From positions 9,718 to 73,717 of the forward strand of contig CALRGX010000002.1 of assembly GCA_943358385.1 (NCBI GenBank): DNA of 64,000 nt, in the 5' to 3' direction. A program made the translations under genes and the position numbers. The stretch comes from Parcubacteria group bacterium. GTDB taxonomy: Bacteria; Patescibacteriota; Minisyncoccia; Phycocordibacterales; UBA2100. The notes beneath the pieces are model-generated. The model searched no databases. It was not told the origin of the DNA and saw nothing but the letters and a program-made list of their open reading frames with translations. This document shows, in pieces, positions 1 to 64,000 of the stretch; positions within the stretch are counted from its first letter, which is position 1, and each line of letters begins with the position of its first letter.

Positions 1-8489: not shown

Positions 8490-8658
8490 AACGGTCTCCT
8501 ATGAAAGTGTTTCCTGAAGTACTGTACAATAATAAAAATAATATTCAACATTGAGTGAGTAACTCGCCATTTCCATTCCCAGTAGACGTTGTGCTACTTT
8601 CTACAAAAGAAATTCATTCGGGTCGGGAGCGCCTTTTGACGAGCAAGAACAAAAAATA

Positions 8659-9048
8659 GTGCCGCGTGCTACGCTGTGCAGCATGCAACAAAAAATCGGG
8701 CACTGTGCCTGTGGTGCTGTGTCGTACCGTATCGAAGGGGAAGTCGGTGGCGTAGTGAGCTGCCACTGCAAAAGCTGCCAGAGACTCCATGGTAATTACA
8801 ATCCGATGGTCGTCGCAGAAAAGGACGCCGTAGCTATTACCGGCGATGTGACCTGGTATCAATCATCCGATGAAGCTGAGCGTGGATTTTGTGCACAGTG
8901 CGGATCGGCACTCTTTAAAAGGCAGAAGAAAGGCTCAAAGATTTTGGCCTCAGTGGGAAGTTTGGATGATGTCACTGGCCTCACAAATATAAAGAACGTG
9001 TTTGTCGAAGAGGCGGGTGCGTACTACCTCATGCCGCCAGGGGAGTAG
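8659..9048 (+). CDS. GFA (glutathione-dependent formaldehyde-activating / CENP-V-like) family protein
   Basis: Cys pattern GHCACGAV...VSCHCKSCQRLHG...FCAQCGSALF is typical of the GFA zinc-binding fold. The start may be the internal Met at 8683. Confidence 0.65.
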   Translation: MPRATLCSMQQKIGHCACGAVSYRIEGEVGGVVSCHCKSCQRLHGNYNPMVVAEKDAVAITGDVTWYQSSDEAERGFCAQCGSALFKRQKKGSKILASVGSLDDVTGLTNIKNVFVEEAGAYYLMPPGE

Positions 9049-9053
9049 CTGGT

Positions 9054-10337
9054 TTACCTACAGTTCGCCCACAAACCGCGCGCCGAAAGGCGCGCGGTTT
9101 CTTCAAGGCTTCTAAACGACGTTTGGAAATTGTATGCACGATTTTTATAGGTGTATTCGCGTGCAGCACCTTCCTTCACCAAAACTTCGTTCACGTGAGT
9201 CTTTCCAATGTACACATACGCCAAGAGCCGCCCGTAGGTATCGCGCGTATCTTGCGTCGGGTCAGTCATGAGCATGAGCGCAGAGCCGTTTGGCAGCACT
9301 GCGCGCAATGCTTCTGTTGCCTCAGGTGCGAAGCATTCTGGTTTTGTATCTTTCCCTGCGTTCGTTTCAGGTGCGTCGATACCAAGAAGTCGCACCTTTT
9401 CCTCGCCTCCATTCTCTAGACGCACGCGTATGGTGTCCCCGTCCGTTACCCCAAGAAGAACCGCCCCAGTGGGGCGGGCGTTTACTTCGTGCACGGGATC
9501 AAGAAGGAATGGCGAGTCGGTAGTTTTGAATGCGGTCCCGGTATCTGGCACTATCTCTGGCGCCGATGCTTCGAAAAAGGTCAGACCAAACATCATCACT
9601 ACGCCAATAATGACCGCAAGGAACTGTATGAGCGAATCCCGCACACGAGCATGCCTGTGCAGCTCGGGCACTAAATCCGCTGCGGCAATGTAAATGAAAG
9701 AACCAGCAGCAAGTGCCGAAAGTGCAGGAATCATTGCCTCGCTGTATGACCCAATAAGGAACACCAGCCCTGCACCCAGAAACGCCGAGAGGGCCGAGGC
9801 GACGTTTGCAATGAGGGCTCGCGTGCGCGAAAACCCTGCGTGCAAGAGCACACCAAAGTCACCTATTTCTTGGGGTAGTTCGTGAAGCGCCACTGCAATC
9901 GTGGTTGCCACACCAGCTTCTGTTGAAACGAGAAATGCTGCCGCGATAATGACGCCATCAACCACATTGTGCAGAATGTCGGCGAATATAATGAGAAAGC
10001 CAAACGGACGCACGTGGTCGTCGCAGTCATCGCAGGCATCTTCGGTCTCTTGGTGTGGCTCGTGGTGATGATGCCAGTGTAGGAACTTTTCCAAAATGAA
10101 GAAGATACCCATACCTAACAGAACCCACAGCGCCGTACTGTCGCCCAAGGTTTCGGATGCTTCCGGAATGAGATGAATGAATGCGTCACCCAACAGTGCT
10201 CCGACCGCAATGCCCACAAACACCAGCATGAGACCGTGCAGATTTTTTGAACGGGCTGGGTAGAACAGGGCGGCGAGCGCTGAAATTGCGCTGATACCGG
10301 CAATGGCCGCTAGAGTGAGTAATACCGGGGAGTCCAC
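9054..10337 (-). CDS. fusion protein: N-terminal ZIP-family (ZupT-like) divalent metal transporter and C-terminal staphylococcal (thermo)nuclease domain
   Basis: ZIP signatures HNVVDGV and HELPQEIGDFGVLL with His-rich loops HWHHHHEPH. C-terminal VTDGDTIRVRL...LLGIDAPET...YGRLLAYVY...VNEVLVKEGAA matches the SNase/TNase fold. Confidence 0.75.
   Translation of the reverse strand: MDSPVLLTLAAIAGISAISALAALFYPARSKNLHGLMLVFVGIAVGALLGDAFIHLIPEASETLGDSTALWVLLGMGIFFILEKFLHWHHHHEPHQETEDACDDCDDHVRPFGFLIIFADILHNVVDGVIIAAAFLVSTEAGVATTIAVALHELPQEIGDFGVLLHAGFSRTRALIANVASALSAFLGAGLVFLIGSYSEAMIPALSALAAGSFIYIAAADLVPELHRHARVRDSLIQFLAVIIGVVMMFGLTFFEASAPEIVPDTGTAFKTTDSPFLLDPVHEVNARPTGAVLLGVTDGDTIRVRLENGGEEKVRLLGIDAPETNAGKDTKPECFAPEATEALRAVLPNGSALMLMTDPTQDTRDTYGRLLAYVYIGKTHVNEVLVKEGAAREYTYKNRAYNFQTSFRSLEETARLSARGLWANCR
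9073..9104 (+). terminator. hairpin terminator for the plus-strand gene. It lies inside the 3' coding end of the convergent ZIP-SNase gene.
   Basis: aaaccgcgcgcc-gaaa-ggcgcgcggttt followed by cttc. Confidence 0.5.
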
Positions 10338-10451
10338 CCGTGCAGCATGCTACCTCTCTCTTCATTGTGCAAGGTGTAAGAGATGCATAATGGCGCCGTC
10401 TTATAGAATGCTAGACTACTAGTACTTATTTATTACACGTTTACATAGATT

Positions 10452-11270
10452 ATGGACACGCAAAAACAAGAGATTCACATTGTTCCGCCAACGATTATGG
10501 TAAAAGCAGCAGCAGCGGCACTCGTGGCACTTGCACTCTGGGGCGCGGCGGAGTTCTTAACCACGCTTAAAGAGTTCCGTTTTGTCGGCTCTGGGACTAC
10601 GGCGACCAACACCATCACCGTCTCAGGTGAAGGGGAAGTATTTGCGGTCCCTGACCTCGCCACATTCTCAGTGAGTGTGGAAGAGAAAGCGAAAGAGGTA
10701 AAAGATGCACAAAAAGTTGCCACTGAAAAGTCTAACGCTATCCTTGCTGCACTACGCGCAAAAGGTATTGCCGACAAAGACATCAAGACTACCGCATACA
10801 ATGTCTACCCCAACTACCAGTGGCTCCAAGAACCATGCACCTCGCGTGGCTACTGCCCACCAGGGGAGCAGAAGCTCGACGGCTACACTGTTTCGCAATC
10901 AATCGAGGTAAAGGTGCGTGACACTGACGCAGCAGGAGAAATTCTGGCGAGCGTCGGCTCTTTGGGTGCGAGCAACGTGAGCGGTCTTTCATTCACGATA
11001 GATGATGAAGACAAGCTGCAAGCTGATGCGCGCGCTGAGGCAATTGCTGATGCCGAGACCAAGGCAGAAGAATTGGCCGATCAACTAGGGGTAAAGATTG
11101 TCCGCATCGTTGGTTTCTCTGAAAACGGAGGAGGCTACACGCCGCCAATGTACTTGAAGCGCGAAGCCATGGCCATGGACTCAGCCGCTGCAAATGCTCC
11201 AGCGCCCGAGTTGCCTATGGGGGAAAACAAAATTGCTTCCAGTGTCTCGATTACGTACGAGATTCAGTAG
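10452..11270 (+). CDS. SIMPL/DUF541-family periplasmic protein (26-kDa periplasmic immunogenic protein family)
   Basis: N-terminal TM anchor and overall pattern (GYTVSQSIEVKVRD...ITYEI), recognised from family memory. Confidence 0.6.
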   Translation: MDTQKQEIHIVPPTIMVKAAAAALVALALWGAAEFLTTLKEFRFVGSGTTATNTITVSGEGEVFAVPDLATFSVSVEEKAKEVKDAQKVATEKSNAILAALRAKGIADKDIKTTAYNVYPNYQWLQEPCTSRGYCPPGEQKLDGYTVSQSIEVKVRDTDAAGEILASVGSLGASNVSGLSFTIDDEDKLQADARAEAIADAETKAEELADQLGVKIVRIVGFSENGGGYTPPMYLKREAMAMDSAAANAPAPELPMGENKIASSVSITYEIQ

Positions 11271-11290
11271 TGTTTCTTGACCTAACTGTG

Positions 11291-11321
11291 GAAAGCGGCT
11301 CAGACAGAGCCGCTTTCTGTT
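11291..11321 (+). terminator. terminator hairpin
   Basis: gaaagcggctc-agacag-agccgctttc followed by tgtt. Confidence 0.5.
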
Positions 11322-11344
11322 ATCATGTGCGCACCTGTGCATAT

Positions 11345-11638
11345 ATGGCTACACCACTCTCACTGGGAAAGACCCTACAGCCCGTGCTCCTTTTGAGTGA
11401 CGAAACGCGCGCATACCTGCTTATCTTGCTCGCGAAGCACAAGAAAGGTCTCTGTGTGCAAGATTTGGCGCTGAAAGTTGGCGTCAGCCACTCTGCTATG
11501 TGCCATCAGCTTGCCAAGCTCGAGCGGCTAAAGATAGTTGCGGGCACCCGTAAGGGGCAAAGTGTGATATACGCACTCACCAAAAATCCGACGGTAAAGC
11601 ACATGACGAGCATTCTCAAAGTAGTGCGCGCGCTATGA
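11345..11638 (+). CDS. ArsR/SmtB-family transcriptional regulator
   Basis: HTH LSDETRAYLLILLA...LCVQDLALKVGVSHSAMCHQLAKLERLKIV. The track ORF starting at 11270 runs through the upstream terminator, so the start is placed at the internal Met. Confidence 0.7.
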   Translation: MATPLSLGKTLQPVLLLSDETRAYLLILLAKHKKGLCVQDLALKVGVSHSAMCHQLAKLERLKIVAGTRKGQSVIYALTKNPTVKHMTSILKVVRAL

Positions 11639-12267
11639 AAGCACAACGCATCATCCAAAAGATGAAGACCTTTGCGCAAAAAATGCCGCGTGCGTATCAG
11701 GTAGCGGCATTCATAGTGGTGCTCGGTATAAGTGTGCTGGCGATGATGCCACACGCGGCGCCTCATCGTGCACAAGATATTAGCCGTGTCGCCTTGGTTA
11801 CTCGTACAGGGGAGACCGTGGAATTACATGCCGTGATTGGAGGGCGTCCTGCAGTCATCAATGCGTGGGCGTCATGGTGTCCATTTTGCACCCAAGAGCT
11901 GCCTGATTTGGTGGCACTCCAAAAAGAATTTGGAGACGCCGTGGTGGTCATTGGAGTAAATCGTAACGAAGATCAAAACGATGCAGAAGCATACCTGCGC
12001 TCGATTGGTGCCGAGGAGGGTCTGGTGTACCTGTATGACCCTTTTGATTTCTTGTATCAAACTATCGGTGGGTATGTGATGCCTGAGACGATATTTGTTT
12101 CCCCTGACGGACATGTGGTGACCCATGTTCGCGGGCCCTTGTCGCCAGAAGAGATGAGACGCCACACACAGCTTCTCATTCTGGGAAAGGAATTGCCGCC
12201 TATGAAAGAGGAACCATCTGGTCCGGGGGTTGTGGGCTGCCGCGATGGAGGGCAGTGCTTTTTTTGA
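11635..12267 (+). CDS. TlpA/ResA-like thiol-disulfide oxidoreductase (thioredoxin fold, membrane-anchored)
   Basis: WASWCPFC CxxC motif and N-terminal TM anchor. The ATGA overlap with the ArsR gene suggests an operon. Confidence 0.75.
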   Translation: MKAQRIIQKMKTFAQKMPRAYQVAAFIVVLGISVLAMMPHAAPHRAQDISRVALVTRTGETVELHAVIGGRPAVINAWASWCPFCTQELPDLVALQKEFGDAVVVIGVNRNEDQNDAEAYLRSIGAEEGLVYLYDPFDFLYQTIGGYVMPETIFVSPDGHVVTHVRGPLSPEEMRRHTQLLILGKELPPMKEEPSGPGVVGCRDGGQCFF

Positions 12268-12342
12268 AGGTGAGTTCCCGTAAAGAGAGGCTTCTATGGC
12301 TACTTGACGCATCTGGATTACTGGAGTACTCTTTGCCCTACG

Positions 12343-12366
12343 ACGCCCGCAAGGGCGTTTTTTAAG
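12343..12366 (+). terminator. terminator hairpin
   Basis: acgccc-gcaa-gggcgt followed by tttttt. Confidence 0.55.
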
Positions 12367-12393
12367 AGGAAAACCGAACGAAACTCGAACACT

Positions 12394-12732
12394 ATGGGAC
12401 TCATGCAATATTTCAAGGATACTCAGGCAGAAATGCGCCACGTTGCATGGCCAACGCAGACGCAGACCATCGTCTATACCGCGCTCGTGGTCTTGGTCTC
12501 TGTCATTGTGTCTTTGTACGTCGGTTTCTTCGACTTCCTCCTCACTCGTGGGCTCGAGACATTGGTAGAACAGCGCCCAGTCACACCGGCTCCGGCACTT
12601 GAAATCTCAACGACGACAAATCCAACGTCAACCATGCCTGCACTCGACTTCGATATTGGTGTAGAAGGTGCCGGCGGAACGGTCGTTCCGATTGACGTGC
12701 AAGCAACACCTGATGCGCCTGTTACAGAATAA
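12394..12732 (+). CDS. secE: preprotein translocase subunit SecE with a Pro/Thr-rich C-terminal extension of about 50 aa
   Basis: MGLMQYFKDTQAEMRHVAWPTQTQTIVYTALVVLVSVIVSLYVGFFDFLL matches the SecE core. Followed by nusG as in the canonical cluster. Confidence 0.75.
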   Translation: MGLMQYFKDTQAEMRHVAWPTQTQTIVYTALVVLVSVIVSLYVGFFDFLLTRGLETLVEQRPVTPAPALEISTTTNPTSTMPALDFDIGVEGAGGTVVPIDVQATPDAPVTE

Positions 12733-12761
12733 TATTTACTAGCAGCTCATTATTTTTTCGT

Positions 12762-13307
12762 ATGGCAAAACAAATTCACTCAGCAGAGCGCGGTTGGTAT
12801 GCAGTGCATACCTACTCAGGGTACGAAGATGCGGTCGCCCGCAACCTAAAGCAGCGTGTCGAGTCTCTCGGCATGAAAGAGAACATCTTTGATGTGGTGG
12901 TTCCCGCTGAAAAGAAAGTGCGTATCAAAGGTGGACGCAAAACAGAAGTGCGTGAAAAGATTCTTTCCGGATATGTGTTGGTAGACATGATCCCAACCGA
13001 TGACGCCTGGTCTGTGGTGCGCAATACGCCGCAGGTGACGGGTTTTGTAGGTACTGCAAATCAAGCGGTGCCGCTCACCAAGGAGGAGGTTGCAGGTATT
13101 TTCTCTCGCATGAGCGATGATCATGTGAAGCACACTATCGACCTTGCGGTTGATGATGCGGTTTTGATTATCGATGGTCCGTTCAAGGATTTGGAAGGTA
13201 AAGTGGGGGAGATTGACGAAGAGCGAGGAAAGGTTAAGGTGATGGTCCCCATGTTCGGCCGAGAGACCCCGGTAGAGCTTGAGGCAGATCAAGTACAACG
13301 AATCTAA
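12762..13307 (+). CDS. nusG: transcription termination/antitermination factor NusG
   Basis: WYAVHTYSGYEDAVARNL... NGN domain and C-terminal KOW (GKVGEIDEERGKVKVMVPMFGRETPVEL). Confidence 0.9.
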   Translation: MAKQIHSAERGWYAVHTYSGYEDAVARNLKQRVESLGMKENIFDVVVPAEKKVRIKGGRKTEVREKILSGYVLVDMIPTDDAWSVVRNTPQVTGFVGTANQAVPLTKEEVAGIFSRMSDDHVKHTIDLAVDDAVLIIDGPFKDLEGKVGEIDEERGKVKVMVPMFGRETPVELEADQVQRI

Positions 13308-13316
13308 TATACATTT

Positions 13317-13745
13317 ATGGCAAAAAAAGAAATAACAAAGATGATTAAGCTCCAGATCGAAGGAGGAAAGGCGAACCCAGCGCCACCTATCGGTACAGCG
13401 CTTGGTCCTGCAGGTGTAAACATCGCGCAGTTCTGCAAAGAATTTAACGACCAGACTCGCGATAAGGCTGGCACCATTATTCCGGTACTCATGACGGTGT
13501 ACAACGATCGTAGCTACACCTTCATCATGAAGAAGCCGCCAGCATCAAGACTCCTCTTGAAGGCACTCGGCAAGCCAAAAGGATCAGGAAAAGCTCCTGC
13601 TGAAAAAGTGGGCAAAATAACCAAGAAACAGCTCGAAGAGATCGTGAAGGAAAAGATGGAAGATTTGAACGCGGGCTCTCTTGAGGCAGGTATGCGCATC
13701 TTCGCAGGCACCGCTCGCTCGATGGGCATAGACATTGCAGACTAA
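13317..13745 (+). CDS. rplK: 50S ribosomal protein L11
   Basis: [36 protein letters not shown]... is the classic L11 N-terminus. Confidence 0.95.
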
Positions 13746-13902
13746 CATCGCCCCGCACGCGCTCAATCTGCCGCGCGTTCTCGGGAAATGATGTGTCGGC
13801 ATAGTCAAAAAGTTGAATCAAAACAACAAGACCTCGCGGCTCGCGGGGTCTTGTTGTTTGTGGCATGCTGGAGTTTGGCTTTCTTTGGCAAGGAGATGCA
13901 CC

Positions 13903-14736
13903 GTGAAGCAGTACCTCGACCTGCTCCGACACATCCGTGAAAAAGGCGTGCAAAAAGGAGACAGAACCGGCGTCGGCACCATCAGCGTGTTTGGCTACCA
14001 GATGCGTTTCGATTTGGCCGCAGGGTTTCCGATACTCACCACCAAGCGCGTGTTTTTGAAAGGTATCATTCACGAACTCCTGTGGTTCCTGAAAGGAGAC
14101 ACTAACATCGGGTACCTCAAAGCGAATGGTGTTTCGATTTGGGACGAGTGGGCCACCGCAGAAGGTGACCTTGGTCCCGTGTACGGCAAACAGTGGCGCG
14201 CGTGGGCAACCTCTGATGGTCGCACCGTGGATCAGATCGCTGAGGTGATTGCACACATTAAGGCAAAGCCGAATTCGCGCAGGCTCATCGTTACGGCGTG
14301 GAATCCGGCAGATATGCCAAACGAGGCACTCGCACCTGAAGTGAATGCGGCACAAGGGAAGATGGCGCTCGCCACCTGCCACTGCCTCTTTCAGTTCCAC
14401 GTGGCTCATGGAAAACTCAGCTGCCAGCTCTACCAGCGCTCGGCAGACGTATTCCTGGGTGTCCCGTTCAATATAGCCAGCTACGCACTCCTCACGATGA
14501 TGATTGCACAGGTGTGCGATTTGGAACTGGGCGAGTTCATTTGGACTGGTGGGGATACGCACCTGTATCTGAATCATCTCGATCAGGTCGACCTGCAGCT
14601 GTCACGTGAACCGCTTGCGCTGCCACAGATGCGCGTCAATCCCACCGTGAAAGACATTGATGCTTTTCGCTTCGACGACTTCACCTTGGAGAAATACGAC
14701 CCGCATCCGGCGATTAAGGCGCAGATTGCGAAGTGA
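13903..14736 (+). CDS. thyA: thymidylate synthase ThyA (canonical, folate-dependent)
   Basis: GTG start after an AAGGAG RBS. Catalytic region [51 protein letters not shown] is near-identical to the E. coli ThyA active site. Confidence 0.9.
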
Positions 14737-14739
14737 AAC

Positions 14740-14777
14740 ATGCAGGCAAGTCGAAGACTTGCCTGCATCCTGTTTTT
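14740..14777 (+). terminator. strong rho-independent terminator after thyA
   Basis: atgcaggcaagtc-gaa-gacttgcctgcat followed by cctgttttt. Confidence 0.75.
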
Positions 14778-14793
14778 AGGAAAAAATTTTCAT

Positions 14794-15747
14794 ATGGAAC
14801 TACCAGCGTACCTAAAAACACTGTACCGACACTGGCCTCATCATCAGGATACTTCTGCTGCAATGCTGCGCGCGGAGAACGTTTGCGCAGATGAGGTCCT
14901 GTGGCGCAACATGGAATACTTCATTGAGGAGCGCATGCGCGTATGGGAGAAGAAAACGTTGGGTGGCGAACCCCCATACACGGAGGATCCCATCCTAGCG
15001 ATGTATCGCTTCTGCAACATCTTTCGAGAATTTGATCGACAAACCATTGAATTTCATACGATACTGAATCCACTGCGTGACGATTTCCCACTGTGGCTTT
15101 TGAATATGTTTTACCTGCGCATGGTTGCGCGCACAGAGACTGCGCGTGGTGTGGGTCTACTGTCTTTTAGTGAAAGCGATAACAAACATTTTTACGAGCG
15201 GCTGATGGCCTCGGCGAGACCGCGTTACGGTACGCCGTATGTATTCCCCGTGAGCGTCATACTCAAAAGCCGCACACCAACGCGCGAAAAGTTTATTGCA
15301 CACTATCTACCGTCAGTCATGAACAGTATTGCTCAAGAAGTGGCAACATGGGACCGTCTATCGGTGTACGAAGGTGTGCACCGCATACTTCCGCTTTTCG
15401 GTTTCAATCTGAAATTTCTGTGGACTGAAGTGTTGATCGATGTGGCGTATCAATATCCAGCACGCGTCGACCTCTTCGGTCGCTTTCCTGTGGGGCCAGG
15501 TTCGTTGCCGACTATGAAGCGCGTTGACTCGCACATGGATCCAACCTGTCTCGTTGCCATGCTGGCGCAAGTACCATTCCAGACAGGGCTAACATACGAA
15601 CGCACGCCCTTGCTTCTATCTGCTGAAAACTGGGAAGGCATTGGGTGCGAGTTCAGAAAATACACCAATCTATCGCAAGGAAAAGGAAGGAAAAGAAAAT
15701 TCATGCGAGAAGCGGCCGGACCTTTTGGTCCGGCCGCACGGTGTTAG
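14794..15747 (+). CDS. uncharacterised 318-aa protein inside the thymidylate gene island
   Basis: ORF starting after the thyA terminator (MELPAYLKTLYRHWPHH...YRFCNIFREFDRQTIEFHT...). Its stop overlaps the stop of convergent folA by 4 nt. No P-loop, HAD, PRT or ThyX motifs recognised. Confidence 0.55.
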   Translation: MELPAYLKTLYRHWPHHQDTSAAMLRAENVCADEVLWRNMEYFIEERMRVWEKKTLGGEPPYTEDPILAMYRFCNIFREFDRQTIEFHTILNPLRDDFPLWLLNMFYLRMVARTETARGVGLLSFSESDNKHFYERLMASARPRYGTPYVFPVSVILKSRTPTREKFIAHYLPSVMNSIAQEVATWDRLSVYEGVHRILPLFGFNLKFLWTEVLIDVAYQYPARVDLFGRFPVGPGSLPTMKRVDSHMDPTCLVAMLAQVPFQTGLTYERTPLLLSAENWEGIGCEFRKYTNLSQGKGRKRKFMREAAGPFGPAARC

Positions 15748-16239
15748 AGAACATTTCGTTGCCACACTTCAAATTGTGCCGGGTGTGTATCACCGGCGCA
15801 TTGCATAATCTGAGCGCGGTGCTCGCGGTGCCATTCTTCCATGGTGATGGTTGGAAAGTAGGTATCACCCTGTGTTTCAGCAAACACTCGCGTCACGTAG
15901 AGACGTTCGATAGATTGGTGAGCTAGGAACCACCGATAGATTGTTTCTCCTCCGGCGATGATCAGTTCGGTATCTCGCCTCGGCACGCGCAGTGCATCCT
16001 CAGGAGATTGCACAAACGTGACGTCAGCGAGCTGTGCCCTCGCAGTTTTGCTCACCACGATGATGTGCCTACCCACCAAAGGGTGAGGAAGCGATTCGTA
16101 CGTGCGTCTGCCCATAACGAGGGATTTTCCCATGGTGTATTGCCTGAAGCGTTTCAAATCGCTTGGAATGCGCCACGGTAAGGCATTTTTGCTTCCAATG
16201 ACGCGAGAATCGGTCATGGCAACGATAATGCTGAGCATG
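15744..16239 (-). CDS. folA: dihydrofolate reductase
   Basis: AGGAGG RBS. MLSIIVAMTDSRVIGSKNALPWRIPSDLKRFRQYTMGKSLVMGRRTYESL is the DHFR signature. Confidence 0.85.
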
Positions 16240-16292
16240 TGTTTCCTCCTGTTTCTGGGGCCACTGTACGCATCTTGATACAGGAGGGCAAG

Positions 16293-16332
16293 CCCACACA
16301 CCTTAGGCCGCATAGCGGCTAAGGTGTGTGGG
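16293..16332. promoter_or_regulatory. 40-bp near-perfect palindrome in the folA / dCMP-deaminase divergent intergenic region; candidate operator
   Basis: cccacacacctta-ggccgcatagcggc-taaggtgtgtggg: the 13-bp arms are exact reverse complements and the centre is a nested palindrome. Confidence 0.4.
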
Positions 16333-16415
16333 TAAATACAATCTTTTTGACCTTGTTTGAAGGGATGTACCTCGTGCATGCTATTGAGAGCCGTTCCTTA
16401 CCAAGGAGTAATCAC

Positions 16416-17021
16416 ATGTCCAAAAGCAGCAAGCCACTCTCATGGGTCAAAGGTACCGATGCGTCGGTACTTAAACGCATGTTTCCCGACAAGCTTAAAA
16501 AGAACTTTGCTCGGCCAACCATGCTCGACGTCATAGCACAGCAAGCAATAGTTGTATCCAAACGCTCAACATGCCTCTGGTATGAGGTGGGTGCAATTAT
16601 TTTCCACGGCGATATCATTTTGTCGTTGGGCTACAACGGTGCCGCGCGCGGCGATGTTGATCCGCGCCACGCAGGGTGTGCCCGAGTGGTTGGTGGCAAA
16701 TTGCAAGAAGGGCAGGGGCTCTGTCGTGGTTCTCACGCGGAACTCAATGCTATCGGCAACCTTTCAGCAGGAACACAGGGTCTGCAGAATCTGCACATGA
16801 TGGTGACGTTGCATCCGTGCAATACGTGTGCAAAACAGATAGTGAACAAAGGCATCACCTTTGTGCACTACCTGTGGGAGTACGGGCGTGAAGAACATGC
16901 AACCGACTACCTGCGCCGTCTCGGCGTGCGTGTAGAAAAGTATGGGAGCCCGTTCCTCGACGCATGGATTGATCTGAACGACTACCATCCCATCGGCGAC
17001 CGACAATCGCGGCACAGCTAA
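16416..17021 (+). CDS. deoxycytidylate (dCMP) deaminase
   Basis: AAGGAG RBS. Zinc-binding HAELNAI and PCNTC motifs of the cytidine/dCMP deaminase fold. Confidence 0.85.
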   Translation: MSKSSKPLSWVKGTDASVLKRMFPDKLKKNFARPTMLDVIAQQAIVVSKRSTCLWYEVGAIIFHGDIILSLGYNGAARGDVDPRHAGCARVVGGKLQEGQGLCRGSHAELNAIGNLSAGTQGLQNLHMMVTLHPCNTCAKQIVNKGITFVHYLWEYGREEHATDYLRRLGVRVEKYGSPFLDAWIDLNDYHPIGDRQSRHS

Positions 17022-17033
17022 AGGAGAGTTGCG

Positions 17034-17456
17034 GTGGAAATAAAAGTCGTAAAATTAGTGCCCGAGGCGACTTTGCCATCGCGCGCACACCCCACTGATG
17101 CAGGGCTCGACCTTTTTTCAGTGGTGGCACATAGTGTGCCACCGCAAGGCAGAGTTCTCATTGGTACCGGTATCGCCGTTGCCCTCCCCAGAGGATATGT
17201 GGGGTTGGTGTGGGGCCGCAGTGGCCTTGCCCACAAGCACGGCATTGCGGTGCTGGCTGGAGTCATGGATGCGTCATACCGAGGCGAGTGGAAGGTTGTC
17301 CTTCTGAATACCGGACATATGCCATTTCCTATCGCACCGGGCGACAGGATTGCCCAGGTACTCATTCAGCGGGTGGAGCTTTGCTCTGTTGGTGAAGTGC
17401 TTTCTCTGCCCTCAGGTGAGCGTGCGGGAGGGGGGTTTGGCAGCACTGGGCTCTAA
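17034..17456 (+). CDS. dut: dUTP diphosphatase (dUTPase)
   Basis: GTG start after GGAGAG. Motifs AGLDLFS, GRSGLAHKHGI, GDRIAQ and the C-terminal GGFGSTG. Confidence 0.9.
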   Translation: MEIKVVKLVPEATLPSRAHPTDAGLDLFSVVAHSVPPQGRVLIGTGIAVALPRGYVGLVWGRSGLAHKHGIAVLAGVMDASYRGEWKVVLLNTGHMPFPIAPGDRIAQVLIQRVELCSVGEVLSLPSGERAGGGFGSTGL

Positions 17457-17493
17457 GTGTTGATACCCCGCGCACACAGTGCGCGGGGTATTC

Positions 17494-18171
17494 CTATACT
17501 TGTTGAAACGATAGCTCCTCGAACAAAAGCCCTTCCTTCTTTTCAGAAAGTGCGACGCGTAAAACGTCCTGTACACCAGGCATACAATTCTCTGCTGTAA
17601 TCGCTTTTTTAGATAACCACTGTACTTTCTCCAAAGTAGGGGAGGATTCTTTTATGGGCGTTACATTGCTGCCGTAGAACACATGGCAGAGCATGTGCAC
17701 GATGATTTCATCGTGTGCGTCGGTGACAAGTACGTACACAAGGCCTTTCTGAATGAGCGTGGCGCGAAATCCTGTTTTTTCCTGAAGCTCTCTTTCCGCT
17801 GATGCTTGTACGCTCTCGCCCAAGTGCGTTTTTCCATACGGGAAGCCTATTTGCCCCAAAAATGGCTGTTTGCCGCGAGTGTACAAAAGAAATTCGCGCT
17901 GGTTATTTTCGCACACGGTGAGTGTCACTATTTTTGGCTGTGCTCGCACAAAGAAATGTTCAAAATTCACTCCCGTCGTAAAATGCACACCTTTGGTGGT
18001 TAAGGTGTACTGCCCGCTACTCTGCTTGATGTACCCGTGGCGTACCAACGTTTTCAAATGGTAGCTGAACTGGTTGCCTTCAATACGGGCGGGCTTTAAG
18101 TCGCTGTAGCGTAAGCGCTTGCTGCGGCTGAGAGCTTTCAACACTTGTTTTTGAATCAGATGCATCTCCAT
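17494..18171 (-). CDS. winged-helix DNA-binding domain fused to a C-terminal Nudix hydrolase domain; putative ligand-responsive regulator
   Basis: N-terminal wHTH-like LKALSRSKRLRYSDLKPARIEGNQFSYHLKTLVRHGYIK. Nudix box GKTHLGESVQASAERELQEKTGF fits GX5EX7REUXEEXGU except that the second Glu of the EE pair is Lys. Confidence 0.65.
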   Translation of the reverse strand: MEMHLIQKQVLKALSRSKRLRYSDLKPARIEGNQFSYHLKTLVRHGYIKQSSGQYTLTTKGVHFTTGVNFEHFFVRAQPKIVTLTVCENNQREFLLYTRGKQPFLGQIGFPYGKTHLGESVQASAERELQEKTGFRATLIQKGLVYVLVTDAHDEIIVHMLCHVFYGSNVTPIKESSPTLEKVQWLSKKAITAENCMPGVQDVLRVALSEKKEGLLFEELSFQQV

Positions 18172-18284
18172 GTGGGTAGGATACTACAGCGCGCTGTATT
18201 TTTGAGTCAAGTCGTCTCGACCGAAAGGCTTGCGTATGTACGCTAACCCACTACACTCGCGTGAGGCAACAAGGAGGATGCACC

Positions 18285-18899
18285 ATGAGTTTGTTTGCAG
18301 TGTTAGACGGTGGTGAGGGAAGTGGCACGACCACGCTCTCGCACAGGCTTCACGCACGGTTTCCCAATAGTATTCGCACGCGCGAGCCAGGTGGCTCGAG
18401 CTTGGCGGAAGAGTTGCGTAGCCTTATCTTGCGCACTGAAGCAGCTGCATATGATGCTGAAACAATGTTTGCCGCTTTTTGGGCGGCACGGCGCGATCAT
18501 ATGCGGGAAATCATCATGCCTGCACGAAAGCAGGGTCGCATGGTCTTTTCCGATCGTTTCGATTCTTCTACCTGGGCGTATCAAATACGTGGCCAAGAGC
18601 AATCGCAGCTGGTCGATTTGTTCTGGGCTATGCGCGCACATTACCTGAAAGACTGCGCACCGGACATGTACATCATTCTGGATGTGCCGCCAGAAATGGG
18701 AGTCGCTCGAGCGAAATCTCGCGGCGGAGAGGTAACCCACTTCGATTTGGCCGAGATGGCATTTCACCATCGCGTGCGCGCCGGGTTTCTGGAGTTTGTG
18801 CGCGATTCGCGCACCACACAGCGACAAGCCGTTATCGACGCGACCAAAACGCAAGACTACGTCTTTGCCGAATCCGTTGCCTTTATCGAGGCACACTGA
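18285..18899 (+). CDS. tmk: thymidylate kinase
   Basis: AAGGAGG RBS. P-loop FAVLDGGEGSGTTT and the REPGG motif. Confidence 0.85.
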   Translation: MSLFAVLDGGEGSGTTTLSHRLHARFPNSIRTREPGGSSLAEELRSLILRTEAAAYDAETMFAAFWAARRDHMREIIMPARKQGRMVFSDRFDSSTWAYQIRGQEQSQLVDLFWAMRAHYLKDCAPDMYIILDVPPEMGVARAKSRGGEVTHFDLAEMAFHHRVRAGFLEFVRDSRTTQRQAVIDATKTQDYVFAESVAFIEAH

Positions 18900-18966
18900 A
18901 ATCTGGATTTCGGTCCTTTGCCCGCCGCAGCTGTCCTGCGGCGGGCTTTTCATTTAGAATGCCTGG

Positions 18967-20634
18967 ATGGATACAGAACTACTACTTGAGGCCTTGACTC
19001 TTGCTGCGGTGAAAGCCGGTATTCCCACACCCAGGGTGGTTTTTGATTTTCCGTCGGAATTGAGCCATGGGGACCTCACCACCAACCTCGCTTTGGTGCA
19101 TGCCAAAGAAGTAGGCGATGCACCACGCTCACTTGCAGAAAAAGTAGTCGCCAAGCTCCCCGCAATTCCTGGTATTGAGCTGGTGAATATTGCTGGCCCC
19201 GGGTTCATCAATTTCACCTACACAAAAGACGTACTGACAGCAGTTGTTCACGAGGCGCACACAAAAGGCGAGCAATGGGGTGAAGGCGAAGAGCTGCAGG
19301 GCGCGACCATAATGGTGGAGCACAGCCAGCCAAATCCTTTCAAGCCATTTCACATCGGGCACTTGATGAGTAACACCATTGGCGAATCGCTCGTGCGCCT
19401 CCTGGAAAACCAGCAAGCACGTGTCATACGCGCCAACTACCAAGGCGATGTGGGGCTCCATATCGCCAAAGCAATTTGGGGTATGCAGAAACTCGGCACG
19501 GATCCAAAGGATGTGGAAGCCATCGGTAAGGCATATGCGCACGGTGCACAGTTGTACGAAAAGGACGACACCGTGAAAGGCGAGATTGATGCACTGAATA
19601 TGAAGGTGTATGAGAAAACTGACGGTGTCGTCAACGAACTGTACGACCTGGGTCGCGAAGCCAGCCTGAAGCGCTTCGACGAACTCTACTCTGTGCTCGG
19701 TTCATCATTTGACCGTTTCTATTTCGAAAGCGAAACCGCAGGTATCGGACAAAAAGTAGTCGAGGCGCACCCGGACATCTTTCCGCTCTCAGAAGGGGCA
19801 CGAGTGTTCAAAGGAGAAGAGTACGGGTTGCATACCCGCGTGTTTCTTACTTCCAAAGGACTGCCCACCTACGAAGCAAAAGAGCTGGGACTAGAGACTT
19901 TGAAATCACAGGAATATCCCGAATGCGACGAATTCATCATCACTACTGCTGTGGAGCAAAAAGGCGTCTTCCTCATTATCAAGAAAGCACTTGAAATAAT
20001 TAACCCGGCACTCGGTGCGAAGCTTTCGCACATAAGCCACGGCATGATGCTTTTGCCGACGGGTAAAATGTCGTCGCGCACCGGGGAGGTGGTAACGGGT
20101 GAATCGCTTTTGATTGCATTGGTAGACAAAGCACGCGAGCGCGCCAAAGAAAGCCGCGCTGAAGATGCGGATTTGTTGGCGCAGCAAGTGGCGGTAGCAG
20201 CAATTAAATTTCAAATCTTAAAGCAAGCTGCAGGGAAGGATGCCGTATTTGAAGAAGAACGTGCGCTCTCGCTCGACGGGGACTCGGGACCGTACTTGCA
20301 GTATGCCCATGCGCGGTGTGTTTCCATTTTTGAAAAAGCAAAAGAAGCGGGGATTAAGTCGAAGGCAGATGCCGCTCTTGTTCCTGGGGAAATCACTCGC
20401 CTCCTGGTTCGTTTCCCGCAAGTGGCGCAGCGTTCTGCCGAAGAGCGCGCGGCACACCACATCGCCACCTACCTGATTCAGCTCGCAGGCGAATTTAATT
20501 CCTGGTATGCGCGCGAGCAATTTCTTGATGGCACGGATGCGGCTCCGGCGCGTATCGCGCTCGTCGAGGCAGTGCAGCACACACTCAAAAATGGTCTCGC
20601 GCTCCTGGGTATCCAAGCGCCAGACAAGATGTAG
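18967..20634 (+). CDS. argS: arginyl-tRNA synthetase
   Basis: Class I HIGH-region FHIGHLMS, KMSSRTGEVV, and the overall ArgRS architecture. Confidence 0.95.
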   Translation: MDTELLLEALTLAAVKAGIPTPRVVFDFPSELSHGDLTTNLALVHAKEVGDAPRSLAEKVVAKLPAIPGIELVNIAGPGFINFTYTKDVLTAVVHEAHTKGEQWGEGEELQGATIMVEHSQPNPFKPFHIGHLMSNTIGESLVRLLENQQARVIRANYQGDVGLHIAKAIWGMQKLGTDPKDVEAIGKAYAHGAQLYEKDDTVKGEIDALNMKVYEKTDGVVNELYDLGREASLKRFDELYSVLGSSFDRFYFESETAGIGQKVVEAHPDIFPLSEGARVFKGEEYGLHTRVFLTSKGLPTYEAKELGLETLKSQEYPECDEFIITTAVEQKGVFLIIKKALEIINPALGAKLSHISHGMMLLPTGKMSSRTGEVVTGESLLIALVDKARERAKESRAEDADLLAQQVAVAAIKFQILKQAAGKDAVFEEERALSLDGDSGPYLQYAHARCVSIFEKAKEAGIKSKADAALVPGEITRLLVRFPQVAQRSAEERAAHHIATYLIQLAGEFNSWYAREQFLDGTDAAPARIALVEAVQHTLKNGLALLGIQAPDKM

Positions 20635-20712
20635 GCAACTTTACTGTTTCGGCGTGCTGTGGCATTGTCCCATCGGACTGCACATTGGGTGCAGCAACAA
20701 TGGAGGTCACGA

Positions 20713-21351
20713 ATGAACCGTTTTGTGGTACGCGCTGCTTTGGTTGGTCTTGCCACACTCTTGGGCGGATGCCTGGTGAGCCAGTACGAGCACTTCAGTA
20801 TGCGCAAAGGTGTATCTGTGCCCCTTCCTGATGGAGAGTACAGTTGTTCCAAGGAAAGGAAGAGCGATAAAGACTCAGGGATGGGTCCTCGGCATTTACT
20901 GCTCCATGCGGCCATGTTCCATGGGCGCATCGGCGTCGAGAAACTGGAGACGAGCGAGGGTGTGCGTTACCTCGTCACCGAGAGTACTGATCCGACGGTT
21001 GCTGTGGTCTACGCATTTCATCGTATCGCAGGCGACATCTTCGTCTACAGCACCACTGTCGTGTCGCCTGATAAGAGCGATACGACCGGTGTGGGTTTTG
21101 CGATGTGGTTCGCTAGAATCACAGACCGCACTATCGTGAGCCTTCGAATTGAAGAAGGAAACAGAGCGCGCACGTTAGCGCGCGACCACGGTGTGGAAAG
21201 CAAGACTGAACGTGTCGAAGAGAACCTCTTCGGGCTCTCGCTAGAGGGTACACGAGAGGATGAACGCCGCTTCGTTGAAGCATTTGCCGCAAGTGGACTG
21301 CTCAAACCTGACTCCACCTGCAGCAAGGTGGATACTCCAGACAAGAAGTAA
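20713..21351 (+). CDS. lipoprotein (hypothetical)
   Basis: GGAGG RBS. Signal peptide with lipobox MNRFVVRAALVGLATLLGGC. Confidence 0.5.
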   Translation: MNRFVVRAALVGLATLLGGCLVSQYEHFSMRKGVSVPLPDGEYSCSKERKSDKDSGMGPRHLLLHAAMFHGRIGVEKLETSEGVRYLVTESTDPTVAVVYAFHRIAGDIFVYSTTVVSPDKSDTTGVGFAMWFARITDRTIVSLRIEEGNRARTLARDHGVESKTERVEENLFGLSLEGTREDERRFVEAFAASGLLKPDSTCSKVDTPDKK

Positions 21352-21355
21352 TTGG

Positions 21356-21976
21356 TCACGCAAACCAATCCGCATCATCGGTAATCGCCCAGAGAATGAG
21401 CGATGCCGCGGTTCGATGAGGCTGCCAGCGCTGTGCGCGCTCGGCAGCCTCTTTTTGTGTCGGCGTTGCGGGCAGGCTATCCAGGCGTGCAATGCCTTTA
21501 CGTAATCCTAAGTCACCCGGTGAGAATACGTCTTCGCGCAACAGTGTAAACATCAGAAACATTTCAACCGTCCACGGGCCGATGCCATGGATCTGCACCA
21601 GCTCTTCTCGAATCGTGTCATCAGGCAACGTGTGGAGCGATGCGAATAGTTTTTTCTTGGTAAGCGCTGTTTCAGAAAGGGCGCGTAGTGCTTTTATTTT
21701 TCCAAACGAAAGGCCAGACGCACGCAGCTGCATGTCGTTCATTGCCATGATTTTCCGTGGAGCAGGTGTTTCTTTGGGGAAGAGTGCGAGAAAGCGTGTC
21801 CATATCGCGCGCGCGGCTTTACCCGACAGCTGCTGCCCTACGATAGAACGACATAACGACACAAACGGATCCTTCGGCCTGCGCTCGCTTGGTGCGAGGG
21901 CCTCTTTGTGTTTAAGCGCCGCTGTGTGTAGCTTTGCGTCCACTTTTTTGAAATGGTTCAGCGCCTTTTTCGACAT
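21356..21976 (-). CDS. HhH-GPD superfamily DNA glycosylase (AlkA / 3-methyladenine glycosylase II-like)
   Basis: HhH-GPD motif LVQIHGIGPWTVEMFLMFTL...D. Confidence 0.7.
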   Translation of the reverse strand: MSKKALNHFKKVDAKLHTAALKHKEALAPSERRPKDPFVSLCRSIVGQQLSGKAARAIWTRFLALFPKETPAPRKIMAMNDMQLRASGLSFGKIKALRALSETALTKKKLFASLHTLPDDTIREELVQIHGIGPWTVEMFLMFTLLREDVFSPGDLGLRKGIARLDSLPATPTQKEAAERAQRWQPHRTAASLILWAITDDADWFA

Positions 21977-22064
21977 ACGGGCAATCTAGCACGCTTCGCT
22001 TGCGTGCGCGTCCTCGCGGTTTGTGCTAGAACATTCCTAGTTATGCAAAGACAAGGAGGTTTCT

Positions 22065-22430
22065 ATGGACGACTCAGTGTTGAAAACGACTCAAACGGGG
22101 ACTCATGAAATAAACTCGACTGAGGCCATCACCAGTGCAGTGGGTAACACAAAGATCGATTTCTTGGGAAGGCGTCTGCTCGTTCGGGAGGAGCAAGTGC
22201 ATCTCACGGGGTTGGAGTTCGCAGTTCTCGAGCTTCTGGTGGAACGTCGCTCTACCGTAGTTACCAAGCGCATGTTTCTCGACCGCCTCTATGCGGGTAA
22301 AGATGAGCCAGAGGCAAAAATCATCGATGTATTCATATGCAAGTTGCGGAGAAAACTAAAAGGCAGCGTTGCAGACTTGAGCATTGAAACGGTATGGGGG
22401 CGTGGCTACGTGGTTGACGAACATTCTTAG
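22065..22430 (+). CDS. stand-alone OmpR/PhoB-type winged-helix DNA-binding protein with no receiver domain
   Basis: LTGLEFAVLELLVERRSTVVTKRMFLDRLYAGK...IDVFICKLRRKL...IETVWGRGYVV matches the trans_reg_C pattern. Confidence 0.6.
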   Translation: MDDSVLKTTQTGTHEINSTEAITSAVGNTKIDFLGRRLLVREEQVHLTGLEFAVLELLVERRSTVVTKRMFLDRLYAGKDEPEAKIIDVFICKLRRKLKGSVADLSIETVWGRGYVVDEHS

Positions 22431-22453
22431 AGGCAGTCTCAGGGTGAAAAGAA

Positions 22454-22480
22454 GGAGGCCGAGTCGTAGACTCGGCCTCC
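22454..22480. terminator. bidirectional terminator hairpin
   Basis: ggaggccgagtc-gta-gactcggcctcc. Confidence 0.6.
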
Positions 22481-22492
22481 CCAACGTATGTT

Positions 22493-23083
22493 TTAGCCGA
22501 CATAATCCTGTTCACGAGTGACTCGTAAGCCACTCAGGCCATGTTCGGCGAAAAGCTCGTTCCAGACGAGCAGCTCGCTCAGAGACAGGGTGTATCGCTG
22601 TGCAGCATCATCTATAGAAATGAGGCCACCCCTCACTGCCGAAATCAAAAGCGCCTTTTTTCCAACCACCCAACGCGTGGTGTTCGGAGTTGGTAAGTCG
22701 GCGGCAGTTATCGGTGCTCCATCAGGCCCGACGACATACCGGCGCTTTGTTGGTTCACAGGGCGCAAGAAGAGCCTCCGCCGGGTCTTCGAGTGAATCCC
22801 CCAGACCCAGCAAGGAAGCTTCGTGCGCCACCTCCATGTTGCTCAATGAAATGAGCGACGCACGCGTCTTCTCAAGTCGGTCCCAGAAGGATTGGGCAGC
22901 AAGAGGGTAGAGGATACTGGTCCGGTCAGTGAGAGCGGCCCGCTGCTCCTCAGATGATATGAGTGCAACCAGTTGCGCCTCGTTCTTCTTCAGAAATAAC
23001 GCCATTCTAGTACAGAGCAGATGTTCGCGGCGCAGTGCGTGGCGGGCATGTGCGTCTCTATCGCGCGAGGTCACTCGTTTCAT
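22493..23083 (-). CDS. DUF1153-family protein (SciP-like C-terminal HTH) with a long N-terminal extension
   Basis: C-terminus TTRWVVGKKALLISAVRGGLISIDDAAQRYTLSLSELLVWNELFAEHGLSGLRVT resembles DUF1153 (TRW...KA.LV.AV..G.IS.EEA...Y.LS.EEF..W...GL.GLR). The true start may be the internal Met at about 23004. Confidence 0.5.
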   Translation of the reverse strand: MKRVTSRDRDAHARHALRREHLLCTRMALFLKKNEAQLVALISSEEQRAALTDRTSILYPLAAQSFWDRLEKTRASLISLSNMEVAHEASLLGLGDSLEDPAEALLAPCEPTKRRYVVGPDGAPITAADLPTPNTTRWVVGKKALLISAVRGGLISIDDAAQRYTLSLSELLVWNELFAEHGLSGLRVTREQDYVG

Positions 23084-23186
23084 AAGGTGCTCCTATTTTG
23101 GCTACTCAGCCAACGCTATCCGACTCAGGTCTTCAACGCAAGTGAGGTATGTTTCGAAATCGAGTTCCGTTTGCTAGGATACCTCT

Positions 23187-26100
23187 ATGGAGAATCGTCC
23201 AGGAGATGAAAAAACGGAAACATCGAAGCGCGAAGAGGCGGTGCTTTCGTTTTGGAACGAGCACAAGATTTTCGAGAAGTCAGTCGCTAAGGATGCCCCA
23301 AAGGGCGAGTATGTGTTCTACGACGGACCGCCGTTTGCAACCGGGCTCCCACATTACGGGCACATCGTCGCTTCGGTCATCAAAGACGTGGTACCGCGCT
23401 ATTTCACCATGCAGGGCTACAGCGTGCCGCGCCGTTGGGGGTGGGATTGCCACGGGCTACCGATTGAAAACATCGTAGAAAAAGAATTAGGCACCAAACG
23501 CAAAAAAGACATCGTCGAGCAGGTGGGCATCGCAAAATTCAACGAGCTGTGCCGCTCGAAAGTAATGACGTATGCCGACGACTGGAAGAAAATCATCCCG
23601 CGCATCGGTCGCTGGGCGGATATGGAAAATCCGTACTTCACCATGTCTCCGGAATTCATGGAAAGTGTGTGGTGGGTATTCAAGCAGCTGTATGACAAAA
23701 AGCTGGTGTACGAAGATTACCGCTCGATGCACATCTGCCCTCGCTGCGAGACCACGCTTTCACAAGGTGAAGTAGCCGAAGGGTACAAGATGATTAAAGA
23801 TTTGGCGGTAACAGTTAAATTTCCTTTGGTGGACGAACCTAACACCTTTGTGCTTGCGTGGACGACCACGCCATGGACGCTGCCGGGGAACGTTGCCCTT
23901 GCGGTGCATAAGGAGGTCACGTATGTAAAGGTCCGCGCCCTTCAAGCAGCTACCGTATCGTCGAGTAATGGAGAGTACTCGGTTGCTGAGAACAGTGCCC
24001 TCTACATTGTTTCAAAAGAAGCGCATGAAAGGATGGCGGGGCAGACTCTCGCGATTGTTCCAGAGGGAGAAGTGAAGGGTCATGAACTCATTGGAAAAGA
24101 ATATCTTCCCCCATTCGATTCCTACCAAAACGCCAAAGTAAAAAATATAGAAAACGCGTGGAAGATTTACCATGCAGATTTCATCACGACCGACACGGGT
24201 ACTGGCATCGCACACGAGGCACCCGCGTTTGGTGCAGAAGACATGGTGCTCGCGCAGAAGGAGGGTCTGCCTCTCATTTCACACGTGGCAATGGATGGTA
24301 CTATTGCGCCCGAGGTGAAAGAGCTTGCAGGGCTTTCGGTAAAGCCAATTAATGATCCGCAGGCAACCGATGTGGAGGTGGTGAGATATTTGGCTGGGAA
24401 AGGGCTTCTCTTTGCAAAAGAAAAATACGAGCACAGCTACCCACACTGCTGGCGCTGTGACACTCCGCTCATCAACTACGCCACTTCGTCGTGGTTTGTA
24501 AAAGTAGAAGGCATAAAACCAACACTTCTTGCAACTGCAGAAAATGTAAACTGGTCGCCATCACACGTGAAAGAAGGGCGCTTTGGGAAATGGCTTGAAG
24601 GTGCACGCGACTGGTCAATTTCTCGCCAGCGTTTCTGGGCGAGCGTCATCCCACTGTGGCGTTGCGCGAGCTGTGGCAAGGAAGAGGTATTCGGGTCGGT
24701 GGCTGAGCTTAAAGAAAAGAGTGGGGTAGAGGTGAAAGACCTACACAAACATATCGTCGACGAGGTTACGTACCCATGCACCTGCGGTGGCACCATGAAG
24801 CGTATACCAGACGTACTCGATACATGGTTCGATTCAGGCTCGATGCCGTATGGCGAAAAACACTACCCATTTGAAGACAAGGCACGCTTCGAGAAAACAT
24901 ACCCAGCCCAATTCATTGCAGAAGGGCAGGATCAGACGCGTGCATGGTTCTACTATCTCCACGTGTTGGCCGGCGCCGTGTTTGAAAAGAATGCGTTCCA
25001 GAATGTGATAGTAAACGGCATCGTGCTTGCAGAAGACGGCAAGAAAATGTCGAAGAAATTGCAAAACTATCCCGACCCGATGCTCGTGGTGGAAAAATAC
25101 GGTGCCGATGCATTGCGCCTCTACCTAATGAGCTCGCCGGTGGTGCGTGCAGAAAATCTGAACTTCTCTGAAGAAGGGGTGCATGAAACCGCTCGCAAGG
25201 TGGTGGATAGGCTCGTGAACACACACCAGTTCTATACTCTTTTTAAAGACACTCAGGCACATGTACCTGCGGACACCAGCGAGCATGTGCTCGACCGCTG
25301 GATTCTTGCATTACTGCGCAAGACGCATGCCGAGGTTAGCGAGGCGATGGAACGCTACGAGCTCGATCGTGCATCGCGCCCGCTGATTGATTTCATGGAC
25401 GACCTGTCCACCTGGTACCTGCGTCGCTCTCGCGACCGTTTCAAATCCGACAACGCTGCCGATGTGTCGGCTGCTCTTTCGACACTCTCATTCGTGCTAC
25501 GTGAATACGCAAAAATGAGCGCTCCTTTTACGCCGTTTCTTTCAGAATGGTTGTGGCAAGAAATGAAAATCGATAGTGATGCAGAGAGTGTGCACCTTGC
25601 GCAATGGAGTGTATTTGAACCAATGCGTACGCAAGACGAGCAAGAAACTCTGACCAAACACATGACGCTGACGCGAAGTATTGTTTCTGCTGGTTTGGAA
25701 AAGAGATCGAAGGCTAACATCAAAGTGCGGCAGCCGCTTTCAAAAATTATAATTGGGGTTGATATACCCGCGCTTGCAGAAGAATTTAGCGAACTGATTC
25801 AAGATGAATTGAATGTTAAAGAAGTGGTGTATCTCCACGCACCGGATAAGAATCCGACAGAAGGGAGCCTTTCATACGCAGTGCTGTCTGTTGAGCTCGA
25901 CACTACGCTTACGCCAGAGCTTCTGCGCGAGGGCGTCATCCGCGACCTCTTGCGTGCGGTGCAAGGCTTGCGCAAAGACATGAACCTGACCCCTGGCGAG
26001 AAGGTGACGCTGGTGGTTTCGGCAAGTGAGGCAGGCAAGGAAATAGTTGCCGAGGCACAAAAGGAATTACTCCGCGTGGCGAATGTGCAACAGACGGTGT

Positions 26101-26189
26101 TTGAAGAAGTGGGCGCATTGGAGCACCTGGGGAAACTCGAAGCAGAAGGGGAGACAGTCGCAACCTTCACTCTCCGTACCGAAATATAA
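23187..26189 (+). CDS. ileS: isoleucyl-tRNA synthetase (1000 aa)
   Basis: GLPHYGH HIGH-motif, WTTTPWTLP (IleRS signature), KMSKKLQN KMSKS motif. Confidence 0.95.
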   Translation: MENRPGDEKTETSKREEAVLSFWNEHKIFEKSVAKDAPKGEYVFYDGPPFATGLPHYGHIVASVIKDVVPRYFTMQGYSVPRRWGWDCHGLPIENIVEKELGTKRKKDIVEQVGIAKFNELCRSKVMTYADDWKKIIPRIGRWADMENPYFTMSPEFMESVWWVFKQLYDKKLVYEDYRSMHICPRCETTLSQGEVAEGYKMIKDLAVTVKFPLVDEPNTFVLAWTTTPWTLPGNVALAVHKEVTYVKVRALQAATVSSSNGEYSVAENSALYIVSKEAHERMAGQTLAIVPEGEVKGHELIGKEYLPPFDSYQNAKVKNIENAWKIYHADFITTDTGTGIAHEAPAFGAEDMVLAQKEGLPLISHVAMDGTIAPEVKELAGLSVKPINDPQATDVEVVRYLAGKGLLFAKEKYEHSYPHCWRCDTPLINYATSSWFVKVEGIKPTLLATAENVNWSPSHVKEGRFGKWLEGARDWSISRQRFWASVIPLWRCASCGKEEVFGSVAELKEKSGVEVKDLHKHIVDEVTYPCTCGGTMKRIPDVLDTWFDSGSMPYGEKHYPFEDKARFEKTYPAQFIAEGQDQTRAWFYYLHVLAGAVFEKNAFQNVIVNGIVLAEDGKKMSKKLQNYPDPMLVVEKYGADALRLYLMSSPVVRAENLNFSEEGVHETARKVVDRLVNTHQFYTLFKDTQAHVPADTSEHVLDRWILALLRKTHAEVSEAMERYELDRASRPLIDFMDDLSTWYLRRSRDRFKSDNAADVSAALSTLSFVLREYAKMSAPFTPFLSEWLWQEMKIDSDAESVHLAQWSVFEPMRTQDEQETLTKHMTLTRSIVSAGLEKRSKANIKVRQPLSKIIIGVDIPALAEEFSELIQDELNVKEVVYLHAPDKNPTEGSLSYAVLSVELDTTLTPELLREGVIRDLLRAVQGLRKDMNLTPGEKVTLVVSASEAGKEIVAEAQKELLRVANVQQTVFEEVGALEHLGKLEAEGETVATFTLRTEI

Positions 26190-26225
26190 AGGTCGGTCCT
26201 TTATATAAAGGACCGACCTTTATAT
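26184..26225. repeat. REP-like palindromic element, double head-to-head copy (tataaaggtcggtcctttata / tataaaggaccgacctttata) overlapping the ileS stop
   Basis: Exact copies of the 21-bp palindrome also found at 46471, 46584, 47848, 48325 and 62148. Confidence 0.75.
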
Positions 26226-26264
26226 TTGGAAGCAGTAACCAGGGCATTCTGGTATTCTTTTGGT

Positions 26265-26834
26265 ATGTATCAGAAGTACACTACGGAAGCTATCGTCCTG
26301 AGCGCTCGCGAACGTGGAGAAGCTGACAAAACAATCATACTTTTGACCAAGGATTTTGGGCTGCTCTTTGCGCGTGCCATAGGCGCGCGCAAAGAATCCT
26401 CACTGATGCGCTATGCGCTCGTTACCGGAAGTACTGCACGAATATCTTTGGTGCGCGGCAAACGCGAATGGCGCATCGCCGGTGCGGTGTCGGTCTCTTG
26501 CGGCCTCAATGGTGCATCTCTCCATGTCTTTGCGCGTATGGCACGGCTCGTCTCGCGCCTTGTCCATGGTGAAGAAGAAAACGAGCAATTATTTGAGACC
26601 GTGCGCACTGCGCATGAGGCGCTGATGGTTGCAGATGTAAAAGCACTACCTTCGATTGAATTGCTGGCGGTTGCGCGCGTGTTGCACTCGCTGGGCTACA
26701 TTGCGCCCGAGGCCGTTGGTTCAGCGCTTTTTGTACAGACGGCATACACACCGGAGATGGCTGCAGAAACAGAAAAGGCGCGCATCGCTCTCTTGGGTGC
26801 GGTAAACGCGGCGATTGCAGCATCGCAACTGTAG
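26265..26834 (+). CDS. recO: DNA repair protein RecO (short form)
   Basis: N-terminal OB-fold pattern MYQKYTTEAIVLSARERGEADKTIILLTKDFGLLFARAIGARKESS. Confidence 0.6.
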   Translation: MYQKYTTEAIVLSARERGEADKTIILLTKDFGLLFARAIGARKESSLMRYALVTGSTARISLVRGKREWRIAGAVSVSCGLNGASLHVFARMARLVSRLVHGEEENEQLFETVRTAHEALMVADVKALPSIELLAVARVLHSLGYIAPEAVGSALFVQTAYTPEMAAETEKARIALLGAVNAAIAASQL

Positions 26835-26925
26835 TGGGTAGGGAATAGGGTTTAGCGTATAGAAAATGGATCTACTAGTCCCTACTCCCTGATCACTTTT
26901 CCCTGCCTCGCGGTATAATCCACCT

Positions 26926-28899
26926 ATGGCTACTCCGGATGACATAGATCGAAAAGAAATGTCGCATAGCGAGCGTATTGCACGGCTGCGCCAGGCGATG
27001 TATTCGCGATCACTCTCCGACAAAATTCATCCCCGTGATAGGCATGCCCTGGATGAAATTGATTACGGCGTGCCAACTGATTTTGCTGAAGAAGGGGAAG
27101 CTCTGCCAGGCAGCTTCGTTGCACCTCGCACCATTGGTGCGGCGCGCACGTTTACCTGGTGGTTTTTGGCTGCATCGCTCTTATTTTTCTTAGGCGCGGC
27201 GGGAGCATTTACGTACTACTTCGTCCTAGGGGCAGGGAGCGTGACCGCTGCGCCAGAAAATATTGATATCGCCGTGCGCGGACCACTCACTGTCGTGAGT
27301 GGCGAGCCTTCACAGCTGCAAATTGTAGTTACCAATCGCAACCAGGCCATTCTCGAACTCGCGGACCTCATCATCCGCTATCCGGAAGGAACGCGCTCGC
27401 CTGCGGATTTCCTCACGGATTTGCCAGAACAACGTATCTCCCTAGGCTCAATTGAGCCAGGTGGCCAACGGCAAGGTACCGTTTCCGCAGTATTTATGGG
27501 CAAAGAAGCAGCTCGCGGGAATGTGGAAGTTGAGCTCGAGTACCGCGTCCAAAACTCTAATGCCATTTTTGTCAGTAAGGCAGATTACGGCATTAGCTAT
27601 GGCAACGCGCCAATTTCAATTGCCATCGAAGGAAACAAAGAAACTGTTTCAGGGCAGCGTGTGACCCTCACCGCCACCATTCGCGCCGAAGGACCATCAC
27701 CATTACGCGATGTTCTCATTGAATCTGAATTCCCATTTGGCTTTGTACTTGATTCGGTTGCACCAGAAATGACGCGTAAAAATGTGTGGGAGTTGGGTGA
27801 TCTGCGCCCAGGTGATGTGCGCACTATTGTTTTGCGAGGCACTATGGAAGGACAGGAAGGAGATGAGCGTGTCTTTCGCCTGCGCGCAGGGACACGAAAA
27901 ATAAAGACGAGCCAAGGCATCGATGCCGAACTTTCAGAAACAATCCACCATGTAGCCGTCGCTCGGCCATTTATCGGTCTTACAGTCGCTATCAATAAGG
28001 AAGCAGGGGCAGAAGCGGCCACAGTAAGTGCAGGCGAGGGAGTAACAGTGACTATTCTGTGGAAGAATAATCTCTCGACACCGATTGCCAATGCAGTCCT
28101 GGTAGCACGCCTCTCCGGGGTGGCTATTCCAGGTACGGGCATAAAATCGCCCGATGGATTTTATCGATCGGCGGACAATACTATTTTGTTTGACCGTTCG
28201 ACCACACGCGGCGCGCTTGCAGAGCTCGCGCCAGGAGCAACCGGAAGTGTGAATTTCAGCTTCACCATGCCTGATACACAAACACTTTCAAAAATTAAGG
28301 AAGCGATGCTCGATATTACCGTACACGCTGCGGGGAAGCGTCTGGGTGAAGCGAATGTTCCCGAGACGCTGCAGTCCACTGCCGCACGTTCCGTAAAAGT
28401 AGCGACCGATGTGCGATTGATCGGCCAAGGATTCTACTACCAGAATCCATTTGGAAGTGTTGGCCCGCTGCCTCCTAAAGTTGATCAAGAAACAACATAT
28501 GCACTGGTTTTGACTGTTGCGAACAGTTCGAATGGTCTTGAAGATGCGGAAGTAACTGCGCAGTTGCCGCCGTATGTGCGCTGGGTCGGCGTCTACTCGC
28601 CTGCACAGGAGAATCTGAGATTTAGTGCCGCGGAAGGAACGGTCACCTGGACGCTGGGCGATGTACCATCAGGCACTGGTACCGAAGGAGGGGCACCGTA
28701 CAAACAGGTGGCATTTGCTGTAGGCTTTACCCCTTCAGCGAGTCAATTGGGAGAGGAGCCAGAGCTTCTGCGTGAAATTACACTCACTGCGCGCGACGCA
28801 TTTACCGATCGAGGCGTGAGCCTGCCCACTCCGTCGGTCACTACAAATCTATATGACGACCCAGGATTCTCGTCTACCGACGCGGCAGTAGTGGAGTGA
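26926..28899 (+). CDS. large membrane-anchored surface protein with repeated beta-rich domains (hypothetical)
   Basis: Single TM at about aa 80-100 (WWFLAASLLFFLGAAGAFTYYFVL). Repeated VT/TL-rich segments. TATAAT-like box cgcggtataat at -20. Confidence 0.6.
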   Translation: MATPDDIDRKEMSHSERIARLRQAMYSRSLSDKIHPRDRHALDEIDYGVPTDFAEEGEALPGSFVAPRTIGAARTFTWWFLAASLLFFLGAAGAFTYYFVLGAGSVTAAPENIDIAVRGPLTVVSGEPSQLQIVVTNRNQAILELADLIIRYPEGTRSPADFLTDLPEQRISLGSIEPGGQRQGTVSAVFMGKEAARGNVEVELEYRVQNSNAIFVSKADYGISYGNAPISIAIEGNKETVSGQRVTLTATIRAEGPSPLRDVLIESEFPFGFVLDSVAPEMTRKNVWELGDLRPGDVRTIVLRGTMEGQEGDERVFRLRAGTRKIKTSQGIDAELSETIHHVAVARPFIGLTVAINKEAGAEAATVSAGEGVTVTILWKNNLSTPIANAVLVARLSGVAIPGTGIKSPDGFYRSADNTILFDRSTTRGALAELAPGATGSVNFSFTMPDTQTLSKIKEAMLDITVHAAGKRLGEANVPETLQSTAARSVKVATDVRLIGQGFYYQNPFGSVGPLPPKVDQETTYALVLTVANSSNGLEDAEVTAQLPPYVRWVGVYSPAQENLRFSAAEGTVTWTLGDVPSGTGTEGGAPYKQVAFAVGFTPSASQLGEEPELLREITLTARDAFTDRGVSLPTPSVTTNLYDDPGFSSTDAAVVE

Positions 28900-29048
28900 G
28901 CAGGGACAAGATACTAGGTATAAGGTATTAGGGGGTAGGTTTTAGTAATACAAAAACCGAGTAATCTTTAGATTGCCTTTTCCTAGCACCTAAAACCTAT
29001 AACCTCGTCCCTACCTCTTTTCCTGGTTTCTTGTATAGTTAGGAATCT

Positions 29049-30431
29049 ATGGCCTCAGACACTTCAATGGAAAAGATTATTTCGCTGTGCAAACGCCGAG
29101 GTTTTATATACCAGGGTTCGGAAATCTACGGAGGGCTGGCGGGCACCTGGGACTACGGCCCACTGGGAGTGGCCTTGAAGCGCAATATAGAACAGCTCTG
29201 GTGGAAACGATTCGTTCTCGACCGAGAAGACATGTACGGCATGGATGCGGCTATTTTGATGAATCAAAACGTCTGGAAGGCATCCGGGCACGTGGGCGGT
29301 TTCTCTGACCCTTTGGTTGAGGACATTAAAACGAAGAAGCGCTACCGCGCCGATCACTTGTTGGAAGATCAGGGTATCGATCCAAAAGGCATGACCCTCG
29401 CTCAGATGGACACGCTCATTAAAGAAAAAGGAATCAAGAGTCCGGAGAAAAACCCACTGGGCGATGTTCGGCAGTTCAACATGATGTTCAAGACTCACGT
29501 CGGCGCCACTGAAGACGAAAGTGCGATTTCCTATCTTCGCCCAGAAACAGCGCAAGGTATGTTTGTTAATTTCAAAAATATCGTTGATTCATTCCACCCG
29601 AAAATGCCTTTTGGCATGGCCCAAATTGGCAAAGCCTTCCGCAACGAAATTGCACCACGCGATTTTATTTTTCGCGTACGTGAATTGGAGCAGATGGAAA
29701 TCGAATACTTCGTGCACCCCTCGCAATGGCAAGAGGTGTTTGAAGCATTCCAAAAAGAGCAGGTGGCGTTCTTGACGAGTGATCTGGGTCTTTCTCGCGA
29801 AAAAATTCACCAAATCGATATTCCTGAAGCTGACCGTGCTCACTACAGCAAGCATAGTGTCGATACGGAATTTGATTTCCCCATGGGGCAAAAAGAGCTC
29901 CTGGGGCTCGCATACCGCACCGACTACGATCTGAAAGCCCACTCAGATGCGAGCAGGGTGGATCTTTCCTATCAGGACGAAGAACGAAAAGAGCGTTACA
30001 TGCCGCACTGCATCGAACCAACATTCGGCGTAGGACGACTGCTACTTGCTGTATTATCCGATGCCTATCGTGAAGATGAGATGAATGGCGAAGTACGAAG
30101 CTACCTCAAGCTCTCGCCCAACGTTGCACCGGTGAAAGCAGCCGTGTTTCCACTTTTGAAAAATAAACCGCCCCTTGTGGAAAAGGCTCGAGAAGTGTTT
30201 TCACTGCTCAAAAAAGCCGAACCGCGTATCGCGTGGGATGATAACGGCAACGTGGGGAAACGCTACCGCCGCCAAGATGAAATTGGTACGCCGTACTGTA
30301 TCACCATCGACTTTGACACTTTGGGTGAAGGAGGTGACGAGGTAAAAGACACAGTCACGGTGCGTAATCGTGACACTGGTGCCCAAGAGCGCGTTGCGCT
30401 AAAAGACCTAGCGGCGTACATTGCACCATAG
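29049..30431 (+). CDS. glyQS: glycyl-tRNA synthetase, alpha2 (GlyQS) type
   Basis: MEKIISLCKRRGFIYQGSEIYGGLAGTWDYGPLG N-terminus and class II motifs. Confidence 0.95.
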   Translation: MASDTSMEKIISLCKRRGFIYQGSEIYGGLAGTWDYGPLGVALKRNIEQLWWKRFVLDREDMYGMDAAILMNQNVWKASGHVGGFSDPLVEDIKTKKRYRADHLLEDQGIDPKGMTLAQMDTLIKEKGIKSPEKNPLGDVRQFNMMFKTHVGATEDESAISYLRPETAQGMFVNFKNIVDSFHPKMPFGMAQIGKAFRNEIAPRDFIFRVRELEQMEIEYFVHPSQWQEVFEAFQKEQVAFLTSDLGLSREKIHQIDIPEADRAHYSKHSVDTEFDFPMGQKELLGLAYRTDYDLKAHSDASRVDLSYQDEERKERYMPHCIEPTFGVGRLLLAVLSDAYREDEMNGEVRSYLKLSPNVAPVKAAVFPLLKNKPPLVEKAREVFSLLKKAEPRIAWDDNGNVGKRYRRQDEIGTPYCITIDFDTLGEGGDEVKDTVTVRNRDTGAQERVALKDLAAYIAP

Positions 30432-30450
30432 CAACTGAGGAGTCGTACTG

Positions 30451-30666
30451 ATGGGCACACAGCACTTTATCTGGGTGGTTCTGTTCTCGATGATGATGGG
30501 AAGCCTTGTTGCTTCTGCGGTGGGTGCGGGTGGATTCCTGCACGCTCGCGCTGTGCTTCTTGCGGGTTCTATCGGTGCAGGCATCTACCTGCTCTGTAAA
30601 GCAATAGTTACCACGTTTGCAATAATCGGAGCGCTTGTCTTCCGGTGGGTGTTGGCAAAGGATTGA
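30451..30666 (+). CDS. small two-TM membrane protein (hypothetical)
   Basis: 71-aa hydrophobic ORF. Confidence 0.35.
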   Translation: MGTQHFIWVVLFSMMMGSLVASAVGAGGFLHARAVLLAGSIGAGIYLLCKAIVTTFAIIGALVFRWVLAKD

Positions 30667-30777
30667 TTGAAGGCGCCGTAGCATTGCTACGGCGCCTTCC
30701 ACACATGGAGGTCTATATGTTGCTTACCGCTCATTCTGCAGCTATGCGCTGTACACTCTCCACTATATACTGTCCGT

Positions 30778-31833
30778 ATGTCAGAGCACCCCATCACTAT
30801 ATCTATTACGACCGGGGCAGTGGTGCGCATACTCCTCATCCTCACGAGTGCGTGGCTGATATACCAACTCTTTGATTTGGCCTTAGTCATACTCACCGCT
30901 ATTGTTATTGCGTCAGGTATCGAACCTGCGGCAAAGTGGTTTATGAAACGGAAGGTACCGCGGGTGATGGCAGTGCTCATTGTGTACCTACTCTTCCTCA
31001 GCTCGTTGTTCGGTCTTTTGTATGTGGTGGTCCCTATTTTTTTGGTGCAAGCAGCGGCTTTCGTTGCGGCGCTCCCTAAATATTTTGAATTCCTCAACCA
31101 TCTGCCGGGCGAGTATTCGCCGATTCTACATGCTGCAGGTGCTGACCCGGTGACGTCGGTTGCCGATATGGTTGCTTCCATGCGCGCTATGGTGCAAGAG
31201 TTTGCAGGCAACTCATTTGCTACGGCCAGTGCGTTCTTTGGTGGGGCGCTTAGCTCTATCTTAATACTGGTATTTTCGTTCTACTTTGCCGTGCAAGAAC
31301 GTGGTATTGAGGATTTTCTTCGCATTGTTACACCGGTAAAGCATGAAGAATACGTACTTGATTTGTGGAAGCGCTCCCAGCAAAAAATCGGTCTTTGGCT
31401 ACAGGGGCAACTGCTTTTGGGGGTCATTGTGGGTGTGCTCGTGTTTCTCTCGCTCACCATTCTTGGTATTCCACACGCATTCGTGCTGGCGGTCCTTGCA
31501 GGTTTTCTAGAGCTCATTCCAGTGTTCGGCCCTACCATTGCATCCATTCCAGCGGTCATGGTCGGTTTCGTAAGTGGAGGGCCGGTTACGGGACTCATTG
31601 TGGTGGGCGTATACGCCATCATCCAGCAATTTGAAAATCACCTTATCTATCCACTGGTGGTCACCAAAGTGGTCGGTGTGCCTCCGCTTCTCGTCATTCT
31701 TGCACTCTTGATTGGAGGCAAACTCGCAGGATTTCTCGGCATTCTTCTGTCGGCACCTATTGCTGCGGTGGTACAAGAAATTGTGCAAGATTTCGATCAG
31801 CGCCGTGCGGCAATCGCACGAGGAGAGCGCTAA
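30778..31833 (+). CDS. AI-2E family transporter (UPF0118 / PerM-like permease)
   Basis: 8-TM topology and conserved pattern (LFLVQAAAFVAALPKYFEFL...IPVFGPTIASIPAVMVGF...IYPLVV). Confidence 0.8.
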   Translation: MSEHPITISITTGAVVRILLILTSAWLIYQLFDLALVILTAIVIASGIEPAAKWFMKRKVPRVMAVLIVYLLFLSSLFGLLYVVVPIFLVQAAAFVAALPKYFEFLNHLPGEYSPILHAAGADPVTSVADMVASMRAMVQEFAGNSFATASAFFGGALSSILILVFSFYFAVQERGIEDFLRIVTPVKHEEYVLDLWKRSQQKIGLWLQGQLLLGVIVGVLVFLSLTILGIPHAFVLAVLAGFLELIPVFGPTIASIPAVMVGFVSGGPVTGLIVVGVYAIIQQFENHLIYPLVVTKVVGVPPLLVILALLIGGKLAGFLGILLSAPIAAVVQEIVQDFDQRRAAIARGER

Positions 31834-31879
31834 CGGGCAGCCAGTTGCTCAAGTGGGTGCATTGCCGTAGGCTGTCACC

Positions 31880-33316
31880 ATGGAGAAATCACCCCGCTAT
31901 ATCACGACGACGTTGCCGTACGTAAACGCCGACCCGCACATCGGTTTTGCGCTCGAAATTATTCAAGCTGACGCACTTGCGCGTTATCTACGCTTGACGG
32001 GTCACGAAGTGTTCTTTTCTACCGGCACCGACGAGCACGGACAGAAGATTTTTGAAAAAGCGAAAGAACAGGGCGAGGACGTACAGACATACGTTGACCG
32101 CTACGCGGCTTCATTCGAGCGTCTGCGAGAGAGTCTGAATCTCTCCTACGATTCGTTTATTCGTACTACCGCGCCGCACCACGAAGCTGCAGCACAAGAG
32201 CTATGGAAGCGCTGCCTAGCGCAAGGTGACATCTATAAAAAGAAATACAAGGGCCTGTACTGTGTGGGGTGCGAGAAGTTTCTCACCGAAAAAGATTTGG
32301 TAGAGGGGAAATGCCCACTTCACACTAACCAATCACCGCAAGAGGTAGAAGAAGAGAATTATTTTTTCGCGCTTTCGAAGTACCAGCGAGGGCTCCTCGA
32401 CTACCTATCGAAAGACGCAAGTATCATTCCTGAAGTGAAACGCGAAGAGGCGCGGCGCTTCGTTGCAGATGGATTGGAAGATTTCAGCATTTCGCGAGAA
32501 AAATCGCGCATGCCGTGGGGGATTCCCGTTCCTGGGGACGAGTCACAGGTGATGTACGTATGGTTTGACGCCTTAACCAACTATATTTCCACACTCGGAT
32601 GGCCCGCTGATGAAAAGCACACTTTCGCCACATTTTGGCAACAGGGTGCGACCCTGCAAATGGCAGGTAAAGACCAAGTACGCTTTCAATCAATTATGTG
32701 GCAGGCAATGCTCATGTCGGCCAACGTAAAAACCACTGATACCGTGTTTTATCACGGTTTTATAAACAGTGGAGGGCAGAAAATGAGCAAATCTCTCGGG
32801 AACGTGATTTCACCATTTGATATGGTTGAAAAATACGGCACCGAGGCAACACGCTACATGCTCTTGCGACACGTGCACCCCACCGAGGATACCGATATCA
32901 CGTGGGAGCGTATGGACGAGTGGTACACGGCACACCTCGTGAATGGGCTCGGTAACCTGGTTGCACGCGTCATGAAGCTTGCCGAAACACATCTGGTGAA
33001 GGCCATTGAACGCCCCGGTGCTGATGGGTTTGAGGAGCGATATGTTGCTGCGCTCGAGAGTTACAATTTTCAGGCCGCTACTGAGTACATATGGGAGCGT
33101 ATAGGAGCCTTAGATGCGCGGATCACCACCGAAGAGCCCTTCAAAGTGGTAAAAGTAGATGCCGAAGCAGGGAAGCGAATGATTGGCGAGATGACCCTTG
33201 AGCTGTATCACATCGTGCGACTCTTGCACCCATTCTTACCGCAGACCAACGCGCTGGTACAGCAGGCAATTCTTGAGAACAAGAAACCGGCGAATTTGTT
33301 CCCAAGACTTGCGTAG
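31880..33316 (+). CDS. metG: methionyl-tRNA synthetase
   Basis: PHIGF HIGH-motif, CVGCEKFL...CPLH zinc knuckle, KMSKSLGN. Confidence 0.95.
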   Translation: MEKSPRYITTTLPYVNADPHIGFALEIIQADALARYLRLTGHEVFFSTGTDEHGQKIFEKAKEQGEDVQTYVDRYAASFERLRESLNLSYDSFIRTTAPHHEAAAQELWKRCLAQGDIYKKKYKGLYCVGCEKFLTEKDLVEGKCPLHTNQSPQEVEEENYFFALSKYQRGLLDYLSKDASIIPEVKREEARRFVADGLEDFSISREKSRMPWGIPVPGDESQVMYVWFDALTNYISTLGWPADEKHTFATFWQQGATLQMAGKDQVRFQSIMWQAMLMSANVKTTDTVFYHGFINSGGQKMSKSLGNVISPFDMVEKYGTEATRYMLLRHVHPTEDTDITWERMDEWYTAHLVNGLGNLVARVMKLAETHLVKAIERPGADGFEERYVAALESYNFQAATEYIWERIGALDARITTEEPFKVVKVDAEAGKRMIGEMTLELYHIVRLLHPFLPQTNALVQQAILENKKPANLFPRLA

Positions 33317-33399
33317 CAGGTTATTTGTGGTATAATTAAAATTGGTTAGTAAAAGAAGTGTTCAGTGGCTCTGGCGAAAAGGAACCCACGTAGTTCACT

Positions 33400-33525
33400 G
33401 CGTTTTGGTGCACAGAACCTGTCTGCTTCAGGGCAGACACGTTCTGTGCACGGAAGAAAGAAAGGCTTCGGCTTTCTATTCCGGCAGTCATTGCCGGCTT
33501 CCGTGCCTGACGGTTTCAGGTGTCA
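33400..33525 (+). ncRNA. highly structured 5' leader upstream of a hypothetical gene; possible cis-regulatory RNA
   Basis: Perfect 11-bp-stem hairpin gtgcacagaac...gttctgtgcac with a nested ctgtctgc/gcagacac. This is followed by a three-way junction: cacggaag[gaaaggc-ttcg-gctttc][ccggc-agtcatt-gccgg]cttccgtg. Confidence 0.3.
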
Positions 33526-33542
33526 TGGACAGGAGAGTTTCC

Positions 33543-34025
33543 ATGGCTTGTTACACCACCCTCGATTCACGGCTGACTCAGATATTTTCAATGGCCACTG
33601 GCTGGAGGAAAAACTCTGAGAAAGCCTACCGTCGCACCTCTTGGGCCATCGTGTTGCTCAAGCGGGACGCTAGCGCCATCTATGGGCGCGGGCTGTCGGC
33701 GACGTTCGAGGAGAAGCTGCAGCTGAGACAGCTTTTAGAAGCTCTCAGGATCATGCGTCACGTGGCCGACTTTGTCAGCATGCACAGCAGGAACCCTCTC
33801 TTTCGAGAGGTGAAACCCTGTAGCAAGTTTGGCGAAGAAGGCGCTTGGCTTTTCGAGCAGCTTACGCATCGCTACTCTGACAGGTATCTGTTGGAGCAGT
33901 GTATCCGTAGGTTGATTGAGGAGTTTGAGCTCTTTGACTCTGACAAGTATCGTGCTTACGGCAGCGATGAGGACAGTTACCTCACCGATGCTGAGCGCGA
34001 GAAAGTCAGGGACATGGACCAGTGA
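33543..34025 (+). CDS. hypothetical protein (160 aa)
   Basis: AGGAGA RBS 6 nt before the ATG (MACYTTLDSRL...). Confidence 0.5.
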   Translation: MACYTTLDSRLTQIFSMATGWRKNSEKAYRRTSWAIVLLKRDASAIYGRGLSATFEEKLQLRQLLEALRIMRHVADFVSMHSRNPLFREVKPCSKFGEEGAWLFEQLTHRYSDRYLLEQCIRRLIEEFELFDSDKYRAYGSDEDSYLTDAEREKVRDMDQ

Positions 34026-34090
34026 CGTCTCTCCACCCTGTATACGCCGGCGACCTAGGTCGCCGGCGTTCTCTTTTATTGGGACGCATT

Positions 34091-34915
34091 ATGGCGTATT
34101 CTCTCTACATGACTCGCTACATAGACACGCATTCCCACGTATATTTTCCTCAGTTTGATACTGACCGCGAAGCGGTGTACGAACGTATGCACGCAAGTGC
34201 CGTGCAGACGATTGCCGTCGGCACGAGCCTCAGAACGAGCCAACAGGCGGTACAGGCCGTGCGCGACACGCCAGATTTAGTCGTGGCCGCAACCATTGGA
34301 GTGCACCCTAACGCAGCGGCAGAAGGCTTTGACACAGTAGTGTTCGAGGAATTGCTGGCCACGAGCGTGCCCCGACTTGTGTGCGGTGTAGGAGAGTGCG
34401 GTATCGACTATTATCGTGGCGCCACCGACCAAGAAAAGGCAAAACAAAAAGAAGTATTTCAAGCACAGATCGAATTTGCACTCGCGCACGATTTGCCACT
34501 GATGCTCCATGTGCGCTCCAGTAAAGGTACTGACGATGCGCATCACGATGCGCTCAGTATCATCGACACCTACCAAAAACCTCATGGTGAAAAAGTGCGT
34601 GGCACATCGCACTTTTTCACCGCGTCACTCGCCATCGCAAAAGAGTATTGGAAGAGGGGGTTTGCCACCTCTTTTCCTGGGGTAATCACCTTTGCCGAGG
34701 AATGCGAGAAAGTGGTTCGGGAAGCACCAGCACACCTCATGCTCGCAGAGACCGATGCCCCCTACGCAGCTCCCTTACCTCACCGTGGGCAGCGCAATGA
34801 ACCATCCTACGTGGTAGAAGTGGTGCGAAAAATTGCGGCAGTGCGCGAAGAGGAGTTGGAACGCACCAAAGAGCAGCTGCTGAAGAATGCACAACGTATT
34901 TTTAATATTGTCTAG
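34091..34915 (+). CDS. tatD: TatD-family metal-dependent hydrolase / DNase
   Basis: YIDTHSHV...; His motifs LPLMLHVRS and ETDAPY. Confidence 0.85.
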   Translation: MAYSLYMTRYIDTHSHVYFPQFDTDREAVYERMHASAVQTIAVGTSLRTSQQAVQAVRDTPDLVVAATIGVHPNAAAEGFDTVVFEELLATSVPRLVCGVGECGIDYYRGATDQEKAKQKEVFQAQIEFALAHDLPLMLHVRSSKGTDDAHHDALSIIDTYQKPHGEKVRGTSHFFTASLAIAKEYWKRGFATSFPGVITFAEECEKVVREAPAHLMLAETDAPYAAPLPHRGQRNEPSYVVEVVRKIAAVREEELERTKEQLLKNAQRIFNIV

Positions 34916-34955
34916 ACTTGTCAGTGACTCAGAATCGTGATACTTTCAGTGCGTT

Positions 34956-35453
34956 ATGGCAACCAAAAAAGAAGCAGAAGTAAATGCAGCTCGTGTCTAC
35001 GAAGTGGGTTATCACGTGTTGCCCAATGTAGAAGGTGAGGCGGTGGAAAAGGTGGTGCAAGGTATCCGAGAGACGATTGCCGAGATGGGCGGAAGTCTGG
35101 TTGCGGAAGGCGCGCCTCAGGATATGCACCTCGCATACACCATGTACATCAACAACGAAGGCAAGAACACGTCGTACGACCGTACTCATTTCGGATGGAT
35201 AAAATTTGAGCTCGCCGCAGAAAAGATCGGTGCTCTCGAAGAAGTCATGAAGCTCAACAAGAAAATACTGCGCTCTATCGTGTTTCGCACCGTGAAAGAA
35301 GAGACTCGTGCCAGCGTCAAAATTGGTGCACTGCGTGAGGTAAAGCGCTCCGACACGCTCAAGGTGCAAACCCGTCCTGAAAAGGAAACGGTAGGGGAGG
35401 TTTCTGAGGAAAAGCTCGATGAAGCAATTGAGGGGCTCACCACACCTAACTAG
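34956..35453 (+). CDS. rpsF: 30S ribosomal protein S6 with a C-terminal extension
   Basis: YEVGYHVLPN...LAYTMY...IVFRT pattern; gene order rpsF-ssb-rpsR. Confidence 0.85.
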   Translation: MATKKEAEVNAARVYEVGYHVLPNVEGEAVEKVVQGIRETIAEMGGSLVAEGAPQDMHLAYTMYINNEGKNTSYDRTHFGWIKFELAAEKIGALEEVMKLNKKILRSIVFRTVKEETRASVKIGALREVKRSDTLKVQTRPEKETVGEVSEEKLDEAIEGLTTPN

Positions 35454-35468
35454 TGCTACACTGATTCT

Positions 35469-35915
35469 ATGTACATCAACAAGGCTATTGTATACGGTAA
35501 CCTTACCCGCGACCCAGAGATTAAGTCGCTCCCTAGTGGTATGCAGGTGGCAACGTTTAGTCTCGCCACGAACCGAGTGTTCAAAGATCGTGACGGCAAG
35601 AAGCAAGAGCAGGCAGAATTCCACAATATTGTGGTGTTTGGCCGCCAGGCAGAGACCGTATCGCAGTACTTGAAAAAAGGAAACACAGCATTTGTGGAAG
35701 GCAGAATGCAGACGCGCAGCTGGGAGCAGGAAGGCCAGAAGAAATACCGCACGGAAATTGTTGCCGATCGTGTGCAGTTTGGTCCGAAAGGATCAGGTGC
35801 CCCAGCATCAGGCGCAGCAGCACCGCGCAGTAACGCATCCGACGAGCAGCCGACTCCTCCTGCAGGAATCGACTACCCCGCCGAAGAGATTAACCCTGAC
35901 GATATTCCATTTTAA
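35469..35915 (+). CDS. ssb: single-stranded DNA-binding protein
   Basis: MYINKAIVYGNLTRDPEIK...FHNIVVFG...; acidic tail DDIPF. Confidence 0.9.
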   Translation: MYINKAIVYGNLTRDPEIKSLPSGMQVATFSLATNRVFKDRDGKKQEQAEFHNIVVFGRQAETVSQYLKKGNTAFVEGRMQTRSWEQEGQKKYRTEIVADRVQFGPKGSGAPASGAAAPRSNASDEQPTPPAGIDYPAEEINPDDIPF

Positions 35916-35933
35916 ACTAGTACAAACAACCGT

Positions 35934-36131
35934 ATGAAAAATTTTCTTCTCCAGCACGACATAAAGCACGTTGACTATAAAGATGTAGAGGTGCTCAAGC
36001 AGTTCTTGAACCCTCACGGGCGCATTATGCCTCGCTCACGTACTGGCATTACAGCAAAGCAACAGCGCGCTCTTGATGCGGCAGTAAAGCGAGCTCGCTA
36101 CATGGGTCTCATCCCATACGTGCAGAAATAA
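35934..36131 (+). CDS. rpsR: 30S ribosomal protein S18
   Basis: DYKDVEVLKQFLNPHGRIMPRSRTGITAKQQRALDAAVKRARYMGLIPY. Confidence 0.9.
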   Translation: MKNFLLQHDIKHVDYKDVEVLKQFLNPHGRIMPRSRTGITAKQQRALDAAVKRARYMGLIPYVQK

Positions 36132-36150
36132 TGTAGGTTTTTTAGAACAC

Positions 36151-36180
36151 AAAAAGCGCTTCACGTGAAGCGCTTTTTGT
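36151..36180 (+). terminator. perfect palindromic terminator after rpsR
   Basis: aaaaagcgcttcac/gtgaagcgcttttt. Confidence 0.7.
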
Positions 36181-36317
36181 GTCATAGTGAAGGTCGCCGG
36201 GTATCAGGAGTATCATGTGGTGGAACTAATGAAAATGCACCTGAATGTCGTCCTCGCACTTGCTGCCTTCGTGTTCTTGGCAGCGATTCTCTTCGGTTTT
36301 CTGTAATGCTACGAATT

Positions 36318-36345
36318 GAAGCCGGCCTCTTTGAGGCCGGCTTCA
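36318..36345. terminator. terminator hairpin downstream of efp on the minus strand
   Basis: gaagccggcctc-tttga-gaggccggcttc. Confidence 0.6.
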
Positions 36346-36364
36346 CCAGTTTCAGGTAGGGGGG

Positions 36365-36934
36365 TTACGCCTTCGAGACGCGCTCTACGTACTCGTTTGC
36401 CTCAGTATTGATACGAATGACGTCTCCTTCGTGGATGAACATCGGCACCTGGAGTGTGGCACCTGTTTCAAGAGTAACCACTTTGTTGCCGCCTTGGGCG
36501 GTGTTACCGCGCACATCTGGCGGTGCTTCGGTGACTTTAAGGTCAACTTTCACGGGTACTTTTATAGACACCACCTCGTCTTCGAAGGTGACACCCACCA
36601 CGATATCGTTTGTTCGGATGTAGGGAAGTGCGTGTGCTACAAAATCCTCGGTGAATTTGAAGCGATCTGCAGGGTTTTTAGGATCGGTAAACCACGACTC
36701 TCCACGGCTCGTATAGAGATACTTGAGCTCGCGGGAGCCAATGTCAGCTTCTTCGAGCCTATCTGATTGCTGGAAGGAGTATTCCATCACGTTTCCTTTG
36801 ATAAGGTGGCGCATCTTCGTTTGATTCACCGGGCGGCGCTGCTGCTTCTGCATAATGTTATTCCATGTGCAGACATACGGCTCGCCGTCGATGACGACGA
36901 TTTTTCCTGGCTTTACATCGTTATAGTTCAGCAT
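36365..36934 (-). CDS. efp: elongation factor P
   Basis: MLNYNDVKPGKIVVIDGEPYVC... matches the EF-P N-terminus. The track ORF extends upstream to 37102, but the internal Met fits the EF-P length. Confidence 0.9.
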   Translation of the reverse strand: MLNYNDVKPGKIVVIDGEPYVCTWNNIMQKQQRRPVNQTKMRHLIKGNVMEYSFQQSDRLEEADIGSRELKYLYTSRGESWFTDPKNPADRFKFTEDFVAHALPYIRTNDIVVGVTFEDEVVSIKVPVKVDLKVTEAPPDVRGNTAQGGNKVVTLETGATLQVPMFIHEGDVIRINTEANEYVERVSKA

Positions 36935-37034
36935 GTCGCGTATCTTAGCCCATATCAAGCTATTTCTCAATATTGCGGGTTTAATGCTGGTAGGTAACAA
37001 ACGAGTACCTTGCACACCAGGTGCAAGGTACCTA

Positions 37035-37340
37035 TCAGGCAATATCCGGCAACTTCTCGCCACAACAAGGGCAGAAAGTGACCGGCACGGCGAACTCAGC
37101 ACTCACTTCCAGAAGCCAAGTCTTGGTTTCTGGGCGGGCGATGATTCGGTCGGCGCTTGCCAAATAGAGAGTCTGCTCTCTGCCTTGGGGGTCGATGAAC
37201 TCCCAACAGTTTGTGCCGTAGTCTTCCATGCCTTGGCCGTCGGAGAGATCTTTCACGGTAAGTATGTGCGATTCGAGGCGATTCTGTGCCGCTTTGCGGA
37301 CTTCACGAAGCTCCGTGCACGTGTGGAATAGTGTCGTCAT
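37035..37340 (-). CDS. hypothetical protein with a C-terminal CPCCG zinc-ribbon-like motif
   Basis: AGGAGTACGAGAC RBS; 101 aa. Confidence 0.45.
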   Translation of the reverse strand: MTTLFHTCTELREVRKAAQNRLESHILTVKDLSDGQGMEDYGTNCWEFIDPQGREQTLYLASADRIIARPETKTWLLEVSAEFAVPVTFCPCCGEKLPDIA

Positions 37341-37409
37341 GTCTCGTACTCCTCTGAGGATTCGCTGGAGGCACCCTAGCAACGACTACGGAGTGTTGCA
37401 AGGACCCGG

Positions 37410-38519
37410 CTATTCGTCAGAGCCGCGAACACCTTTGACGAGGGCTGATTCACCACTCTCCAGTCGCCCTCGAATCTCCTTCAAAATTTCGTTGCCTATC
37501 TTCTTGTTCTCACGTAAAAAGGTGCGCGATGCGTCGTACCCGCGGCCGAGAGCCACTTCGCCGAATCGATACGACGAACCGCTCTTCGCGACAATACCCA
37601 TCTTTTCGCCAAGTGCGAGTATTTCGCCTTCTCGGGAAATACCTTCGCCATACATCATATCGAATTCAGTCTGACGGAAGGGAGCAGCTACCTTGTTTTT
37701 CACAATCTTTACGCGATGCCGGCCGCCCATAACCTCATCACCCTTCTTTATTTGCGCGATGCGGCGTATGTCGATGCGGACCGAGGTGTAAAACTTCAAA
37801 GCCTTTCCTCCTGGAGTGGTTTCTGGGTTACCAAACATCACGCCAATCTGCATGCGGATTTGGTTGATGAAAATAACCACCGTCTTGGATTTGGCAGTAA
37901 TAGCGGTCAGCTTGCGCAGGGCCTGGGACATAAGGCGAGCCTGCTTGCCCACGTGCATAGCACCCATGTCGCCCTCAATCTCATCCTTTGGCGTGAGCGC
38001 GGCAACCGAGTCAATAACGATGACGTCGATTTTACCCGAGCGCACCAGGGACTCCACGATTTCAAGCGCCTGCTCGCCTGTGTCAGGTTGAGAAATGAGG
38101 AGGTCTTCAGTCTGCACGCCCAGTTTTTGTGCGTATTCAGGATCCATGGCGTGCTCTGCATCAATGTAGGCGCACACGCCACCCAGTTTCTGTGCTTCGG
38201 CGACCGTGTGTAGGGCAAGGGTGGTCTTTCCTGACGATTCTGGGCCGTATATTTCTATGATGCGTCCACGGGGCATGCCGCCAATCCCTAGTGCCCAGTC
38301 GACGCCGACTGATCCGGTTGATATGGCACCCACATCAACCTTGGGCTTCTGCCCGAGCATCATAATCGACTCGTCTCCAAACTTGGTGCGAATGTCGGCA
38401 AGCGCGCGCTCTATCTCTTTCGAATGCGCTTCTCGAGGTGCAGTGGAGGTGATTTCGCCTTCTGCGCGTACGGGGACTTCTGGCTTCAAGGCTTTCTTCT
38501 CTTTTTTCTTTGGGTTCAT
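37410..38519 (-). CDS. recA: recombinase RecA with a basic N-terminal extension of about 25 aa
   Basis: Walker [10 protein letters not shown]; L1/L2 loop regions; overall near-canonical RecA. Confidence 0.95.
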
Positions 38520-38920
38520 GGTGTTGGTGTTAATGGTATTGGTAATTGATCAGCAGCAGGGGAGGTGGTGGTTGCTCGATACATAATCTCGAGGTCTTTT
38601 ACCGTTTCCCGTCCTGTTCTGTCGCGTGCAGTAAATCTCACTCGATTATACCCTGGCGCAAGGACGATATCCTCACTAAAGACACCCGCTTCGGTTACCG
38701 ACACAGGCCTCCCGTTCAGCTGCAACTCTACGATACGCTCTGCAGTGCCCTGTATGCGCAGGTACGGCTCTGTGACGGTGAGTGTCTTCTCAACGGTGTC
38801 GAGCGTGATCATCGGTCCTTGGAGCAGGTGGCGACCCTCAAAGTAGGAGTATCCAAGTGCTGCAATAAATAGAAGGCCAACGAGTCCGACAGTTAGTTTG
38901 TTGTAGCGATAGGGGAGCAT
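38516..38920 (-). CDS. membrane-anchored hypothetical protein between ftsK and recA
   Basis: N-terminal [21 protein letters not shown]; the 4-nt overlap with recA suggests an operon. Confidence 0.5.
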
Positions 38921-38922
38921 GG

Positions 38923-41166
38923 TTATCGGGACCCATCGTGCTCGGCCAAAAGCTCGTCCGCCGCACCTTCGAGGTTGTCGTCACTCGCGCCATTTCCACC
39001 ACTCGTTCCACCGATGATGTCGCGTGGCTTGGCACCATCCTGTGGCCCAATAACACCGCGCTCTTCGAGCATGTCCATCAGACGTGCTGCTCGTGAGTAG
39101 CCGACCTTCAATTTTCTTTGCAGGTAAGAAGTGGACGCTTTCTTTGCCTCCATGACTGCTGCACGTGCTTCGTTGTACAGCTCGTCTTCGTCGCCATCGT
39201 CTCCATTGCCGTCGATAGTACCTGAAAAGATAATGTCTGAGTTTGCGTGTTCTGCAAAATCGATCTCATCAGGCAGCTGGTGTTCGTAGTTTTTCGCAAT
39301 CCACTGCACCACTGCTTTCACTTCACTTTCAGGAATGTACGGTGCCTGCACGCGTTTTGGCTTCGACATTTCTCCAGAAAGGAAGAGCATGTCGCCCGCT
39401 CCGAGAAGCTTCTCTGCACCACCCATATCCAAAATCGTACGCGAGTCGATTTGCGATGCAACCTGCAGAGCGATGCGCGCAGGAATGTTTGCCTTGATCA
39501 ATCCTGTGATGACTTTTACCGACGGTCGCTGCGTACTCAATATAAGATGAATACCTACCGCACGGCTCATCTGTGCCAGGCGCACAATCCCCGCTTCCAG
39601 TTCGCGTGGGTACGTCTGCATGATGTCAGCAAGCTCATCGATAATGACCACGATGTACGGCATGGCCTCGGGCATCGTTTCGCCCTCTTCAAGATCTTTG
39701 CGCGCGAGTGCTGGCTTGAGAATATTCTCGTGGTACGAAGATATGTCGCGTACCTTCTCTGCTTCAAGGACGTTGTATCTACGATCCATTTCTTTGGCGA
39801 GCCACTTAAGCGCGAGGATTGCTTTCTTTGGGTCAGTGATAACCGGGGTCAAGAGGTGGGGGATAGAGTTGTACAGCGTGAGCTCCACGCGCTTAGGGTC
39901 AATCATGACGAAGCGCATCTGCTCTGGTCCACAGCGGTACAAAAGTGAGATGACGAGGTCGTGAATGGTCACGGACTTTCCAGCACCGGTTGCACCCGCA
40001 ATCAGCATGTGGGGCATACGTGCCATATCGGTGTACATGGCTTGCCCTGCAATGCCACGTCCGAGAGCCATGAGAAGTGGCTTATCGGACTCGGTAAATT
40101 CTGGATCGGACATCATAGGTGCCAGACCGAGTGTTGTCCTTGATGTATTAGGGACTTCAATACCAACAAGCGACTTACCTGGGATAGGTGCCTCTATACG
40201 GACAGGTGACGCTGCAAGAGCAAGTTCAAGATTGCTTTGTAAAGTAACAATTTTAGCCAAACGGACACCTTCTGCAGGCTTCATGGCGTAACGAGTTACT
40301 GTGGGTCCAATAGAAACCTCGTCCATTTCAACCTCGATGCCAAAGTTTTGTAGCGTCCTTTTAATGATATTTGCATTGGCCTTAACATCGCCCACTTCTG
40401 GCTTCCCTTTGTTCTTGCTCAGAAGTGAGATCGGAGGTGGTGCATACACGACACCCGACGCTGATATGATTGGAATCTCAGCCTCTTCTTCCTTGCCGCC
40501 TTTCCAGAAACTACGAGTGGCTTTCTTAGTAGGTTCGTCGGCCTCAACTGGTGCGTCGTCTTCTACGTGCTCCGGTTCGTCGTCGGGGACGTCCGTCTGT
40601 AAGGGTGCGCTTACCTGCACATCAACAGGCTCATCCGCCAGGTCATCCAACTCATCCCATTCAGGCATCAGGCTTTCTTTGATGCGGTTAAAAAGTGAAA
40701 GCGGGTGGACCTCAAAAGCGATAATAAGTGTTGCGGCGATGAAGGCTAGGAGGAAGATGACGCTGGCAATCGTGTCGAATGCCGCAACGAGCGGTGAGGC
40801 GATAAGGGACCCCACAATACCTGCTTTGGCAGGTGCAGCGATTTCAATCAGTCCTAATGCAGCAATCAGAAAGATGCCTGTACTCACGAGGCGAATAACG
40901 TTGAGCTGCTGGCCATCAAATGAGCGAAAAAAAATGATCGCGCTGATAAGAAAGGAGACTGGCAGGAGTGCGTAGCCAATCCCCAAAAGGAGAGAGAGCC
41001 ACTCAAAAGCAAACGCTCCTGCAACACCGCCAATGCCAAAGCCCGACAGAATTAAGAAGAGGGCGATGGCGGTGAGGAAAACGCCGATCACTGCGCGAAC
41101 CGCATCACCGCGCAAGGAGATAGGGAACAAGTCTTCGTCATCGTGTTTCGCACGTTTCTTTGCCAT
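38923..41166 (-). CDS. ftsK: DNA translocase FtsK/SpoIIIE
   Basis: N-terminal TM domain, Pro/Asp-rich linker, Walker A GATGAGKSV and the FtsK motor motifs. The start is placed at MAKKRAK; the longer upstream extension is less likely. Confidence 0.9.
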   Translation of the reverse strand: MAKKRAKHDDEDLFPISLRGDAVRAVIGVFLTAIALFLILSGFGIGGVAGAFAFEWLSLLLGIGYALLPVSFLISAIIFFRSFDGQQLNVIRLVSTGIFLIAALGLIEIAAPAKAGIVGSLIASPLVAAFDTIASVIFLLAFIAATLIIAFEVHPLSLFNRIKESLMPEWDELDDLADEPVDVQVSAPLQTDVPDDEPEHVEDDAPVEADEPTKKATRSFWKGGKEEEAEIPIISASGVVYAPPPISLLSKNKGKPEVGDVKANANIIKRTLQNFGIEVEMDEVSIGPTVTRYAMKPAEGVRLAKIVTLQSNLELALAASPVRIEAPIPGKSLVGIEVPNTSRTTLGLAPMMSDPEFTESDKPLLMALGRGIAGQAMYTDMARMPHMLIAGATGAGKSVTIHDLVISLLYRCGPEQMRFVMIDPKRVELTLYNSIPHLLTPVITDPKKAILALKWLAKEMDRRYNVLEAEKVRDISSYHENILKPALARKDLEEGETMPEAMPYIVVIIDELADIMQTYPRELEAGIVRLAQMSRAVGIHLILSTQRPSVKVITGLIKANIPARIALQVASQIDSRTILDMGGAEKLLGAGDMLFLSGEMSKPKRVQAPYIPESEVKAVVQWIAKNYEHQLPDEIDFAEHANSDIIFSGTIDGNGDDGDEDELYNEARAAVMEAKKASTSYLQRKLKVGYSRAARLMDMLEERGVIGPQDGAKPRDIIGGTSGGNGASDDNLEGAADELLAEHDGSR

Positions 41167-41295
41167 GCCGCACATAATACCACGCACACTTTCTGGAAAA
41201 CGCTTTAAAAAGGATGGGTGCATACATGGTGTGCGTGGGACCTTCTTTAAGGACTTGAACGAGTCCTTGAAAGGGTATACACTCGCGGTGAGACA

Positions 41296-41312
41296 GGGGT
41301 GTCTATATAAGA
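41296..41312. promoter_or_regulatory. perfect palindrome GTGTCTATATAAGACAC upstream of the 41352 gene; candidate operator or -10 region
   Basis: Exact inverted repeat centred on TATATA, 40 nt before the start codon. Confidence 0.3.
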
Positions 41313-41351
41313 CACATATGCAACAAAACGAGAACACTAAAAAGGACAGTA

Positions 41352-42118
41352 TGGCAGGCAGCACCGCTGTATCAGACATCTTCTCTGGCTCATCAAAGAC
41401 ATCAATTTATCCGGACAAAGCGTACGTCCAGATATACAAACGATTCGAACGGATATCCGCGGTACTCTATATATTGACTAATCGTGTCCCACAGCAAGAA
41501 GTTCTGCGAAATGAAATCCGGTCGCTCACGCTGAGCTCGGTGTCCCTTACTGCATGCTTGGGCGACGGATTTCGAGATGGAAAAAATCTGTCTTTGATTG
41601 ACCTTGAACGCACCTGCATCGAGCTCACGACCGCTGTGCGTCTTTTATCAGCAGGTAAGTTTGCTTCGCGTGCGAATGTGGAATTGGTGGTGCGAGCAAT
41701 AGAAGAGGCATTATCGCTCGCTTTTGGTCTTCAAGATTCTGTTTTGGCCGAGGACGTGGTTATTACGCGAGACGATTTGATCCCCGAGCAAGTTCTTGCG
41801 CGCCGTGCTCTAGGGAACGTCGCTGCGGCGCACCGCTCAGCCTCACTAGAGCAAAAAAAGGCGGCCATTTCTTCTCCAGAATCAGCCTTTCGTGCACCGG
41901 GTGCACTGGGAACATCGGTCGCCTCGTCGGGGTCCTCACGCGAGGCGGTGATTCTTGGGGTGCTACAAAAGTACGGTCCGCTCGGTATAAAGGACGTGGC
42001 GGTTCACATGCCGGATTGTGGTGAAAAGACAGTGCAGCGGGCTCTTGCTGCGCTCGTTTTGGCAGGTTCTATCCAAAAAGAAGGCGAGAAACGCTGGAGC
42101 AAGTATCACGTGCTGTAA
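41352..42118 (+). CDS. hypothetical protein with a C-terminal winged-helix-like segment
   Basis: AAGGA RBS. C-terminus AVILGVLQKYGPLGIKDVAVHMPDCGEKTVQRALAALVLAGSIQKEG resembles a wHTH. Confidence 0.45.
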
Positions 42119-42180
42119 GTGTAAGGATACATGCCGAAATACGTCTGAATGTACCGGTAGTGTAGTGGGTGCTTTCTGCG

Positions 42181-42209
42181 TTGACGCAAGGGCCAGTAAA
42201 AGCTAGTAT
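42181..42209 (+). promoter_or_regulatory. candidate sigma70-type promoter. It would give a 5' UTR of about 600 nt for the S-layer-like gene.
   Basis: TTGACG, then 17 nt, then TAGTAT. Confidence 0.3.
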
Positions 42210-42814
42210 TGCGCGGGGTTTATCTACATGAAGATATTGGACGCAGGGTCATCTGGCCCAGGTACAAAACCTTCGTATGGACACCCTTGGTTATCCACAT
42301 TTGCACAGGTCGGCTCGTGAGCTGCACTGGGCGGGGCGGACTATACTATTGAGGTGCGCGATGCGGTCCACCGCGTCGTGTACTGCGCTATCGTGGTTCT
42401 GATTGTGTCTTCGCCTCGCGCGAGGGCGCAGAAGAGTCAAGAGAGCATTGATCTTTGACACGACATATAAGGGAAAACAAACGGTGTGCTTTTCGCACAC
42501 AGGTGATCTCCGCACGATATGCGCGATGCTTCATATGAAGCACGGGGCATATCTTTCACGCACTGATACTGAAACGGCTGCAATGTCCTGTCACGGAAGA
42601 ACGACTGCACGACCCCTACATTCGCTGCTAACCCTTAGCGCTTCATAGTCGAAATAAACGAGGCGTTAGGGATAGCAATAACATTGTTTATCAGTGTTGT
42701 GTCGCAAGACACTCAAAATCGTATCGATGCCTTGGTCGAACAAGCGTCGGTACGTACTTTCCGTACACAGTTAATTGTGTGCGGACAGTTACAAGGTCAA
42801 AAAACAAAATAACT

Positions 42815-45800
42815 ATGAGTAATGCATTAGCAACACCAAAAGTTGCAGCAGTGCTCGCCGGACTCGCTATGGTAGTTGGATTCGCGTTCGCTTTTGCCAC
42901 ACCGGCAAAGGCAGACGTTGTCTCTGATCTCCAGGCTCAGATCCAGGCGCTGCTTGCACAAATCGCAACTATCTCTAGTGGTACAACCACTGGCGGTAGC
43001 TGTACTCCAGGCCAAACGCTCACTCGCAATCATAAAGCAGGTGAGACTGGTGGGGAGATTATGTGGATTCAACAGTTCTTGAACGCTAACGGTTTCACCG
43101 TTTCAGCATCGGGAGCAGGTTCTAAAGGAAACGAGACTTCATACTTCGGTCCAGCGACCAAGGCTGCAGTCATCAAGTTCCAGAACGCTCACGCAGCTGA
43201 TGTTCTCACTCCAGTAGGTCTTACCTCAGGTACAGGCTTCTGGGGCGCATCATCTCGCGCAAAGGCGAACATGATGGGTTCTAGCTGTACTCCAGGCACT
43301 GGCACTGGTACCGGCACAGGCACAACCCCAACGGGAACTGGCCTTACGGTTTCAGCATCAGCTCAGCCTGCGAACTCGCTCGCACCACAAGGCGTATCAC
43401 GCGTTCCATTCACTACATTCACTCTCACCAACAACTCTGGTGTAGCAGTAACAGTGAACGGCATCGTGGTTGAGCGCACTGGACTTGCACAGGACTCGGT
43501 CTTCTCAGGCCTCGTTCTTGTAGACAACGGTACGAACACTCAGATCGGTACATCGAAGACTCTTAACTCAAACCACCAGGCAGTAGTAGGTGACGCGTTC
43601 ACTATGAACCCAGGTGAGTCAAAGAGCTTGACGGTTGCTGGTAACATGGCTGCAAGTCTCGCTATCTACGCAGGTCAGGTAGTTGCAGTATCAGTAGTAG
43701 GTGTGAACACAACTGCAACAGTTGCCGGCTCACTTCCAATCACTGGTGCTCAGCACACCATCAACGCAACGCTCTCAGTTGGCTCAGTGTCAACTTCGAC
43801 GTCTTCGTTTGATCCAGGTGCAAACACAAACAAGAACATTGGAGACACGGCTGTACGCTTCTCAGGACTTCGCTTCACAGCTGGTTCTGCTGAAGATCTC
43901 CGCTTCTACTCGATTCGTTGGCGCCAGGTTGGTACTGCAAGCGCAGTCGACCTTTCGAACATCGTGACAGTAGTAGACGGCGTTCAGTACCCAGTCACTG
44001 TTGATTCTTCTGGTAAGTACTACACCACTTCGTTCCCTGGCGGTCTTTTGATCCAGAAGGGTAACTCGATTGATGCGTACGTACAGGGTGATCTTACGGG
44101 TTCAAACTCGGCAAGCCGCACTGTTCGCTTCGATCTCGATCGCGTAACGGATGTGTACTTCATCGGCCAGACTTACGGCTACGGCGTCGCTCCTAGCGGC
44201 ACTTCACAGCCTTGGTTCACCGGTTACACCGCAACAATCAACCCAGGTACCGTAACAACGATTGGTAAGGCAAACTCGGTTGCTGCACAAAACATTGCAG
44301 TAAACGTGCAAAACCAACCTCTCGGTGGTTTCGAGACCAACTTCGCAGGTGAGGCTGTATCCGTACAGGGTATGACCTTCACTGTGTCGACATCTTCTGC
44401 TTCAATCGGCGGCCTTCTCACGAACGTCTCTATTGTTGATCAGAACGGTGTAGTTGTTGCTGGTCCAGTAGACGCTACAGGTGCTGGTTCAACCCAGACC
44501 CTCACGTTCACTGACACCGTCACCTTCCCAGTTGGCAAGATGGTATACACCCTCAAGGGTCGTGTATCTTCAAGCGCAACTTCAGGTGCAGTGCTGACTG
44601 TTGCTACGACTCCTTCTGGTTGGACAAACCCAACTGGTCAGACCTCGGGTAACACGATCACTATCGGTACTTCAGCATTCTCTATGAACGCAATGACTGT
44701 TAAGGGCGTAACCCTCGCGGTTTCTGCTTCGACACAGCCTTCTTCACAGAGCATTGTTGCAGGTGTACAGGGTTTCACCTTTGCAAACATCCAGTTGGAT
44801 GCTTCGCAGTCAGGTGAGGATGTACGTATCTCTTCAGTTCCTGTGTACTACGCAGACGTGTCTGGCACACCAGCTAGCTCGTTCTCAGGTTGTCAGCTTT
44901 GGGACGGTGTAACACCTCTCAACACTGGTGGCCGCGTAATCAACAGCGTCACAACTGGTACGAACTCTACACACACACTCGACAACTCTCTCACCATTCC
45001 TAAGGGAACAGTGAAGACACTCGCCGTGAAGTGTAACCTCGGCACAGGTGCTTCAGGTGCAGCTAAGTTCGGTGTAAACGGCGGTACGTACTCGGCAACG
45101 GGTGCAACCTCAGGCAACTCTGTCTCAGGAACTGCTAACACCAGCTACAGCGGTACTATGACCATCGGTACTGGTTCTTACGCAGTATCGGTTGACTCTT
45201 CTTCTCCATCATTCATGGTGGTAGCAGCAGGTTCAACAGGTGTTAACGCTGGCGTAGTGAAGTTCCGCGCTTCTAACGAAGACGTATCTCTCACTAAGCT
45301 CGGTCTCATCCTTACATCAGGATCAAATAGCGACGTTCTCTCAGTTGATATCTACGACGGTGCAACGAAAGTTGGTACTGCGTACTTCACCTCGGGTTCA
45401 GTTGCTACATCAACTCTGACGACTTCAGTTACGCTTCCTAAGGACACTGACAAGACTCTTACCCTCAAGGCAAACCTTGCTGGTATCGGTTCTTCGGAGT
45501 CAGGTACCCCAGGTGTAACTGTTAAGGTTGACCCTAGCTACGCAGAAGGATCTGGTCTTGCATCAGGTTCAACTGTGTACGACATTGCTGTCATTGGTGT
45601 TGCTGGCTTCGGTATGTACAAGTCGTTCCCAACACTTGCTCTTGAGTCAGGCTCACAAGTTCTTGGTACGACAGGTATTGCTGACGGTCGCCTCATCCGC
45701 TTCAAGGTCACTGCTGACGCAAAAGGTCCAGTAGGAATCGCAGGCCTCGGCTTCTCGATCTCTACAACCTCAGTCAGCGTGTCTAACGTGCAGCTCTTCG

Positions 45801-46192
45801 GGTATACCAACGCTACCTACTCTTCTGCGATCTCAGGTCAAGGAACGAGTGGTCAGATTGGTACCACGATTGCAACCTGGACATACGGCGCAGAGAACAA
45901 GATTGTTCCTACGACGAATGCAGTACAGGTTCCAGCAGGACAGACCTACTACTTCGAGCTCCGTGGCTCAGTATCAGGTGCAACTACTGGCTCATCTGTA
46001 GTGACGACTCTGAACGGCGATTCAGTTGCTCAGGCAATCACACAGGCAGTCAGTGCTACGACTACACACAGCTTTGCATGGTCGGGTAACTCGACGACAA
46101 CGTCGAACCTCACTGGCGACGCTGACTGGACAAACGGTTACAGCATCGAAGGCTTGCCTTCATCTGGCCTCATCCAGACTCGTTCTAACTAA
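42815..46192 (+). CDS. giant secreted S-layer-like / cell-surface protein with an N-terminal peptidoglycan-binding (PGB1-like) domain and multiple Thr/Ser/Gly/Val-rich beta-repeat domains
   Basis: Signal peptide MSNALATPKVAAVLAGLAMVVGFAFAFATPAKA. Two copies of a SCTPG motif bracket a PGB1-like segment (IMWIQQFLNANGF...YFGPATKAAVIKFQNAHAADVLTPVGLTSG). A (TG)n linker. Strong preference for T/A-ending codons, unlike neighbouring genes. Confidence 0.7.
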   Translation: MSNALATPKVAAVLAGLAMVVGFAFAFATPAKADVVSDLQAQIQALLAQIATISSGTTTGGSCTPGQTLTRNHKAGETGGEIMWIQQFLNANGFTVSASGAGSKGNETSYFGPATKAAVIKFQNAHAADVLTPVGLTSGTGFWGASSRAKANMMGSSCTPGTGTGTGTGTTPTGTGLTVSASAQPANSLAPQGVSRVPFTTFTLTNNSGVAVTVNGIVVERTGLAQDSVFSGLVLVDNGTNTQIGTSKTLNSNHQAVVGDAFTMNPGESKSLTVAGNMAASLAIYAGQVVAVSVVGVNTTATVAGSLPITGAQHTINATLSVGSVSTSTSSFDPGANTNKNIGDTAVRFSGLRFTAGSAEDLRFYSIRWRQVGTASAVDLSNIVTVVDGVQYPVTVDSSGKYYTTSFPGGLLIQKGNSIDAYVQGDLTGSNSASRTVRFDLDRVTDVYFIGQTYGYGVAPSGTSQPWFTGYTATINPGTVTTIGKANSVAAQNIAVNVQNQPLGGFETNFAGEAVSVQGMTFTVSTSSASIGGLLTNVSIVDQNGVVVAGPVDATGAGSTQTLTFTDTVTFPVGKMVYTLKGRVSSSATSGAVLTVATTPSGWTNPTGQTSGNTITIGTSAFSMNAMTVKGVTLAVSASTQPSSQSIVAGVQGFTFANIQLDASQSGEDVRISSVPVYYADVSGTPASSFSGCQLWDGVTPLNTGGRVINSVTTGTNSTHTLDNSLTIPKGTVKTLAVKCNLGTGASGAAKFGVNGGTYSATGATSGNSVSGTANTSYSGTMTIGTGSYAVSVDSSSPSFMVVAAGSTGVNAGVVKFRASNEDVSLTKLGLILTSGSNSDVLSVDIYDGATKVGTAYFTSGSVATSTLTTSVTLPKDTDKTLTLKANLAGIGSSESGTPGVTVKVDPSYAEGSGLASGSTVYDIAVIGVAGFGMYKSFPTLALESGSQVLGTTGIADGRLIRFKVTADAKGPVGIAGLGFSISTTSVSVSNVQLFGYTNATYSSAISGQGTSGQIGTTIATWTYGAENKIVPTTNAVQVPAGQTYYFELRGSVSGATTGSSVVTTLNGDSVAQAITQAVSATTTHSFAWSGNSTTTSNLTGDADWTNGYSIEGLPSSGLIQTRSN

Positions 46193-46228
46193 CGTTAGTA
46201 CGAGTGTGCTATCCAGCAATGGATAAAC

Positions 46229-46262
46229 AAAAAGCTCCCCGAAAGGGGAGCTTTTTGTTTTG
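46229..46262 (+). terminator. rho-independent terminator after the S-layer-like gene
   Basis: aaaaagctcccc-gaaa-ggggagcttttt followed by gtttt. Confidence 0.75.
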
Positions 46263-46470
46263 GTCATCTTGCCCGCATGTTTGTAAGACAACCCACACAG
46301 ATGGCTGTAAGGTATCTGTGTGGGCACTCATGCACACATACAGGTGAGTTTATGTTTTTTTGCCGAGGAATCTCCTCGTCGCCTTGATCTGTTTTAGGAG
46401 TCTGCCCTTCACGCTGTACTGGTGCAGTGTTTTCCTAGCACCTGTTACCTAACACCTCGCACCTACCTCC

Positions 46471-46493
46471 CTACCTTCAAAATATAAAGGTCG
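46471..46493. repeat. REP-like palindrome copy, ggtcggtcc orientation
   Basis: atataaaggtcggtcctttatat. Confidence 0.75.
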
Positions 46494-46583
46494 GTCCTTT
46501 ATATTTCTCCGACAGGTTAAGGTGCTCTCGCATTTCTCATGCGACTTCTTACCCGGTGCTGGCACCCTTGTGGCGTTCGCAGA

Positions 46584-46606
46584 ATATAAAGGTCGGTCCT
46601 TTATAT
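46584..46606. repeat. REP-like palindrome copy, ggtcggtcc orientation
   Basis: atataaaggtcggtcctttatat. Confidence 0.75.
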
Positions 46607-46652
46607 TTAGGTCGCTCTTGTAACGGTACTCGGCCTCGCGTACAATGTCGCC

Positions 46653-47408
46653 ATGTCATCAAACACGCTGCAGGCAATTATCGGCACGGCTATCATATTG
46701 GCTCTTTTGGGTATTGGTGGCTGGTACTATTTCCAGCCAAAAGCTCAAAAAGTGCAGATCGGCGGCGTAACCGTTGATATGCCAAAAGGCGCCACCATCG
46801 AATTACTGGAAGATGAATTGCCACCGCTCGATCATGCAGTGGAATTTGAAACAGGGGTGCCACTTGATACTCGTGAGGCGTTGACCGACAACATTGAAAA
46901 GCTCACTGCAATCCTCGAAGGCGATCCAACACATTTCAACGCATGGCTTGATCTTGCGCTCCAGTACAAGGTAGCGGGGGATTATCGTGCCGCAGAACGC
47001 GTGTGGTCGTATCTTGTTGATGCGGCGCCTCAGTCAGGCTTGAGTGCTCACAACCTGGGCACCTTAAACCACCTCACTTTTAAGGAGTTTGAAAAAGCGG
47101 AACAGAATTTCAAATTGGCAATTGAGCGGGAGCCTCTCCAAGGTGCGTACTACCTCTCGTTCCACGAGCTATACCGGTATTCGTACAAAACCGACACGAC
47201 GCTGGCGGCAGACATCTTGAAGGAAGGACTCAAGCTCACCCCTGAAAATACTGATCTATTGCTTGCGCTCGCGGTGTACTATCGCGATGACAAAAAAGAC
47301 AAAAAAATGGCACGTGAGTACTACACACAGGCGCGCGATGCGGTACAGAAAACAGGAAACATGGATTTGGTGCGTGCCATCGAAACTGATATTCTGAAGT
47401 TGAAGTAG
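46653..47408 (+). CDS. membrane-anchored TPR-repeat protein
   Basis: N-terminal TM IIGTAIILALLGIGGWYYF; TPR-like helices (WLDLALQYKVAGDYRAAERVW..., AYYLSFHELYRYS..., ALAVYYRDDKKDKKMAREYYTQAR). Confidence 0.6.
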   Translation: MSSNTLQAIIGTAIILALLGIGGWYYFQPKAQKVQIGGVTVDMPKGATIELLEDELPPLDHAVEFETGVPLDTREALTDNIEKLTAILEGDPTHFNAWLDLALQYKVAGDYRAAERVWSYLVDAAPQSGLSAHNLGTLNHLTFKEFEKAEQNFKLAIEREPLQGAYYLSFHELYRYSYKTDTTLAADILKEGLKLTPENTDLLLALAVYYRDDKKDKKMAREYYTQARDAVQKTGNMDLVRAIETDILKLK

Positions 47409-47457
47409 CTGATGTGCCTCGGCATGGAAGCGTGGCTTCGTAGTACAATGAGGGCAT

Positions 47458-47631
47458 ATGCGCGGCGCCTTTAATGAGAGTTTTTTAAAATTCTCCATTG
47501 GCTTCCTCTGTATCATTCTGGGGAGTTTTGGATTTACGATTGCCTTGGACTACTATGACGAAAACTATGGCGACACGAAGCAAACAGCCTCGGTTTTTGA
47601 AAGTGCTGCAGCGCAGTTTTTCTCACAGTAA
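47458..47631 (+). CDS. possible small membrane protein (57 aa), not in the supplied track
   Basis: ORF MRGAFNESFLKFSIGFLCIILGSFGFTIALDYY...; weak RBS. Confidence 0.2.
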   Translation: MRGAFNESFLKFSIGFLCIILGSFGFTIALDYYDENYGDTKQTASVFESAAAQFFSQ

Positions 47632-47680
47632 CGTGGTCTTGTTTGGGTGTTCGCGTGCTGTGTGATGGTATTCTTTCGCT

Positions 47681-48346
47681 ATGAACCGCGAGGTGCCGTT
47701 GAGTACCGGAGAGGTGTACCACGTATACAACCGTGGCGCACATAAACAAAAGGTCTTCACCAGTCCCATAGACTATGCTCGCTTTCAGCTGCTGCTCTAT
47801 TTAGGTAACGCAAAAGACCCGGTGCACATGGGGAACCTCCTCTCAAAATATAAAGGACCGACCTTTATAAAAATCTACCAAGAGCACGACATATCAAAGG
47901 AAGAAAAATTGGTCGACATCCTCGCATACTCGCTACTACCAAACCATTTTCACCTCGTCCTGAAGCAAAAGGTGAATGGCGGTATCTCACTGTTTCTAAA
48001 AAAAGTGGCCACAGCATATTCCATGTACTTTAATGGCAAGTACGACCACAGTGGCACCTTGTTCCAAGGGCGCTTTAAAAGTAGTCATGTAGACACGCCG
48101 GAATATTTGCGATGGCTTTTTGCGTATGTGTATCTTAACGCTGCCGATTTGTGCAAAGAAAATGCACTCGCAAAGAAAACCACATTCCTGCGCCAGTATA
48201 GATACAGCAGCCTTCCGGATGCACTCGATGAGGGGAGGCCCGAGCGTTCGATAGTAGCTATCGAAACCCTACTAACCGATTTCAAAGAAGATCACACTGC
48301 CGACATTATCGAGCTCACCAGAATTATAAAGGACCGACCTTTATAA
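47681..48346 (+). CDS. REP-associated tyrosine transposase (RAYT / TnpA_REP, IS200-like HuH Y1 transposase)
   Basis: Motifs YHVYNRG, HuH NHFHLVL, and LFQGRFKS...YVYLNAADL (compare the RAYT consensus YHV..RG, HxHLL, LFQGRYK, YVHLNPVRA). Flanked by REP copies in opposite orientations. One REP copy lies inside the CDS and one overlaps its stop. Confidence 0.75.
   Translation: MNREVPLSTGEVYHVYNRGAHKQKVFTSPIDYARFQLLLYLGNAKDPVHMGNLLSKYKGPTFIKIYQEHDISKEEKLVDILAYSLLPNHFHLVLKQKVNGGISLFLKKVATAYSMYFNGKYDHSGTLFQGRFKSSHVDTPEYLRWLFAYVYLNAADLCKENALAKKTTFLRQYRYSSLPDALDEGRPERSIVAIETLLTDFKEDHTADIIELTRIIKDRPL
47848..47870. repeat. REP-like palindrome copy in ggaccgacc orientation, embedded in-frame in the RAYT CDS
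   Basis: aatataaaggaccgacctttata encodes KYKGPTFI. Confidence 0.75.
48325..48346. repeat. REP-like palindrome copy in ggaccgacc orientation, overlapping the RAYT stop codon
   Basis: ttataaaggaccgacctttataa encodes IKDRPL*. Confidence 0.75.
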
Positions 48347-48369
48347 TGCGGTTTGACCAAGGGTGGCGG

Positions 48370-48526
48370 CTGGGGTACGATGCGCCCACTGGACCGGAGA
48401 CAGTAGGTGGAGCCTCTAAACAGGCACCGTAACGCGAAAGCGCCTACCGAGGTTTGCCCGCCTTTGGCGGGGAACACTCCTTTCAGTTGGTCGATTAGTT
48501 TCTTACGAAACGAAAAACAAACACGT
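48370..48526 (+). promoter_or_regulatory. candidate L10 (rplJ) leader: a structured 5' UTR typical of the rplJL autoregulatory region
   Basis: About 160-nt GC-rich untranslated region with paired segments (gggtggcggctgggg... / ...gcccgcctttggcgggg) immediately upstream of rplJ. Confidence 0.35.
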
Positions 48527-49018
48527 ATGGCAAAAACAAAAGCACAGAAACAAGAAATGCTTACTCGCCTTACCGAAGCACTGAAGAAGACCGGGTCATC
48601 AGCACTCGTGCATTTCAAAGGTGTTTCAGTGGCAGAAGAGTCAGCAATGCGCCGTTCCTTGCGGGAACAGGGACTCGCGTACTTTGTTTCCAAGAAGACG
48701 CTCATTAAGAAAGTGCTCACGGACAACGGGTTCGCGCTTCCAGAGCTTGGTGGTGAGGTGGCAGTGATTTACAACACTACGTCTACCGATACGACCGCTC
48801 CAGCGCGCCTCGCGCACGAGTTTAGCAAAAATCTCGGCGGCGAACGCTTCGCACTCTTGGCAGGTATCTTTGAAGAAAAGATTCAGGACAAGAAAGGTAT
48901 TACCGAGATTGCAACGATTCCATCAATGGATATCTTGCGCGGTATGTTTGCGAACGTGCTCAACTCACCGATGCAACGATTCGCTATTGCACTTTCTGAA
49001 GTGGCAAAGACTAAATAA
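48527..49018 (+). CDS. rplJ: 50S ribosomal protein L10
   Basis: MAKTKAQKQEMLTRLTEALKKTGSSALVHFKGVSVAEESAMRRSLRE... matches L10. Followed by rplL. Confidence 0.9.
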   Translation: MAKTKAQKQEMLTRLTEALKKTGSSALVHFKGVSVAEESAMRRSLREQGLAYFVSKKTLIKKVLTDNGFALPELGGEVAVIYNTTSTDTTAPARLAHEFSKNLGGERFALLAGIFEEKIQDKKGITEIATIPSMDILRGMFANVLNSPMQRFAIALSEVAKTK

Positions 49019-49039
49019 TTACTCATCAACACGAACACT

Positions 49040-49438
49040 ATGGAACCAACAACAAACACACCAGAAGTCGTTATCCCAGAGTTTGCAAAGGGGATTATCG
49101 ATCAGGTTGAAAAGATGACCGTTCTCGAGCTCAATGCACTCGTGAAGGCAATCGAGACAAAGTGGGGCGTTTCTGCAACAGCAGTTGCAGCAGCAGGTCC
49201 TGCAGCGGGCCCGGCAGCAGAAGAGAAGACTGAGTTTACTGTAGAACTTACCGAAGCTGGCGCGCAGAAAATTGCAGTCATCAAGGTAGTGAAGGAAGCG
49301 CTCGGGCTTGGTTTGAAAGAGGCTAAGGATATCGTAGAAGGAGCTCCGAAAGTTCTCAAGGAAGGTATCAAGAAGGAGGAGGCTGACGAACTCAAGAAGA
49401 AGGTAGAGGAGGCCGGCGGAAAGGTAACTCTGAAATAA
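49040..49438 (+). CDS. rplL: 50S ribosomal protein L7/L12
   Basis: N-terminal dimerisation region, Ala/Pro/Glu hinge, C-terminal [56 protein letters not shown]. Confidence 0.95.
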
Positions 49439-49561
49439 GTGCACGCTTCACCGCGAGTACTGTAAGGTCACCGAAAGTAGCGCTGCCATGAGGTGCCGAA
49501 TCCAGCAGGATTCGGCCAAGGCGGTAAAGTCACCTTCACATAACAACGAATGTTGTTTTGC

Positions 49562-49587
49562 AAAAGAGACCCGTAAGGGTCTCTTTT
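49562..49587 (+). terminator. terminator after rplL
   Basis: aaaagagaccc-gtaa-gggtctctttt. Confidence 0.7.
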
Positions 49588-49722
49588 GCATTGGGGGCAT
49601 GAAGTCGCTCCGATCCTAAGAGCATCTTGCGCACAGAGCATGCCTGTGGTCTCGTCCATGGGTTCCCAAAAGTGACCTGAGTGCTAGAATCAACAGATAT
49701 CCCCCTATACCGAATCGACACC

Positions 49723-50355
49723 ATGGCAAAAACAGACTTTCTCGCAGAACTTTTAGACAACCAAGTACGCGCAAAAATTATTAGACTTTTCTGTGCCACG
49801 CCCGCCGCATGCTTTACCGCAGAGGAGATCACACAGCGTTCTCAAATTCCTTCCGCAAAGACTACTGAGAAAGAGTTAAAAGTTTTGCAGAAGCTTGGGT
49901 TGGTTCGCCCCACGCGCTGCGCGCGCGAAGTAAAACAGAAAAGTGGTGGCTCTGGCCGCAAAGTACAGGTCCCCGGGTGGACGGGTAATCCAACCAACGA
50001 TTACTTCAAGGTGCTCGGTGTGTTCGTGCGCGACACTGAACCCGCAGCCGAAGAAAGTATTCTAGGTAAACTCAAAGGTGCTGGAAACATAAAGCTGGTG
50101 GTGGCATCTGGTTTTTTTGCGGCGGTTGAAAATAATCCCAGCAGAATTGATCTGCTTATTGTGGGAGAAAAACTCAACGAACGTAAAATTGCATCAGCAC
50201 TGCGTTCCATCGAAGCGCAGCACGGTAGAGAAATTGCTTACGCTGCCTTCTCGACTCAGGATTTCCGCTATCGTCTCGACATCTACGACCGCCTCATTCG
50301 CGACGTATTGGACTACCCGCATCACGTACTGCTGGACTTGTTGAAAGTGTTTTAA
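49723..50355 (+). CDS. hypothetical protein with an N-terminal winged-helix-like region
   Basis: 211-aa ORF from the internal Met; no firm family assignment. Confidence 0.45.
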   Translation: MAKTDFLAELLDNQVRAKIIRLFCATPAACFTAEEITQRSQIPSAKTTEKELKVLQKLGLVRPTRCAREVKQKSGGSGRKVQVPGWTGNPTNDYFKVLGVFVRDTEPAAEESILGKLKGAGNIKLVVASGFFAAVENNPSRIDLLIVGEKLNERKIASALRSIEAQHGREIAYAAFSTQDFRYRLDIYDRLIRDVLDYPHHVLLDLLKVF

Positions 50356-50469
50356 GTGTATCCACAAAATGTTTCATAAATGGCGAGCGGGCAGAGTCCC
50401 GCTCGCTATACTTTCTGTACCGGTCGAATACTTGTATTCACTATTTATCAAGCAACTATATAGATATCT

Positions 50470-51165
50470 ATGATCGTGCAACAGTGGGCAGACGTGTTCA
50501 CTCGCTCGTTTCAGGACCTCTCCTGGGTAGTGGTGCAATTCGCGCCACGCATCGTATTTGCCGTCGTCATTTTCATGATTGGCTGGCTCATTGGTGCGAT
50601 ACTCGGACGCATTGTCGCGCAGCTCATGCGCGCATTGAAAGTCGATCACGCATTGAAAGGTGCTGGTTTGGAAGAGGTAGTAACGCGCGCGGGTTTCAGC
50701 TTGAATGCTGGAAAGTTTGTGGGCGAATTGGTGAAGTGGTTTATCGTGGTCATCTTCTTGAGCGCATCGCTTGAGTTCTTGGGCCTGACCCAGGTAACCA
50801 TCTTCTTACAGGATGTAGTCTTGTTGTATCTTCCAAAAGTGATTGTCGCAGCATTGATACTCATCTTGGCCGCTGTCATTGCGGAGATGGCAAAAAGTGC
50901 AGTGGTCGCTTCGGCCCGTGCAGCAGGGGCGCACTCAGTTCATTTGGTGGGGAGTGTTACGAAATGGTCTATTTGGATTTTTGCAGTACTCGCTGCATTG
51001 GTACAGATTGGCATCGCCGTAGCGCTGCTGCAGACCCTATTCACAGGGTTTGTGATTGCGTTTGCTTTGGCATTCGGTCTTGCATTTGGGCTTGGTGGCA
51101 AGGAACATGCATCGGATTTCATCGCGAAACTTCGCAAGGAGGTCTCGCACGAAGACAAGAAGTAA
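50470..51165 (+). CDS. membrane protein with repeated conserved TM-helix segments (mechanosensitive-channel N-terminal-like / CmpX-like)
   Basis: Four to five hydrophobic helices with repeated A/V-rich patterns; K/E-rich C-terminal tail. Confidence 0.5.
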   Translation: MIVQQWADVFTRSFQDLSWVVVQFAPRIVFAVVIFMIGWLIGAILGRIVAQLMRALKVDHALKGAGLEEVVTRAGFSLNAGKFVGELVKWFIVVIFLSASLEFLGLTQVTIFLQDVVLLYLPKVIVAALILILAAVIAEMAKSAVVASARAAGAHSVHLVGSVTKWSIWIFAVLAALVQIGIAVALLQTLFTGFVIAFALAFGLAFGLGGKEHASDFIAKLRKEVSHEDKK

Positions 51166-51182
51166 CCTTTTGTCAGGTGCCT

Positions 51183-51215
51183 GGTCAAACCCGCCACATG
51201 GCGGGTTTGACTTTG
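51183..51215 (+). terminator. terminator
   Basis: ggtcaaacccgcc-acat-ggcgggtttgac followed by tttg. Confidence 0.7.
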
Positions 51216-51553
51216 CACGAGACCAGCCGATTCTTTCGCAAAGCCTCGCGCAGCCGGGCCCGCACACATTACGTGCTTTTCACACAAAGTGTGCGGGCGG
51301 GTAGACGAGCGGAGCAAAATCGCACCAGCGATGTATGTGTGCTTTTCGGACGGTTCGGCAAAAGATACCGGCGAAACCCACGTACATAACCTTTCTCTGA
51401 AAGGGACCCTTTTACGGACGGACCATGACAAGAAAGCCCCTCTAACGGGGTGTGGTACAGGATGCCGTGCGGCGGAAAATCCCTATAAAGTAAGAGTTTT
51501 GGCGGGGTGGGCCCCATGTGGTGGCAATATAGACAGTGATTTGGAGAAAACCC

Positions 51554-51582
51554 TTGACTTCACACAATCCTTCGCCTATACT
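51554..51582 (+). promoter_or_regulatory. candidate sigma70 promoter for the 23S-5S rRNA operon
   Basis: TTGACT, then 17 nt, then TATACT, about 330 nt upstream of the 23S 5' end. Confidence 0.45.
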
Positions 51583-52455
51583 CGCCACACCTTATGAGTA
51601 CTAACAAAAGCCCGAAGTAGAGCGGTTGGACCGGTCGAAAGGCCTTTCCAGAAGCCGCGTTGAAGCGGCCTTTTTAGTGCAAGGAGTAAGGGAGAACGTT
51701 GACACACAAGGATTCATTTATTGGAGATGAATTCTTTCATATACGAAATTAAAACAACATGCAGAAATGCGTGTTGATGAATCAATCAATTGCAGGCTTC
51801 ATACCGCTACGGTGGTATGAATAAAAAATGTATGACGAACATACTGAACATATGTTCGTTCGAGATCTGTACCAACGCGAAGGCGGAGGTATAGAAATCA
51901 ATCACAATGCGGTTCTTAGAATTTCTAACAGGAGATTCTAATAAGGGCGTATGGTGGATGCCTTGACTGAAGAGAGCGATGAAGGACGTGGTCTGGCTGC
52001 GAAATGCATCGGGGAGCTGCCAAACAAGCTTCGATCCGGTGATGTCCGAATGGGGAAACCCTATTGAGTAACCCTCAATAACTTTGCACTAGCAAAGAGC
52101 ATACCTCGGGAAGTGAAACATCTCAGTACCGAGAGGAAAAGAAAACAATTGTTATTCCCTTAGTAGCGGCGAGCGAAACGGGAGGAGCCCAAACTTAATT
52201 GAGATCAAGGGGAGCATTTCCATGTTCCTCCTGATCTCGGTTAGGGGTTGTAAGGCGTTAGCGCTGTGTTTACACAGGAAGAGTTACAAAGTTTTTGGTT
52301 AGCAGAATCATCTGGAAAGATGAGCCCCAGCGGGTAATAGCCCCGTATGCGAAAATCAAAAGCCTCTTTGGCTAATGTCCTTGAGTAACTCAAGACACGA
52401 ATAGCTTGAGTGAATCTACCGGAACTAACCGGTAAGGCTACATATCTCTTCAGAT

Positions 52456-52498
<43 letters not shown>

Positions 52499-53928
52499 GG
52501 TGAGGGGAGTGAAATAGACCTGAAACCATATGTCTACAAGGAGTCGAAGAGGGCGTAAGTCCTCGACGGCGTGCCTATTGAAGAATGAGCCAACGAGTTG
52601 ATGCATTCGGCTTGCCTAAGAGGTGAACCCTCGGAGGCGTAGTGAAAGCGAGCGTGAATAGCGCGTTTGTCGTTTGTATCAGACCCGAAGCCAGGTGAGC
52701 TACCCATGAGCAGGCTGAACGCTATCGAAAGATAGCGGGAGGGCCGAACCGGTGAGTAATGCAACGCTCTCGGATGACTTGTGGGTTGGAGTGAAAAGCT
52801 TATCGAACTTGGTAATAGCTGGTTCTCTCCGAAACAGCTTTTGGGTTGGCGTCGCGTGTTCCTTGTGGGGGTAGAGCACTGGAAGGATTAAACAGGGCTT
52901 CGGCTCATTAATCCTATCAAACTCCGAATACCACAAATTAATAGCGCGGCAGTTAGTCCGTGGGGGCTAAGCTCCACAGGACAAAAGGGAAACAGCCCTA
53001 GATCGCCAGTTAAGGTCCCTAAATTAACGCTCAGTGTAAGCAAGGAGGTGAAGTTTCTTTGACAGTGAGGATGTTGGCTTAGAAGCAGCCACCATTTAAA
53101 GAAAGCGTAACAGCTCACTCACTCAGAGACTTTGCGCCGAAGATGATCGGGACTCAAGCGTTATACCGAAACTGCGGGTTCGCATATTTTTAATATGTGA
53201 GCGGTAGGAGAGCGTTCCATTCCGCGATGAAGGCAAAGGGGTGACCCATGCTGGAGCGTGTGGAAGTGAAAATGTTGGCACGAGTAACCGCAATGCGGGT
53301 GAGATTCCCGCACGCCGAAAGACCAAGGTTTCCTTCGCAATGGAGATCAGCGAAGGGTTAGCCGGGCCTAAGCCGATGGCGAAAGCCGAAGGTGATGGAC
53401 ACAGGGTTAATATTCCCTGGCTCGGACGTGGTGCGATGAGATGACGGAGGGTAGTAGTGTGCGCCCCTTATTGGTTTGGGGTCATTGCTCTGAGGGTGCT
53501 GGCGAGGTAAATCCCGTCCGCATAGCCCAAGGAGAGATGAGAACTGTGCTTCGGCACAGGAATGCACATGAGCACGCTTTCAAGAAAAGTCTCTAAGCAT
53601 AACCACGTACGATCCGTACCAGAAACCGACACAGGTGGTCAGGTCGAGTAGACCAAGGCGAACAAGTGAGTGCTCCTTAAGGAACTCGGCAAAAAAGCGG
53701 CCGTAACTTCGGGATATGGCCTGCCCCTCGCAAGAGGGGCCGCAGCGAAAGATTCCCTGACAACTGTTTACCAAAAACACAGCTCCCTGCGAACTCGTAA
53801 GAGGATGTATAGGGGGTGACACCTGACCAATGCCGGAAGGTCAAGTATGGGGGGTGCATGGATTTATCCATGTGCTGGACTATATAAGCCCCGGTCAATG
53901 TCGGCGATAACTATAATCGTCCTAAGGT

Positions 53929-54195
53929 TCCGCATTTCTCGCAAGAGGAATGCGGAAGGACTGGGACGATTATGGAGAAAAGGGTAAACAGAAATATCTA
54001 CACTAAAAAAGCTACCTTGTGCCCGCGCAGCAATGCGTCACGCACTTGTCCAAAACATGACTATATGATGATGGGTCCGAAACCGATCATCAGGCAATCC
54101 TCAGCGCAAGCGAATGGAGGCCATAGAGACTATACGCCATGTACCTTTTGCGAAAGCAGAAGGTAAAGAAATAGTCCAACGTAAAGGAATAGTTG
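53929..54195 (+). mobile_element. ORF-less group I intron in the 23S rRNA (helix 69-71 region, near E. coli position 1931)
   Basis: The 23S exon sequence cctaaggT / AGCGtAATTCCTTGTCGGG is interrupted by about 267 nt. The insert has GACTA...TAGTC P7-like pairing (agagactatacg ... aatagtcc) and ends in G. The upstream exon ends in U. Confidence 0.55.
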
Positions 54196-54858
54196 AGCGT
54201 AATTCCTTGTCGGGTAAATTCCGACGTGCACGAATGGTGTAATGATTGGGGAACTGTCTCAAGGAGCAGCTTGGTGAAAATACAGTACCGGTGAAGATGC
54301 CGGTTACCTGCAGCTAGACGAAAAGACCCCAGAAGCTTTACTGCAGCTTCATATTGGGGATACGAAAATACTGCGTAGCATAGGTGGGAGAGGTTGAAGT
54401 GATCCTTTAGGGGGTCATGGACTCGTCAGTGAAATACCACTCTTTATTTTTGTATCTTCTAACCTGGGTAGCAAAAATGCACAGGAACAGTATGTGGCAG
54501 GTAGTTTAAGTGGGGCGCTTTCCTCCTAAAAAGTAACGGAGGAGCTTATTAAGGTCACCTAGGCGCGGATGGAAACCGTGCCGATAGTGTAATGGCAAAA
54601 GGTGGCTTGACTGCGAGACGTAGGTGTCAAGCAGGTGCGAAAGCAGAACATAGTGAACCGACCTTCCGCGTTAGATGCGGGGGGAGATTAACCGATAAAA
54701 GTTACTCTGGGGATAACAGGCTAGTTCCGCCTAAGAGTCCAAATCGACGGCGGAGTTCGGCACCTCGATGTCGGCTCACCTTATCCCGGGGCTGGAGAAG
54801 GTCCCAAGGGTTTGGCTGTTCGCCAATTAAAAAGGTACGCGAGCTGGGTTCAGACCGT

Positions 54859-55164
54859 TCAGGATGCGAGAGCTAAGGCACGCAAGTGCACGCTCACATT
54901 CGTGTCCTGAACACGTCTGAACTCCGAGGAATACTTAGTTAGACAATTCACGGCGGCTCTCTATAGAAATACAGAGATGCATGTCTGACATATTTCGGTA
55001 GACGCAACCACGACCTAACCTGGCGTGGGTAAAGCAATACCGAGGGAATCTTGAGCGAAAGCGATAGAGCCCGTAGAGACTACACGTCAGATACCTGAAT
55101 CCTGAGCGTAAGCGAAGGAAAGGTAAAGATATAGTCCAGTACATAACACAATCAGTATGTATAG
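54859..55164 (+). mobile_element. ORF-less group I intron in the 23S rRNA (GGGUUUAGAACGU / CGUGAGACAG region, the I-CreI-site neighbourhood)
   Basis: The exon gggttcagaccgT / CGTGAGACAGGTTGGTC is interrupted by about 306 nt containing gtagagactacacg ... atatagtcc (P7-like). It ends in G. The upstream exon ends in U. Confidence 0.55.
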
Positions 55165-55567
55165 CGTGAGACAGGTTGGTCTTAATCTGCTGCAGGCGTT
55201 GATTTTTGAAGAGTTTCGTCCCTAGTACGAGAGGACCGGGATGAACTGACCTCTGGTCTGTGAGCTGTCGCTACCCGCGGCATTGCTCAGTAGCTATGTC
55301 GGGAACGGATAAACGCTGAAAGCATATAAGCGTGAAACCGCCTCTAAGATAAGAAATCATTTGAGACCCGTGAGAGATGATCACGTTGATAGGCACTAGG
55401 TGGAAGTGCAGTAATGCATTGAGCCGAGGTGTACTAATTCGTCGAAGAAACTCCTGTTAGAACTTCTGAGAACCAATCCGACACATACTATGTGTATAGG
55501 ATAGTCATTGTGAAATACAACTTGTAATTGATTGATAAAAGATTCGTGAACTGTAGTGAGTGCTTAC

Positions 55568-55642
55568 GCCCCTGTAGCTCAAGTAGAGCACCCAGGCTTT
55601 GTCTTGGGGAGGCTGCTGGTACAAATCCAGCCAGGGGTACCA
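55568..55642 (+). other. tRNA-like structure with an encoded CCA in the 23S-5S spacer. It is a degenerate tRNA: D-loop without GG, T-loop TACAAAT, imperfect anticodon stem, central TTT.
   Basis: Acceptor GCCCCTG/CAGGGGT plus ACCA, D-arm GCTC-AAGTA-GAGC, T-arm GCTGG-TACAAAT-CCAGC. The anticodon arm pairs only 4/5 with loop GCTTTGT. Confidence 0.4.
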
Positions 55643-55738
55643 CTCCGCTATTCTCCACACATTGAGTGTTTTGAGTAGCTTGGGCGAACTATACATTCGC
55701 TCACTCACTAGAGTTCACGAAAAGTATTGAATGTTTTG

Positions 55739-55865
55739 TGTTGGTGCTTTGTCGGAGGGGTGAGAATGTGCGGGGCACATTCGCAAGGCCGCAGCACTGG
55801 TGCGAGGCGGGGTAGCGGAACTTTTCAGCAGAAAAGTATACGTGACACACCCGTTTTCATTCAAT
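55739..55865 (+). repeat. partial, disrupted 5S rRNA pseudo-copy upstream of the intact 5S gene
   Basis: tgtgttggtgctttgtcggagggg at 55739-55762 is identical to the 5' end of the 5S gene at 55909-55932. acacccgttttcattc at 55848-55863 resembles the 5S ccacccgttctcattcc. Confidence 0.45.
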
Positions 55866-55910
55866 AAAATTTAAAGTAAACTCAAGTGTTCATGTACATC
55901 GAATATTGTG

Positions 55911-56019
55911 TGTTGGTGCTTTGTCGGAGGGGGTCCACCCGTTCTCATTCCGAACACGGCAGTTAAGCCTTCCTGAGGCAATGGTAGTCCGCAAGGGCGA
56001 GAGTAGCTCGGCGCCAACA
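55911..56019 (+). rRNA. rrf: 5S ribosomal RNA
   Basis: ccgaacacggcagttaagcc...atggtagt...gagagtagc conserved 5S motifs. Confidence 0.85.
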
Positions 56020-56048
56020 CAGAGTGTTTGATGAATTGTTTCTGTACG

Positions 56049-56072
56049 AAAGCCACCGCAAGGTGGTTTTTG
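56049..56072 (+). terminator. terminator after the 5S gene
   Basis: aaagccacc-gcaa-ggtggttttt. Confidence 0.7.
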
Positions 56073-56258
56073 CACATCATGTGTAGTTTCATATGCCGGC
56101 TCATACTGCCACCAGTAAGACGCTGTGCGCTCTCTCACCGATGTGAAGATACAACCGCCTTATTCCAAAAGTATCGCCGTAGGTGCGCATTGGTTTGGTA
56201 TAAGCACCAACAGGAACACCCCGCTACCTATGTAGCGGGGTGTTGTGCGTGAGGAACC

Positions 56259-56561
56259 TTACTCTCGTTCGATAGATTTGCAGAAGGTAACCCCCTGATT
56301 ATCGATTGCATGGCGCAGGATAGCTCGCGCCGATTGCCCCCGCAGATCCTTCAATGTAGACGAACAGGTGTGCATGTTTGTTTTCAGAACGTCTTCCAGG
56401 AGTGTTTTCGCTGCATCAATCGCTGTTTGAGGTGACTCCTCGACTTCAGCTGCTCTCCGCAGAGCCTCTGCGCAAGTCACGTGCTCCACATTTATGATGA
56501 TACTTACTCCTAGTAGTAATGCGCGCAGCGGTGCTTCAGGGTGGTCGCCGTGAATGTACAT
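56259..56561 (-). CDS. hypothetical protein (100 aa)
   Basis: AAGGAGG RBS 5 nt before the ATG (MYIHGDHPEAPL...). Confidence 0.5.
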   Translation of the reverse strand: MYIHGDHPEAPLRALLLGVSIIINVEHVTCAEALRRAAEVEESPQTAIDAAKTLLEDVLKTNMHTCSSTLKDLRGQSARAILRHAIDNQGVTFCKSIERE

Positions 56562-56666
56562 AGGATCCTCCTTGGCTGTGCGCAGTATCTCGATTCTCGA
56601 AAAAGGAGTCAAGAAGCAGTATGCGCTTGCTAGACGCTCCGGACGAAACGCTATAAGCTTACCGAT

Positions 56667-57431
56667 ATGTCATGGGCATCACGACGCAAAACTGGATACC
56701 TGCTCGGTGTTTTCATTTTCTTTGCGTTACCAATAAGTATCATCGGTTTCTTTTTATGGTATGAGGCGCCCACCTGTTTTGATGGCCTCTTGAATGGAGG
56801 TGAAAGTGCGATTGATAAAGGCGGGCCGTGCGAACTCTTGGATGAGCGCGCTCTCATTCCGCACGCGGTTCTGTGGGCGCGCCCATTTATGGTGCGTGCA
56901 GGACTTTTCAACGCGGTCGCGTATATAGAAAATCCAAACCAAGAAGCTGGTGTTGAGCGGGTAAGCTATCGCATTCGTCTCTACGATACGAATAACGTAT
57001 TGGTGGCCGAACGCGTAGGGGAGACCTATATCATTCCTGGGGCGATTACTCCCGTGTTTGAAGGCAGTATCGATACGGGTTCGCGTATTGCGGTGCGTGC
57101 ATTCTTCGAGTTTACCGAGCCATTAGTCTGGCACCGCCTAGGAGGGATTGCACACACGGTCCCTGTATCCAACAAGCAGCTTGATGCAGTAGATACAGCC
57201 CCACGCTTGGATGCACGAGTAGTAAACACAGAGCCGCGCGATCGAGAAAATTTGCGGATGGTCGCGGTCATTTTTGACGCAGCGGGAAATGCGTTTGCAG
57301 CCTCTCAGACCGTCTTGCCGCTCCTTGTGGGTAAAGGACAAACCAACATTTCTTTCACGTGGCCTGTGCCATTTGAGCGCGAAGCGGCTCGAGTGGACAT
57401 ATTGCCACTCTTAGCACCCGTAGGGCTCTGA
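56667..57431 (+). CDS. membrane-anchored hypothetical protein immediately upstream of the SEDS-family gene
   Basis: N-terminal TM LLGVFIFFALPISIIGFFLWY; 4-nt gap to the next gene. Confidence 0.5.
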   Translation: MSWASRRKTGYLLGVFIFFALPISIIGFFLWYEAPTCFDGLLNGGESAIDKGGPCELLDERALIPHAVLWARPFMVRAGLFNAVAYIENPNQEAGVERVSYRIRLYDTNNVLVAERVGETYIIPGAITPVFEGSIDTGSRIAVRAFFEFTEPLVWHRLGGIAHTVPVSNKQLDAVDTAPRLDARVVNTEPRDRENLRMVAVIFDAAGNAFAASQTVLPLLVGKGQTNISFTWPVPFEREAARVDILPLLAPVGL

Positions 57432-57434
57432 TGT

Positions 57435-58592
57435 ATGGCACGGGCGCGCGAGGGAGTGCTTTCACGATGGTTCGGTCATGTGGACTGGGTCCTCTGGGGC
57501 GCCATGACACTCATTACGGGGGCCGGGCTGGTCACCATGTATGCGTTCGGTCCTGAAAACGCCTTTTTCAAAAAACAGATTATTCTGGTGGGCATCGCGC
57601 AGGCAGTGTTCTTTGTCGCGTCATTCATCGATTACCGTTTTTTGCGCCAAACGTTTCCCGTGGCGCTGGCGTTTCTCATCACCGTCGCCCTGCTTATTCT
57701 GGTTTTTGTATTTGGCGAAGTAACGAAAGGCGCCCAGAGCCGTTTTGAGTTTGGTTCGTTTGCTATTCAGCCGTCCGATCCAGCCAAGCTCATTCTCATC
57801 GTGGTGTTGGCCAAATACTTTGCTCGTAGGCATGTGGAAATTGCAGACATCAAACACATACTCGTCTCTGGTGCATACGCATTTATACTCTTTGCGCTGG
57901 TGTTTTTGCAGCCCGACTTTGGATCGGCAATAATTCTTGCCTCTATTTGGTTCGGCTTGGTGCTGGTCGCTGGTATTTCTCGCAAACACTTGGCGATGGT
58001 ATTGATTAGTGCCATCGTCGCCGGCGGCGGCCTGTGGCTGTTTGTCCTCCAGCCTTATCAAAAGGAACGCGTCATGACCTTCCTCCACCCATTGGCCGAC
58101 ATCCAGGGTGCGGGTTACAACGCGTACCAGTCGACCATCGCTGTGGGATCAGGGCAATTTTTGGGGAAGGGTATCGGGTACGGCACTCAGTCAAAACTGC
58201 AGTTTCTACCAGAATACGAAACGGACTTTATTTTTGCTGCATTTGCGGAGGAGTGGGGTTTTGTCGGGGTAACTCTTCTTTTCCTTTTGTATGGGGTAGT
58301 GTTTTGGCGCGTGATTAGTGGATCCATGCGTGGCGCAACCAACTTCGAAACACTTTTTGCTGCAGGTGTCGGGCTGTTACTGTTGTCTCATTTTATTGTG
58401 CATATCGGCATGAATATCGGCGTCTTGCCGGTGACGGGGACCACGGTGCCATTTATGAGCTATGGCGGGTCACACTTAGTCACTGAGTTTTTAGCGCTGG
58501 GGATGCTGATGGGTATGCGGCGCTATGAGCGTTCGGTTCACAAATATGCCGAACGAAAAGAGTTTGAAGGGGTGGGTTCAGTATATCTGTAG
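57435..58592 (+). CDS. SEDS-family peptidoglycan glycosyltransferase (FtsW/RodA/SpoVE)
   Basis: 10-TM pattern with conserved segments (QPDFGSAIIL, GSGQFLGKGIGYGTQSKLQFLPE..TDFIFAAFAEEWGFVG, PVTGTTVPFMSYGGSHL). Confidence 0.85.
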   Translation: MARAREGVLSRWFGHVDWVLWGAMTLITGAGLVTMYAFGPENAFFKKQIILVGIAQAVFFVASFIDYRFLRQTFPVALAFLITVALLILVFVFGEVTKGAQSRFEFGSFAIQPSDPAKLILIVVLAKYFARRHVEIADIKHILVSGAYAFILFALVFLQPDFGSAIILASIWFGLVLVAGISRKHLAMVLISAIVAGGGLWLFVLQPYQKERVMTFLHPLADIQGAGYNAYQSTIAVGSGQFLGKGIGYGTQSKLQFLPEYETDFIFAAFAEEWGFVGVTLLFLLYGVVFWRVISGSMRGATNFETLFAAGVGLLLLSHFIVHIGMNIGVLPVTGTTVPFMSYGGSHLVTEFLALGMLMGMRRYERSVHKYAERKEFEGVGSVYL

Positions 58593-59717
58593 CGTTTCAG
58601 CTACCATGTCGCGTACCGTGCGAACGGTAGCCGGAGCAGAACCTTTGAGGGAACAGTTGGCGCGCTCGAGTTGCAGAACCATGTCATTCACCGACTCGGG
58701 TCGTACGAGGTGGCCCATGAGTGCTGTTTTAATTTCTGGGATTCCTCCTACGTTCGTTGCAACGATGGGGAGGTTGGCAGCCTGAGCCTCCAGAAGTACG
58801 TACGGCACACCTTCCTTCAGTGACGGAAGAAAAAAGACGTGGAATGCGTGAAGGTATTGTGCAGCATTACCGACAAATCCATGCAGCTTAGTCTGGTTTT
58901 CCAGGCCAAGCGCTTTTATGTGGTCACGCAGCCGAGAGTGCTCTTCTCCACTTCCTATAACGGAATAGAAAATCCGACGAGGGTGGGTGGTGTTGTATGC
59001 GGCAACAGCGTCAAGAGCGCGGAAAAGATTTTTATTTTTAGTGAGTTCGGCAATCGTAACGACCCAGGCGTCTTTCTCATGCCCTGCAATTTCAGCGGCG
59101 GTGAACAATTTTTCTCGCGCGCCTGATGCAGGTAGGAAATCAGGAGGAACAATGCCATTCTGAATTACTTTGATGCGCTTTTTTGTATAGGGTAACCGCA
59201 CAAAAGCAACAGCGTCTGCCTTTGAAATACAAATAACGGCGTGACTCAATAGTAGGGTAAGGTACGACGCGGCAAAAATAAGGGCTCGACTCAGCGCGTT
59301 TCGATCTTCCCAAAAGGGCCAGCCATGTGCGGTATAGATAATGCGTGGAACACCAGCAATGCGCCCCACTAAGGCGCCTAGACCCCCTACCTTGGAGCTA
59401 TTGAGGTGCAGTACATCGGGTCGTTCGTGAGCGATCACTTTAAAAAGGGCACGCATGGCTTGCACGTCAGACCATATGCTCAGGTCGCGCCCTAAAGAGG
59501 TGAGGTGAATGGTGCGTATGTGTGCCGTCTCAAGCTTCGCAAAGAGTGTCCCCGAGGCGCTCCCTGCCTCGCCGGTTCCACCTGCAGCTACCACGGCCTC
59601 GTACTCATGTAGTGGCAAGTTCGTAGCGAGATCTGCCACATAGCGTTGCGCACCACCCCAATTGCTCTTGGTGATGATGAAAAGCACTTTCTTGCGGCCA
59701 GTCGTGCCAGGTGTCAT
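58578..59717 (-). CDS. GT4-family glycosyltransferase (glycosyl transferase group 1)
   Basis: C-terminal EGVPYVLLEAQAANLPIVATNVGGIPEI (E-x7-E motif region). Confidence 0.8.
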   Translation of the reverse strand: MTPGTTGRKKVLFIITKSNWGGAQRYVADLATNLPLHEYEAVVAAGGTGEAGSASGTLFAKLETAHIRTIHLTSLGRDLSIWSDVQAMRALFKVIAHERPDVLHLNSSKVGGLGALVGRIAGVPRIIYTAHGWPFWEDRNALSRALIFAASYLTLLLSHAVICISKADAVAFVRLPYTKKRIKVIQNGIVPPDFLPASGAREKLFTAAEIAGHEKDAWVVTIAELTKNKNLFRALDAVAAYNTTHPRRIFYSVIGSGEEHSRLRDHIKALGLENQTKLHGFVGNAAQYLHAFHVFFLPSLKEGVPYVLLEAQAANLPIVATNVGGIPEIKTALMGHLVRPESVNDMVLQLERANCSLKGSAPATVRTVRDMVAETLQIY

Positions 59718-59833
59718 AGAGAAACTATGGGCGCTTCACCTTGTATGGTCAACCGTGCCTGTAGGGTAACTACCCAGCAATCGAGAGACTCGTCAACCTT
59801 TTCGCGGCACGCCTTTTGCGTTAGTATGGACCT

Positions 59834-61189
59834 ATGGCGCTCACGCCGAAGAGGGAATACCTCACACTGCTCATTGGAGACGCGCTTACTTTCGCTATTG
59901 CTCTCTGGATAACGCTTGCATTGCGTACTACCTCCGTTCCTTCCTACGAGTTCTACGTCCTCCACCTTCTGCCGTTCTCGGTCCTCTTTGTGGCGTGGCT
60001 CTTTGTCTTTTTTCTTGCTGGCTTGTATGCGAAATACACCCGCGTCATGCGCTCGCGTTTGCCGCAGCTAATTTTCTACACACAGACACTAAACATTATC
60101 ATCGCGGCAACGTTCTTCTTTCTCATTCCGTACTTCGGCATCGCGCCTAAGACTATTCTCGTTATCTACCTCCTGATTTCATCCATGCTCATTTTCATGT
60201 GGCGCGTGCTTCTTTTCCCGATGGTACGCCCAAAGGAAAGAGCAAAAGCTATTTTGATTGGAGAAGGGGATGAAATCGAAGAGCTCAAGGCAGAAATAAA
60301 TGGCGACGCCCGATACCCCTTTATCATTGATCGCACCCTCGATACGGCTAAGGCAGAGGTGCATCAGGCGGTGCAGCAGCTCTGTAGAGTGGTTGAAGAC
60401 GATGAGGTGAGCATCATCATCGCTGACGCAAATCACCCCGCTCTGAATGCATCACTTCCCATTATGTACGATGCAGCATTCCGCAAACGACAATTCATGT
60501 TCTTGGACACCGCTGCACTGTATGAAAGTATCTTTGACCGCGTACCACTTCCGCTGGTGAGCTACAGCTGGATTCTAGAACACATCACTACCTCACAGGG
60601 GTACGATCTCGCCAAGCGAGCGATCGACATTCTCTGCGCACTCGTGCTGTCCCTGGGGTGGCTGCTGATACTGCCGTTTGTTGCCTTGGCGATAAAGTTG
60701 GATGATGGTGGCGATGTTTTCATTACCCAGGAACGTATTGGCAGATTTCAAGAAACAATAAAGATACTCAAGTTTCGCAGTATGAGCGGTAACGATAGCG
60801 GTAACTACGGCACGAACGGGAAAACGCAATTGAAGGTTACTCGTGTGGGCAGAATCCTGCGTATGCTGCGTATCGACGAGTTGCCACAAATCATGAATAT
60901 ATTGAAAGGCGACCTTTCGTTCGTAGGGCCGCGCCCAGAATTGCCATCTTTGGCACAACACTATAGTGCCCGTATTCCGTTCTACAACGCTCGTCATCTG
61001 GTGAAGCCAGGTCTCACGGGTTGGGCACAGATTCGCCACGACCGGCACCCACACGGGGGAGCTGACGTTCTGGAAACTAAAAATAAGCTTTCCTACGATT
61101 TGTTTTACTTGCACCATCGATCATTTCTTTTGGACATATACATTCTTTTTCAAACAGCGCGCATTGTGCTTTTCGAAAAGGGGTCCTAG
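59834..61189 (+). CDS. polyprenyl-phosphate sugar phosphotransferase (bacterial sugar transferase, WbaP/PglC-like C-terminal domain)
   Basis: KRAIDILCALVLSLGWLLILPFVALAIKLDDGGDVFITQERIG...MLRIDELPQIMNILKGDLSFVGPRPE...KPGLTGWAQI. Confidence 0.85.
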   Translation: MALTPKREYLTLLIGDALTFAIALWITLALRTTSVPSYEFYVLHLLPFSVLFVAWLFVFFLAGLYAKYTRVMRSRLPQLIFYTQTLNIIIAATFFFLIPYFGIAPKTILVIYLLISSMLIFMWRVLLFPMVRPKERAKAILIGEGDEIEELKAEINGDARYPFIIDRTLDTAKAEVHQAVQQLCRVVEDDEVSIIIADANHPALNASLPIMYDAAFRKRQFMFLDTAALYESIFDRVPLPLVSYSWILEHITTSQGYDLAKRAIDILCALVLSLGWLLILPFVALAIKLDDGGDVFITQERIGRFQETIKILKFRSMSGNDSGNYGTNGKTQLKVTRVGRILRMLRIDELPQIMNILKGDLSFVGPRPELPSLAQHYSARIPFYNARHLVKPGLTGWAQIRHDRHPHGGADVLETKNKLSYDLFYLHHRSFLLDIYILFQTARIVLFEKGS

Positions 61190-61229
61190 CTGTAGTTCAA
61201 AGAGTGCTTTAGTAGCCTAAAAAAGAGCT

Positions 61230-62138
61230 ATGGCAAAAATGATCGTGACGGGAGGTGGGGGATTTATTGGCTCGCACCTAGTGCGCGCGCTGCTTGAGAA
61301 GGGAGACGAAGTGCACGTCGTTGATACTTTTGTTGCTGGGAAGTTACCCGAGCGATTGGATGCGCGCGCCCAGTATTACGAAATCGACATTACCAACACG
61401 GATGCGCTCAGTGCTCTCATGGAGGGTGCTGACACCGTGTTCCATCTTGCCGCCATTCCACGTGTCCCATACTCAGTGGCACATCCTGTGGAGAGTACAC
61501 ACGCAAATATCACTGGCACGGTGTCTGTGCTCACCGCTGCTTCGCGCGCAAAAGTGAGGCGGGTAGTCTCATCAAGTTCAGGATCCGTGTACGGCGATTA
61601 GGTCACCTTACCACTCACGGAATCGATGGTCCCCAACCCTGTGAATCCATACGCGTTGCAAAAATATGCGGGGGAGCGCTTCGCTGCGTTATGGGCCAGT
61701 AGTTTCAATATCGAAACCGTGTCGTTGCGTTACTTTAATGTGTATGGCCCAGGGCTCGATCCTCATGGACCGTATGCGCTGGCGGTTGGGGCATTTATCT
61801 TGGCCCGAAAAGAAGGGCGGCCACTTACCATTTTTGGCGATGGTACCATCACGCGCGATTACACTCATGTGTCTGATGTGGTGCAAGCAAATCTTCTTGC
61901 GGCGACTTCTCACCGGGTAGGGAAGGGCGAGGTCATAAACATTGGAACGGGAAGCAACAACACCATCAAGGCACTAGCCGAGATGGTGGGTGGAGAAATT
62001 GTGTACGCCGCGCCTCGAATCGAGGCACATGATTCTCGTGCGGACAATCTGCGTGCAAAAGAATTGCTTGGTTGGGAGCCGACCGTCTCACTTGCTGTGG
62101 GAATTGCGGCACTCAAGAAAGAGTGGGGTATTGCGTAG
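61230..62138 (+). pseudogene. NAD-dependent epimerase/dehydratase (GalE-like) interrupted by a single in-frame TAG at 61599-61601
   Basis: The two track ORFs, 61230..61601 and 61626..62138, are in the same frame. Read-through gives ...SSSGSVYGD*VTLPLTESMVPNPVNPYALQKYAGE..., a contiguous epimerase with VTGGGGFIGSHL and the YxxxK-region NPYALQK. Confidence 0.65.
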
Positions 62139-62147
62139 AGCATGAAA

Positions 62148-62188
62148 ATATAAAGGACCGACCTTTATATAAAGGTCGGTCCTTTATA
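62148..62188. repeat. REP-like palindrome, double head-to-head copy
   Basis: atataaaggaccgacctttatataaaggtcggtcctttata. Confidence 0.75.
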
Positions 62189-62238
62189 AAAGAGCGCCGC
62201 AGACCTTTGGTCTGCAGCGCTTATGTTGCGGCGGGTCG

Positions 62239-62799
62239 TCACACTGCCCAGCCAAAATGAAGGCCTTGCTGCATCAAGAGCTCTTTGAGCTCGTTGAGCG
62301 ACTTGCGGCCAAAGTTGGGAGCGCGCAGCATTTCTGCCTCAGTTTGCCGCACAATATCGCCGAGAGTAACGTATTGTTCGTTCTCAAGGCAGCTGTACGT
62401 GCGCTTGCTTAAATCTGGAAGTGCATCTTTCCACGACGTCGCCAGTTTTCGCGCAAGGTGTTCAGTATCGGTCTCTGCTTGTGCCGTCTCGGCCTGGAGA
62501 GGAGCCGGATTGTCGAGTTGGTTCAAACGAGACTCGAGCTCAACAAGCGACTGTGGATGCAGATGTTGGAGAATCAGAGTTGCAGCACTGCATGAGCGGC
62601 AGCGTTCCCAGGGTGAGCATTCACCGTAGTGTTGGTTAAACAAGATATCCGGTGTCTCCGCAAGGATAATTCTCAACTGCCTTAGGTGCTCACCCTTGAG
62701 GCTTTGGCGCAGATAGTTCACCACGGCGCAGTGTGCGCACGGGATGAGTGGCGAGCATTCGTCTTTGTGCGTTTTAAGCACGATGGCTAGGTCAGGCAT
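62239..62799 (-). CDS. protein with an N-terminal Cys-rich (two C-P-x-x-C-x-x-C) region and a C-terminal RNA polymerase alpha-subunit CTD-like HhH domain
   Basis: C-terminus [54 protein letters not shown] resembles the RpoA alphaCTD (LSVRSANCLK...[30 protein letters not shown]...GL.LG). N-terminal [10 protein letters not shown] and [10 protein letters not shown]. Confidence 0.55.
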
Positions 62800-62897
62800 T
62801 TGGTTCCTTTCAGGTAGCTGAGCTAAGTTAACTATGCTATGCAAATTGGTCTAAGTCAACTCTCGCCTTTCTCCTTAAAAAGACTATAATGCCCGGG

Positions 62898-64000
62898 ATG
62901 CAAAAAGAACGGCTACTGGCTGTCGGCGCGCTCCTTGTTGGGGGGCTTTTGGGTTGGTGGATATACAGCACCGAAATCAATGCCACAAAGGTATTCAAGC
63001 TCGGCCTCGATCTTTCCGGAGGTACCCACCTCGTCTACAGTGCCGACACCTCTCGTGTCAGCCCAACCGACCTCAAAGACTCGATGGAATCTCTACGTGA
63101 CACCATCGAGCGCCGCGTGAATCTTTTTGGCGTAGCAGAACCAATTGTGTACACCGAGCGTGGTAGCTCACTTGCTGGTGATGGAGGAGAGCGTTTGGTG
63201 GTAGAGCTCCCGGGTATCACCGATACACAAAAGGCTGTTGCCATGATTGGGCAGACGCCTGTCTTGGAATTCCGCATCCAGCCAGAAGGTGCAACCACCA
63301 CGGCGCAGTTCCAACCAACTGCACTTACGGGGCGCTACCTTTCGCGAGCACAGCTTGAATTTGGCGCGCAGCAGGGAGGACTCGCGAACGAACCAATCGT
63401 ATCCTTGGTTTTTGATGCCGAAGGGTCAGCGTTGTTTGAAGAAATCACTCGTGAAAACGTAGGGCGTGCATTGGGAATATTCCTCGATGGACAGCCTATT
63501 TCAATACCAGTCATCAACGAAGCGATTCCCGGCGGGAAAGCGATTGTGTCGGGTGGGTTTACACCCGATGAAGCACGCGAACTGGTGCGCAATCTAAACT
63601 TCGGTGCGCTGCCGGTGCCTATCTCACTTCTTTCTACGGAAACAGTGGGAAGCACCTTGGGCGCAGATGCGGTACAGCGCGGCGTCGAGGCAGCTTTCTG
63701 GGGCTTTGTGGCCGTCATGCTCTTTATGATTGTGTGGTATCGCGTTCCTGGGCTCATTTCAGTAATCGCTCTTCTGGTGTACATCATTGTGTCGCTCGCG
63801 CTTTTCAAATTCATTCCTGTCACACTCACTGCAGCTGGTATCGCGGCCTTCATTATTTCTATCGGTATGGCGGTGGATGCCAACGTGCTCATTTTCGAGC
63901 GCACGCGTGAGGAGTTGGAAAAAGGGAAGAGCACTAAAGAAGCGATTCACGATGGATTTGATAGAGCATGGCTTTCCATTCGTGACTCAAACATTTCTTC
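62898..64000 (+). CDS. secD: protein translocase subunit SecD; the C-terminus runs off the window end
   Basis: GLDLSGGTHLVY and LGIFLDG SecD signatures. This ORF is absent from the track because it has no stop in the window. Confidence 0.85.
   Translation, partial: MQKERLLAVGALLVGGLLGWWIYSTEINATKVFKLGLDLSGGTHLVYSADTSRVSPTDLKDSMESLRDTIERRVNLFGVAEPIVYTERGSSLAGDGGERLVVELPGITDTQKAVAMIGQTPVLEFRIQPEGATTTAQFQPTALTGRYLSRAQLEFGAQQGGLANEPIVSLVFDAEGSALFEEITRENVGRALGIFLDGQPISIPVINEAIPGGKAIVSGGFTPDEARELVRNLNFGALPVPISLLSTETVGSTLGADAVQRGVEAAFWGFVAVMLFMIVWYRVPGLISVIALLVYIIVSLALFKFIPVTLTAAGIAAFIISIGMAVDANVLIFERTREELEKGKSTKEAIHDGFDRAWLSIRDSNIS

Follow-up and report, generated by a model that had tools for sequence, protein, structure and literature searches.

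A ZIP metal transporter fused in frame to a staphylococcal-type nuclease domain predicted to lie outside the cytoplasmic membrane in Parcubacteria

Introduction

In genome-reduced, host-dependent Mollicutes and CPR/Patescibacteria, nucleases at the cell surface or secreted from it are regarded as central to the supply of nucleic-acid precursors, and for the CPR this scavenging idea rests almost wholly on prediction. Secreted SNc-type nucleases were found in 15 of 28 Patescibacteria MAGs and hypothesised to serve salvage (PMC11495043), and membrane nucleases of the SNase type in Mycoplasma serve the acquisition of nucleotide precursors (PMC12115388). A 64,000-nucleotide stretch of Parcubacteria DNA (the window) contains a gene that seems to combine such a nuclease with a metal transporter of the ZIP family. 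Is this join real, where would the nuclease be placed, and why should a metal importer carry it? An earlier note, made from the letters and their reading frames, had described the gene as a ZupT-type ZIP protein with a nuclease exposed at the cell surface, and had suggested that the two activities might be coupled through metal supply. Here we followed up these claims by computational analysis.

Results

A single gene encodes both domains

In the ORF listing, the gene forms a single unbroken reading frame without an internal stop (Table 1), and alignment showed that its GTG start matches the N-termini of orthologues. Zip (PF02535) and SNase (PF00565) were both matched in the same frame of the protein, confirming that one frame joins the transporter to a C-terminal nuclease. 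The AF2 model had an overall pLDDT of 88 and displayed three parts, namely the ZIP half, a disordered linker, and the SNase half.

Table 1. Features of the ZIP-SNase locus, in positions of the window
Feature	Position	Strand	Basis or remark
Whole ZIP-linker-SNase CDS	9054..10337	-	427 codons + stop 9054-9056; GTG start at 10337
ZIP metal-transporter domain, aa 1-257	9567..10337	-	Pfam, BbZIP alignment, hydropathy, AF2, loop charges, dN/dS
His/Asp/Cys-rich cytoplasmic loop TM3-TM4, aa 87-111, HWHHHHEPHQETEDACDDCDDHVRP	10005..10079	-	Translation, alignment
TM4 metal-site motif HNVVDG, aa 123-128	9954..9971	-	Aligned to BbZIP H177/N178/E181
TM5 metal-site motif HELPQEIGDFG, aa 152-162	9852..9884	-	Aligned to BbZIP Q207/D208/E211
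Flexible extracytoplasmic linker (predicted), aa 258-289, SAPEIVPDTGTAFKTTDSPFLLDPVHEVNARP	9471..9566	-	Translation, pLDDT, alignment
SNase (thermonuclease, OB-fold) domain, aa 290-427	9057..9470	-	Pfam, nuclease A alignment, Foldseek, AF2
DGDT motif, aa 299-302	9432..9443	-	D301 = Ca2+ ligand Asp21 of nuclease A
RLLGIDAPE, aa 316-324	9366..9392	-	Nuclease A alignments
Cys335, first half of predicted disulfide	9333..9335	-	Invariant in fusions
YGR, aa 368-370	9228..9236	-	Y368 = Tyr85, R370 = Arg87 (catalytic); invariant
Cys426, second half of predicted disulfide	9060..9062	-	Invariant in fusions
Divergent intergenic region shared with SIMPL-family gene	10338..10451	.	114 bp; presumed promoter + RBS
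SIMPL-family gene	10452-11270	+	Divergent neighbour of ZIP-SNase

A frameshift, a chimeric assembly or a contig mis-join of two genes, which the earlier note had named as what would refute its reading, is scarcely conceivable. Fourteen contigs, drawn from separate assemblies of ENA, NCBI and Logan, encode an identical 427-aa protein. We further found 15 protein clusters (at 90% identity), 92-51% identical, that hold both Pfam domains; these orthologues keep the frame across a linker of variable length, and GC and GC3 are even along the whole gene. Estimates of dN/dS were 0.025 for the ZIP half, 0.13 (0.12-0.17) for the SNase half, and 0.29-0.48 for the linker, and both halves are thus under purifying selection. 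An internal start at M248/M249, giving a separate nuclease, was rejected, since the hydrophobic stretch left over would be too short for a signal sequence. Taken together, the gene truly joins a complete ZIP to a complete SNase in one frame.

The ZIP half keeps the features of a transporter

PF02535 matched this half with 166.8 bits (gathering cutoff 35.1, E 9.3e-49), and BbZIP (5tsa) was aligned to it with an E-value of 8e-11. Eight transmembrane helices were placed at about aa 5-25, 35-56, 66-86, 112-136, 141-166, 173-196, 202-224, and 234-255, with hydropathy giving eight hydrophobic segments and AF2 eight long helices of pLDDT about 90+. All of the expected ZIP signatures were located: HNxxDG in TM4, HExPxExGDF in TM5, and the His-rich stretch HWHHHHEPH (aa 87-95) in the loop between TM3 and TM4. 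Residues H123, N124, D127, and G128 of TM4 and H152, E153, P155, Q156, E157, G159, D160, and G162 of TM5 were unchanged across the 15 family members. Within the loop, which has low pLDDT, H87-H92, H95, C102, D104, and H108 were invariant, with a mean of 8.1 His per sequence. We take HELPQEIGDF to be a LIV-1-like HExPxExGD motif, unlike the version of BbZIP or ZupT. The ZupT-type label was not borne out, the NCBIfam ZupT equivalog NF003243 scoring 67.3 bits against a cutoff of 252, and TIGR00820 likewise stayed below threshold (14.5 bits vs 231).

Tail-bearing ZIPs could be specialised paralogues, and on this general possibility the ZIP half might be a degenerate former transporter that acts as an anchor only. 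We regard this as very unlikely. The ZIP half is the best-conserved part of the fusion protein (58-98% identity among members), with the lowest dN/dS and with invariant metal sites and His-rich loop; it is also 60-65% identical to ZIP-only proteins of about 255 aa from Parcubacteria, and occupies the same syntenic slot as ZIP-only orthologues. The best reading of these sequence features is that the ZIP half would still be a working importer of divalent transition metals.

The nuclease is predicted to lie outside the cytoplasmic membrane

The linker that follows TM8 is acidic and rich in Pro, Thr, and Ala, with pLDDT <50 over aa 261-286. It measures 21-39 aa in relatives, and although its identity among members is just 3-34% and its length varies, its net charge is negative in all of them. 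Alternate loops of the ZIP half differed strongly in charge, with a K+R content of 6.7 inside and 0.1 outside, and BbZIP has its C-termini in the periplasm (PMC10256678). The nuclease half carries a pair of cysteines, predicted to form a disulfide. Counterparts of both were present in 116 of 120 free-standing SNase homologues, with neither in the other four and no mixed case. Furthermore, 99 of these 120 had hydrophobic signal or anchor N-termini, 32 of them lipobox-like. Based on the loop charges, the BbZIP precedent, the co-occurring Cys pair, and the signal or lipobox N-termini of the closest free SNases, the ZIP half is predicted to be N-out/C-out, so that the nuclease would lie outside the cytoplasmic membrane, in line with the outward C-terminus that the earlier note had assumed.

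A disordered, exposed linker rich in Pro, Thr, and Ala is typical of protease-accessible stretches, and some SNase-type nucleases of Mycoplasma are both membrane-associated and secreted (PMC12115388). The ZIP half could accordingly serve as an export vehicle, in which TM8 is an internal signal-anchor and a protease then cuts the linker to release a soluble nuclease. However, no conserved cleavage motif, AXA-type or other, was found past TM8 in the 15 family members, and the residues beyond the invariant E256 vary freely. In addition, free-standing relatives mostly retain a lipobox or TM anchor and are thus cell-bound. Release of the nuclease therefore appears improbable to us, and we infer that the enzyme is retained on the cell.

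The nuclease active site is complete

SNase (PF00565) matched aa 314-425 over the full profile (positions 1-107 of 107) with 74 bits against a cutoff of 21 (E 1.6e-20), and S. aureus nuclease A was matched with an E-value of about 1e-14 and about 31% identity. The AF2 model of aa 290-427 (pLDDT about 97) had the OB-fold beta-barrel and three helices of this family, and Foldseek superposed it on nuclease A structures, including 1stn and 1snc, with TM-scores of 0.85-0.88 and an rmsd of 2.0-2.7 A. Equivalents of nuclease A D21, R35, D40, E43, Y85, R87, Y113, and Y115 were all present and all invariant. The DGDT motif was unchanged in the 15 fusions and in the 120 free SNases. In RLLGIDAPE, R316 corresponds to Arg35, D321 to Asp40 (Ca2+ ligand), A322 to Thr41 (backbone ligand), and E324 to Glu43 (general base), with R316, D321, and E324 invariant among the fusions. 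The active site is intact, since the Ca2+-ligand Asp residues and the catalytic Arg and Glu residues are kept throughout the 15 fusions. SNase chemistry depends on Ca2+ bound at Asp21/Asp40, and the residues conserved here point to a Ca2+-dependent, SNase-type activity of the fusion. The named SNase equivalogs stayed below their cutoffs (NucI NF047694, 63.1 bits vs 250; EcnA NF047969, 68.6 vs 180).

The fusion is rare and arose in one sub-lineage

At 50% identity all fusions collapsed into a single cluster, and the best 150 of 1.84 billion representatives included no further protein with a ZIP followed by an SNase. Literature searches found no published description of such a fusion. Hence the fusion is real but rare, in a small clade of ultra-small Parcubacteria/CPR, and the partner is as unusual as had been supposed.

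Fusion loci shared the order L11-NusG-SecE-(redoxin)-SIMPL, divergent from ZIP-SNase, then (GFA/HD)-RRM, and ArgRS on the fusion-bearing contigs diverged in step with the fusion, down to about 62% identity. ZIP-only genes filled the same syntenic slot in four loci (L010, L011, L028, and L035), and the fused ZIP is probably for this reason the lineage's resident ZIP. A search of genome contigs with the full-length fusion protein was dominated by the ZIP motif PQEIGDFG; it left 80 loci, each of them ZIP-only, and none had an SNase gene within 6 kb of the ZIP gene. The ZIP at this locus is ancestral, and the SNase was added in one sub-lineage. We suggest that the fusion had a single origin, with an SNase module added at the 3' end of a ZIP gene already in place beside the SecE-NusG-L11 cluster, and that it has probably been inherited vertically since. 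Two other origins were considered and rejected: fusion of neighbouring genes, as no SNase lies near the 80 ZIP-only genes, and recent horizontal gain of the SNase half, as GC and GC3 do not change along the gene and the divergence of synteny and of ArgRS runs in parallel.

Other C-terminal tails were found in the same ZIP subfamily. One protein (P0256) carries an NAGPA domain, unrelated to SNase; three (P0017, P0026, and P0246) carry a domain of about 160 aa without an assigned family; and three more (P0285, P0316, and P0373) have further tails that are His-rich and could bind metal. The P0017 tail gave only chance-level matches to haemagglutinin among PDB sequences (E 0.017 or worse), and its single-sequence AF2 model had a pLDDT of 41. 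That the same subfamily carries such unrelated tails argues for a generic anchoring role of the ZIP.

Neighbouring genes

Upstream of the ZIP-SNase start, the short blocks CCTTGCACAA and GGCATGCT were conserved in 3 of 4 orthologous loci. The 114-bp region presumably houses the promoter and RBS; it contained no match to a sigma-70 consensus and no Zur-like or other palindromic operator. Genes around ZIP-SNase code for SIMPL, GFA, an ArsR-like regulator, redoxin, and SecE. No 3'-nucleotidase and no nucleoside or nucleotide transporter is adjacent, nor did the window or the orthologous loci contain ABC transporter genes nearby. With SIMPL, GFA, the ArsR-like regulator, and redoxin as neighbours, a downstream salvage route is not seen at the locus. 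ThyA, DHFR, and dCMP deaminase, which belong to nucleotide metabolism, are encoded 3.5-7 kb away, a proximity that may just reflect a conserved housekeeping region.

Discussion

Our results suggest that the product is likely a bifunctional protein, in which the ZIP moves metal and at the same time tethers a nuclease at the cell surface for the scavenging of nucleic acids. The host, judged by its ArgRS, is a Kaiserbacteria-like Parcubacterium (CPR/Patescibacteria). The N-terminal 257 residues of the protein would form an 8-helix importer of divalent transition metals, N-out and C-out, and beyond helix 8 the chain would continue outside the membrane as a disordered, acidic linker of some 30 residues. 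This linker would hold a disulfide-stabilised, Ca2+-dependent SNase endo/exonuclease against the outside of the cytoplasmic membrane, in the cell-envelope zone. Here the enzyme could cut extracellular or host-derived DNA and RNA to small 3'-phosphorylated products beside the uptake systems of the cell, and these products may feed the salvage of nucleotides, nucleobases or phosphate in an organism whose own biosynthesis is presumably minimal. In this arrangement the ZIP would take the place of the signal-peptide, lipobox or single-helix anchor of the closest free-standing nucleases. The surface nuclease of the earlier note remains plausible in a CPR host, given the SNc nucleases described for this group (PMC11495043), but the locus adds no adjacent salvage gene to the scavenging part of that proposal. 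The sequence analysis establishes the fusion, the intactness of both halves and the selection acting on them, together with a predicted topology; what we infer is that the domain is an active, metal-dependent nuclease kept on the cell, and the purpose that it serves.

Pure anchoring does not explain why a polytopic transporter was retained for so long in place of a simple anchor. Could each activity then depend on the other? ZIPs bring transition metals into the cytoplasm, and Ca2+ is not a typical ZIP substrate. Functional coupling might take several forms: digestion of extracellular DNA, a polyanion that binds and withholds divalent cations, could free Zn, Fe or Mn where the ZIP takes them up; the transporter could remove inhibitory transition metals from the surroundings of a Ca2+-dependent nuclease; or a ZIP dimer could pair two nucleases. 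Consistent with coupling, the fusion was retained over a clade as deep as its ArgRS divergence with both halves under purifying selection, and the His-rich tails on the sister ZIPs could bind metal. In the BbZIP dimer, TM3/7/8 make up the interface, and a periplasmic cavity of negative charge concentrates cations (PMC10256678); in a BbZIP-like dimer of this geometry, both C-terminal tails would leave the membrane near each other. However, the enzyme's Ca2+ is not what ZIPs typically move, and their transport runs inward, away from a nuclease on the outside. Among the nearest free-standing SNases the anchors are plain, ZIP-only orthologues sit at the same locus in sister genomes, and the NAGPA (phosphodiester glycosidase) tail has no evident metal logic. 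Moreover, the lack of an SNase neighbour in the 80 other ZIP loci speaks against any wider ZIP-SNase association, and a long, disordered, unconserved linker is unsuited to a precise functional interface. We therefore consider functional coupling unlikely. In particular, the suggestion of a metal supply from the ZIP to the nuclease found no support, with Ca2+ as the cofactor of SNase, inward transport by ZIPs, and unrelated tails on sister ZIPs all against it.

In its most far-reaching form, which we put forward as a rather improbable conjecture, the two halves would act as one functional unit: the nuclease would strip cation-bearing extracellular DNA right above the negatively charged periplasmic vestibule of a ZIP dimer and so harvest nucleotides or phosphate together with Zn, Fe or Mn, and the outward C-termini of ZIPs would be a recurrent platform for nutrient-yielding exo-enzymes in the ultra-small cells of CPR and DPANN. 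If the two activities were coupled, cells would be acquiring metal and nutrients in a new way.

As it stands, the bifunctional, anchored nuclease is a neat but narrow evolutionary variant, in which the mode of anchoring is new and the type of scavenging enzyme well known. It provides a compact candidate, in one polypeptide, for a surface nuclease in Parcubacteria, and suggests that a signal peptide or lipid anchor can be replaced by a polytopic transporter whose C-terminus faces outward. Several different exo-domains appear to have joined this ZIP subfamily on separate occasions, and the outward ZIP C-terminus is possibly a natural scaffold for surface display. In annotation, proteins labelled 'ZIP family' but with an excess length of about 160 aa may be recognised as such fusions.

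Comparison with known systems

The SNase-type (TNASE_3) nucleases of Mycoplasma, Mhp379, MG_186, Mpn133, and MGA_0676, share the conserved Ca2+-ligand Asp and the catalytic Arg/Glu/Arg with the fusion, and are likewise found on the outward side of the cell membrane of a genome-reduced bacterium that needs external nucleic-acid precursors, in functional association with a transporter (PMC12115388). They are, however, lipoproteins or carry single anchors, and their transporter is a separate ABC system for nucleotide precursors encoded in the same operon (PMC12115388). In the fusion, which belongs to the unrelated lineage Parcubacteria, the anchor is a covalently attached 8-helix ZIP with no adjacent ABC transporter; its nuclease lies C-terminal to the 8-TM domain without a lipobox, and so differs from the Mycoplasma type with its N-terminal anchor.

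The closest SNase relatives (43-54% identity) are the free-standing SNc or 'micrococcal nuclease' proteins of Patescibacteria, Actinomycetota, and Chloroflexota (P0121-P0240; PMC11495043), which are extracytoplasmic and share the catalytic residues and the Cys pair. These proteins have 130-280 aa with an N-terminal signal peptide, lipobox or single TM helix, whereas the nuclease of the fusion brings no N-terminal signal and is carried at the C-terminal end of a polytopic protein. S. aureus nuclease A (1stn, 1snc) shares with the fusion domain both its fold (TM-score 0.86, rmsd 2.3 A) and its set of active-site residues. In contrast to the fusion domain, with its conserved Cys pair and its predicted membrane tether, S. 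aureus Nuc is soluble, secreted, and without cysteines.

On the transporter side, BbZIP of Bordetella bronchiseptica (5tsa, 8ght) and the ZIP-only proteins of CPR and DPANN belong to the same family as the ZIP half. The TM4 HNxx(D/E)G and TM5 motifs of BbZIP can be aligned with those of the fusion, and its C-terminus also points outward, but BbZIP has an extra N-terminal helix, no C-terminal domain, and a TM5 motif that differs from HELPQEIGDF. The nearest parallel in overall plan is given by the tail-bearing ZIPs P0256 and P0017/P0026/P0246, where an 8-helix ZIP is followed by a short linker and a predicted folded extracytoplasmic domain that differs from, and is unrelated to, SNase.

Results

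The earlier note had read a ZIP transporter and a staphylococcal nuclease (SNase) domain as joined in one reading frame, and this was borne out. The ORF listing of the window gives a single uninterrupted frame of 427 aa with a GTG start, in which Pfam Zip (PF02535, E 9.3e-49) covers roughly aa 6-255 and, in frame with it, Pfam SNase (PF00565, E 1.6e-20) covers aa 314-425 (profile 1-107/107), so that the protein belongs to both families. The motifs reported earlier were recovered (the His-rich loop HWHHHHEPH, HNVVDG and HELPQEIGDFG). The label "ZupT-type" was wrong, however; identity with the ZupT, NucI or EcnA equivalogs was rejected because the scores are far below their cutoffs. A frameshift or assembly join between the halves, raised in the same note, is ruled out, because 14 contigs drawn from independent assemblies (ENA, NCBI, Logan) encode exactly this protein, both domains lie in one frame in 15 clusters (92-51% identity) despite a linker of variable length, and neither GC nor GC3 shifts along the gene.

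Features of the window discussed in the text
Feature	Position	Strand	Remark
ORF, 217 aa	7836-8489	-	HExxH-like motif AHELAHV
ZIP-SNase fusion	9054-10337	-	427 aa
Hairpin CCGCCCC-ACT-GGGGCGG	9461-9477	both	inside the fusion CDS
SIMPL/DUF541 protein	10452-11270	+	N-terminal TM; divergent from ZIP-SNase
ArsR/HTH_5-family regulator	11270-11638	+	
TlpA/redoxin-like thiol-disulfide oxidoreductase	11635-12267	+	membrane-anchored
ThyA	13813-14736		
HMUDK_hel ORF	14740-15747	+	335 aa
DHFR	15744-16379	-	
dCMP deaminase	16326-17021		
NUDIX	17494-18171		
ArgRS	18967-20634		
23S rRNA	51929-55458	+	3530 nt
tRNA	55568-55639	+	
5S rRNA	55912-56019	+	

Hydropathy gave eight hydrophobic segments. In an AlphaFold2 model built from 86 sequences (mean pLDDT 88), aa 4-257 form eight long helices with a cytoplasmic loop of low confidence at aa 87-111, and aa 258-289 are disordered (pLDDT below 50). 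The domain at aa 290-427 is modelled with very high confidence (pLDDT about 97) as a beta-barrel with helices and superposes on S. aureus nuclease A structures with a TM-score of 0.85-0.88 (normalised to target) and an rmsd of about 2.3 A. Linker length is 21-39 aa across the fusion family; the sequence has a net acidic charge, is rich in Pro, Thr, Ala and Glu and shows essentially no conservation, and it acts like a flexible tether.

Sequence alignment to nuclease A, whose active-site residues have roles established in the SNase mechanism, placed D301 and D321 at the Ca2+ ligands Asp21 and Asp40, A322 at the backbone ligand Thr41, R316 and R370 at the catalytic Arg35 and Arg87, E324 at the general base Glu43, and Y368, Y395 and Y397 at the active-site Tyr85, Tyr113 and Tyr115. 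All are invariant in 15/15 fusion proteins, so loss of catalytic residues is ruled out and the Arg and Glu residues questioned earlier (R316, E324, R370) are retained; D301, R316, E324 and R370 likewise do not vary among 120 free-standing relatives. For the ZIP half, the match is to BbZIP (5tsa, E 8e-11), with H123/N124/D127 aligned to H177/N178/E181 and H152/E153/Q156 to Q207/D208/E211; none of these residues varies across the fusion family, nor does most of the His/Cys/Asp loop.

Purifying selection maintains both domains. By NG86, dN/dS between the window gene and its 92% identical orthologue (P0002) was 0.025 for ZIP, 0.29 for the linker and 0.13 for SNase; between the relatives P0003 and P0004 it was 0.47 for the linker and 0.12 for SNase, with dS saturated in ZIP. 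The ZIP half is the more constrained (58-98% identity within the family vs 49-86% for SNase), which argues against a degenerate ZIP acting only as an anchor. For P0003 (locus L091) and P0004 (L089), pS was 0.74 (saturated) in the ZIP half vs 0.41 in linker plus SNase, a sharp difference that may point to recombination within the gene or to mosaicism between lineages.

Four independent lines predict that the SNase lies outside the cytoplasmic membrane, and the outward location proposed earlier was thus largely right. By the positive-inside rule, loops 1-2, 3-4, 5-6 and 7-8 hold a family mean of 6.7 Lys+Arg (loop 3-4 additionally 8.1 His), against 0.1 for the N-terminus, loops 2-3, 4-5 and 6-7 and the first 15 residues past TM8. 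In the BbZIP cryo-EM structure the C-termini are periplasmic (PMC10256678). Cys335 and Cys426 are invariant in the fusion proteins, and among the 120 free-standing homologues both equivalents are present in 116, neither in 4 and a single one in none; this all-or-none pattern is the signature of a structural disulfide, as expected in an exported protein. Finally, the free-standing homologues are themselves predicted to be exported, 99/120 having hydrophobic N-termini, 32 of these with a lipobox-like Cys.

The SNase half is most closely related to free-standing proteins of 130-280 aa with simple N-terminal signals or anchors, so the nuclease needs no ZIP. Other ZIPs of the same subfamily carry unrelated extracytoplasmic tails at the C-terminus: NAGPA, a phosphodiester glycosidase, in P0256; a conserved domain of ~160 aa, with no Pfam or PDB match, in P0017 (locus L071), P0026 and P0246; and further tails, some His-rich, in P0262, P0268, P0285, P0316 and P0373. 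Tails of at least 60 aa occur in 10/248 ZIPs of a biased sample that excludes the SNase family. The outward C-terminus of ZIP seems a recurrent fusion site in CPR/DPANN-type organisms, one that apparently tolerates the attachment of exo-domains. The suggested metal supply to the nuclease is unsupported and lacks a mechanistic basis, since SNase relies on Ca2+ for its chemistry and ZIPs move transition metals into the cell. Looser coupling could take the form of a harvest of DNA-bound cations, or of dimer-driven nuclease pairing at the TM3/7/8 interface described for the BbZIP dimer (PMC10256678); we found positive evidence for neither. Anchoring is the simplest explanation of the fusion.

The fusion, though genuine and conserved, is restricted to a single narrow clade of Parcubacteria. 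Named relatives of the window's ArgRS come from Candidatus Kaiserbacteria, Parcubacteria group and Minisyncoccia, and the nearest ZIP-only proteins from Kaiserbacteria, Paceibacterota and Parcubacteria, which places the host among the CPR/Patescibacteria. For P0004, P0007, P0014 and P0012, ArgRS is 88, 63, 62 and 62% and the fusion 76, 60, 51 and 57% identical to that of the window, ArgRS-bearing contigs being taken, from their equal lengths, to be those carrying the fusions; this comparison indicates vertical inheritance inside one clade. The conserved order is L11-NusG-SecE-(redoxin)-SIMPL, divergent from ZIP-SNase, followed by (GFA, YfbR-like HD) and RRM. Four other Patescibacteria genomes have a ZIP-only gene of about 50% identity at this position beside SIMPL-NusG-L11, and none of 80 ZIP-only loci has an SNase gene within 6 kb. 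The most economical history is a single event in which a ZIP gene already resident there gained an SNase module at the 3' end. When 1.84 billion representatives at 50% identity were scanned exhaustively with HMMER, the family appeared as one representative (P0003); the best 150 matches (total score at least about 160 bits) included no other ZIP-then-SNase protein, and one of them, P0322, is a tandem SNase without ZIP.

The ZIP subfamily, at 42-53% identity to the window protein, occurs in many Patescibacteria lineages and in DPANN archaea (Woesearchaeota, Pacearchaeota, Nanoarchaeota, Aenigmatarchaeota, Micrarchaeota; loci L005-L084), which suggests inter-domain transfer among ultra-small symbionts. 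The hairpin, with a perfect 7-bp all-GC stem, precedes a T-rich run on the coding strand and was flagged as terminator-like; it falls at the linker/SNase boundary (codons about 287-292), where the ancestral ZIP would end and SNase start, and may be either coincidental or a remnant of the fusion event.

SIMPL adjoins the fusion gene in all orthologous loci, the ArsR-like gene in the closest only; the proximity of an extracytoplasmic redoxin to an exo-enzyme with a predicted disulfide may be significant or fortuitous. The 217-aa ORF has no Pfam match and may encode a metallopeptidase, to judge from its motif; the P0004 and P0008 loci have a YfbR-like HD-domain 5'-deoxynucleotidase gene in its position. 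Between ThyA and DHFR, in a cluster with dCMP deaminase and NUDIX, lies an ORF matching PF18723 HMUDK_hel (5-hmdU DNA kinase helical domain, E 1.8e-14). This homologue of a phage-type thymidine-hypermodification kinase in a CPR chromosome could mean modified DNA, which, if true, would be relevant for a cell displaying a nuclease. The 23S rRNA gene exceeds the 2925-nt Rfam model and so carries insertion(s) of about 600 nt; a tRNA separates it from 5S, and the 64,000-nt window contains no 16S gene.

Discussion

Most likely, the protein is a working ZIP importer that also tethers a nuclease at the cell surface, where the active, disulfide-bonded, Ca2+-dependent enzyme would break down nucleic acids, extracellular or from the host, for salvage; we infer its activity, metal dependence, retention on the cell and physiological role. 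SNase yields 3'-phosphorylated products, and neither a nucleotidase gene nor one for a nucleoside transporter adjoins ZIP-SNase. The dTMP-synthesis genes (ThyA, DHFR, dCMP deaminase, NUDIX) are found at a distance of 3.5-7 kb, where they may simply belong to a conserved housekeeping region and have no functional connection with the fusion.

The scavenging logic of the earlier note is largely right. A putative surface salvage nuclease matches what was proposed for Patescibacteria generally, where SNc-type secreted nucleases occur in 15/28 MAGs and nucleobase salvage was hypothesised (PMC11495043), and the Mycoplasma membrane nucleases with TNASE_3 domains, which were studied experimentally and are in some cases co-expressed with ABC transporters (PMC12115388). 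No description of a ZIP-SNase fusion was found in the literature searched. Like Mycoplasma Mhp379/MG_186 and the anchored SNc nucleases of Gram-positive-type bacteria, the fusion would work as a membrane-anchored SNase-type nuclease; unlike the Mycoplasma lipoprotein and ABC-operon arrangement, from which it is thereby distinct, it has neither a lipobox nor adjacent ABC genes. The type of enzyme, its predicted location and its putative purpose all have precedents, and what is new is the unusual anchor, itself probably a functional transporter.

Follow-up and report, generated by a model that had tools for sequence, protein, structure and literature searches.

A stand-alone HMUDK_hel protein encoded beside thyA in a Paceibacteria genome and its possible action on DNA

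Introduction

In a stretch of 64,000 nucleotides from a Paceibacteria/CPR genome (hereafter the window), genes for the synthesis of dTMP are clustered in an island that also contains an ORF for which the preliminary description recognized no motifs. What does this ORF encode, and what does its position next to thyA tell us about its function? It had been suggested to represent a new player in thymidylate or deoxynucleotide metabolism.

Gene content and transcription of the island

Pfam searches and gene calls made independently on public contigs of identical sequence confirmed the previously described gene content, layout and coordinates of the island (Table 1), with the correction that the ORF encodes 317 rather than 318 amino acids. 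The gene order is thyA, the 317-aa ORF, folA, dCMP deaminase, dut, wHTH-Nudix and tmk, with secE-nusG-rplK on one side and argS on the other. ThyA shares about 65% of its residues with the E. coli enzyme, retains every catalytic residue and has a 13-aa insertion. The wHTH-Nudix gene is, among related loci, common only to the window and its closest relative, L001. SHMT is absent from the island, and folate recycling, which had been listed among its functions, is thus encoded there only in part.

Table 1. Positions of genes and hairpins in the dTMP island of the window.
Feature	Position	Strand	Evidence
thyA, canonical thymidylate synthase, GTG start	13903..14736	+	PF00303 full length, 401.7 bits; same call on public contigs
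Intrinsic-terminator hairpin after thyA, 13-bp stem, then CCTGTTTTT	14740..14768	+	terminator scan
HMUDK_hel (aGPT-Pplase clade 1) gene, stand-alone, 317 aa	14794..15747	+	PF18723
GC-rich hairpin, 11-bp stem, within the C-terminal tail of the HMUDK_hel ORF	15712..15738		folding, both strands
folA, dihydrofolate reductase	15744..16238	-	PF00186, E 1.8e-47; independent gene call
dCMP deaminase, ComEB-like	16416..17021	+	PF00383, E 2.7e-13; TIGR02571-like match
dut, dUTPase	17034..17456	+	PF00692, E 4.9e-30
Winged-helix + Nudix hydrolase	17494..18171	-	PF00293, E 9.5e-10, plus wHTH matches
tmk, thymidylate kinase	18285..18899	+	PF02223, E 1.4e-28; start from independent gene call
Terminator hairpin after tmk, 11-bp stem with 10 GC pairs, then T-tail	18920..18946	+	terminator scan

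The thyA terminator noted previously is real: the hairpin (-26.8 kcal/mol, z -5.7) is followed by a T-tail and is also present in L001, with compensatory changes in the stem. The claim that the ORF forms its own transcription unit did not hold up equally well, since only 26 nt separate this hairpin from its ATG and the interval gave no sigma-70-like site; the ORF may just as well be expressed by read-through from thyA. The GC-rich hairpin in the tail of the ORF (-28 to -31 kcal/mol, z about -5 on either strand) is located just downstream of the convergent folA gene, and is likely to be the folA terminator. The ORF and folA end in overlapping stop codons (15744-15747), and residues 305-317 of the encoded tail are not conserved and are missing from the orthologs.

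Family membership and fold

Contrary to the earlier impression, the 317-aa protein is readily assigned to a family. It matches PF18723, HMUDK_hel (formerly aGPT-Pplase clade 1), with an E-value of 1.5e-14 and 54.5 bits, as compared to a cut-off of 25, and the match spans profile positions 5-273 of 281; the protein is a full-length, stand-alone member. It also matches phrog_2396, and its start at MELP was settled by 29 orthologs. Alignments with hhalign gave 94.6% probability for PaMx11 gp50 (E 6.7e-8, 236 columns) and 93% for the E. coli DS-4 protein. The family is already known from phage thymidine-hypermodification clusters, in which it is represented by PaMx11 gp50, PhiW-14 gp72 and the helical domain of SP10 gp186. 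Here it is represented by a stand-alone, unusually conserved gene of ultra-small CPR bacteria beside an ordinary thyA, which provides a cellular route to the function of the family.

Structure prediction, which had been suggested as a check, yielded an all-alpha AF2 model with a pLDDT of 91.1. Its best Foldseek match in BFVD was the SP10 5-hmdU DNA kinase, gp186 (E 5.9e-10, TMq 0.69, 23% identity), the helical domain of which is homologous to the window protein, and further matches, down to an E-value of 2e-3, included PhiW-14, phiRSL1, Pplase1 and AADT-domain proteins. The best PDB chain was the AADT PUGT (8Z2N), with a match below significance. Whereas SP10 gp186 contains a P-loop kinase domain, neither a P-loop/Walker A motif nor a kinase Pfam match was found in the 317-aa protein. 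A kinase identity was rejected on these grounds, and its designation at NCBI as "nucleotide kinase domain-containing protein" is misleading because the P-loop kinase domain is missing.

The stand-alone phage members (PaMx11 gp50, M6 gp55, PhiW-14 gp72 and the pelagiphage "aG/PT-PPlase1") resemble the window protein in Pfam family, domain length, size (about 300 aa) and domain architecture, and share the motifs YRFCN..RE.D, E..D, GPG and E...CEF.KY and the G.GR tail, but are only 19-29% identical to it. As compared to the phage proteins, those of the CPR clade are extended by an N-terminal segment, MELP..LYRHW..H, and contain the additional invariant motifs PRFGTPYVFP, TPTRE and LSAENWEG.

Conservation and gene neighborhoods in CPR bacteria

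The CPR HMUDK_hel proteins form a tight clade with 55-74% identity across CPR classes. In the loci compared, they are 55-63% identical to the window protein, while the corresponding values are 41-45% for ArgRS, 37-47% for Tmk, 46-64% for ThyA, 53-65% for L11 and 62-68% for NusG. The constraint on the protein is on par with that on L11 and NusG. Unlike the stand-alone phage genes, the window gene is chromosomal and vertically inherited, and the very strong constraint would suit a gene of the housekeeping type.

Synteny with dTMP genes is kept in about 9 of 41 CPR loci (~22%), all of them between rplK and argS, with at least one of ThyA, DHFR, DCD, Tmk and SHMT adjoining the HMUDK_hel gene. These loci are scattered across the HMUDK_hel protein tree. 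The island arrangement may go back to one ancestral gene order instead of having been selected repeatedly. For the remaining loci (~78%), no thymidylate gene was found within two genes, and the gene has other surroundings, such as trigger factor or endonuclease IV. DNA-related neighbors at such loci include endonuclease IV, RuvX, Pol III tau and ComM, and Fic, ORF6N and TrmB-type genes are neighbors in some. The co-localization with dTMP genes thus persists in a minority of the CPR loci and gives way to unrelated neighborhoods in the others. Homology to an unrelated family and non-conserved co-localization had been named as evidence that would speak against a thymidylate role; the homology is instead to a phage thymine-hypermodification family, and the synteny is partially conserved.

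Association with thymidylate synthase homologs in viruses and E. coli

At the level of the family, the link to thymidylate synthase (TS) homologs is strong. A TS-family gene is located beside HMUDK_hel in 71 of 80 viral loci (34 of 38 clusters formed at 60% identity). The two genes invariably share a strand and are mostly less than 3 kb apart, as in PaMx11, where gp50 adjoins gp51. The window shares this same-strand adjacency with the stand-alone phage genes, for which TS and PPlase1 have been termed "partner" genes (PMC9599517). The partners differ in kind: in phages it is a gp51-type TS homolog, presumed to be a dUMP hydroxymethylase and often accompanied by a base kinase and an AADT, while in the window it is a canonical ThyA together with DHFR. 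In 58 of the 80 viral loci, only the TS-like gene and HMUDK_hel were identified, with no detectable base kinase or AADT.

A validated defense operon in E. coli, DS-4 ("NTTI", DefensePredictor), brings together genes for a TS-like protein, a dNMP kinase and HMUDK_hel (PMC13092281), and thereby resembles the combination of ThyA, Tmk and stand-alone PF18723 protein in the island. Given that this operon protects E. coli, that by far most of the family is viral (found in at least 461 viral stretches) and that Fic, ORF6N and TrmB-type genes occur near some CPR homologs, the gene could be a DS-4-like anti-phage defense gene or a phage-derived passenger, in which case its adjacency to thyA would be irrelevant to a housekeeping function. 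We consider this quite unlikely. DS-4 is a sporadic accessory system that also contains TIR and Nmad2 genes and a long, non-canonical TS of 361 aa, whereas the CPR gene is surrounded by core genes with conserved synteny, including the canonical ThyA and DHFR. No TIR, Nmad2 or other effector was found nearby, PADLOC gave no match, and the base composition of the gene is that of its flanks. Conservation at the level of L11 and NusG is also unlike that of fast-evolving defense genes, and identity between the CPR clade and the viral members is no higher than 22-29%.

Conserved residues and a proposed DNA-directed activity

The motifs of the protein are YRFCNIFRExD (aa 71-81), FLWTEVLID (208-216), GPG (234-236), ENWEGIGCEFRKY (278-290) and the basic tail GKGRKR (296-301). 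Among 119 diverse HMUDK_hel representatives, R47, R78, D81 and G236 are present in all, C285 in 118 and E286 in 117, while N75, D65, R109, D216, K289, Y149 and F208 are each present in more than 89%. All of the near-universal residues are kept in the window protein and are invariant across 30 CPR orthologs. The protein has a pI of 8.9 and the tail pattern G-x-G-R-(P/K)-(K/R) is conserved.

The sister family, the amino-acid:DNA transferases (AADT; aGPT-Pplase clade 2/ADDT, PF18724), includes PaMx11 gp46 PUGT (8Z2M/8Z2N), M6 gp51 and the Pplase2 proteins of YuA and SH-Ab 15599. Their mechanism is established and involves base flipping, a metal-bound Glu/Thr and attack of a Cys on C6; in PUGT, the metal is bound by E243/T244, and C247 has been proven to act as the nucleophile (PMC11472151, PMC8989533, PMC13458397). 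The window protein shares with them an all-alpha, distantly HhH-like fold, a G-x-aromatic...D helix and an E-x3-C motif on a C-terminal helix, with ENWEGIGCEF paralleling EVEHTLCEF in gp50 and EVETILCKW in PUGT. It has no PF18724 match, and the profile-profile comparison to AADT is below significance. Moreover, the Lys150 with which PUGT binds the amino-acid donor has Glu212 as its counterpart in the alignment, and no source of the phospho-activated AADT substrate, 5-PmdU, is evident in CPR.

We propose that HMUDK_hel is a DNA-directed enzyme that uses a cysteine nucleophile to act at C5 of bases of the uracil or thymine type and is functionally tied to thymidylate metabolism, a reading to which we give about an even chance. 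The protein would work on DNA rather than on free nucleotides: a base such as dU, T or 5-hmdU would be flipped out and held between Phe208/Phe73 and a pocket lined by Asn, Asp and Arg, and the invariant Cys285 would attack C6 with help from Glu281/Glu286. By analogy with the amino-acid:DNA transferases, the chemistry may be of the covalent, thymidylate synthase-like type. The basic Gly-Arg tail and an invariant yet flexible loop (aa 142-165) could contact DNA. The pI, the conserved tail and the DNA-related neighbors at other CPR loci are in keeping with DNA as the target, as are the fusions described below. The gene seems to have resided originally in a variable dTMP island flanked by rplK and argS, which makes it probable that the reaction is linked to the supply of dUMP, dTMP or dTTP or to the U/T state of the chromosome. 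Several observations count against this model: most CPR loci have no thymidylate gene close by, the island may reflect one ancestral gene order, and the viral partner is of the gp51 type and not a canonical ThyA. Nor was any hydroxymethylase, base kinase or AADT found in the CPR loci, where 5-hmdU and 5-PmdU, the substrates in phages, may accordingly be missing.

All island neighbors act on free nucleotides, which fits equally well with a role at the nucleotide level. The protein might be a soluble enzyme or regulator of the dTMP pathway, acting on dUMP, dTMP, 5-hmdUMP or thymidine, for instance as a phosphorylase or N-glycosidase, or as a subunit that associates with ThyA or Tmk. Pairs of a TS-like hydroxymethylase and an N-glycosidase, such as MilA/MilB, provide a precedent. 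The dNMP kinase of DS-4 is adenylate kinase-like and no DNA kinase accompanies it, most viral loci pair HMUDK_hel with a TS-like gene only, and the three invariant Arg residues are candidates for binding of a 5'-phosphate, as in ThyA. Such a role is nevertheless somewhat improbable: the only characterized relatives flip bases in polymeric DNA (PMC11472151, PMC8989533), some members of the family are fused to DNA-acting kinases (SP10 gp186; P0254 with AAA_28) and to a PHD finger (P0195), the tail is basic and AT-hook-like, and genes for nucleotide metabolism are missing next to most CPR homologs. The initial proposal of a thymidylate-related player is thus strengthened by homology, with its viral and DS-4 associations, but probably not in the form of an enzyme for soluble deoxynucleotides.

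The finding that M6 gp55 is dispensable for hypermodification in vitro (PMC8989533) counts against a DNA enzyme and would suit a non-catalytic module that recognizes DNA or bases, or recruits enzymes, in line with the Pfam name "helical domain". The accessory position of the domain in the SP10-type kinase agrees with such a module, as do related phage ORFs that are sometimes annotated as terminase small subunits and intermediate relatives that adjoin TerS-like HTH proteins. We regard this as unlikely, because the Cys-Glu pair, conserved in 117-118 of the 119 representatives, and about 15 near-invariant polar residues are what one would expect of an active site, not of a binding surface, and because identity between CPR classes is as high as 55-74%.

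Finally, the protein could be a DNA glycosylase for uracil or 5-hydroxymethyluracil that feeds base-excision repair. The family was first described as HhH-glycosylase-like (PMC5889632, PMC8989533), and a helical, HhH-type DNA-binding architecture as in EndoIII, OGG1 and AlkA has been proposed for the superfamily (PMC5889632). Neighbors of the base-excision repair type at some CPR loci, such as endonuclease IV directly upstream in the trigger-factor clade, and the dUTP-lowering dut and dcd genes in the island clade are in keeping with this. We judge it very unlikely, as the protein has no Pfam HhH-GPD match or other sequence similarity to these enzymes and no significant structural match, with no glycosylase among the top 50 Foldseek PDB matches. 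The residue that would correspond to the HhH-GPD catalytic Asp, D226, is shared by only 58% of the family and replaced by Asn in several CPR orthologs; the protein instead has the invariant Cys-Glu pair, of which the Cys is foreign to glycosylases. A canonical HhH-GPD gene is already present in the same genome, about 5.6 kb downstream.

Organization of the thymidylate island

All of the genes that had been listed for this island in the preliminary description were recovered in Pfam searches, and public metagenome contigs that carry the window protein show identical gene calls for the island. The island is flanked by secE-nusG-rplK on one side and by argS on the other, and its base composition is the same as that of the flanks. 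The gene order is identical in the closest genome locus, L001, which is from a Candidatus Paceibacterota MAG.

Features of the thymidylate island and its surroundings (window coordinates)
Feature	Position	Strand	Basis
thyA	13903-14736	+	Pfam PF00303, 401.7 bits
13-aa insertion in ThyA (codons about 135-150)	14305-14350
Hairpin after thyA	14740-14768
HMUDK_hel ORF, 317 aa	14794-15747	+	Pfam PF18723
Last 13 codons of the ORF	15705-15747
folA	15744-16238	-	Pfam
dCMP deaminase	16416-17021	+	Pfam
dut	17034-17456	+	Pfam
Winged-helix Nudix protein	17494-18171	-	Pfam
tmk	18285-18899	+	Pfam
HhH-GPD (EndoIII-type) glycosylase	about 21356-21976	-

The ThyA of the window is canonical, with all catalytic residues present and about 65% identity to E. 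coli ThyA. A function of this gene as a dUMP hydroxymethylase was rejected because of this identity together with the score of 401.7 bits, the canonical C-terminus and the DHFR neighbour, and tmk was rejected as a phage-type base kinase by a strong match to PF02223 and no match to PF18748. The insertion in ThyA is located just ahead of the catalytic Cys motif, which reads MALATCH where MALAPCH is usual, and the protein ends in Lys in place of Ile/Val. The wHTH-Nudix protein, which could be a nucleotide-pool sanitizer or a regulator of the island, is shared among the related loci with L001 only, and has weak matches to the PADLOC models PDC-S07 and WH_III-A.

The ORF starts 57 nt after the end of thyA on the same strand. 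The hairpin after thyA is a good intrinsic terminator that is kept in L001 with compensatory changes in the stem. The suggestion that the ORF is its own transcription unit was not borne out, because its ATG is located only 26 nt downstream of this hairpin and no promoter-like site was found between the two. At the other end, the stop codons of the ORF and of the convergent folA overlap. The final 13 codons of the ORF (REAAGPFGPAARC) are missing in all orthologues, and their DNA contains a strong GC hairpin of 11 bp, which is probably the terminator of folA.

Identification of the ORF as a member of the PF18723 family

The ORF had been described as a protein with no recognizable motifs, but it matches Pfam PF18723 (HMUDK_hel, or aGPT-Pplase clade 1) at a score of 54.5 bits (cut-off 25; E 1.5e-14), with residues 38-292 aligned to positions 5-273 of the 281 in the profile. 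Its membership in this family is secure. In PHROGs, it matches phrog_2396, a family with no assigned function. No match was obtained in NCBIfam or PADLOC, and nothing relevant was found in the PDB by sequence with either single protein or profile queries.

A search of 5.8 billion proteins identified more than 590 homologues of about 300 aa that are 59-74% identical to the window protein, of which those with names are from Parcubacteria, Paceibacterota, Nomurabacteria and similar groups. PF18723 was the only domain among the matches listed (120 homologues). An exhaustive HMM search recovered 2,297 family representatives at 50% clustering, of which just 28 scored at E 1e-30 or better, which indicates a tight CPR clade within a large family of mostly stand-alone proteins. 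Occasional fusions combine the domain with an AAA_28 kinase (representative P0254) or with a PHD finger (P0195, a metagenome sequence on a 1.3-kb Logan contig), of which the latter could point to a role at the level of chromatin or DNA. Members are also present in eukaryotes, such as P0203 from the green alga Cymbomonas. Profile comparisons with hhalign aligned the CPR proteins to gp50 of phage PaMx11 (94.6% probability, 236 columns) and to the HMUDK_hel protein of the E. coli defence system DS-4 (93% probability).

The homologues are labelled in databases as "hypothetical", "nucleotide kinase domain-containing protein", "putative DNA base hypermodification protein" or "aGPT-Pplase clade 1". 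The first two of these labels are misleading. A Walker A motif (G-x4-G-K-[ST]) is absent from the sequence of the window protein, and no kinase match was obtained in Pfam or NCBIfam, even at E up to 10; "kinase" is therefore the wrong label for this protein, which lacks the P-loop kinase domain of the 5-hmdU DNA kinases (5-HMUDK).

Predicted fold and candidate active site

The AlphaFold2 model of the window protein, based on 30 orthologues, is an all-alpha structure of 16 helices with a pLDDT of 91.1, in which the sole internal part of low confidence is an invariant loop around residues 141-160. In a Foldseek search against viral models (BFVD), the top match was the SP10 5-hmdU DNA kinase (E 5.9e-10, TMq 0.69). 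Together with this protein, phiRSL1, PhiW-14 gp72, Lucky3 and Pplase1 proteins were matched at E 6e-10 to 1e-4. The matches included a Microbacterium phage protein, and proteins with the domain of the amino-acid:DNA transferases (AADT, PF18724) gave weaker matches. The models thus predict that the all-alpha fold is common to the window protein and the phage members of the family. No significant match was found in the PDB, where the best one was the AADT PUGT (8Z2N, E 0.78).

Conservation was scored on an alignment of 119 diverse PF18723 representatives. The near-universal residues are R47, P61, T63, D65, F73, N75, R78, D81, R109, Y149, F208, D216, G234-P235-G236, C285, E286, K289 and Y290, all of which are present in the window protein. 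Except for P61 and T63, these are the residues listed as conserved in 89-100% of the representatives, with C285 found in 118 and E286 in 117 of the 119. Eight of the family-wide conserved residues are invariant in an alignment of 50 sequences.

The E281-x3-C285-E286 motif of the window protein (ENWEGIGCEF) parallels EVEHTLCEF in gp50 and EVETILCKW in PUGT (gp46 of PaMx11). In PUGT and other Pplase2 enzymes, Glu/Thr serve as ligands of the catalytic metal, and the Cys is the nucleophile that adds to C6 of the flipped-out pyrimidine (PMC11472151, PMC8989533, PMC13458397). The window protein has no match to the PF18724 profile that defines the AADT family. The two families were compared with hhalign in three ways, using the CPR profile against gp46, the 119-sequence family profile against gp46, and the latter profile against a 120-sequence AADT profile, which gave E-values of 0.03-0.6, none of which is significant. 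Because of this, we infer the equivalence of the two Cys motifs, and likewise the homology of PF18723 and PF18724, from structure and motifs only.

The family in phages and in E. coli

HMUDK_hel is one of two genes common to all thymidine-hypermodifying phages, and at least 461 stretches in IMG/VR encode relatives of the window protein. A TS-family gene was identified in 71 of the 80 best viral loci, or in 34 of the 38 clusters formed at 60% identity. It shares the strand of HMUDK_hel in every case and is usually located within 3 kb downstream. This partner is in all but one of the 71 loci of the type of PaMx11 gp51, a TS-like protein and presumed dUMP hydroxymethylase that follows the kinase gp49 and the HMUDK_hel protein gp50 in the gene order of that phage. 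Among the same best 80 loci, a P-loop kinase was detected in at least 13 and an AADT in at least 5, both of which are lower bounds since the tblastn queries were few. A gp51-type homologue with no detectable base kinase or AADT was found in 58 of the 80 loci. The pair of TS-like protein and Pplase1 therefore looks like the core module, with the kinase/AADT clusters in the minority. The dominant partner of the family is thus a thymidylate-synthase homologue and not the kinase after which it was named, and independent work on pelagiphages refers to TS and aG/PT-PPlase1 as "partner" genes (PMC9599517). The window also has a TS-family partner, which is the canonical ThyA and not of the gp51 type.

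In E. coli, the validated defence system DS-4 ("NTTI") consists of one operon, which encodes a TS-like protein, a dNMP kinase that resembles adenylate kinases, a PF18723 protein of the stand-alone type, a TIR protein and Nmad2 (PMC13092281). The window resembles this system in the presence of ThyA, Tmk and HMUDK_hel, but contains no TIR or Nmad2 gene and no PADLOC match for the window protein. A less probable rival explanation is that the ORF is a defence or passenger gene; the level of conservation of the window protein equals that of L11 and NusG, and exceeds that of ArgRS, Tmk and ThyA from the same loci.

The literature reports that gp55 of phage M6 is dispensable in vitro, and we found no paper that assigns a reaction to the PF18723 family. 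Lee et al. write that how thymidine-hypermodifying phages turn 5-hmdU into thymidine "is still unknown" (PMC5889632). Two phage-like contigs carry intermediate relatives of the CPR clade (P0133 and P0138; L126 151-1858, L127 5297-6948), where they are translationally coupled to a protein of 235 aa that is terminase-small-subunit/HTH-like in L126 and has no Pfam match in L127. Some phage records label HMUDK_hel-like ORFs as "terminase small subunit".

Gene neighbourhoods in CPR bacteria

We compared the neighbourhoods of HMUDK_hel in 37 genome loci and four loci from metagenome contigs. Among these about 41 CPR loci, the complete island was kept in L001 only, and thyA itself is adjacent to HMUDK_hel in 4-5. 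In nine loci (L001, L017, L019, L022, L027, L028, L030, L032, L044), HMUDK_hel is located between nusG-rplK and argS, and every one of them has one or more dTMP-cycle genes no further than two genes away, including thyA (four loci), dCTP deaminase (six loci) and SHMT (two loci). A nearby tmk was found in two of the nine, or three if L001 is included, where it is five genes away, and folA is near HMUDK_hel in L001 and a few genes downstream in L032. The nine loci are scattered over the protein tree, which is poorly resolved, and this scatter suggests an old arrangement that several lineages have kept and of which HMUDK_hel is the most constant member.

Another nine loci form a monophyletic clade (L008, L009, L011, L018, L021, L024, L026, L033, L043) in which HMUDK_hel is followed by trigger factor, a LysM/M23 peptidase and ComM, often with ORF6N and endonuclease IV upstream in divergent orientation. 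In L043, three small genes, spanning about 1 kb, separate this block from rnpA-dnaA-dnaN. No neighbours are common to the other half of the CPR loci, in which RuvX and Pol III tau are among those seen. The proposed association of the ORF with thymidylate metabolism, which was based on its neighbours, is thus supported by the TS link at the family level, but less so by synteny, which is limited within the CPR.

Searches by tblastn with gp46, gp49, gp51 and the kinase domain of P0254 recovered none of these in the 64-kb window or in loci L001-L037 and L039-L041, and the only CPR matches to gp51 were the canonical thyA genes of L022, L027 and L032. The set of gp51-type TS, 5-hmdU DNA kinase and AADT that makes up the phage hypermodification clusters is thus absent from the window and these CPR loci.

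Several of the MAGs have titles such as "uncultured Gammaproteobacteria", "Woesearchaeota archaeon" or "Saccharibacteria" that look like automatic mislabels (L006, L012, L017, L020-L022, L027, L029, L032-L035). Identity to the Paceibacteria protein is 51-70% for the proteins of these MAGs, and the nusG-rplK ... argS synteny of the CPR type recurs in several of the loci.

Possible functions of HMUDK_hel in Paceibacteria

The best-supported mechanism is that of an enzyme directed at DNA that would flip out a base of the uracil or thymine type and act at its C5/C6. Cys285 would be the candidate nucleophile in this reaction, and the function would be coupled to an enzyme of the thymidylate-synthase family. 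A less probable rival is an enzyme that acts at the nucleotide level, as might be expected from the neighbours in the island. DNA as the substrate is supported by indirect evidence: the characterized sister family (AADT) acts on DNA, family members are fused to a DNA kinase and a PHD finger, the protein has a pI near 9 and a basic, AT-hook-like tail, and DNA-related neighbours are present in other CPR loci. A non-catalytic DNA binder is a further, less probable rival, against which the near-universal Cys-Glu pair speaks. A DNA glycosylase was downgraded because the candidate catalytic residue, Asp226, is not conserved (58%, with Asn in several orthologues); moreover, there was no Pfam HhH-GPD match, nor any glycosylase among the Foldseek matches in the PDB.

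A more specific reading of the base-flipping enzyme, which we consider unlikely though of high interest if true, is that HMUDK_hel in Paceibacteria is a housekeeping enzyme that performs thymidylate-synthase-type chemistry on chromosomal DNA, either by converting dU/5-hmdU to T or by modifying thymine. One possibility is a direct-reversal "DNA thymidylate synthase", corresponding to the long-missing 5-hmdU-to-T activity of the phages; another is that a so-far-unseen thymine modification is installed in CPR genomes. Either variant would explain both the placement among thyA, folA, glyA, dcd, dut and tmk and the extreme conservation. If the protein acts on DNA, it would represent a new enzymatic step in the pyrimidine handling of bacteria with minimal genomes, and a modified thymine or a new repair route may come to light in CPR genomes.

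The PF18723 family and its occurrence in bacteria were already known, and our literature searches found nothing on PF18723, HMUDK_hel or DNA base hypermodification in Patescibacteria. What appears to be new is a tightly conserved group of chromosomal CPR orthologues, encoded by a single gene next to canonical thyA, folA, dut and tmk, with none of the phage accessory enzymes. The question of the reaction is directly testable, since the CPR orthologue is a simple, soluble-looking protein of 300 aa with a high-confidence model and a Cys-Glu candidate active site.

The canonical HhH-GPD glycosylase gene of the window (L039 16563-17183) is located downstream of HMUDK_hel at a distance of about 5.6 kb, outside the island, and the genome therefore already owns a classical HhH glycosylase.

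Follow-up and report, generated by a model that had tools for sequence, protein, structure and literature searches.

The window, that is the whole 64-kb stretch of DNA that was analyzed, carries one gene for a Y1 HUH protein resembling the RAYT and TIRYT transposases, together with eight copies of a 21-nt palindrome. One copy is located inside the Y1 reading frame and one covers its end, two are found upstream beyond a TPR gene and a small ORF, and four form two inverted doublets elsewhere. The features are as follows:

46483..46503, + strand: first of the upstream copies, with loop TCGGT, located 1.2 kb before the Y1 gene; as ssDNA it folds into a stem of 11 bp at -8 kcal/mol
46585..46605, + strand: second upstream palindrome copy, loop TCGGT, 102 nt downstream of the 46483 copy and in the same orientation
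46653-47408: TPR gene, between the upstream palindromes and the Y1 gene
47458-47631: conserved small ORF, between the TPR gene and the Y1 gene
47681..48346, + strand: single-copy Y1 HUH (RAYT/TIRYT-like) gene, 221 aa (assigned by Pfam, AF2 model, Foldseek and synteny)
47849..47869, + strand: intragenic palindrome copy, loop ACCGA, in frame, encoding Y57-K-G-P-T-F-I63
48325..48345, + strand: 3' palindrome copy, loop ACCGA, forming codons I-K-D-R-P-L and the TAA stop of the Y1 gene
26185..26224, no strand: inverted doublet, TCGGT then ACCGA; 40-nt perfect palindrome with a 2-nt overlap of the copies; 21-bp hairpin, -21.6 kcal/mol
62149..62188, no strand: inverted doublet, with loop ACCGA first and TCGGT second; folds into a single hairpin of 18 bp at -19 kcal/mol

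The palindrome repeat in the window

The repeat, TATAAAGG-N5-CCTTTATA, occurs at six loci of the window in eight copies (starting at 26185, 26204, 46483, 46585, 47849, 48325, 62149 and 62168), all of them perfect (21/21), with 0 expected from shuffled sequences. No degenerate copies were detected in the window with up to 3 mismatches allowed. The original prediction had given the same number of copies and loci, and its coordinates were nearly right, except for the first upstream copy (start at 46483, not 46471) and for 26184 and 62148, which were off by one. It had also correctly described the opposite loop orientation of the upstream pair (TCGGT at 46483 and 46585) and the gene copies (ACCGA at 47849 and 48325), the in-frame position of the intragenic copy, and the origin of the last six codons and the stop from another copy. 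The reading frame through the palindrome differs between the 3' and the internal copy.

Folded as ssDNA, single palindromes yielded -5.4 to -8 kcal/mol and the doublets -19 to -21.6 kcal/mol, with z-scores near -10. In both doublets (26185-26224 and 62149-62188), two inverted copies form one long hairpin, which is the arrangement of a REPIN. Two of the six palindrome loci are located more than 14 kb from the Y1 gene. The 26185-26224 doublet overlaps the stop codon of the IleRS gene ileS (26187-26189), and the 62149-62188 doublet lies 10 nt past the stop of an epimerase-like ORF, with convergent genes on either side. A metagenome search found the exact 21-mer in only three contigs; in contigs that have no Y1 gene it follows the stop codons of dnaE and an MFS gene. 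Proximity to a stop codon (~0-20 nt) is shared by the copies at ileS, the epimerase ORF and the Y1 gene, and by those at dnaE and the MFS gene in other contigs.

The 46483 copy sits in an intergenic segment of ~370 nt that is absent from the orthologous contigs, while the 46585 copy adjoins the promoter region of the TPR gene on its 5' side. A tblastn comparison of the 46483 flank with Y1 residues 52-63 gave a weak match (E 0.17), which was judged insignificant. In the promoter scan, a -10-like TATATT overlapped the REP at 46476-46505; this was the single such overlap and is within chance expectation. The palindromes were not called as terminators by the terminator scan. At gathering thresholds, Rfam identified only rRNA and tRNA in the whole window, with no match at the palindromes, and a permissive scan of 45900-48700 produced sub-threshold matches only, on a terminator hairpin.

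The stems are perfect and almost fully symmetric, unlike the imperfect or bulged stems of canonical GTAG REPs. No GT[AG]G guide tetranucleotide (GTAG/GTGG) is present beside the palindromes, whose flanks are A/T extensions of the palindrome itself, and the TIR motif GGGGWSAS is absent from the flanks of the Y1 gene.

The Y1 HUH protein

The product of the 47681-48346 ORF carries the motifs YHVYNRG, NHFHLV, LFQGRFK and YVYLN, the RAYT hallmarks on which the original prediction was based. Its Pfam PF01797 score is 27.1 bits (cutoff 23), whereas the match to NCBIfam NF047646 (REP_Tyr_transpos; 24.6 bits, cutoff 80) is below the equivalog threshold. The HUH motif is H89-F-H91 (codons 47945-47953) and the presumed catalytic Tyr149 (48125-48127) is part of the motif Y149-V-Y-L-N153-A. 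N88-H89-F90-H91 is invariant in 25 sequences and falls on strand E89-96 of the AF2 model (pLDDT 90); Y149, in helix 140-157, is likewise invariant, as is N153. At position 154 a proline is found in at least 90% of homologues and an alanine in the window protein. The family consensus motifs are PNHFHLV, LFQGRFKS, AYVHLNP and YSS, with Y173 and S177 invariant, and the proteins are 215-255 aa long. Before the HUH motif the family is ~25 residues longer than the Pfam/4ER8 core, with or without an internal palindrome.

The best Foldseek match of the model in the PDB was 4ER8, a complex of TnpA_REP with a REP hairpin (E 3.4e-5; sequence identity 13%), which ranked above the IS608 and ISDra2 TnpA structures; probability was 1.00 for 4ER8, 2A6M and 2XM3. 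Sequence searches of the PDB were uninformative, both with the single protein and with a profile, which gave E values of ~0.2-0.3 for 2XM3 and 4ER8. The peptide encoded by the internal palindrome forms a loop between two short helices and has the lowest confidence in the model (pLDDT 74); within it, Y57 and G59 are invariant or nearly so among the 24 closest homologues.

The Y---NP signature that distinguishes class 2 TnpA_REP/RAYT proteins from IS200 transposases (Y---Q) was found in this family. No TnpB partner of the Y1 gene was identified, and no further Y1 copies exist in the 64-kb window. The view that this is a RAYT-like protein, and not a classical IS200 TnpA linked to TnpB, is thus upheld by the Y---N(P) and FQ motifs, the lack of TnpB, the single copy and the 4ER8-like fold.

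Gene neighborhood and inheritance

The order (ftsK)-surface protein-TPR-small ORF-Y1-rplJ-rplL is kept in four contigs (L081, L085, L093 and L094), whose Y1 proteins are 51-62% identical. At least 536 matches to Y1 homologue loci were found in the genome contig collection, the best hit among them being 59% identical to the window protein. Where one genome has Y1 paralogues, their identity is only 50-59%. Locus L091 has another neighborhood (ruvA/rpsT), and a second, divergent Y1 homologue is present at two loci. Because it is single-copy and syntenic down to 51% identity, the Y1 gene is domesticated and not a moving IS. Low copy number, divergent paralogues and vertical inheritance, as in class 2 TnpA_REP/RAYT genes, were all observed.

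Directly upstream of the window's Y1 gene there is no palindrome, although orthologues have a proximal 5' copy; the closest ones on the 5' side lie at a distance of 1.1-1.2 kb, beyond two genes. The original description of a gene flanked by oppositely oriented REPs is not supported in the window, where the usual proximal 5' copy is missing.

Palindromes across the family

The distribution of palindromes was analyzed in ~78 related Patescibacteria loci, 73 of which were scored for architecture. A locus-specific hairpin was found (i) upstream of the gene in 60/73, 20-50 nt before the start codon and centered at ~35 nt, (ii) at the stop codon in 64/73, from ~80 nt before to 120 nt after it and mostly within ~55 nt, and (iii) inside the gene in 20/73. 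The resulting hairpin-gene-hairpin unit spans ~750 bp, and an apex AGG-N5-CCT is common to all locus-specific hairpins. The palindrome varies by lineage, and within a locus all copies and the encoded peptides change together, as illustrated by the following loci of the closest clade (palindrome; encoded peptides):

WIN (window) and L081: TATAAAGG-ACCGA; KYKGPTFI / IIKDRPL-stop
L085: TATCAAGG..CCTTGATA; KYQGPTLI
L091: loop CAAGA; HYKGKTFI / IIKARPL-stop
L092: GACAAAGG-TCGGA; YDKGRTFV
L094: TATGGAGG-TTCAA; KYGGSTSI

About 20-25 of the ~78 loci have their own palindrome at the same internal codon position. The codon phase is identical in 20/20 carriers, which are scattered over the family tree, and in 16/19 carriers the internal and 3' copies have the same orientation. 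The internal site differs from the flanking hairpin of its own locus at 0-3 of 21 nt, compared to ~9/21 for the hairpins of other loci. Non-carriers have a variable, unconserved loop at this position. Between the window and L081, whose proteins are 62% identical, 16/16 synonymous sites are the same in the palindrome codons, compared to 52% elsewhere, and the two palindromes are the only 21-nt windows with 100% identity.

Inverted doublets were also found in L007, L011, L066, L073, L085 and L093. Distal palindromes are sparse in the relatives, where ~800 kb of flanking DNA contained 12 sites, none of them more than 3 kb from the gene; most family members consequently look like a gene with private hairpins more than a proliferating REP population.

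Origin and possible role of the intragenic palindrome

The locus probably represents a REPtron/TIRtron-like system of Patescibacteria (class Paceibacteria), in which a vertically inherited, single-copy domesticated Y1 gene is accompanied by a cognate palindrome. This palindrome would have as many as three fixed positions at the gene, ~35 nt upstream of the start codon (a copy lost in the window), inside the ORF in the codons for a putative variable surface loop, and over or beside the stop. In the lineage of the window, copying would also have placed it at a few remote intergenic sites, either singly or in inverted doublets resembling REPINs. By analogy with the solved RAYT and IS200/IS605 enzymes, the Y1 protein is expected to recognize the palindrome as an ssDNA hairpin, and to nick and rejoin the DNA beside it, which would account for the dispersal and for the need of every copy to match the specificity of the enzyme. 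The missing 5' GT[AG]G guide and the near-perfect symmetry suggest that the logic of recognition and cleavage may differ from that of canonical REPs.

On comparison of the sequences, the internal copy is an old, inherited and co-evolving site and not a recent insertion, since it occupies the same position and phase in 20 scattered carriers. As judged from the coding sequences, it is under constraint at the DNA level. The shared site may reflect ancestral retention, or else repeated conversion at one place. Most likely, the copies inside the gene and at its stop codon are cis sites that have been retained from the ancestral element, for autoregulation or as home copies, and the protein would tolerate the internal one because the octapeptide lies in a non-conserved loop. 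Conceivably, this loop might touch the hairpin, which would link peptide and target directly. We also consider, tentatively and as a rather doubtful extension, that the palindrome within the gene functions as a cis element and is not a tolerated passenger, so that the gene of the enzyme carries its own target. The internal copy would then be kept in step by selection or enzyme-mediated conversion, and could serve as a protected master copy that anchors the co-evolution of REP and enzyme, or else as a self-limiting switch, since Y1-type excision from the internal copy to the 3' copy would remove the HUH-Tyr catalytic core.

The original prediction had proposed a different history, the in-frame insertion of a REP into its own RAYT gene; on this view a mobile REP would have arrived recently and added ~8-15 residues between motif I and the HUH motif. 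The perfect identity of the internal copy to the intergenic ones (21/21), the in-frame REPs documented in tnpA_REP and other genes (PMC6006769, PMC3733652) and the Pfam and NCBIfam alignments, which begin only downstream of the internal-copy region, are in line with such an event. However, the predicted lengthening of the spacer was not found: the distance from motif I to HUH is alike in carriers (mean 70 aa) and non-carriers (68 aa). Moreover, the 20 carriers across the tree share one position and phase, each with a different palindrome, and the copy is already present in syntenic orthologues at 51-62% identity. A recent insertion is thus very improbable. Still less credible is that the internal "copy" reflects nothing but conservation of the protein motif KYxGxxF, encoded by accident in a palindrome. 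The conservation of Y57 and G59 would fit, but the identity of all 16 synonymous positions would not, nor would the way in which the peptide tracks the flanking palindromes of each locus, the lack of conservation of the loop in non-carriers, or the low model confidence at this peptide.

Two further explanations concern the system as a whole. If the hairpin-gene-hairpin unit were an active IS200-like IS, with the palindromes as its subterminal ends and the internal copy incidental, its fixed geometry (hairpins 20-50 nt ahead of the start codon and at the stop, in a ~750-bp unit like IS200), the Y1 fold, the different neighborhood of L091 and the second divergent homologue at two loci would be readily explained. 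Against this stand the one copy in 64 kb, the synteny of orthologues down to 51% identity, paralogues that at 50-59% are far from near-identical, the Y---NP and FQ motifs in place of the IS200 Y---Q, the lack of TnpB and the missing 5' end hairpin in the window, and we regard an active IS as quite unlikely. It is somewhat less unlikely, though still improbable, that the palindromes are dsDNA operators and/or RNA terminators or stabilizers, with Y1 only an autoregulator, or another dimeric factor binding them, and with nothing mobilized. Near-perfect symmetry is a feature of dimer-binding operators, the upstream copy is centered ~35 nt before the start, in promoter territory, and the -10-like TATATT overlaps one REP; in addition, copies are found ~0-20 nt from the stops of five genes (ileS, the epimerase ORF, Y1, dnaE and MFS), and distal copies are few in relatives. 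Nevertheless, the palindromes have neither a T-run nor a G+C-rich stem and the terminator scan was negative, inverted doublets that fold into hairpins of 18-21 bp are a typical feature of REPINs, the occurrence of the same 21-mer at unrelated loci and in other genomes implies that it was copied, and the HUH/Tyr catalytic center is conserved family-wide.

Several hundred orthologous loci form a comparative data set in which about one quarter of those examined have the presumed target inside the coding sequence. How the specificity of RAYTs and the sequence of their REPs evolve together is still debated in the REPIN/RAYT field, and can be read directly from these loci. A loop and the C-terminal tails of the Y1 proteins are set by a DNA-level constraint, which is relevant to annotation and to dN/dS analyses.

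Comparison with known systems

We found nothing relevant in the literature on REP/RAYT systems in Patescibacteria or CPR. The proposed system would extend those of REP/RAYT type to these bacteria, whose ~1-Mb genomes are poor in repetitive and mobile DNA, and to a Y1 subclass described as REP-free. The latter, TnpA_Y1 subclass 2.1, was reported without REP-like sequences and with a median length of 238 aa (Quentin et al. 2018, PMC6006769); it corresponds to the Group 1 RAYTs (Bertels et al. 2017) and to most TIRYTs/TIRtrons (Di Nocera et al. 2013). Its signatures (Table 1 of PMC6006769), NH[YF]H, FQ, Y[IV]HLNP and an SS tail, are shared by the present family, as are a size of ~220-240 aa and a C-terminal helical extension; the assignment to this subclass was made by motif comparison. 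Low copy number and gene-flanking repeats able to overlap ORF ends are further points in common. However, TIRYT repeats are terminal inverted repeats, often GGGGWSAS, whereas each flank here has a short self-complementary hairpin without this motif. In addition, the ORF itself contains a third copy, and the Patescibacteria that host the system are outside those surveys.

With the REPtrons of the E. coli type (Nunvar 2010, Ton-Hoang 2012, Messing 2012, PDB 4ER8), which provide the best structural match, the locus has in common a domesticated Y1 HUH gene that is present once and is associated with a palindrome family of its own, with some copies close to stop codons and some in inverted pairs. 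It differs in having no GT[AG]G guide, perfect instead of bulged stems, a low copy number, the extra segment of ~25 aa and a C-terminal domain. Compared to IS200/IS605 elements, with their Y1 fold and hairpins at fixed distances before and after the transposase gene, the present gene is not multicopy, is syntenic over deep divergence, has Y---NP and not Y---Q, lacks TnpB, and has one palindrome serving both ends.

A REP inside its own RAYT gene, which the original prediction had called unusual, has precedents: subclass 2.4 tnpA_REP genes, with WQ and YIxNNP motifs, carry variable in-frame REP insertions between HuH and Y (PMC6006769). There, as here, a cognate REP lies within an undisrupted RAYT frame, in a peripheral region of the fold. 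The motifs of the present family are instead FQ and YVHLNP, the site is fixed before HuH, adds no length and has one codon phase, and the internal copy co-varies with the flanking copies. Rickettsia palindromic elements and other intragenic REPs are also palindromes translated in frame in tolerant loops of host proteins. Those elements, however, were inserted into unrelated genes and lengthened their products, whereas here the palindrome sits in the gene of its presumed cognate enzyme, at a position conserved in the family.

The palindrome and its copies in the window

The window contains eight copies of the 21-nt palindrome TATAAAGG-N5-CCTTTATA, all of them perfect (21/21), compared with none expected from dinucleotide-preserving shuffles. 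The repeat of the original prediction is therefore real and statistically solid, although its coordinates were slightly off (46483 rather than 46471). No degenerate copies with ≤3 mismatches were found in the window. Orientation is set by the central five bases, TCGGT or its complement ACCGA.

Palindrome copies (start positions for single copies outside the Y1 gene and for doublets) and associated genes
26185 and 26204: doublet; the IleRS ORF (23187-26189) has its TAA stop codon inside the first palindrome
46483: single copy
46585: single copy
46653-47408: TPR gene, between the upstream palindromes and the Y1 gene
47458-47631: small membrane ORF of 57 aa with a single hydrophobic helix predicted, located between TPR and Y1
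47681-48346 (+): Y1 ORF, 221 aa
47849-47869: internal copy, translated Y-K-G-P-T-F-I
48325-48345: 3' copy, in a different frame from the internal copy, translated I-K-D-R-P-L-stop
62149 and 62168: doublet, 10 nt past the end of an epimerase-like ORF, between convergent genes

The members of each doublet are inverted and overlap by 2 nt, forming 40-nt perfect palindromes. When folded as ssDNA, single copies gave stems of 8-11 bp (-5.4 to -8 kcal/mol), and each doublet a single hairpin of 18-21 bp (-19 to -21.6 kcal/mol; z-scores near -10). Both doublets are located at gene ends, at distances from the Y1 gene of 21 kb (upstream) and 14 kb (downstream). The NAD-dependent epimerase-like gene (61230-62138) just upstream of the second one appears split into two ORFs (61230-61601 and 61626-62138), which could reflect a frameshift, a pseudogene or an assembly error.

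The Y1 protein and its inheritance

All RAYT motifs listed in the original prediction were found in the Y1 ORF. Against Pfam Y1_Tnp the protein scores 27.1 bits, above the threshold of 23, with an alignment limited to residues 73-150, while its top match, NCBIfam REP_Tyr_transpos, falls far short of the cutoff (24.6 vs 80). PDB sequence searches yielded matches at noise level only. Among PDB structures, a confident AlphaFold model (25 sequences; pLDDT 90, pTM 0.89) best matched the complex of E. coli TnpA_REP with a REP hairpin (4ER8; E 3.4e-5); the IS608, ISDra2 and IS200 TnpA proteins came next. The assignment as RAYT-like was right in kind. The window contains one copy of the Y1 gene, and no TnpB-like neighbour was found within it.

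The protein has 369 database homologues, and the named ones belong to Patescibacteria, Paceibacteria or Kaiserbacteria. Species-representative genomes, a collection that does not include the source genome, gave at least 536 matches, nearly all in Patescibacteria MAGs, the best being 59% identical. The gene order of the window, (recA-ftsK-)surface protein of ~1130 aa, TPR, small ORF, Y1, rplJ, rplL, is also that of the contigs encoding the closest homologues. The Y1 proteins of the syntenic contigs are 62% (L081, local alignment), 59% (L085), 51% (L093) and 55% (L094) identical to that of the window; in L094 several additional genes separate Y1 from rplJ. Paralogues in the same genome share only 50-59% identity. 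The shared gene order and the divergent paralogues fit a domesticated, vertically inherited gene rather than a moving insertion sequence.

Conservation of the small ORF between TPR and Y1 extends to L081, L085/L086 and probably L093; in L081 the ORF ends in a stop codon directly adjoining the upstream palindrome. The two palindromes said to precede the Y1 gene do lie upstream of it, but they are not adjacent, since the TPR gene and the small ORF intervene; no palindrome was found in the 49 nt directly 5' of the Y1 start in the window. Both are housed in a ~370-nt intergenic segment (46270-46640) together with a long hairpin and a pyrimidine-rich repeat; this segment has no counterpart in the orthologous contigs L081 and L085. 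The 47-nt pyrimidine-rich repeat (TTTTCCTAGCACCT..ACCTA..CCTACCTC) occurs at 28978-29024, upstream of the start of a glyS-like gene, and at 46430-46476, where the palindrome at 46483 follows immediately; the copies are 79% identical. The Thr/Ser/Gly-rich surface protein gene (42779-46192; weak PG_binding_1 match in L081) is found upstream of Y1 in 15 related loci, in some directly adjacent (L005, L032). The Y1 gene thus lies between the surface protein gene and rplJL, both of which are probably highly expressed.

Hairpin layout and co-variation among related loci

Hairpins were scored in 72 related loci and the window (73 in total). Perfect locus-specific hairpins were present 20-50 nt 5' of the start codon in 60/73, around the stop codon in 64/73 (in most cases no more than about 55 nt from it), and within the gene itself, at nt ~160-225, in 20/73. 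The apex AGG-N5-CCT is common to the loci, while the lower stem and loop vary by locus. The internal site is bimodal: in about 20-25 loci, 18-21 of its 21 positions agree with the flanking hairpin of the same locus, with differences from the hairpins of other loci at about 9/21, and the other loci show an unconserved loop of variable length in place of a hairpin. Carriers are scattered over the neighbour-joining tree. In all 20 carriers the hairpin is centred on codon position 2 (..AA GGN NNN NCC TTN), encoding (K/Q/E)-G-x-(S/T/P/A)-(F/L).

Palindromes and encoded peptides in the window (WIN) and related Patescibacteria loci
WIN and L081: TATAAAGG-ACCGA-CCTTTATA; KYKGPTFI and IIKDRPL-stop
L085: TATCAAGG-ACCGA-CCTTGATA, compensated stem change in 4/4 copies; KYQGPTLI
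L091: same stem, loop CAAGA in 3/3 copies; HYKGKTFI and IIKARPL-stop
L092: GACAAAGG-TCGGA; YDKGRTFV and LTKVGPLSD-stop
L093: TATCAAGG-ACGGT-CCTTTATA, identical uncompensated C.T mismatch in the internal (10165-10190) and 3' (10660-10685) copies
L094: TATGGAGG-TTCAA; KYGGSTSI and KYGG-stop

This co-variation across the closest clade indicates that the DNA palindrome dictates the peptide and not the reverse. By its sequence, the L093 stem looks like an intermediate between the window and L085 types, and its shared mismatch indicates that the copies remain alike despite imperfect pairing. Between the window and L081, third positions of codons for identical amino acids agree in 52% of cases overall and in 16/16 in the palindrome codons; the two palindromes are the only 21-nt windows of the Y1 gene with 100% identity.

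The original prediction held that a REP had colonised the ORF and lengthened it. The spacing between motif I and HUH is alike in carriers (65-80 aa, mean 70) and non-carriers (61-78 aa, mean 68). In the AlphaFold model the octapeptide forms a loop, with the lowest confidence of the model, between short helices H50-57 and H63-68; these belong to an alphaA-beta2 segment that is absent from the Pfam core and present in the whole family. Because of this equal spacing and family-wide segment, the insertion reading is unsupported, and its place is taken by a conserved, co-evolving intragenic palindrome. Most simply, an internal copy was already present in the ancestor, evolved in step with the flanking ones, and has since disappeared on many occasions.

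Dispersal of the palindrome appears modest and lineage-specific, judging from the window and the flanks of relatives, where distal copies are rare (12 sites in about 800 kb, all ≤3 kb from the gene). The exact 21-mer was also found in metagenome contigs without a Y1 gene, where it lies just 3' of dnaE and 3' of an MFS-type gene. In L088 (~1595-1640) and L090 (~765-805), a dispersed palindrome is bordered on its left by an 11-nt direct duplication (TCAATATAAAG|TCAATATAAAGG), which may be a footprint of copy deposition.

Relation to known systems and a possible mechanism

Among the subclasses of TnpA_Y1 proteins distinguished by Quentin et al. 2018 (PMC6006769), the family consensus (NHFH, FQ, YVHLNP, YSS tail, about 220-240 aa) matches subclass 2.1, which corresponds to Bertels Group 1 and to most TIRYTs of Di Nocera 2013, and in which REP-like sequences are reported to be absent (PMC6006769). 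TIRYT genes have flanking terminal inverted repeats, at times self-complementary and at times overlapping the ORF ends (PMC3733652). Neither the TIRYT-type GGGGWSAS motif nor, at the palindromes, the GT[AG]G foot of canonical REPs was found here. A REP within its own RAYT gene, which had been called unusual, has a precedent in subclass 2.4 tnpA_REP genes, where cognate REPs are inserted in frame (PMC6006769); however, those insertions vary in length, lie between HuH and Y, and concern a different protein subclass. Our literature search found no paper on REP/RAYT systems in CPR bacteria within the searchable library. Three features appear to be new: the host phylum, the association of REP-like hairpins with a protein resembling subclass 2.1, and an intragenic copy at a fixed site and in a conserved codon phase, which varies in step with the other copies and shows constraint at synonymous positions.

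By analogy with TnpA_REP and IS608 TnpA, the Y1 protein is predicted to bind the palindrome as an ssDNA hairpin, and to cut and rejoin beside it. Such activity would explain the copies at unrelated loci, the inverted doublets, and why each retained copy must track the specificity of the enzyme. The self-carried copies might serve autoregulation, the upstream copy being centred about 35 nt 5' of the start codon, where a promoter is expected; they could also be relics of IS ends, or a master copy that is kept protected. Most carriers have, at the 3' end, a second copy in the same orientation as the internal one, so that Y1-type excision between the two would delete the catalytic core; speculatively, this could act as a self-limiting switch.

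Other features of the window

The 23S rRNA match (51929-55458), followed by a tRNA and the 5S rRNA, spans 3530 nt vs 2925 nt in the model, an excess suggestive of at least one intervening sequence. At 2748-3294, a tRNA (2748-2831) precedes a tandem array of about three 177-180-nt units, each carrying a terminator-like hairpin AAACAAACCCGAAAGGGTTTGTTT.

Follow-up and report, generated by a model that had tools for sequence, protein, structure and literature searches.

[quoted passage not shown] According to the survey of Tsurumaki et al. (2024, PMC11270868), 82% of CPR 23S genes contain inserts, 45% of these inserts are group I by the Rfam model, 222 group I inserts are ORF-less, and LAGLIDADG hot spots lie at positions 1917, 1931, 1952, 2593, 2604, and 2657. 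Endonuclease-bearing introns at L1931 and L2593 occur in Simkania, Thermotoga, and cyanobacteria (Haugen et al. 2007, PMC1995217). The L1931 introns of Thermotoga, Simkania, and Synechococcus, like the canonical CPR introns at this site (our loci L060, L068, and L101), are 650 to 700 nt long and carry a LAGLIDADG gene; their two-exon guide, GCU-x-CCU(UAG), is a few bases away from the 5′ splice site, with a G opposite the splice-site U. The L2593 introns of Cr.LSU (I-CreI), Synechococcus, and Thermosynechococcus sit in H93, have a U.G pair at the 5′ splice site, and end in G, and the cyanobacterial ones are about 745 nt long, with an endonuclease gene and P7.1/P7.2 extensions (PMC1995217). Ribozymes engineered to lack P4-P6, a minimal catalytic domain cited in PMC2879505, are related by their content of helices. 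Finally, short ORF-less 23S inserts also occur as RNase III-processed intervening sequences (IVS) in bacteria with few rRNA operons, at other sites, with no ribozyme core and no exon ligation.

The window analyzed here is the whole stretch of 64,000 nt, and it holds one 23S rRNA gene with two inserts. We consider it very probable that both are group I introns without an ORF, at positions 1931 and 2593, and that the host of this single 23S rRNA gene is a Paceibacterota (CPR) bacterium. Such introns are already cataloged at these two sites in CPR 23S genes, and as a pair those of the window are ordinary for the CPR. They agree with the surveyed introns in host group, gene, hot-spot sites, absence of an ORF, and core, and differ from them in nothing essential. 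The survey sorted its inserts by the Rfam model, and both window introns fall short of the default threshold of that model; guide architecture and splice-site pairs are not described in it (PMC11270868). Intron 1 shares its site and the two-exon guide with the longer L1931 introns but is only 267 nt long, has no ORF, places a 28-nt hairpin and a 14-nt anti-exon guide before the guide, and has an A opposite the splice-site U. Intron 2 shares the H93 site, the U.G pair, and the terminal G with the other L2593 introns; unlike the cyanobacterial ones it is 306 nt long, lacks an ORF, has 3 nt between P7 and P3′, and uses a split guide. Our literature search found no description of a covarying split guide, of a U-A splice-site pair, or of L1931 relatives without P4-P6.

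The Rfam model RF02541 (2,358 bits, model positions 1 to 2925) places a full-length bacterial LSU rRNA at positions 51929 to 55458 on the plus strand, as are all features described below. With its 3,530 nt, the gene exceeds E. coli rrlH (2,904 nt) by 626 nt, and 573 nt of the excess are the two inserts; the surplus of the gene was given as about 570 nt in the first-pass annotation of this DNA. Its coordinates and lengths for both inserts proved exact in the comparison it had proposed, a MAFFT alignment against E. coli rrlH: insert 1 occupies 53929 to 54195 (267 nt), after E. coli U1931, and insert 2 occupies 54859 to 55164 (306 nt), after E. coli U2593. It had also described both inserts as starting after an exon U and ending in G, and indeed U53928 and U54858 precede them and G54195 and G55164 terminate them, directly 5′ of the conserved exon bases AGCG and CGUG, as expected of an omega G. 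The conserved exon bases at the junctions read CCUAAGGU/AGCG for insert 1 and GACCGU/CGUGAGACAG for insert 2; neither boundary can be shifted, since the first and last bases of each intron are unlike their exon neighbors. The predicted ligated junctions are CCTAAGGT/AGCGTAAT and CAGACCGT/CGTGAGAC (also written ATAATCGTCCTAAGGT/AGCGTAATTCCTTG and GGGTTCAGACCGT/CGTGAGACAGG). The regions named earlier, helix 69 to 71 and the I-CreI neighborhood, are the known sites L1931 and L2593. Intron 1 is located between H69 and H71, and intron 2 is located in H93, in the peptidyl-transferase center. L2593 is the insertion site of the I-CreI intron of Chlamydomonas (Cr.LSU). Elsewhere in the gene, domain I (52194 to 52297) has about 86 extra nucleotides relative to E. 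coli 272 to 290, in blocks of 40 and 46 nt, which look like a helix extension and are not intron-sized.

The earlier guess of a CPR host was borne out by contig L104 (Candidatus Paceibacterota bacterium Gw_Eff_bin_92, GTDB), which matches the 3′ part of the 23S gene at 99.9% identity and carries the same L2593 intron. In NCBI taxonomy, Paceibacterota is entered as a synonym for Minisyncoccota, a phylum that contains Patescibacteriia, and hence the host is a CPR bacterium. A search with the core pattern returned 37 IMG/VR contigs (L008 to L044) and at least 100 genome contigs. Similarity to 23S was present in 71 of the 100 listed genome contigs, with inserts at E. coli positions 1917, 1931, 1951, 2593, and 2603/4 and at a few other sites; among the matches listed, the insert-bearing contigs are mostly from the CPR, with some from Omnitrophota, Gammaproteobacteria, and others. 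A metagenome scan with the exon end and the intron 5′ motif gave at least 120 loci. Combined, the metagenome and genome loci among the matches listed yielded at least 102 complete inserts of the L1931 subfamily besides that of the window, and 52 L2593 introns with exact boundaries were extracted from the matches listed. The core can be shared across sites: the L2593 intron of L126 and the L1931 intron of L168 are identical at 96 of 112 core positions and have different guides, so one ribozyme lineage has apparently changed its insertion site within the 23S genes of the CPR. Among the matches listed, the P7/J8-7 core pattern also occurs without 23S similarity in the 37 IMG/VR contigs and in 11 Poribacteria genome loci (L054, L059, L072, L081, L082, L092, L094, L099, L107, L124, and L137), presumably as group I introns in other genes.

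For the class of the inserts, the first-pass annotation had named group I and suggested a scan with Rfam RF00028. At relaxed thresholds the model aligns to both inserts over model positions 1 to 253 (insert 1, 36.6 bits, E value 2.3e-7, 53928 to 54197; insert 2, 15.5 bits, E value 0.49, 54931 to 55164), but both scores miss the gathering threshold, and at the Rfam default gathering thresholds (RF00028 cutoff, 50 bits) no group I intron is reported in the 23S gene. The closest named relative among the matches listed, L119, likewise has introns scoring under the gathering threshold, at 46.8 and 22 bits, the latter being a 191-nt copy at L1931 that lacks P4-P6. The class itself stands on the RF00028 alignment together with covariation in P7 and other helices, the terminal G, and the P1/P10 guides. 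Each insert has one copy of the motif GAGACTAnACG...TAAAGAnATAGTC, which is found nowhere else in the window and in none of 100 shuffled sequences. The block shared by the two introns, GAGACUAyACG...UAAAGAwAUAGUC, comprises the P7 5′ strand, P3′, P8, J8/7, and the P7 3′ strand, and 71 of 86 positions are identical over the shared P7-P7′ part of the core. The minimum free energies also set both introns apart from shuffled sequences, with z-scores of −5.7 (intron 1) and −4.5 (intron 2).

Structures were evaluated in two MAFFT alignments with named structures, A1 (10 full-core L1931 sequences) and A2 (15 L2593 sequences), against 500 shuffles and slid controls; the variable hairpins (distal P8, P5, and, in A2, the P9 of the window) align badly, and their scores are low. 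In A1, 86.8% of the cells are paired, versus 75.8% after shuffling and 36 to 45% after sliding, and 39 pairs are changed on both sides. The corresponding values for A2 are 80.0% versus 65.3% and 34 to 43%, with 40 pairs changed on both sides, and for neither alignment did any of the 500 shuffles reach the observed values. The core helices are paired almost throughout the relatives of introns 1 and 2, respectively (P3, 98% and 89%; P4, 100% and 92%; P7, 100% and 100%), and compensatory changes in same-site homologues of both introns support P2, P3, P4, P6, P7, and P8. The GACTA...TAGTC pairings described earlier as P7-like are P7 itself (GACUA/UAGUC), with compensatory changes in the relatives. 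No homing endonuclease had been seen in the inserts either, and we agree: the longest fully internal ORFs are 64 and 69 aa long, and neither contains a Pfam endonuclease domain.

Both introns have what we call a split guide. A hairpin at position +1 is followed by an anti-exon segment that pairs with 9 to 14 exon bases upstream of the splice site, and 35 to 50 nt beyond it lies the canonical internal guide. This guide forms P1 with the 4 bases at the end of the 5′ exon and P10 with the 3 to 4 bases at the start of the 3′ exon. The exon stretch paired with the anti-exon guide is immediately adjacent to the four bases held by the internal guide, so the two helices could stack into a quasi-continuous duplex of 12 bp in intron 2 or 18 bp in intron 1. 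We infer splicing itself from the sequence, boundaries, homology, and covariation that the comparisons demonstrate. In the route that we propose, each intron would fold within the pre-23S rRNA into a core of P3-P9 and P4-P6, and an external guanosine bound in P7 would attack the phosphate after the exon U. The terminal G would then enter the same P7 site, the 5′ exon would attack the 3′ splice site, and the exons would be ligated with release of the intron. In intron 1, the P9 loop pairs additionally with 7 bases of the 3′ exon.

The 5′ exon end of intron 1, as defined by the E. coli alignment and the pairing with both guides, spans 53911 to 53928. The anti-exon guide binds positions 53911 to 53924 (E. 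coli 1914 to 1927, in the loop and 3′ strand of H69), and the internal guide binds 53925 to 53928 (AGGU, E. coli 1928 to 1931). The intron starts with a 12-bp hairpin with a GCAA loop (53929 to 53956), an extension of P1, which is 97.6% paired and has 8 of 9 pairs changed on both sides. A conserved AGGAC (53957 to 53961) immediately precedes the anti-exon guide UGGGACGAUUAUGG (53962 to 53975; 96.4% paired in A1). Among the matches listed, 65 distinct combinations of exon and guide show 90.7% pairing in the L1931 anti-exon helix, and the guide covaries with the exon at E. coli 1920 (C-G 35, U-A 22, U.G 7, G-C 1) and also at 1921. An A-rich linker leads to the internal guide GCU-A-CCU (54011 to 54017), which is conserved across the L1931 family. 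Its GCU (54011 to 54013) forms P10 with AGC of the 3′ exon (54196 to 54198), 97% paired in A1, and its CCU forms P1 with AGG of the 5′ exon.

Downstream of the guide, P2 with a GCAA loop (54019 to 54045) has four distal base pairs that are 100% paired, all four with compensatory changes. The core of intron 1 (54056 to 54141), delineated by covariation in A1, includes P3 (54056 to 54061 with 54136 to 54141; 98% paired, 4 of 6 pairs compensatory), P4-P5 (54066 to 54092; P4 100% paired), P6 (54093 to 54122), and J6/7 with the P7 5′ strand (54123 to 54132); the window's own P4 has a compensated change from C-G to A-U. The 3′ part (54143 to 54195) consists of P8 with a GAAA loop (54143 to 54164), J8/7 (54165 to 54171), the P7 3′ strand (54172 to 54176; two of the five P7 pairs changed on both sides), and P9 (54177 to 54195), which includes the terminal G. 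The P9 loop AAGGAAU (54184 to 54190) is complementary to AUUCCUU in the 3′ exon (54202 to 54208), and the two covary in L1931 relatives, where the exon sequences AUACCUU or GUACCUU are accompanied by the loops AGGUAU or GGGUAC.

For intron 2, the E. coli alignment and the guide pairing place the 5′ exon end at 54847 to 54858 (E. coli 2582 to 2593), with positions 2582 to 2590 pairing with the anti-exon guide and CCGU (2590 to 2593) pairing with the internal guide. The +1 hairpin, again with a GCAA loop, spans 54859 to 54910 and the anti-exon guide GUCUGAACU spans 54915 to 54923. This guide covaries with the exon, among the matches listed, at E. coli 2588 (A-U 19, G-C 26, G.U 3) and 2586 (C-G 41, U-A 3). 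A linker separates it from ACGGCGG, invariant in the 15 aligned L2593 introns, after which P2 through P9 follow. The internal guide CACG-G-CGG (CACGGCGG, 54949 to 54956), whose pairing we read from the sequence, forms P10 between CACG (54949 to 54952) and CGUG of the 3′ exon (55165 to 55168); these bases are invariant and hence do not covary. P1 consists of the U54858.G54953 wobble and the pairing of CGG with the exon CCG. A U-A pair at L2593 via the base after the +1 hairpin was also considered and is ruled out, because ACGGCGG gives a canonical P1 with U.G as well as P10; the ACA(C)G segment could be no more than an alternative partner for the splice-site U.

The remainder of intron 2 (54958 to 55164) is the core supported by covariation in A2. 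It comprises P2 (54958 to 54977; 8 of 8 pairs changed on both sides), P3 (54983 to 54989 with 55086 to 55092; 6 of 7), P4 (54995 to 54999 with 55039 to 55043), P5 (55004 to 55035), P6 (55044 to 55072; 5 of 6), P7 (55078 to 55082 with 55132 to 55136), P8 (55093 to 55124; 4 of 4 at its base), J8/7 (55125 to 55131), and P9 (55141 to 55160), and J4/5 is A-rich. A terminal G is present in all 33 L2593 introns seen at full length (up to 480 nt) among the matches listed. The P5 loop CUAACCUG (about 55015 to 55022) is complementary to CAGGUUGG in the 3′ exon (55172 to 55179); we do not count this match as a feature, because we estimate that chance alone would give about 3.5 matches of 8 bp and because the P5 extension is missing from the relatives.

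Intron 1 departs from the canonical picture at one point: its guide GCUACCU puts A54014 opposite the splice-site U53928, and the U.G wobble of P1 is absent. To our knowledge, U.G is nearly universal at group I 5′ splice sites; Michel and Westhof reportedly stated this in 1990, and Hur and Waring are said to have described rare C-G cases in 1995. Our search of the literature for natural 5′ splice sites other than U.G found nothing citable. In A1, the position opposite the splice-site U is G in 9 of the 10 sequences and A in the window alone. Among the matches listed, all 34 L1931 guides of the G type have a gap the size of P4-P6 between guide and P7, whereas 34 of the 38 A-type guides leave no room for P4-P6, and the window is one of the four A-type sequences with such a gap; the U-A state in relatives is thus almost confined to L1931 inserts of 187 to 250 nt without P4-P6. 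In the Tetrahymena ribozyme, J4/5 contacts the wobble pair. The J4/5 of intron 1 is AUG/GAU, which could close into Watson-Crick pairs, while its relatives in A1 have an A-rich GAAA/CAAU internal loop. The rest of intron 1 (P3, P4, P6, P7 as GACUA/UAGUC, J8/7, P10, and the terminal G) is canonical, so that we still class intron 1 among the group I introns, its splice-site pair being atypical.

The inserts that lack P4-P6 are numerous. We found at least 39 distinct L1931 inserts of 187 to 250 nt with only 3 to 6 nt in the place of P4-P6 (L119, positions 864 to 1054; the others within L145 to L264). They keep the +1 hairpin, the anti-exon guide, GCUACCU, P2, P3, a 3-bp P7, P8, and P9, and 37 of the 39 among the matches listed end in G. 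Their P2 is 94.8% paired versus 66% after shuffling, P3 96% versus 81%, and P9 98.7% versus 68%; the remaining helices are still under selection. Among the L1931 matches listed, the last base varies with the type of P7: it is G in 12 of 14 inserts with GACUA/UAGUC or GACUU/AAGUC, A in 10 of 12 with GACCA/UGGUC (e.g., L202 and L160), and C in 9 of 10 with UACCA/UGGUA (e.g., L194, L156, and L187), the last type having U-A in place of the equivalent of the guanosine-binding G-C pair. This link could reflect clade inheritance.

The association of A-type guides with the loss of P4-P6 hints at weakened or lost self-splicing in the lineage of intron 1, which leads to a first alternative, namely that intron 1 is a crippled ribozyme that does not self-splice and is removed by a host or intron-family factor or by other cleavage, with intron 2 being normal. 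This is a possibility that we take seriously but consider doubtful. It would account for A54014 facing the splice-site U where 9 of 10 full-core relatives have G, for the tie of this A to relatives without P4-P6 (including the 191-nt copy of L119), and for a J4/5 that can pair. However, intron 1 retains P3, P4, P6, P7, P8, its P10 guide, and its terminal G in intact and canonical form, and the changes in P8 between strains preserve pairing. In addition, ribozymes without any of P4-P6 keep about 1/1000 of their activity in vitro (PMC2879505), so that the U-A change alone need not abolish splicing. We favor the reading that intron 1 is still excised, albeit probably more slowly or with help.

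The other alternatives concern both inserts. Next to the 5′ splice sites lie long helices (a 12-bp hairpin and a 9- to 14-bp exon-guide helix), and IVS-like inserts occur in CPR 23S genes (PMC11270868), as would be expected if the inserts were IVS cut by RNase III-type enzymes and left unligated, with a fragmented 23S rRNA as in Salmonella, Leptospira, and Coxiella. This is very unlikely, since the inserts lie at E. coli 1931 and 2593, known group I sites, and not in helix 9, 25, or 45, where known IVS take the place of the helix tip as one long stem, and cleavage alone would need neither a conserved group I core nor P10 guides nor a terminal G. That the inserts are expansion segments kept in the mature ribosome is more improbable still: nothing specific speaks for retention beyond the fact that several helices of CPR rRNAs are unlike those of E. 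coli, whereas established ribosome structure puts position 1931 at the subunit interface and position 2593 in the peptidyl-transferase center, and a ribozyme core is present where a simple helix extension would have none. As for an assembly chimera with introns of other organisms, rRNA regions are prone to misassembly, and both L005 and L006 are contigs that break off some 140 nt beyond intron 2; yet the same inserts occupy the same sites in independent assemblies (both in L003, intron 2 in L104), which leaves this explanation a negligible chance.

Strain comparison adds to the case for two structured group I introns. The window itself lies within a 103-kb ENA contig, and the same inserts were found in the independent assemblies L002, L003, and L104. 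L003 (GCA_021733565.1) carries both, with 98.8% identity over 4,962 nt; its exons differ from those of the window at 1 of 2,957 sites, its intron 1 at 11 sites, and its intron 2 at 1 site. Nine of the 11 differences in intron 1 lie in P8, where the hairpin of L003 is a different one that has a GUAA loop, includes tandem G.A pairs, and keeps the pairing. In L104, intron 2 is set apart from the copy in the window chiefly by an exchanged distal P8 hairpin, with a single further substitution in P6. Such differences are consistent with RNA structures under selection and not with decaying inserts. Distal P8 (54143 to 54164 and 55093 to 55124) is the sole hypervariable part of both introns between near-identical strains, and it is exchanged as a unit.

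What intron 1 represents is a more speculative matter. It has the U-A pair of the short inserts and a closed J4/5 yet keeps P4-P6, and for this reason we tentatively suggest, as a lead and with more doubt than confidence, that it is an intermediate between canonical L1931 ribozymes and undescribed L1931 "mini-introns" of 187 to 250 nt without P4-P6; it may thus be transitional toward natural group I introns of that kind. The intron 1 relatives that keep P3, P7, P8, and P9 resemble the engineered P4-P6-deleted ribozymes (cited in PMC2879505); intron 1 itself differs in having P4-P6, and the natural short forms are known from sequence. If intron 1 and the mini forms are excised with ligation, the choice of the 5′ splice site would work without wobble and receptor and would rely on the split guide (the anti-exon helix, the internal guide, and the helix between L9 and the 3′ exon), and the mini forms would be natural counterparts of the engineered minimal ribozyme. 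For ribozyme biology, the locus offers a guide, backed by covariation, that would extend P1 to 12 to 18 bp, a natural change from U.G to U-A, and abundant relatives without P4-P6 that are under structural selection; the latter two make the minimal size of a natural group I intron a testable question. On the practical side, the default Rfam thresholds miss both introns, and hence 23S annotation, rRNA binning, and phylogeny need intron-aware handling.

The surroundings of the gene have some features of their own. No 16S gene is present in the 52 kb upstream of the 23S gene (window positions 1 to 51928), so the rRNA genes are unlinked. Downstream, Rfam places a 5S rRNA at 55912 to 56019, and the 23S-5S spacer contains a tRNA-like gene (55568 to 55642, plus strand; Rfam tRNA, 45.5 bits) with an encoded CCA; ARAGORN draws a 6-nt anticodon loop for it, and the identity, Lys or Gln, is not assignable. 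It may be a processing signal rather than a working tRNA. A 35-nt direct repeat of the 5S 5′ end occurs at 55726 to 55760 and 55898 to 55932, and strain L003 lacks the approximately 172 nt between the two copies, so that a duplication or insertion where the 5S gene begins makes the spacer polymorphic. Upstream of the 23S gene lie rplJ, rplL, two unnamed ORFs, and a mechanosensitive-channel gene, and an ORF for an IS200-like Y1 transposase is found at 47681 to 48346.
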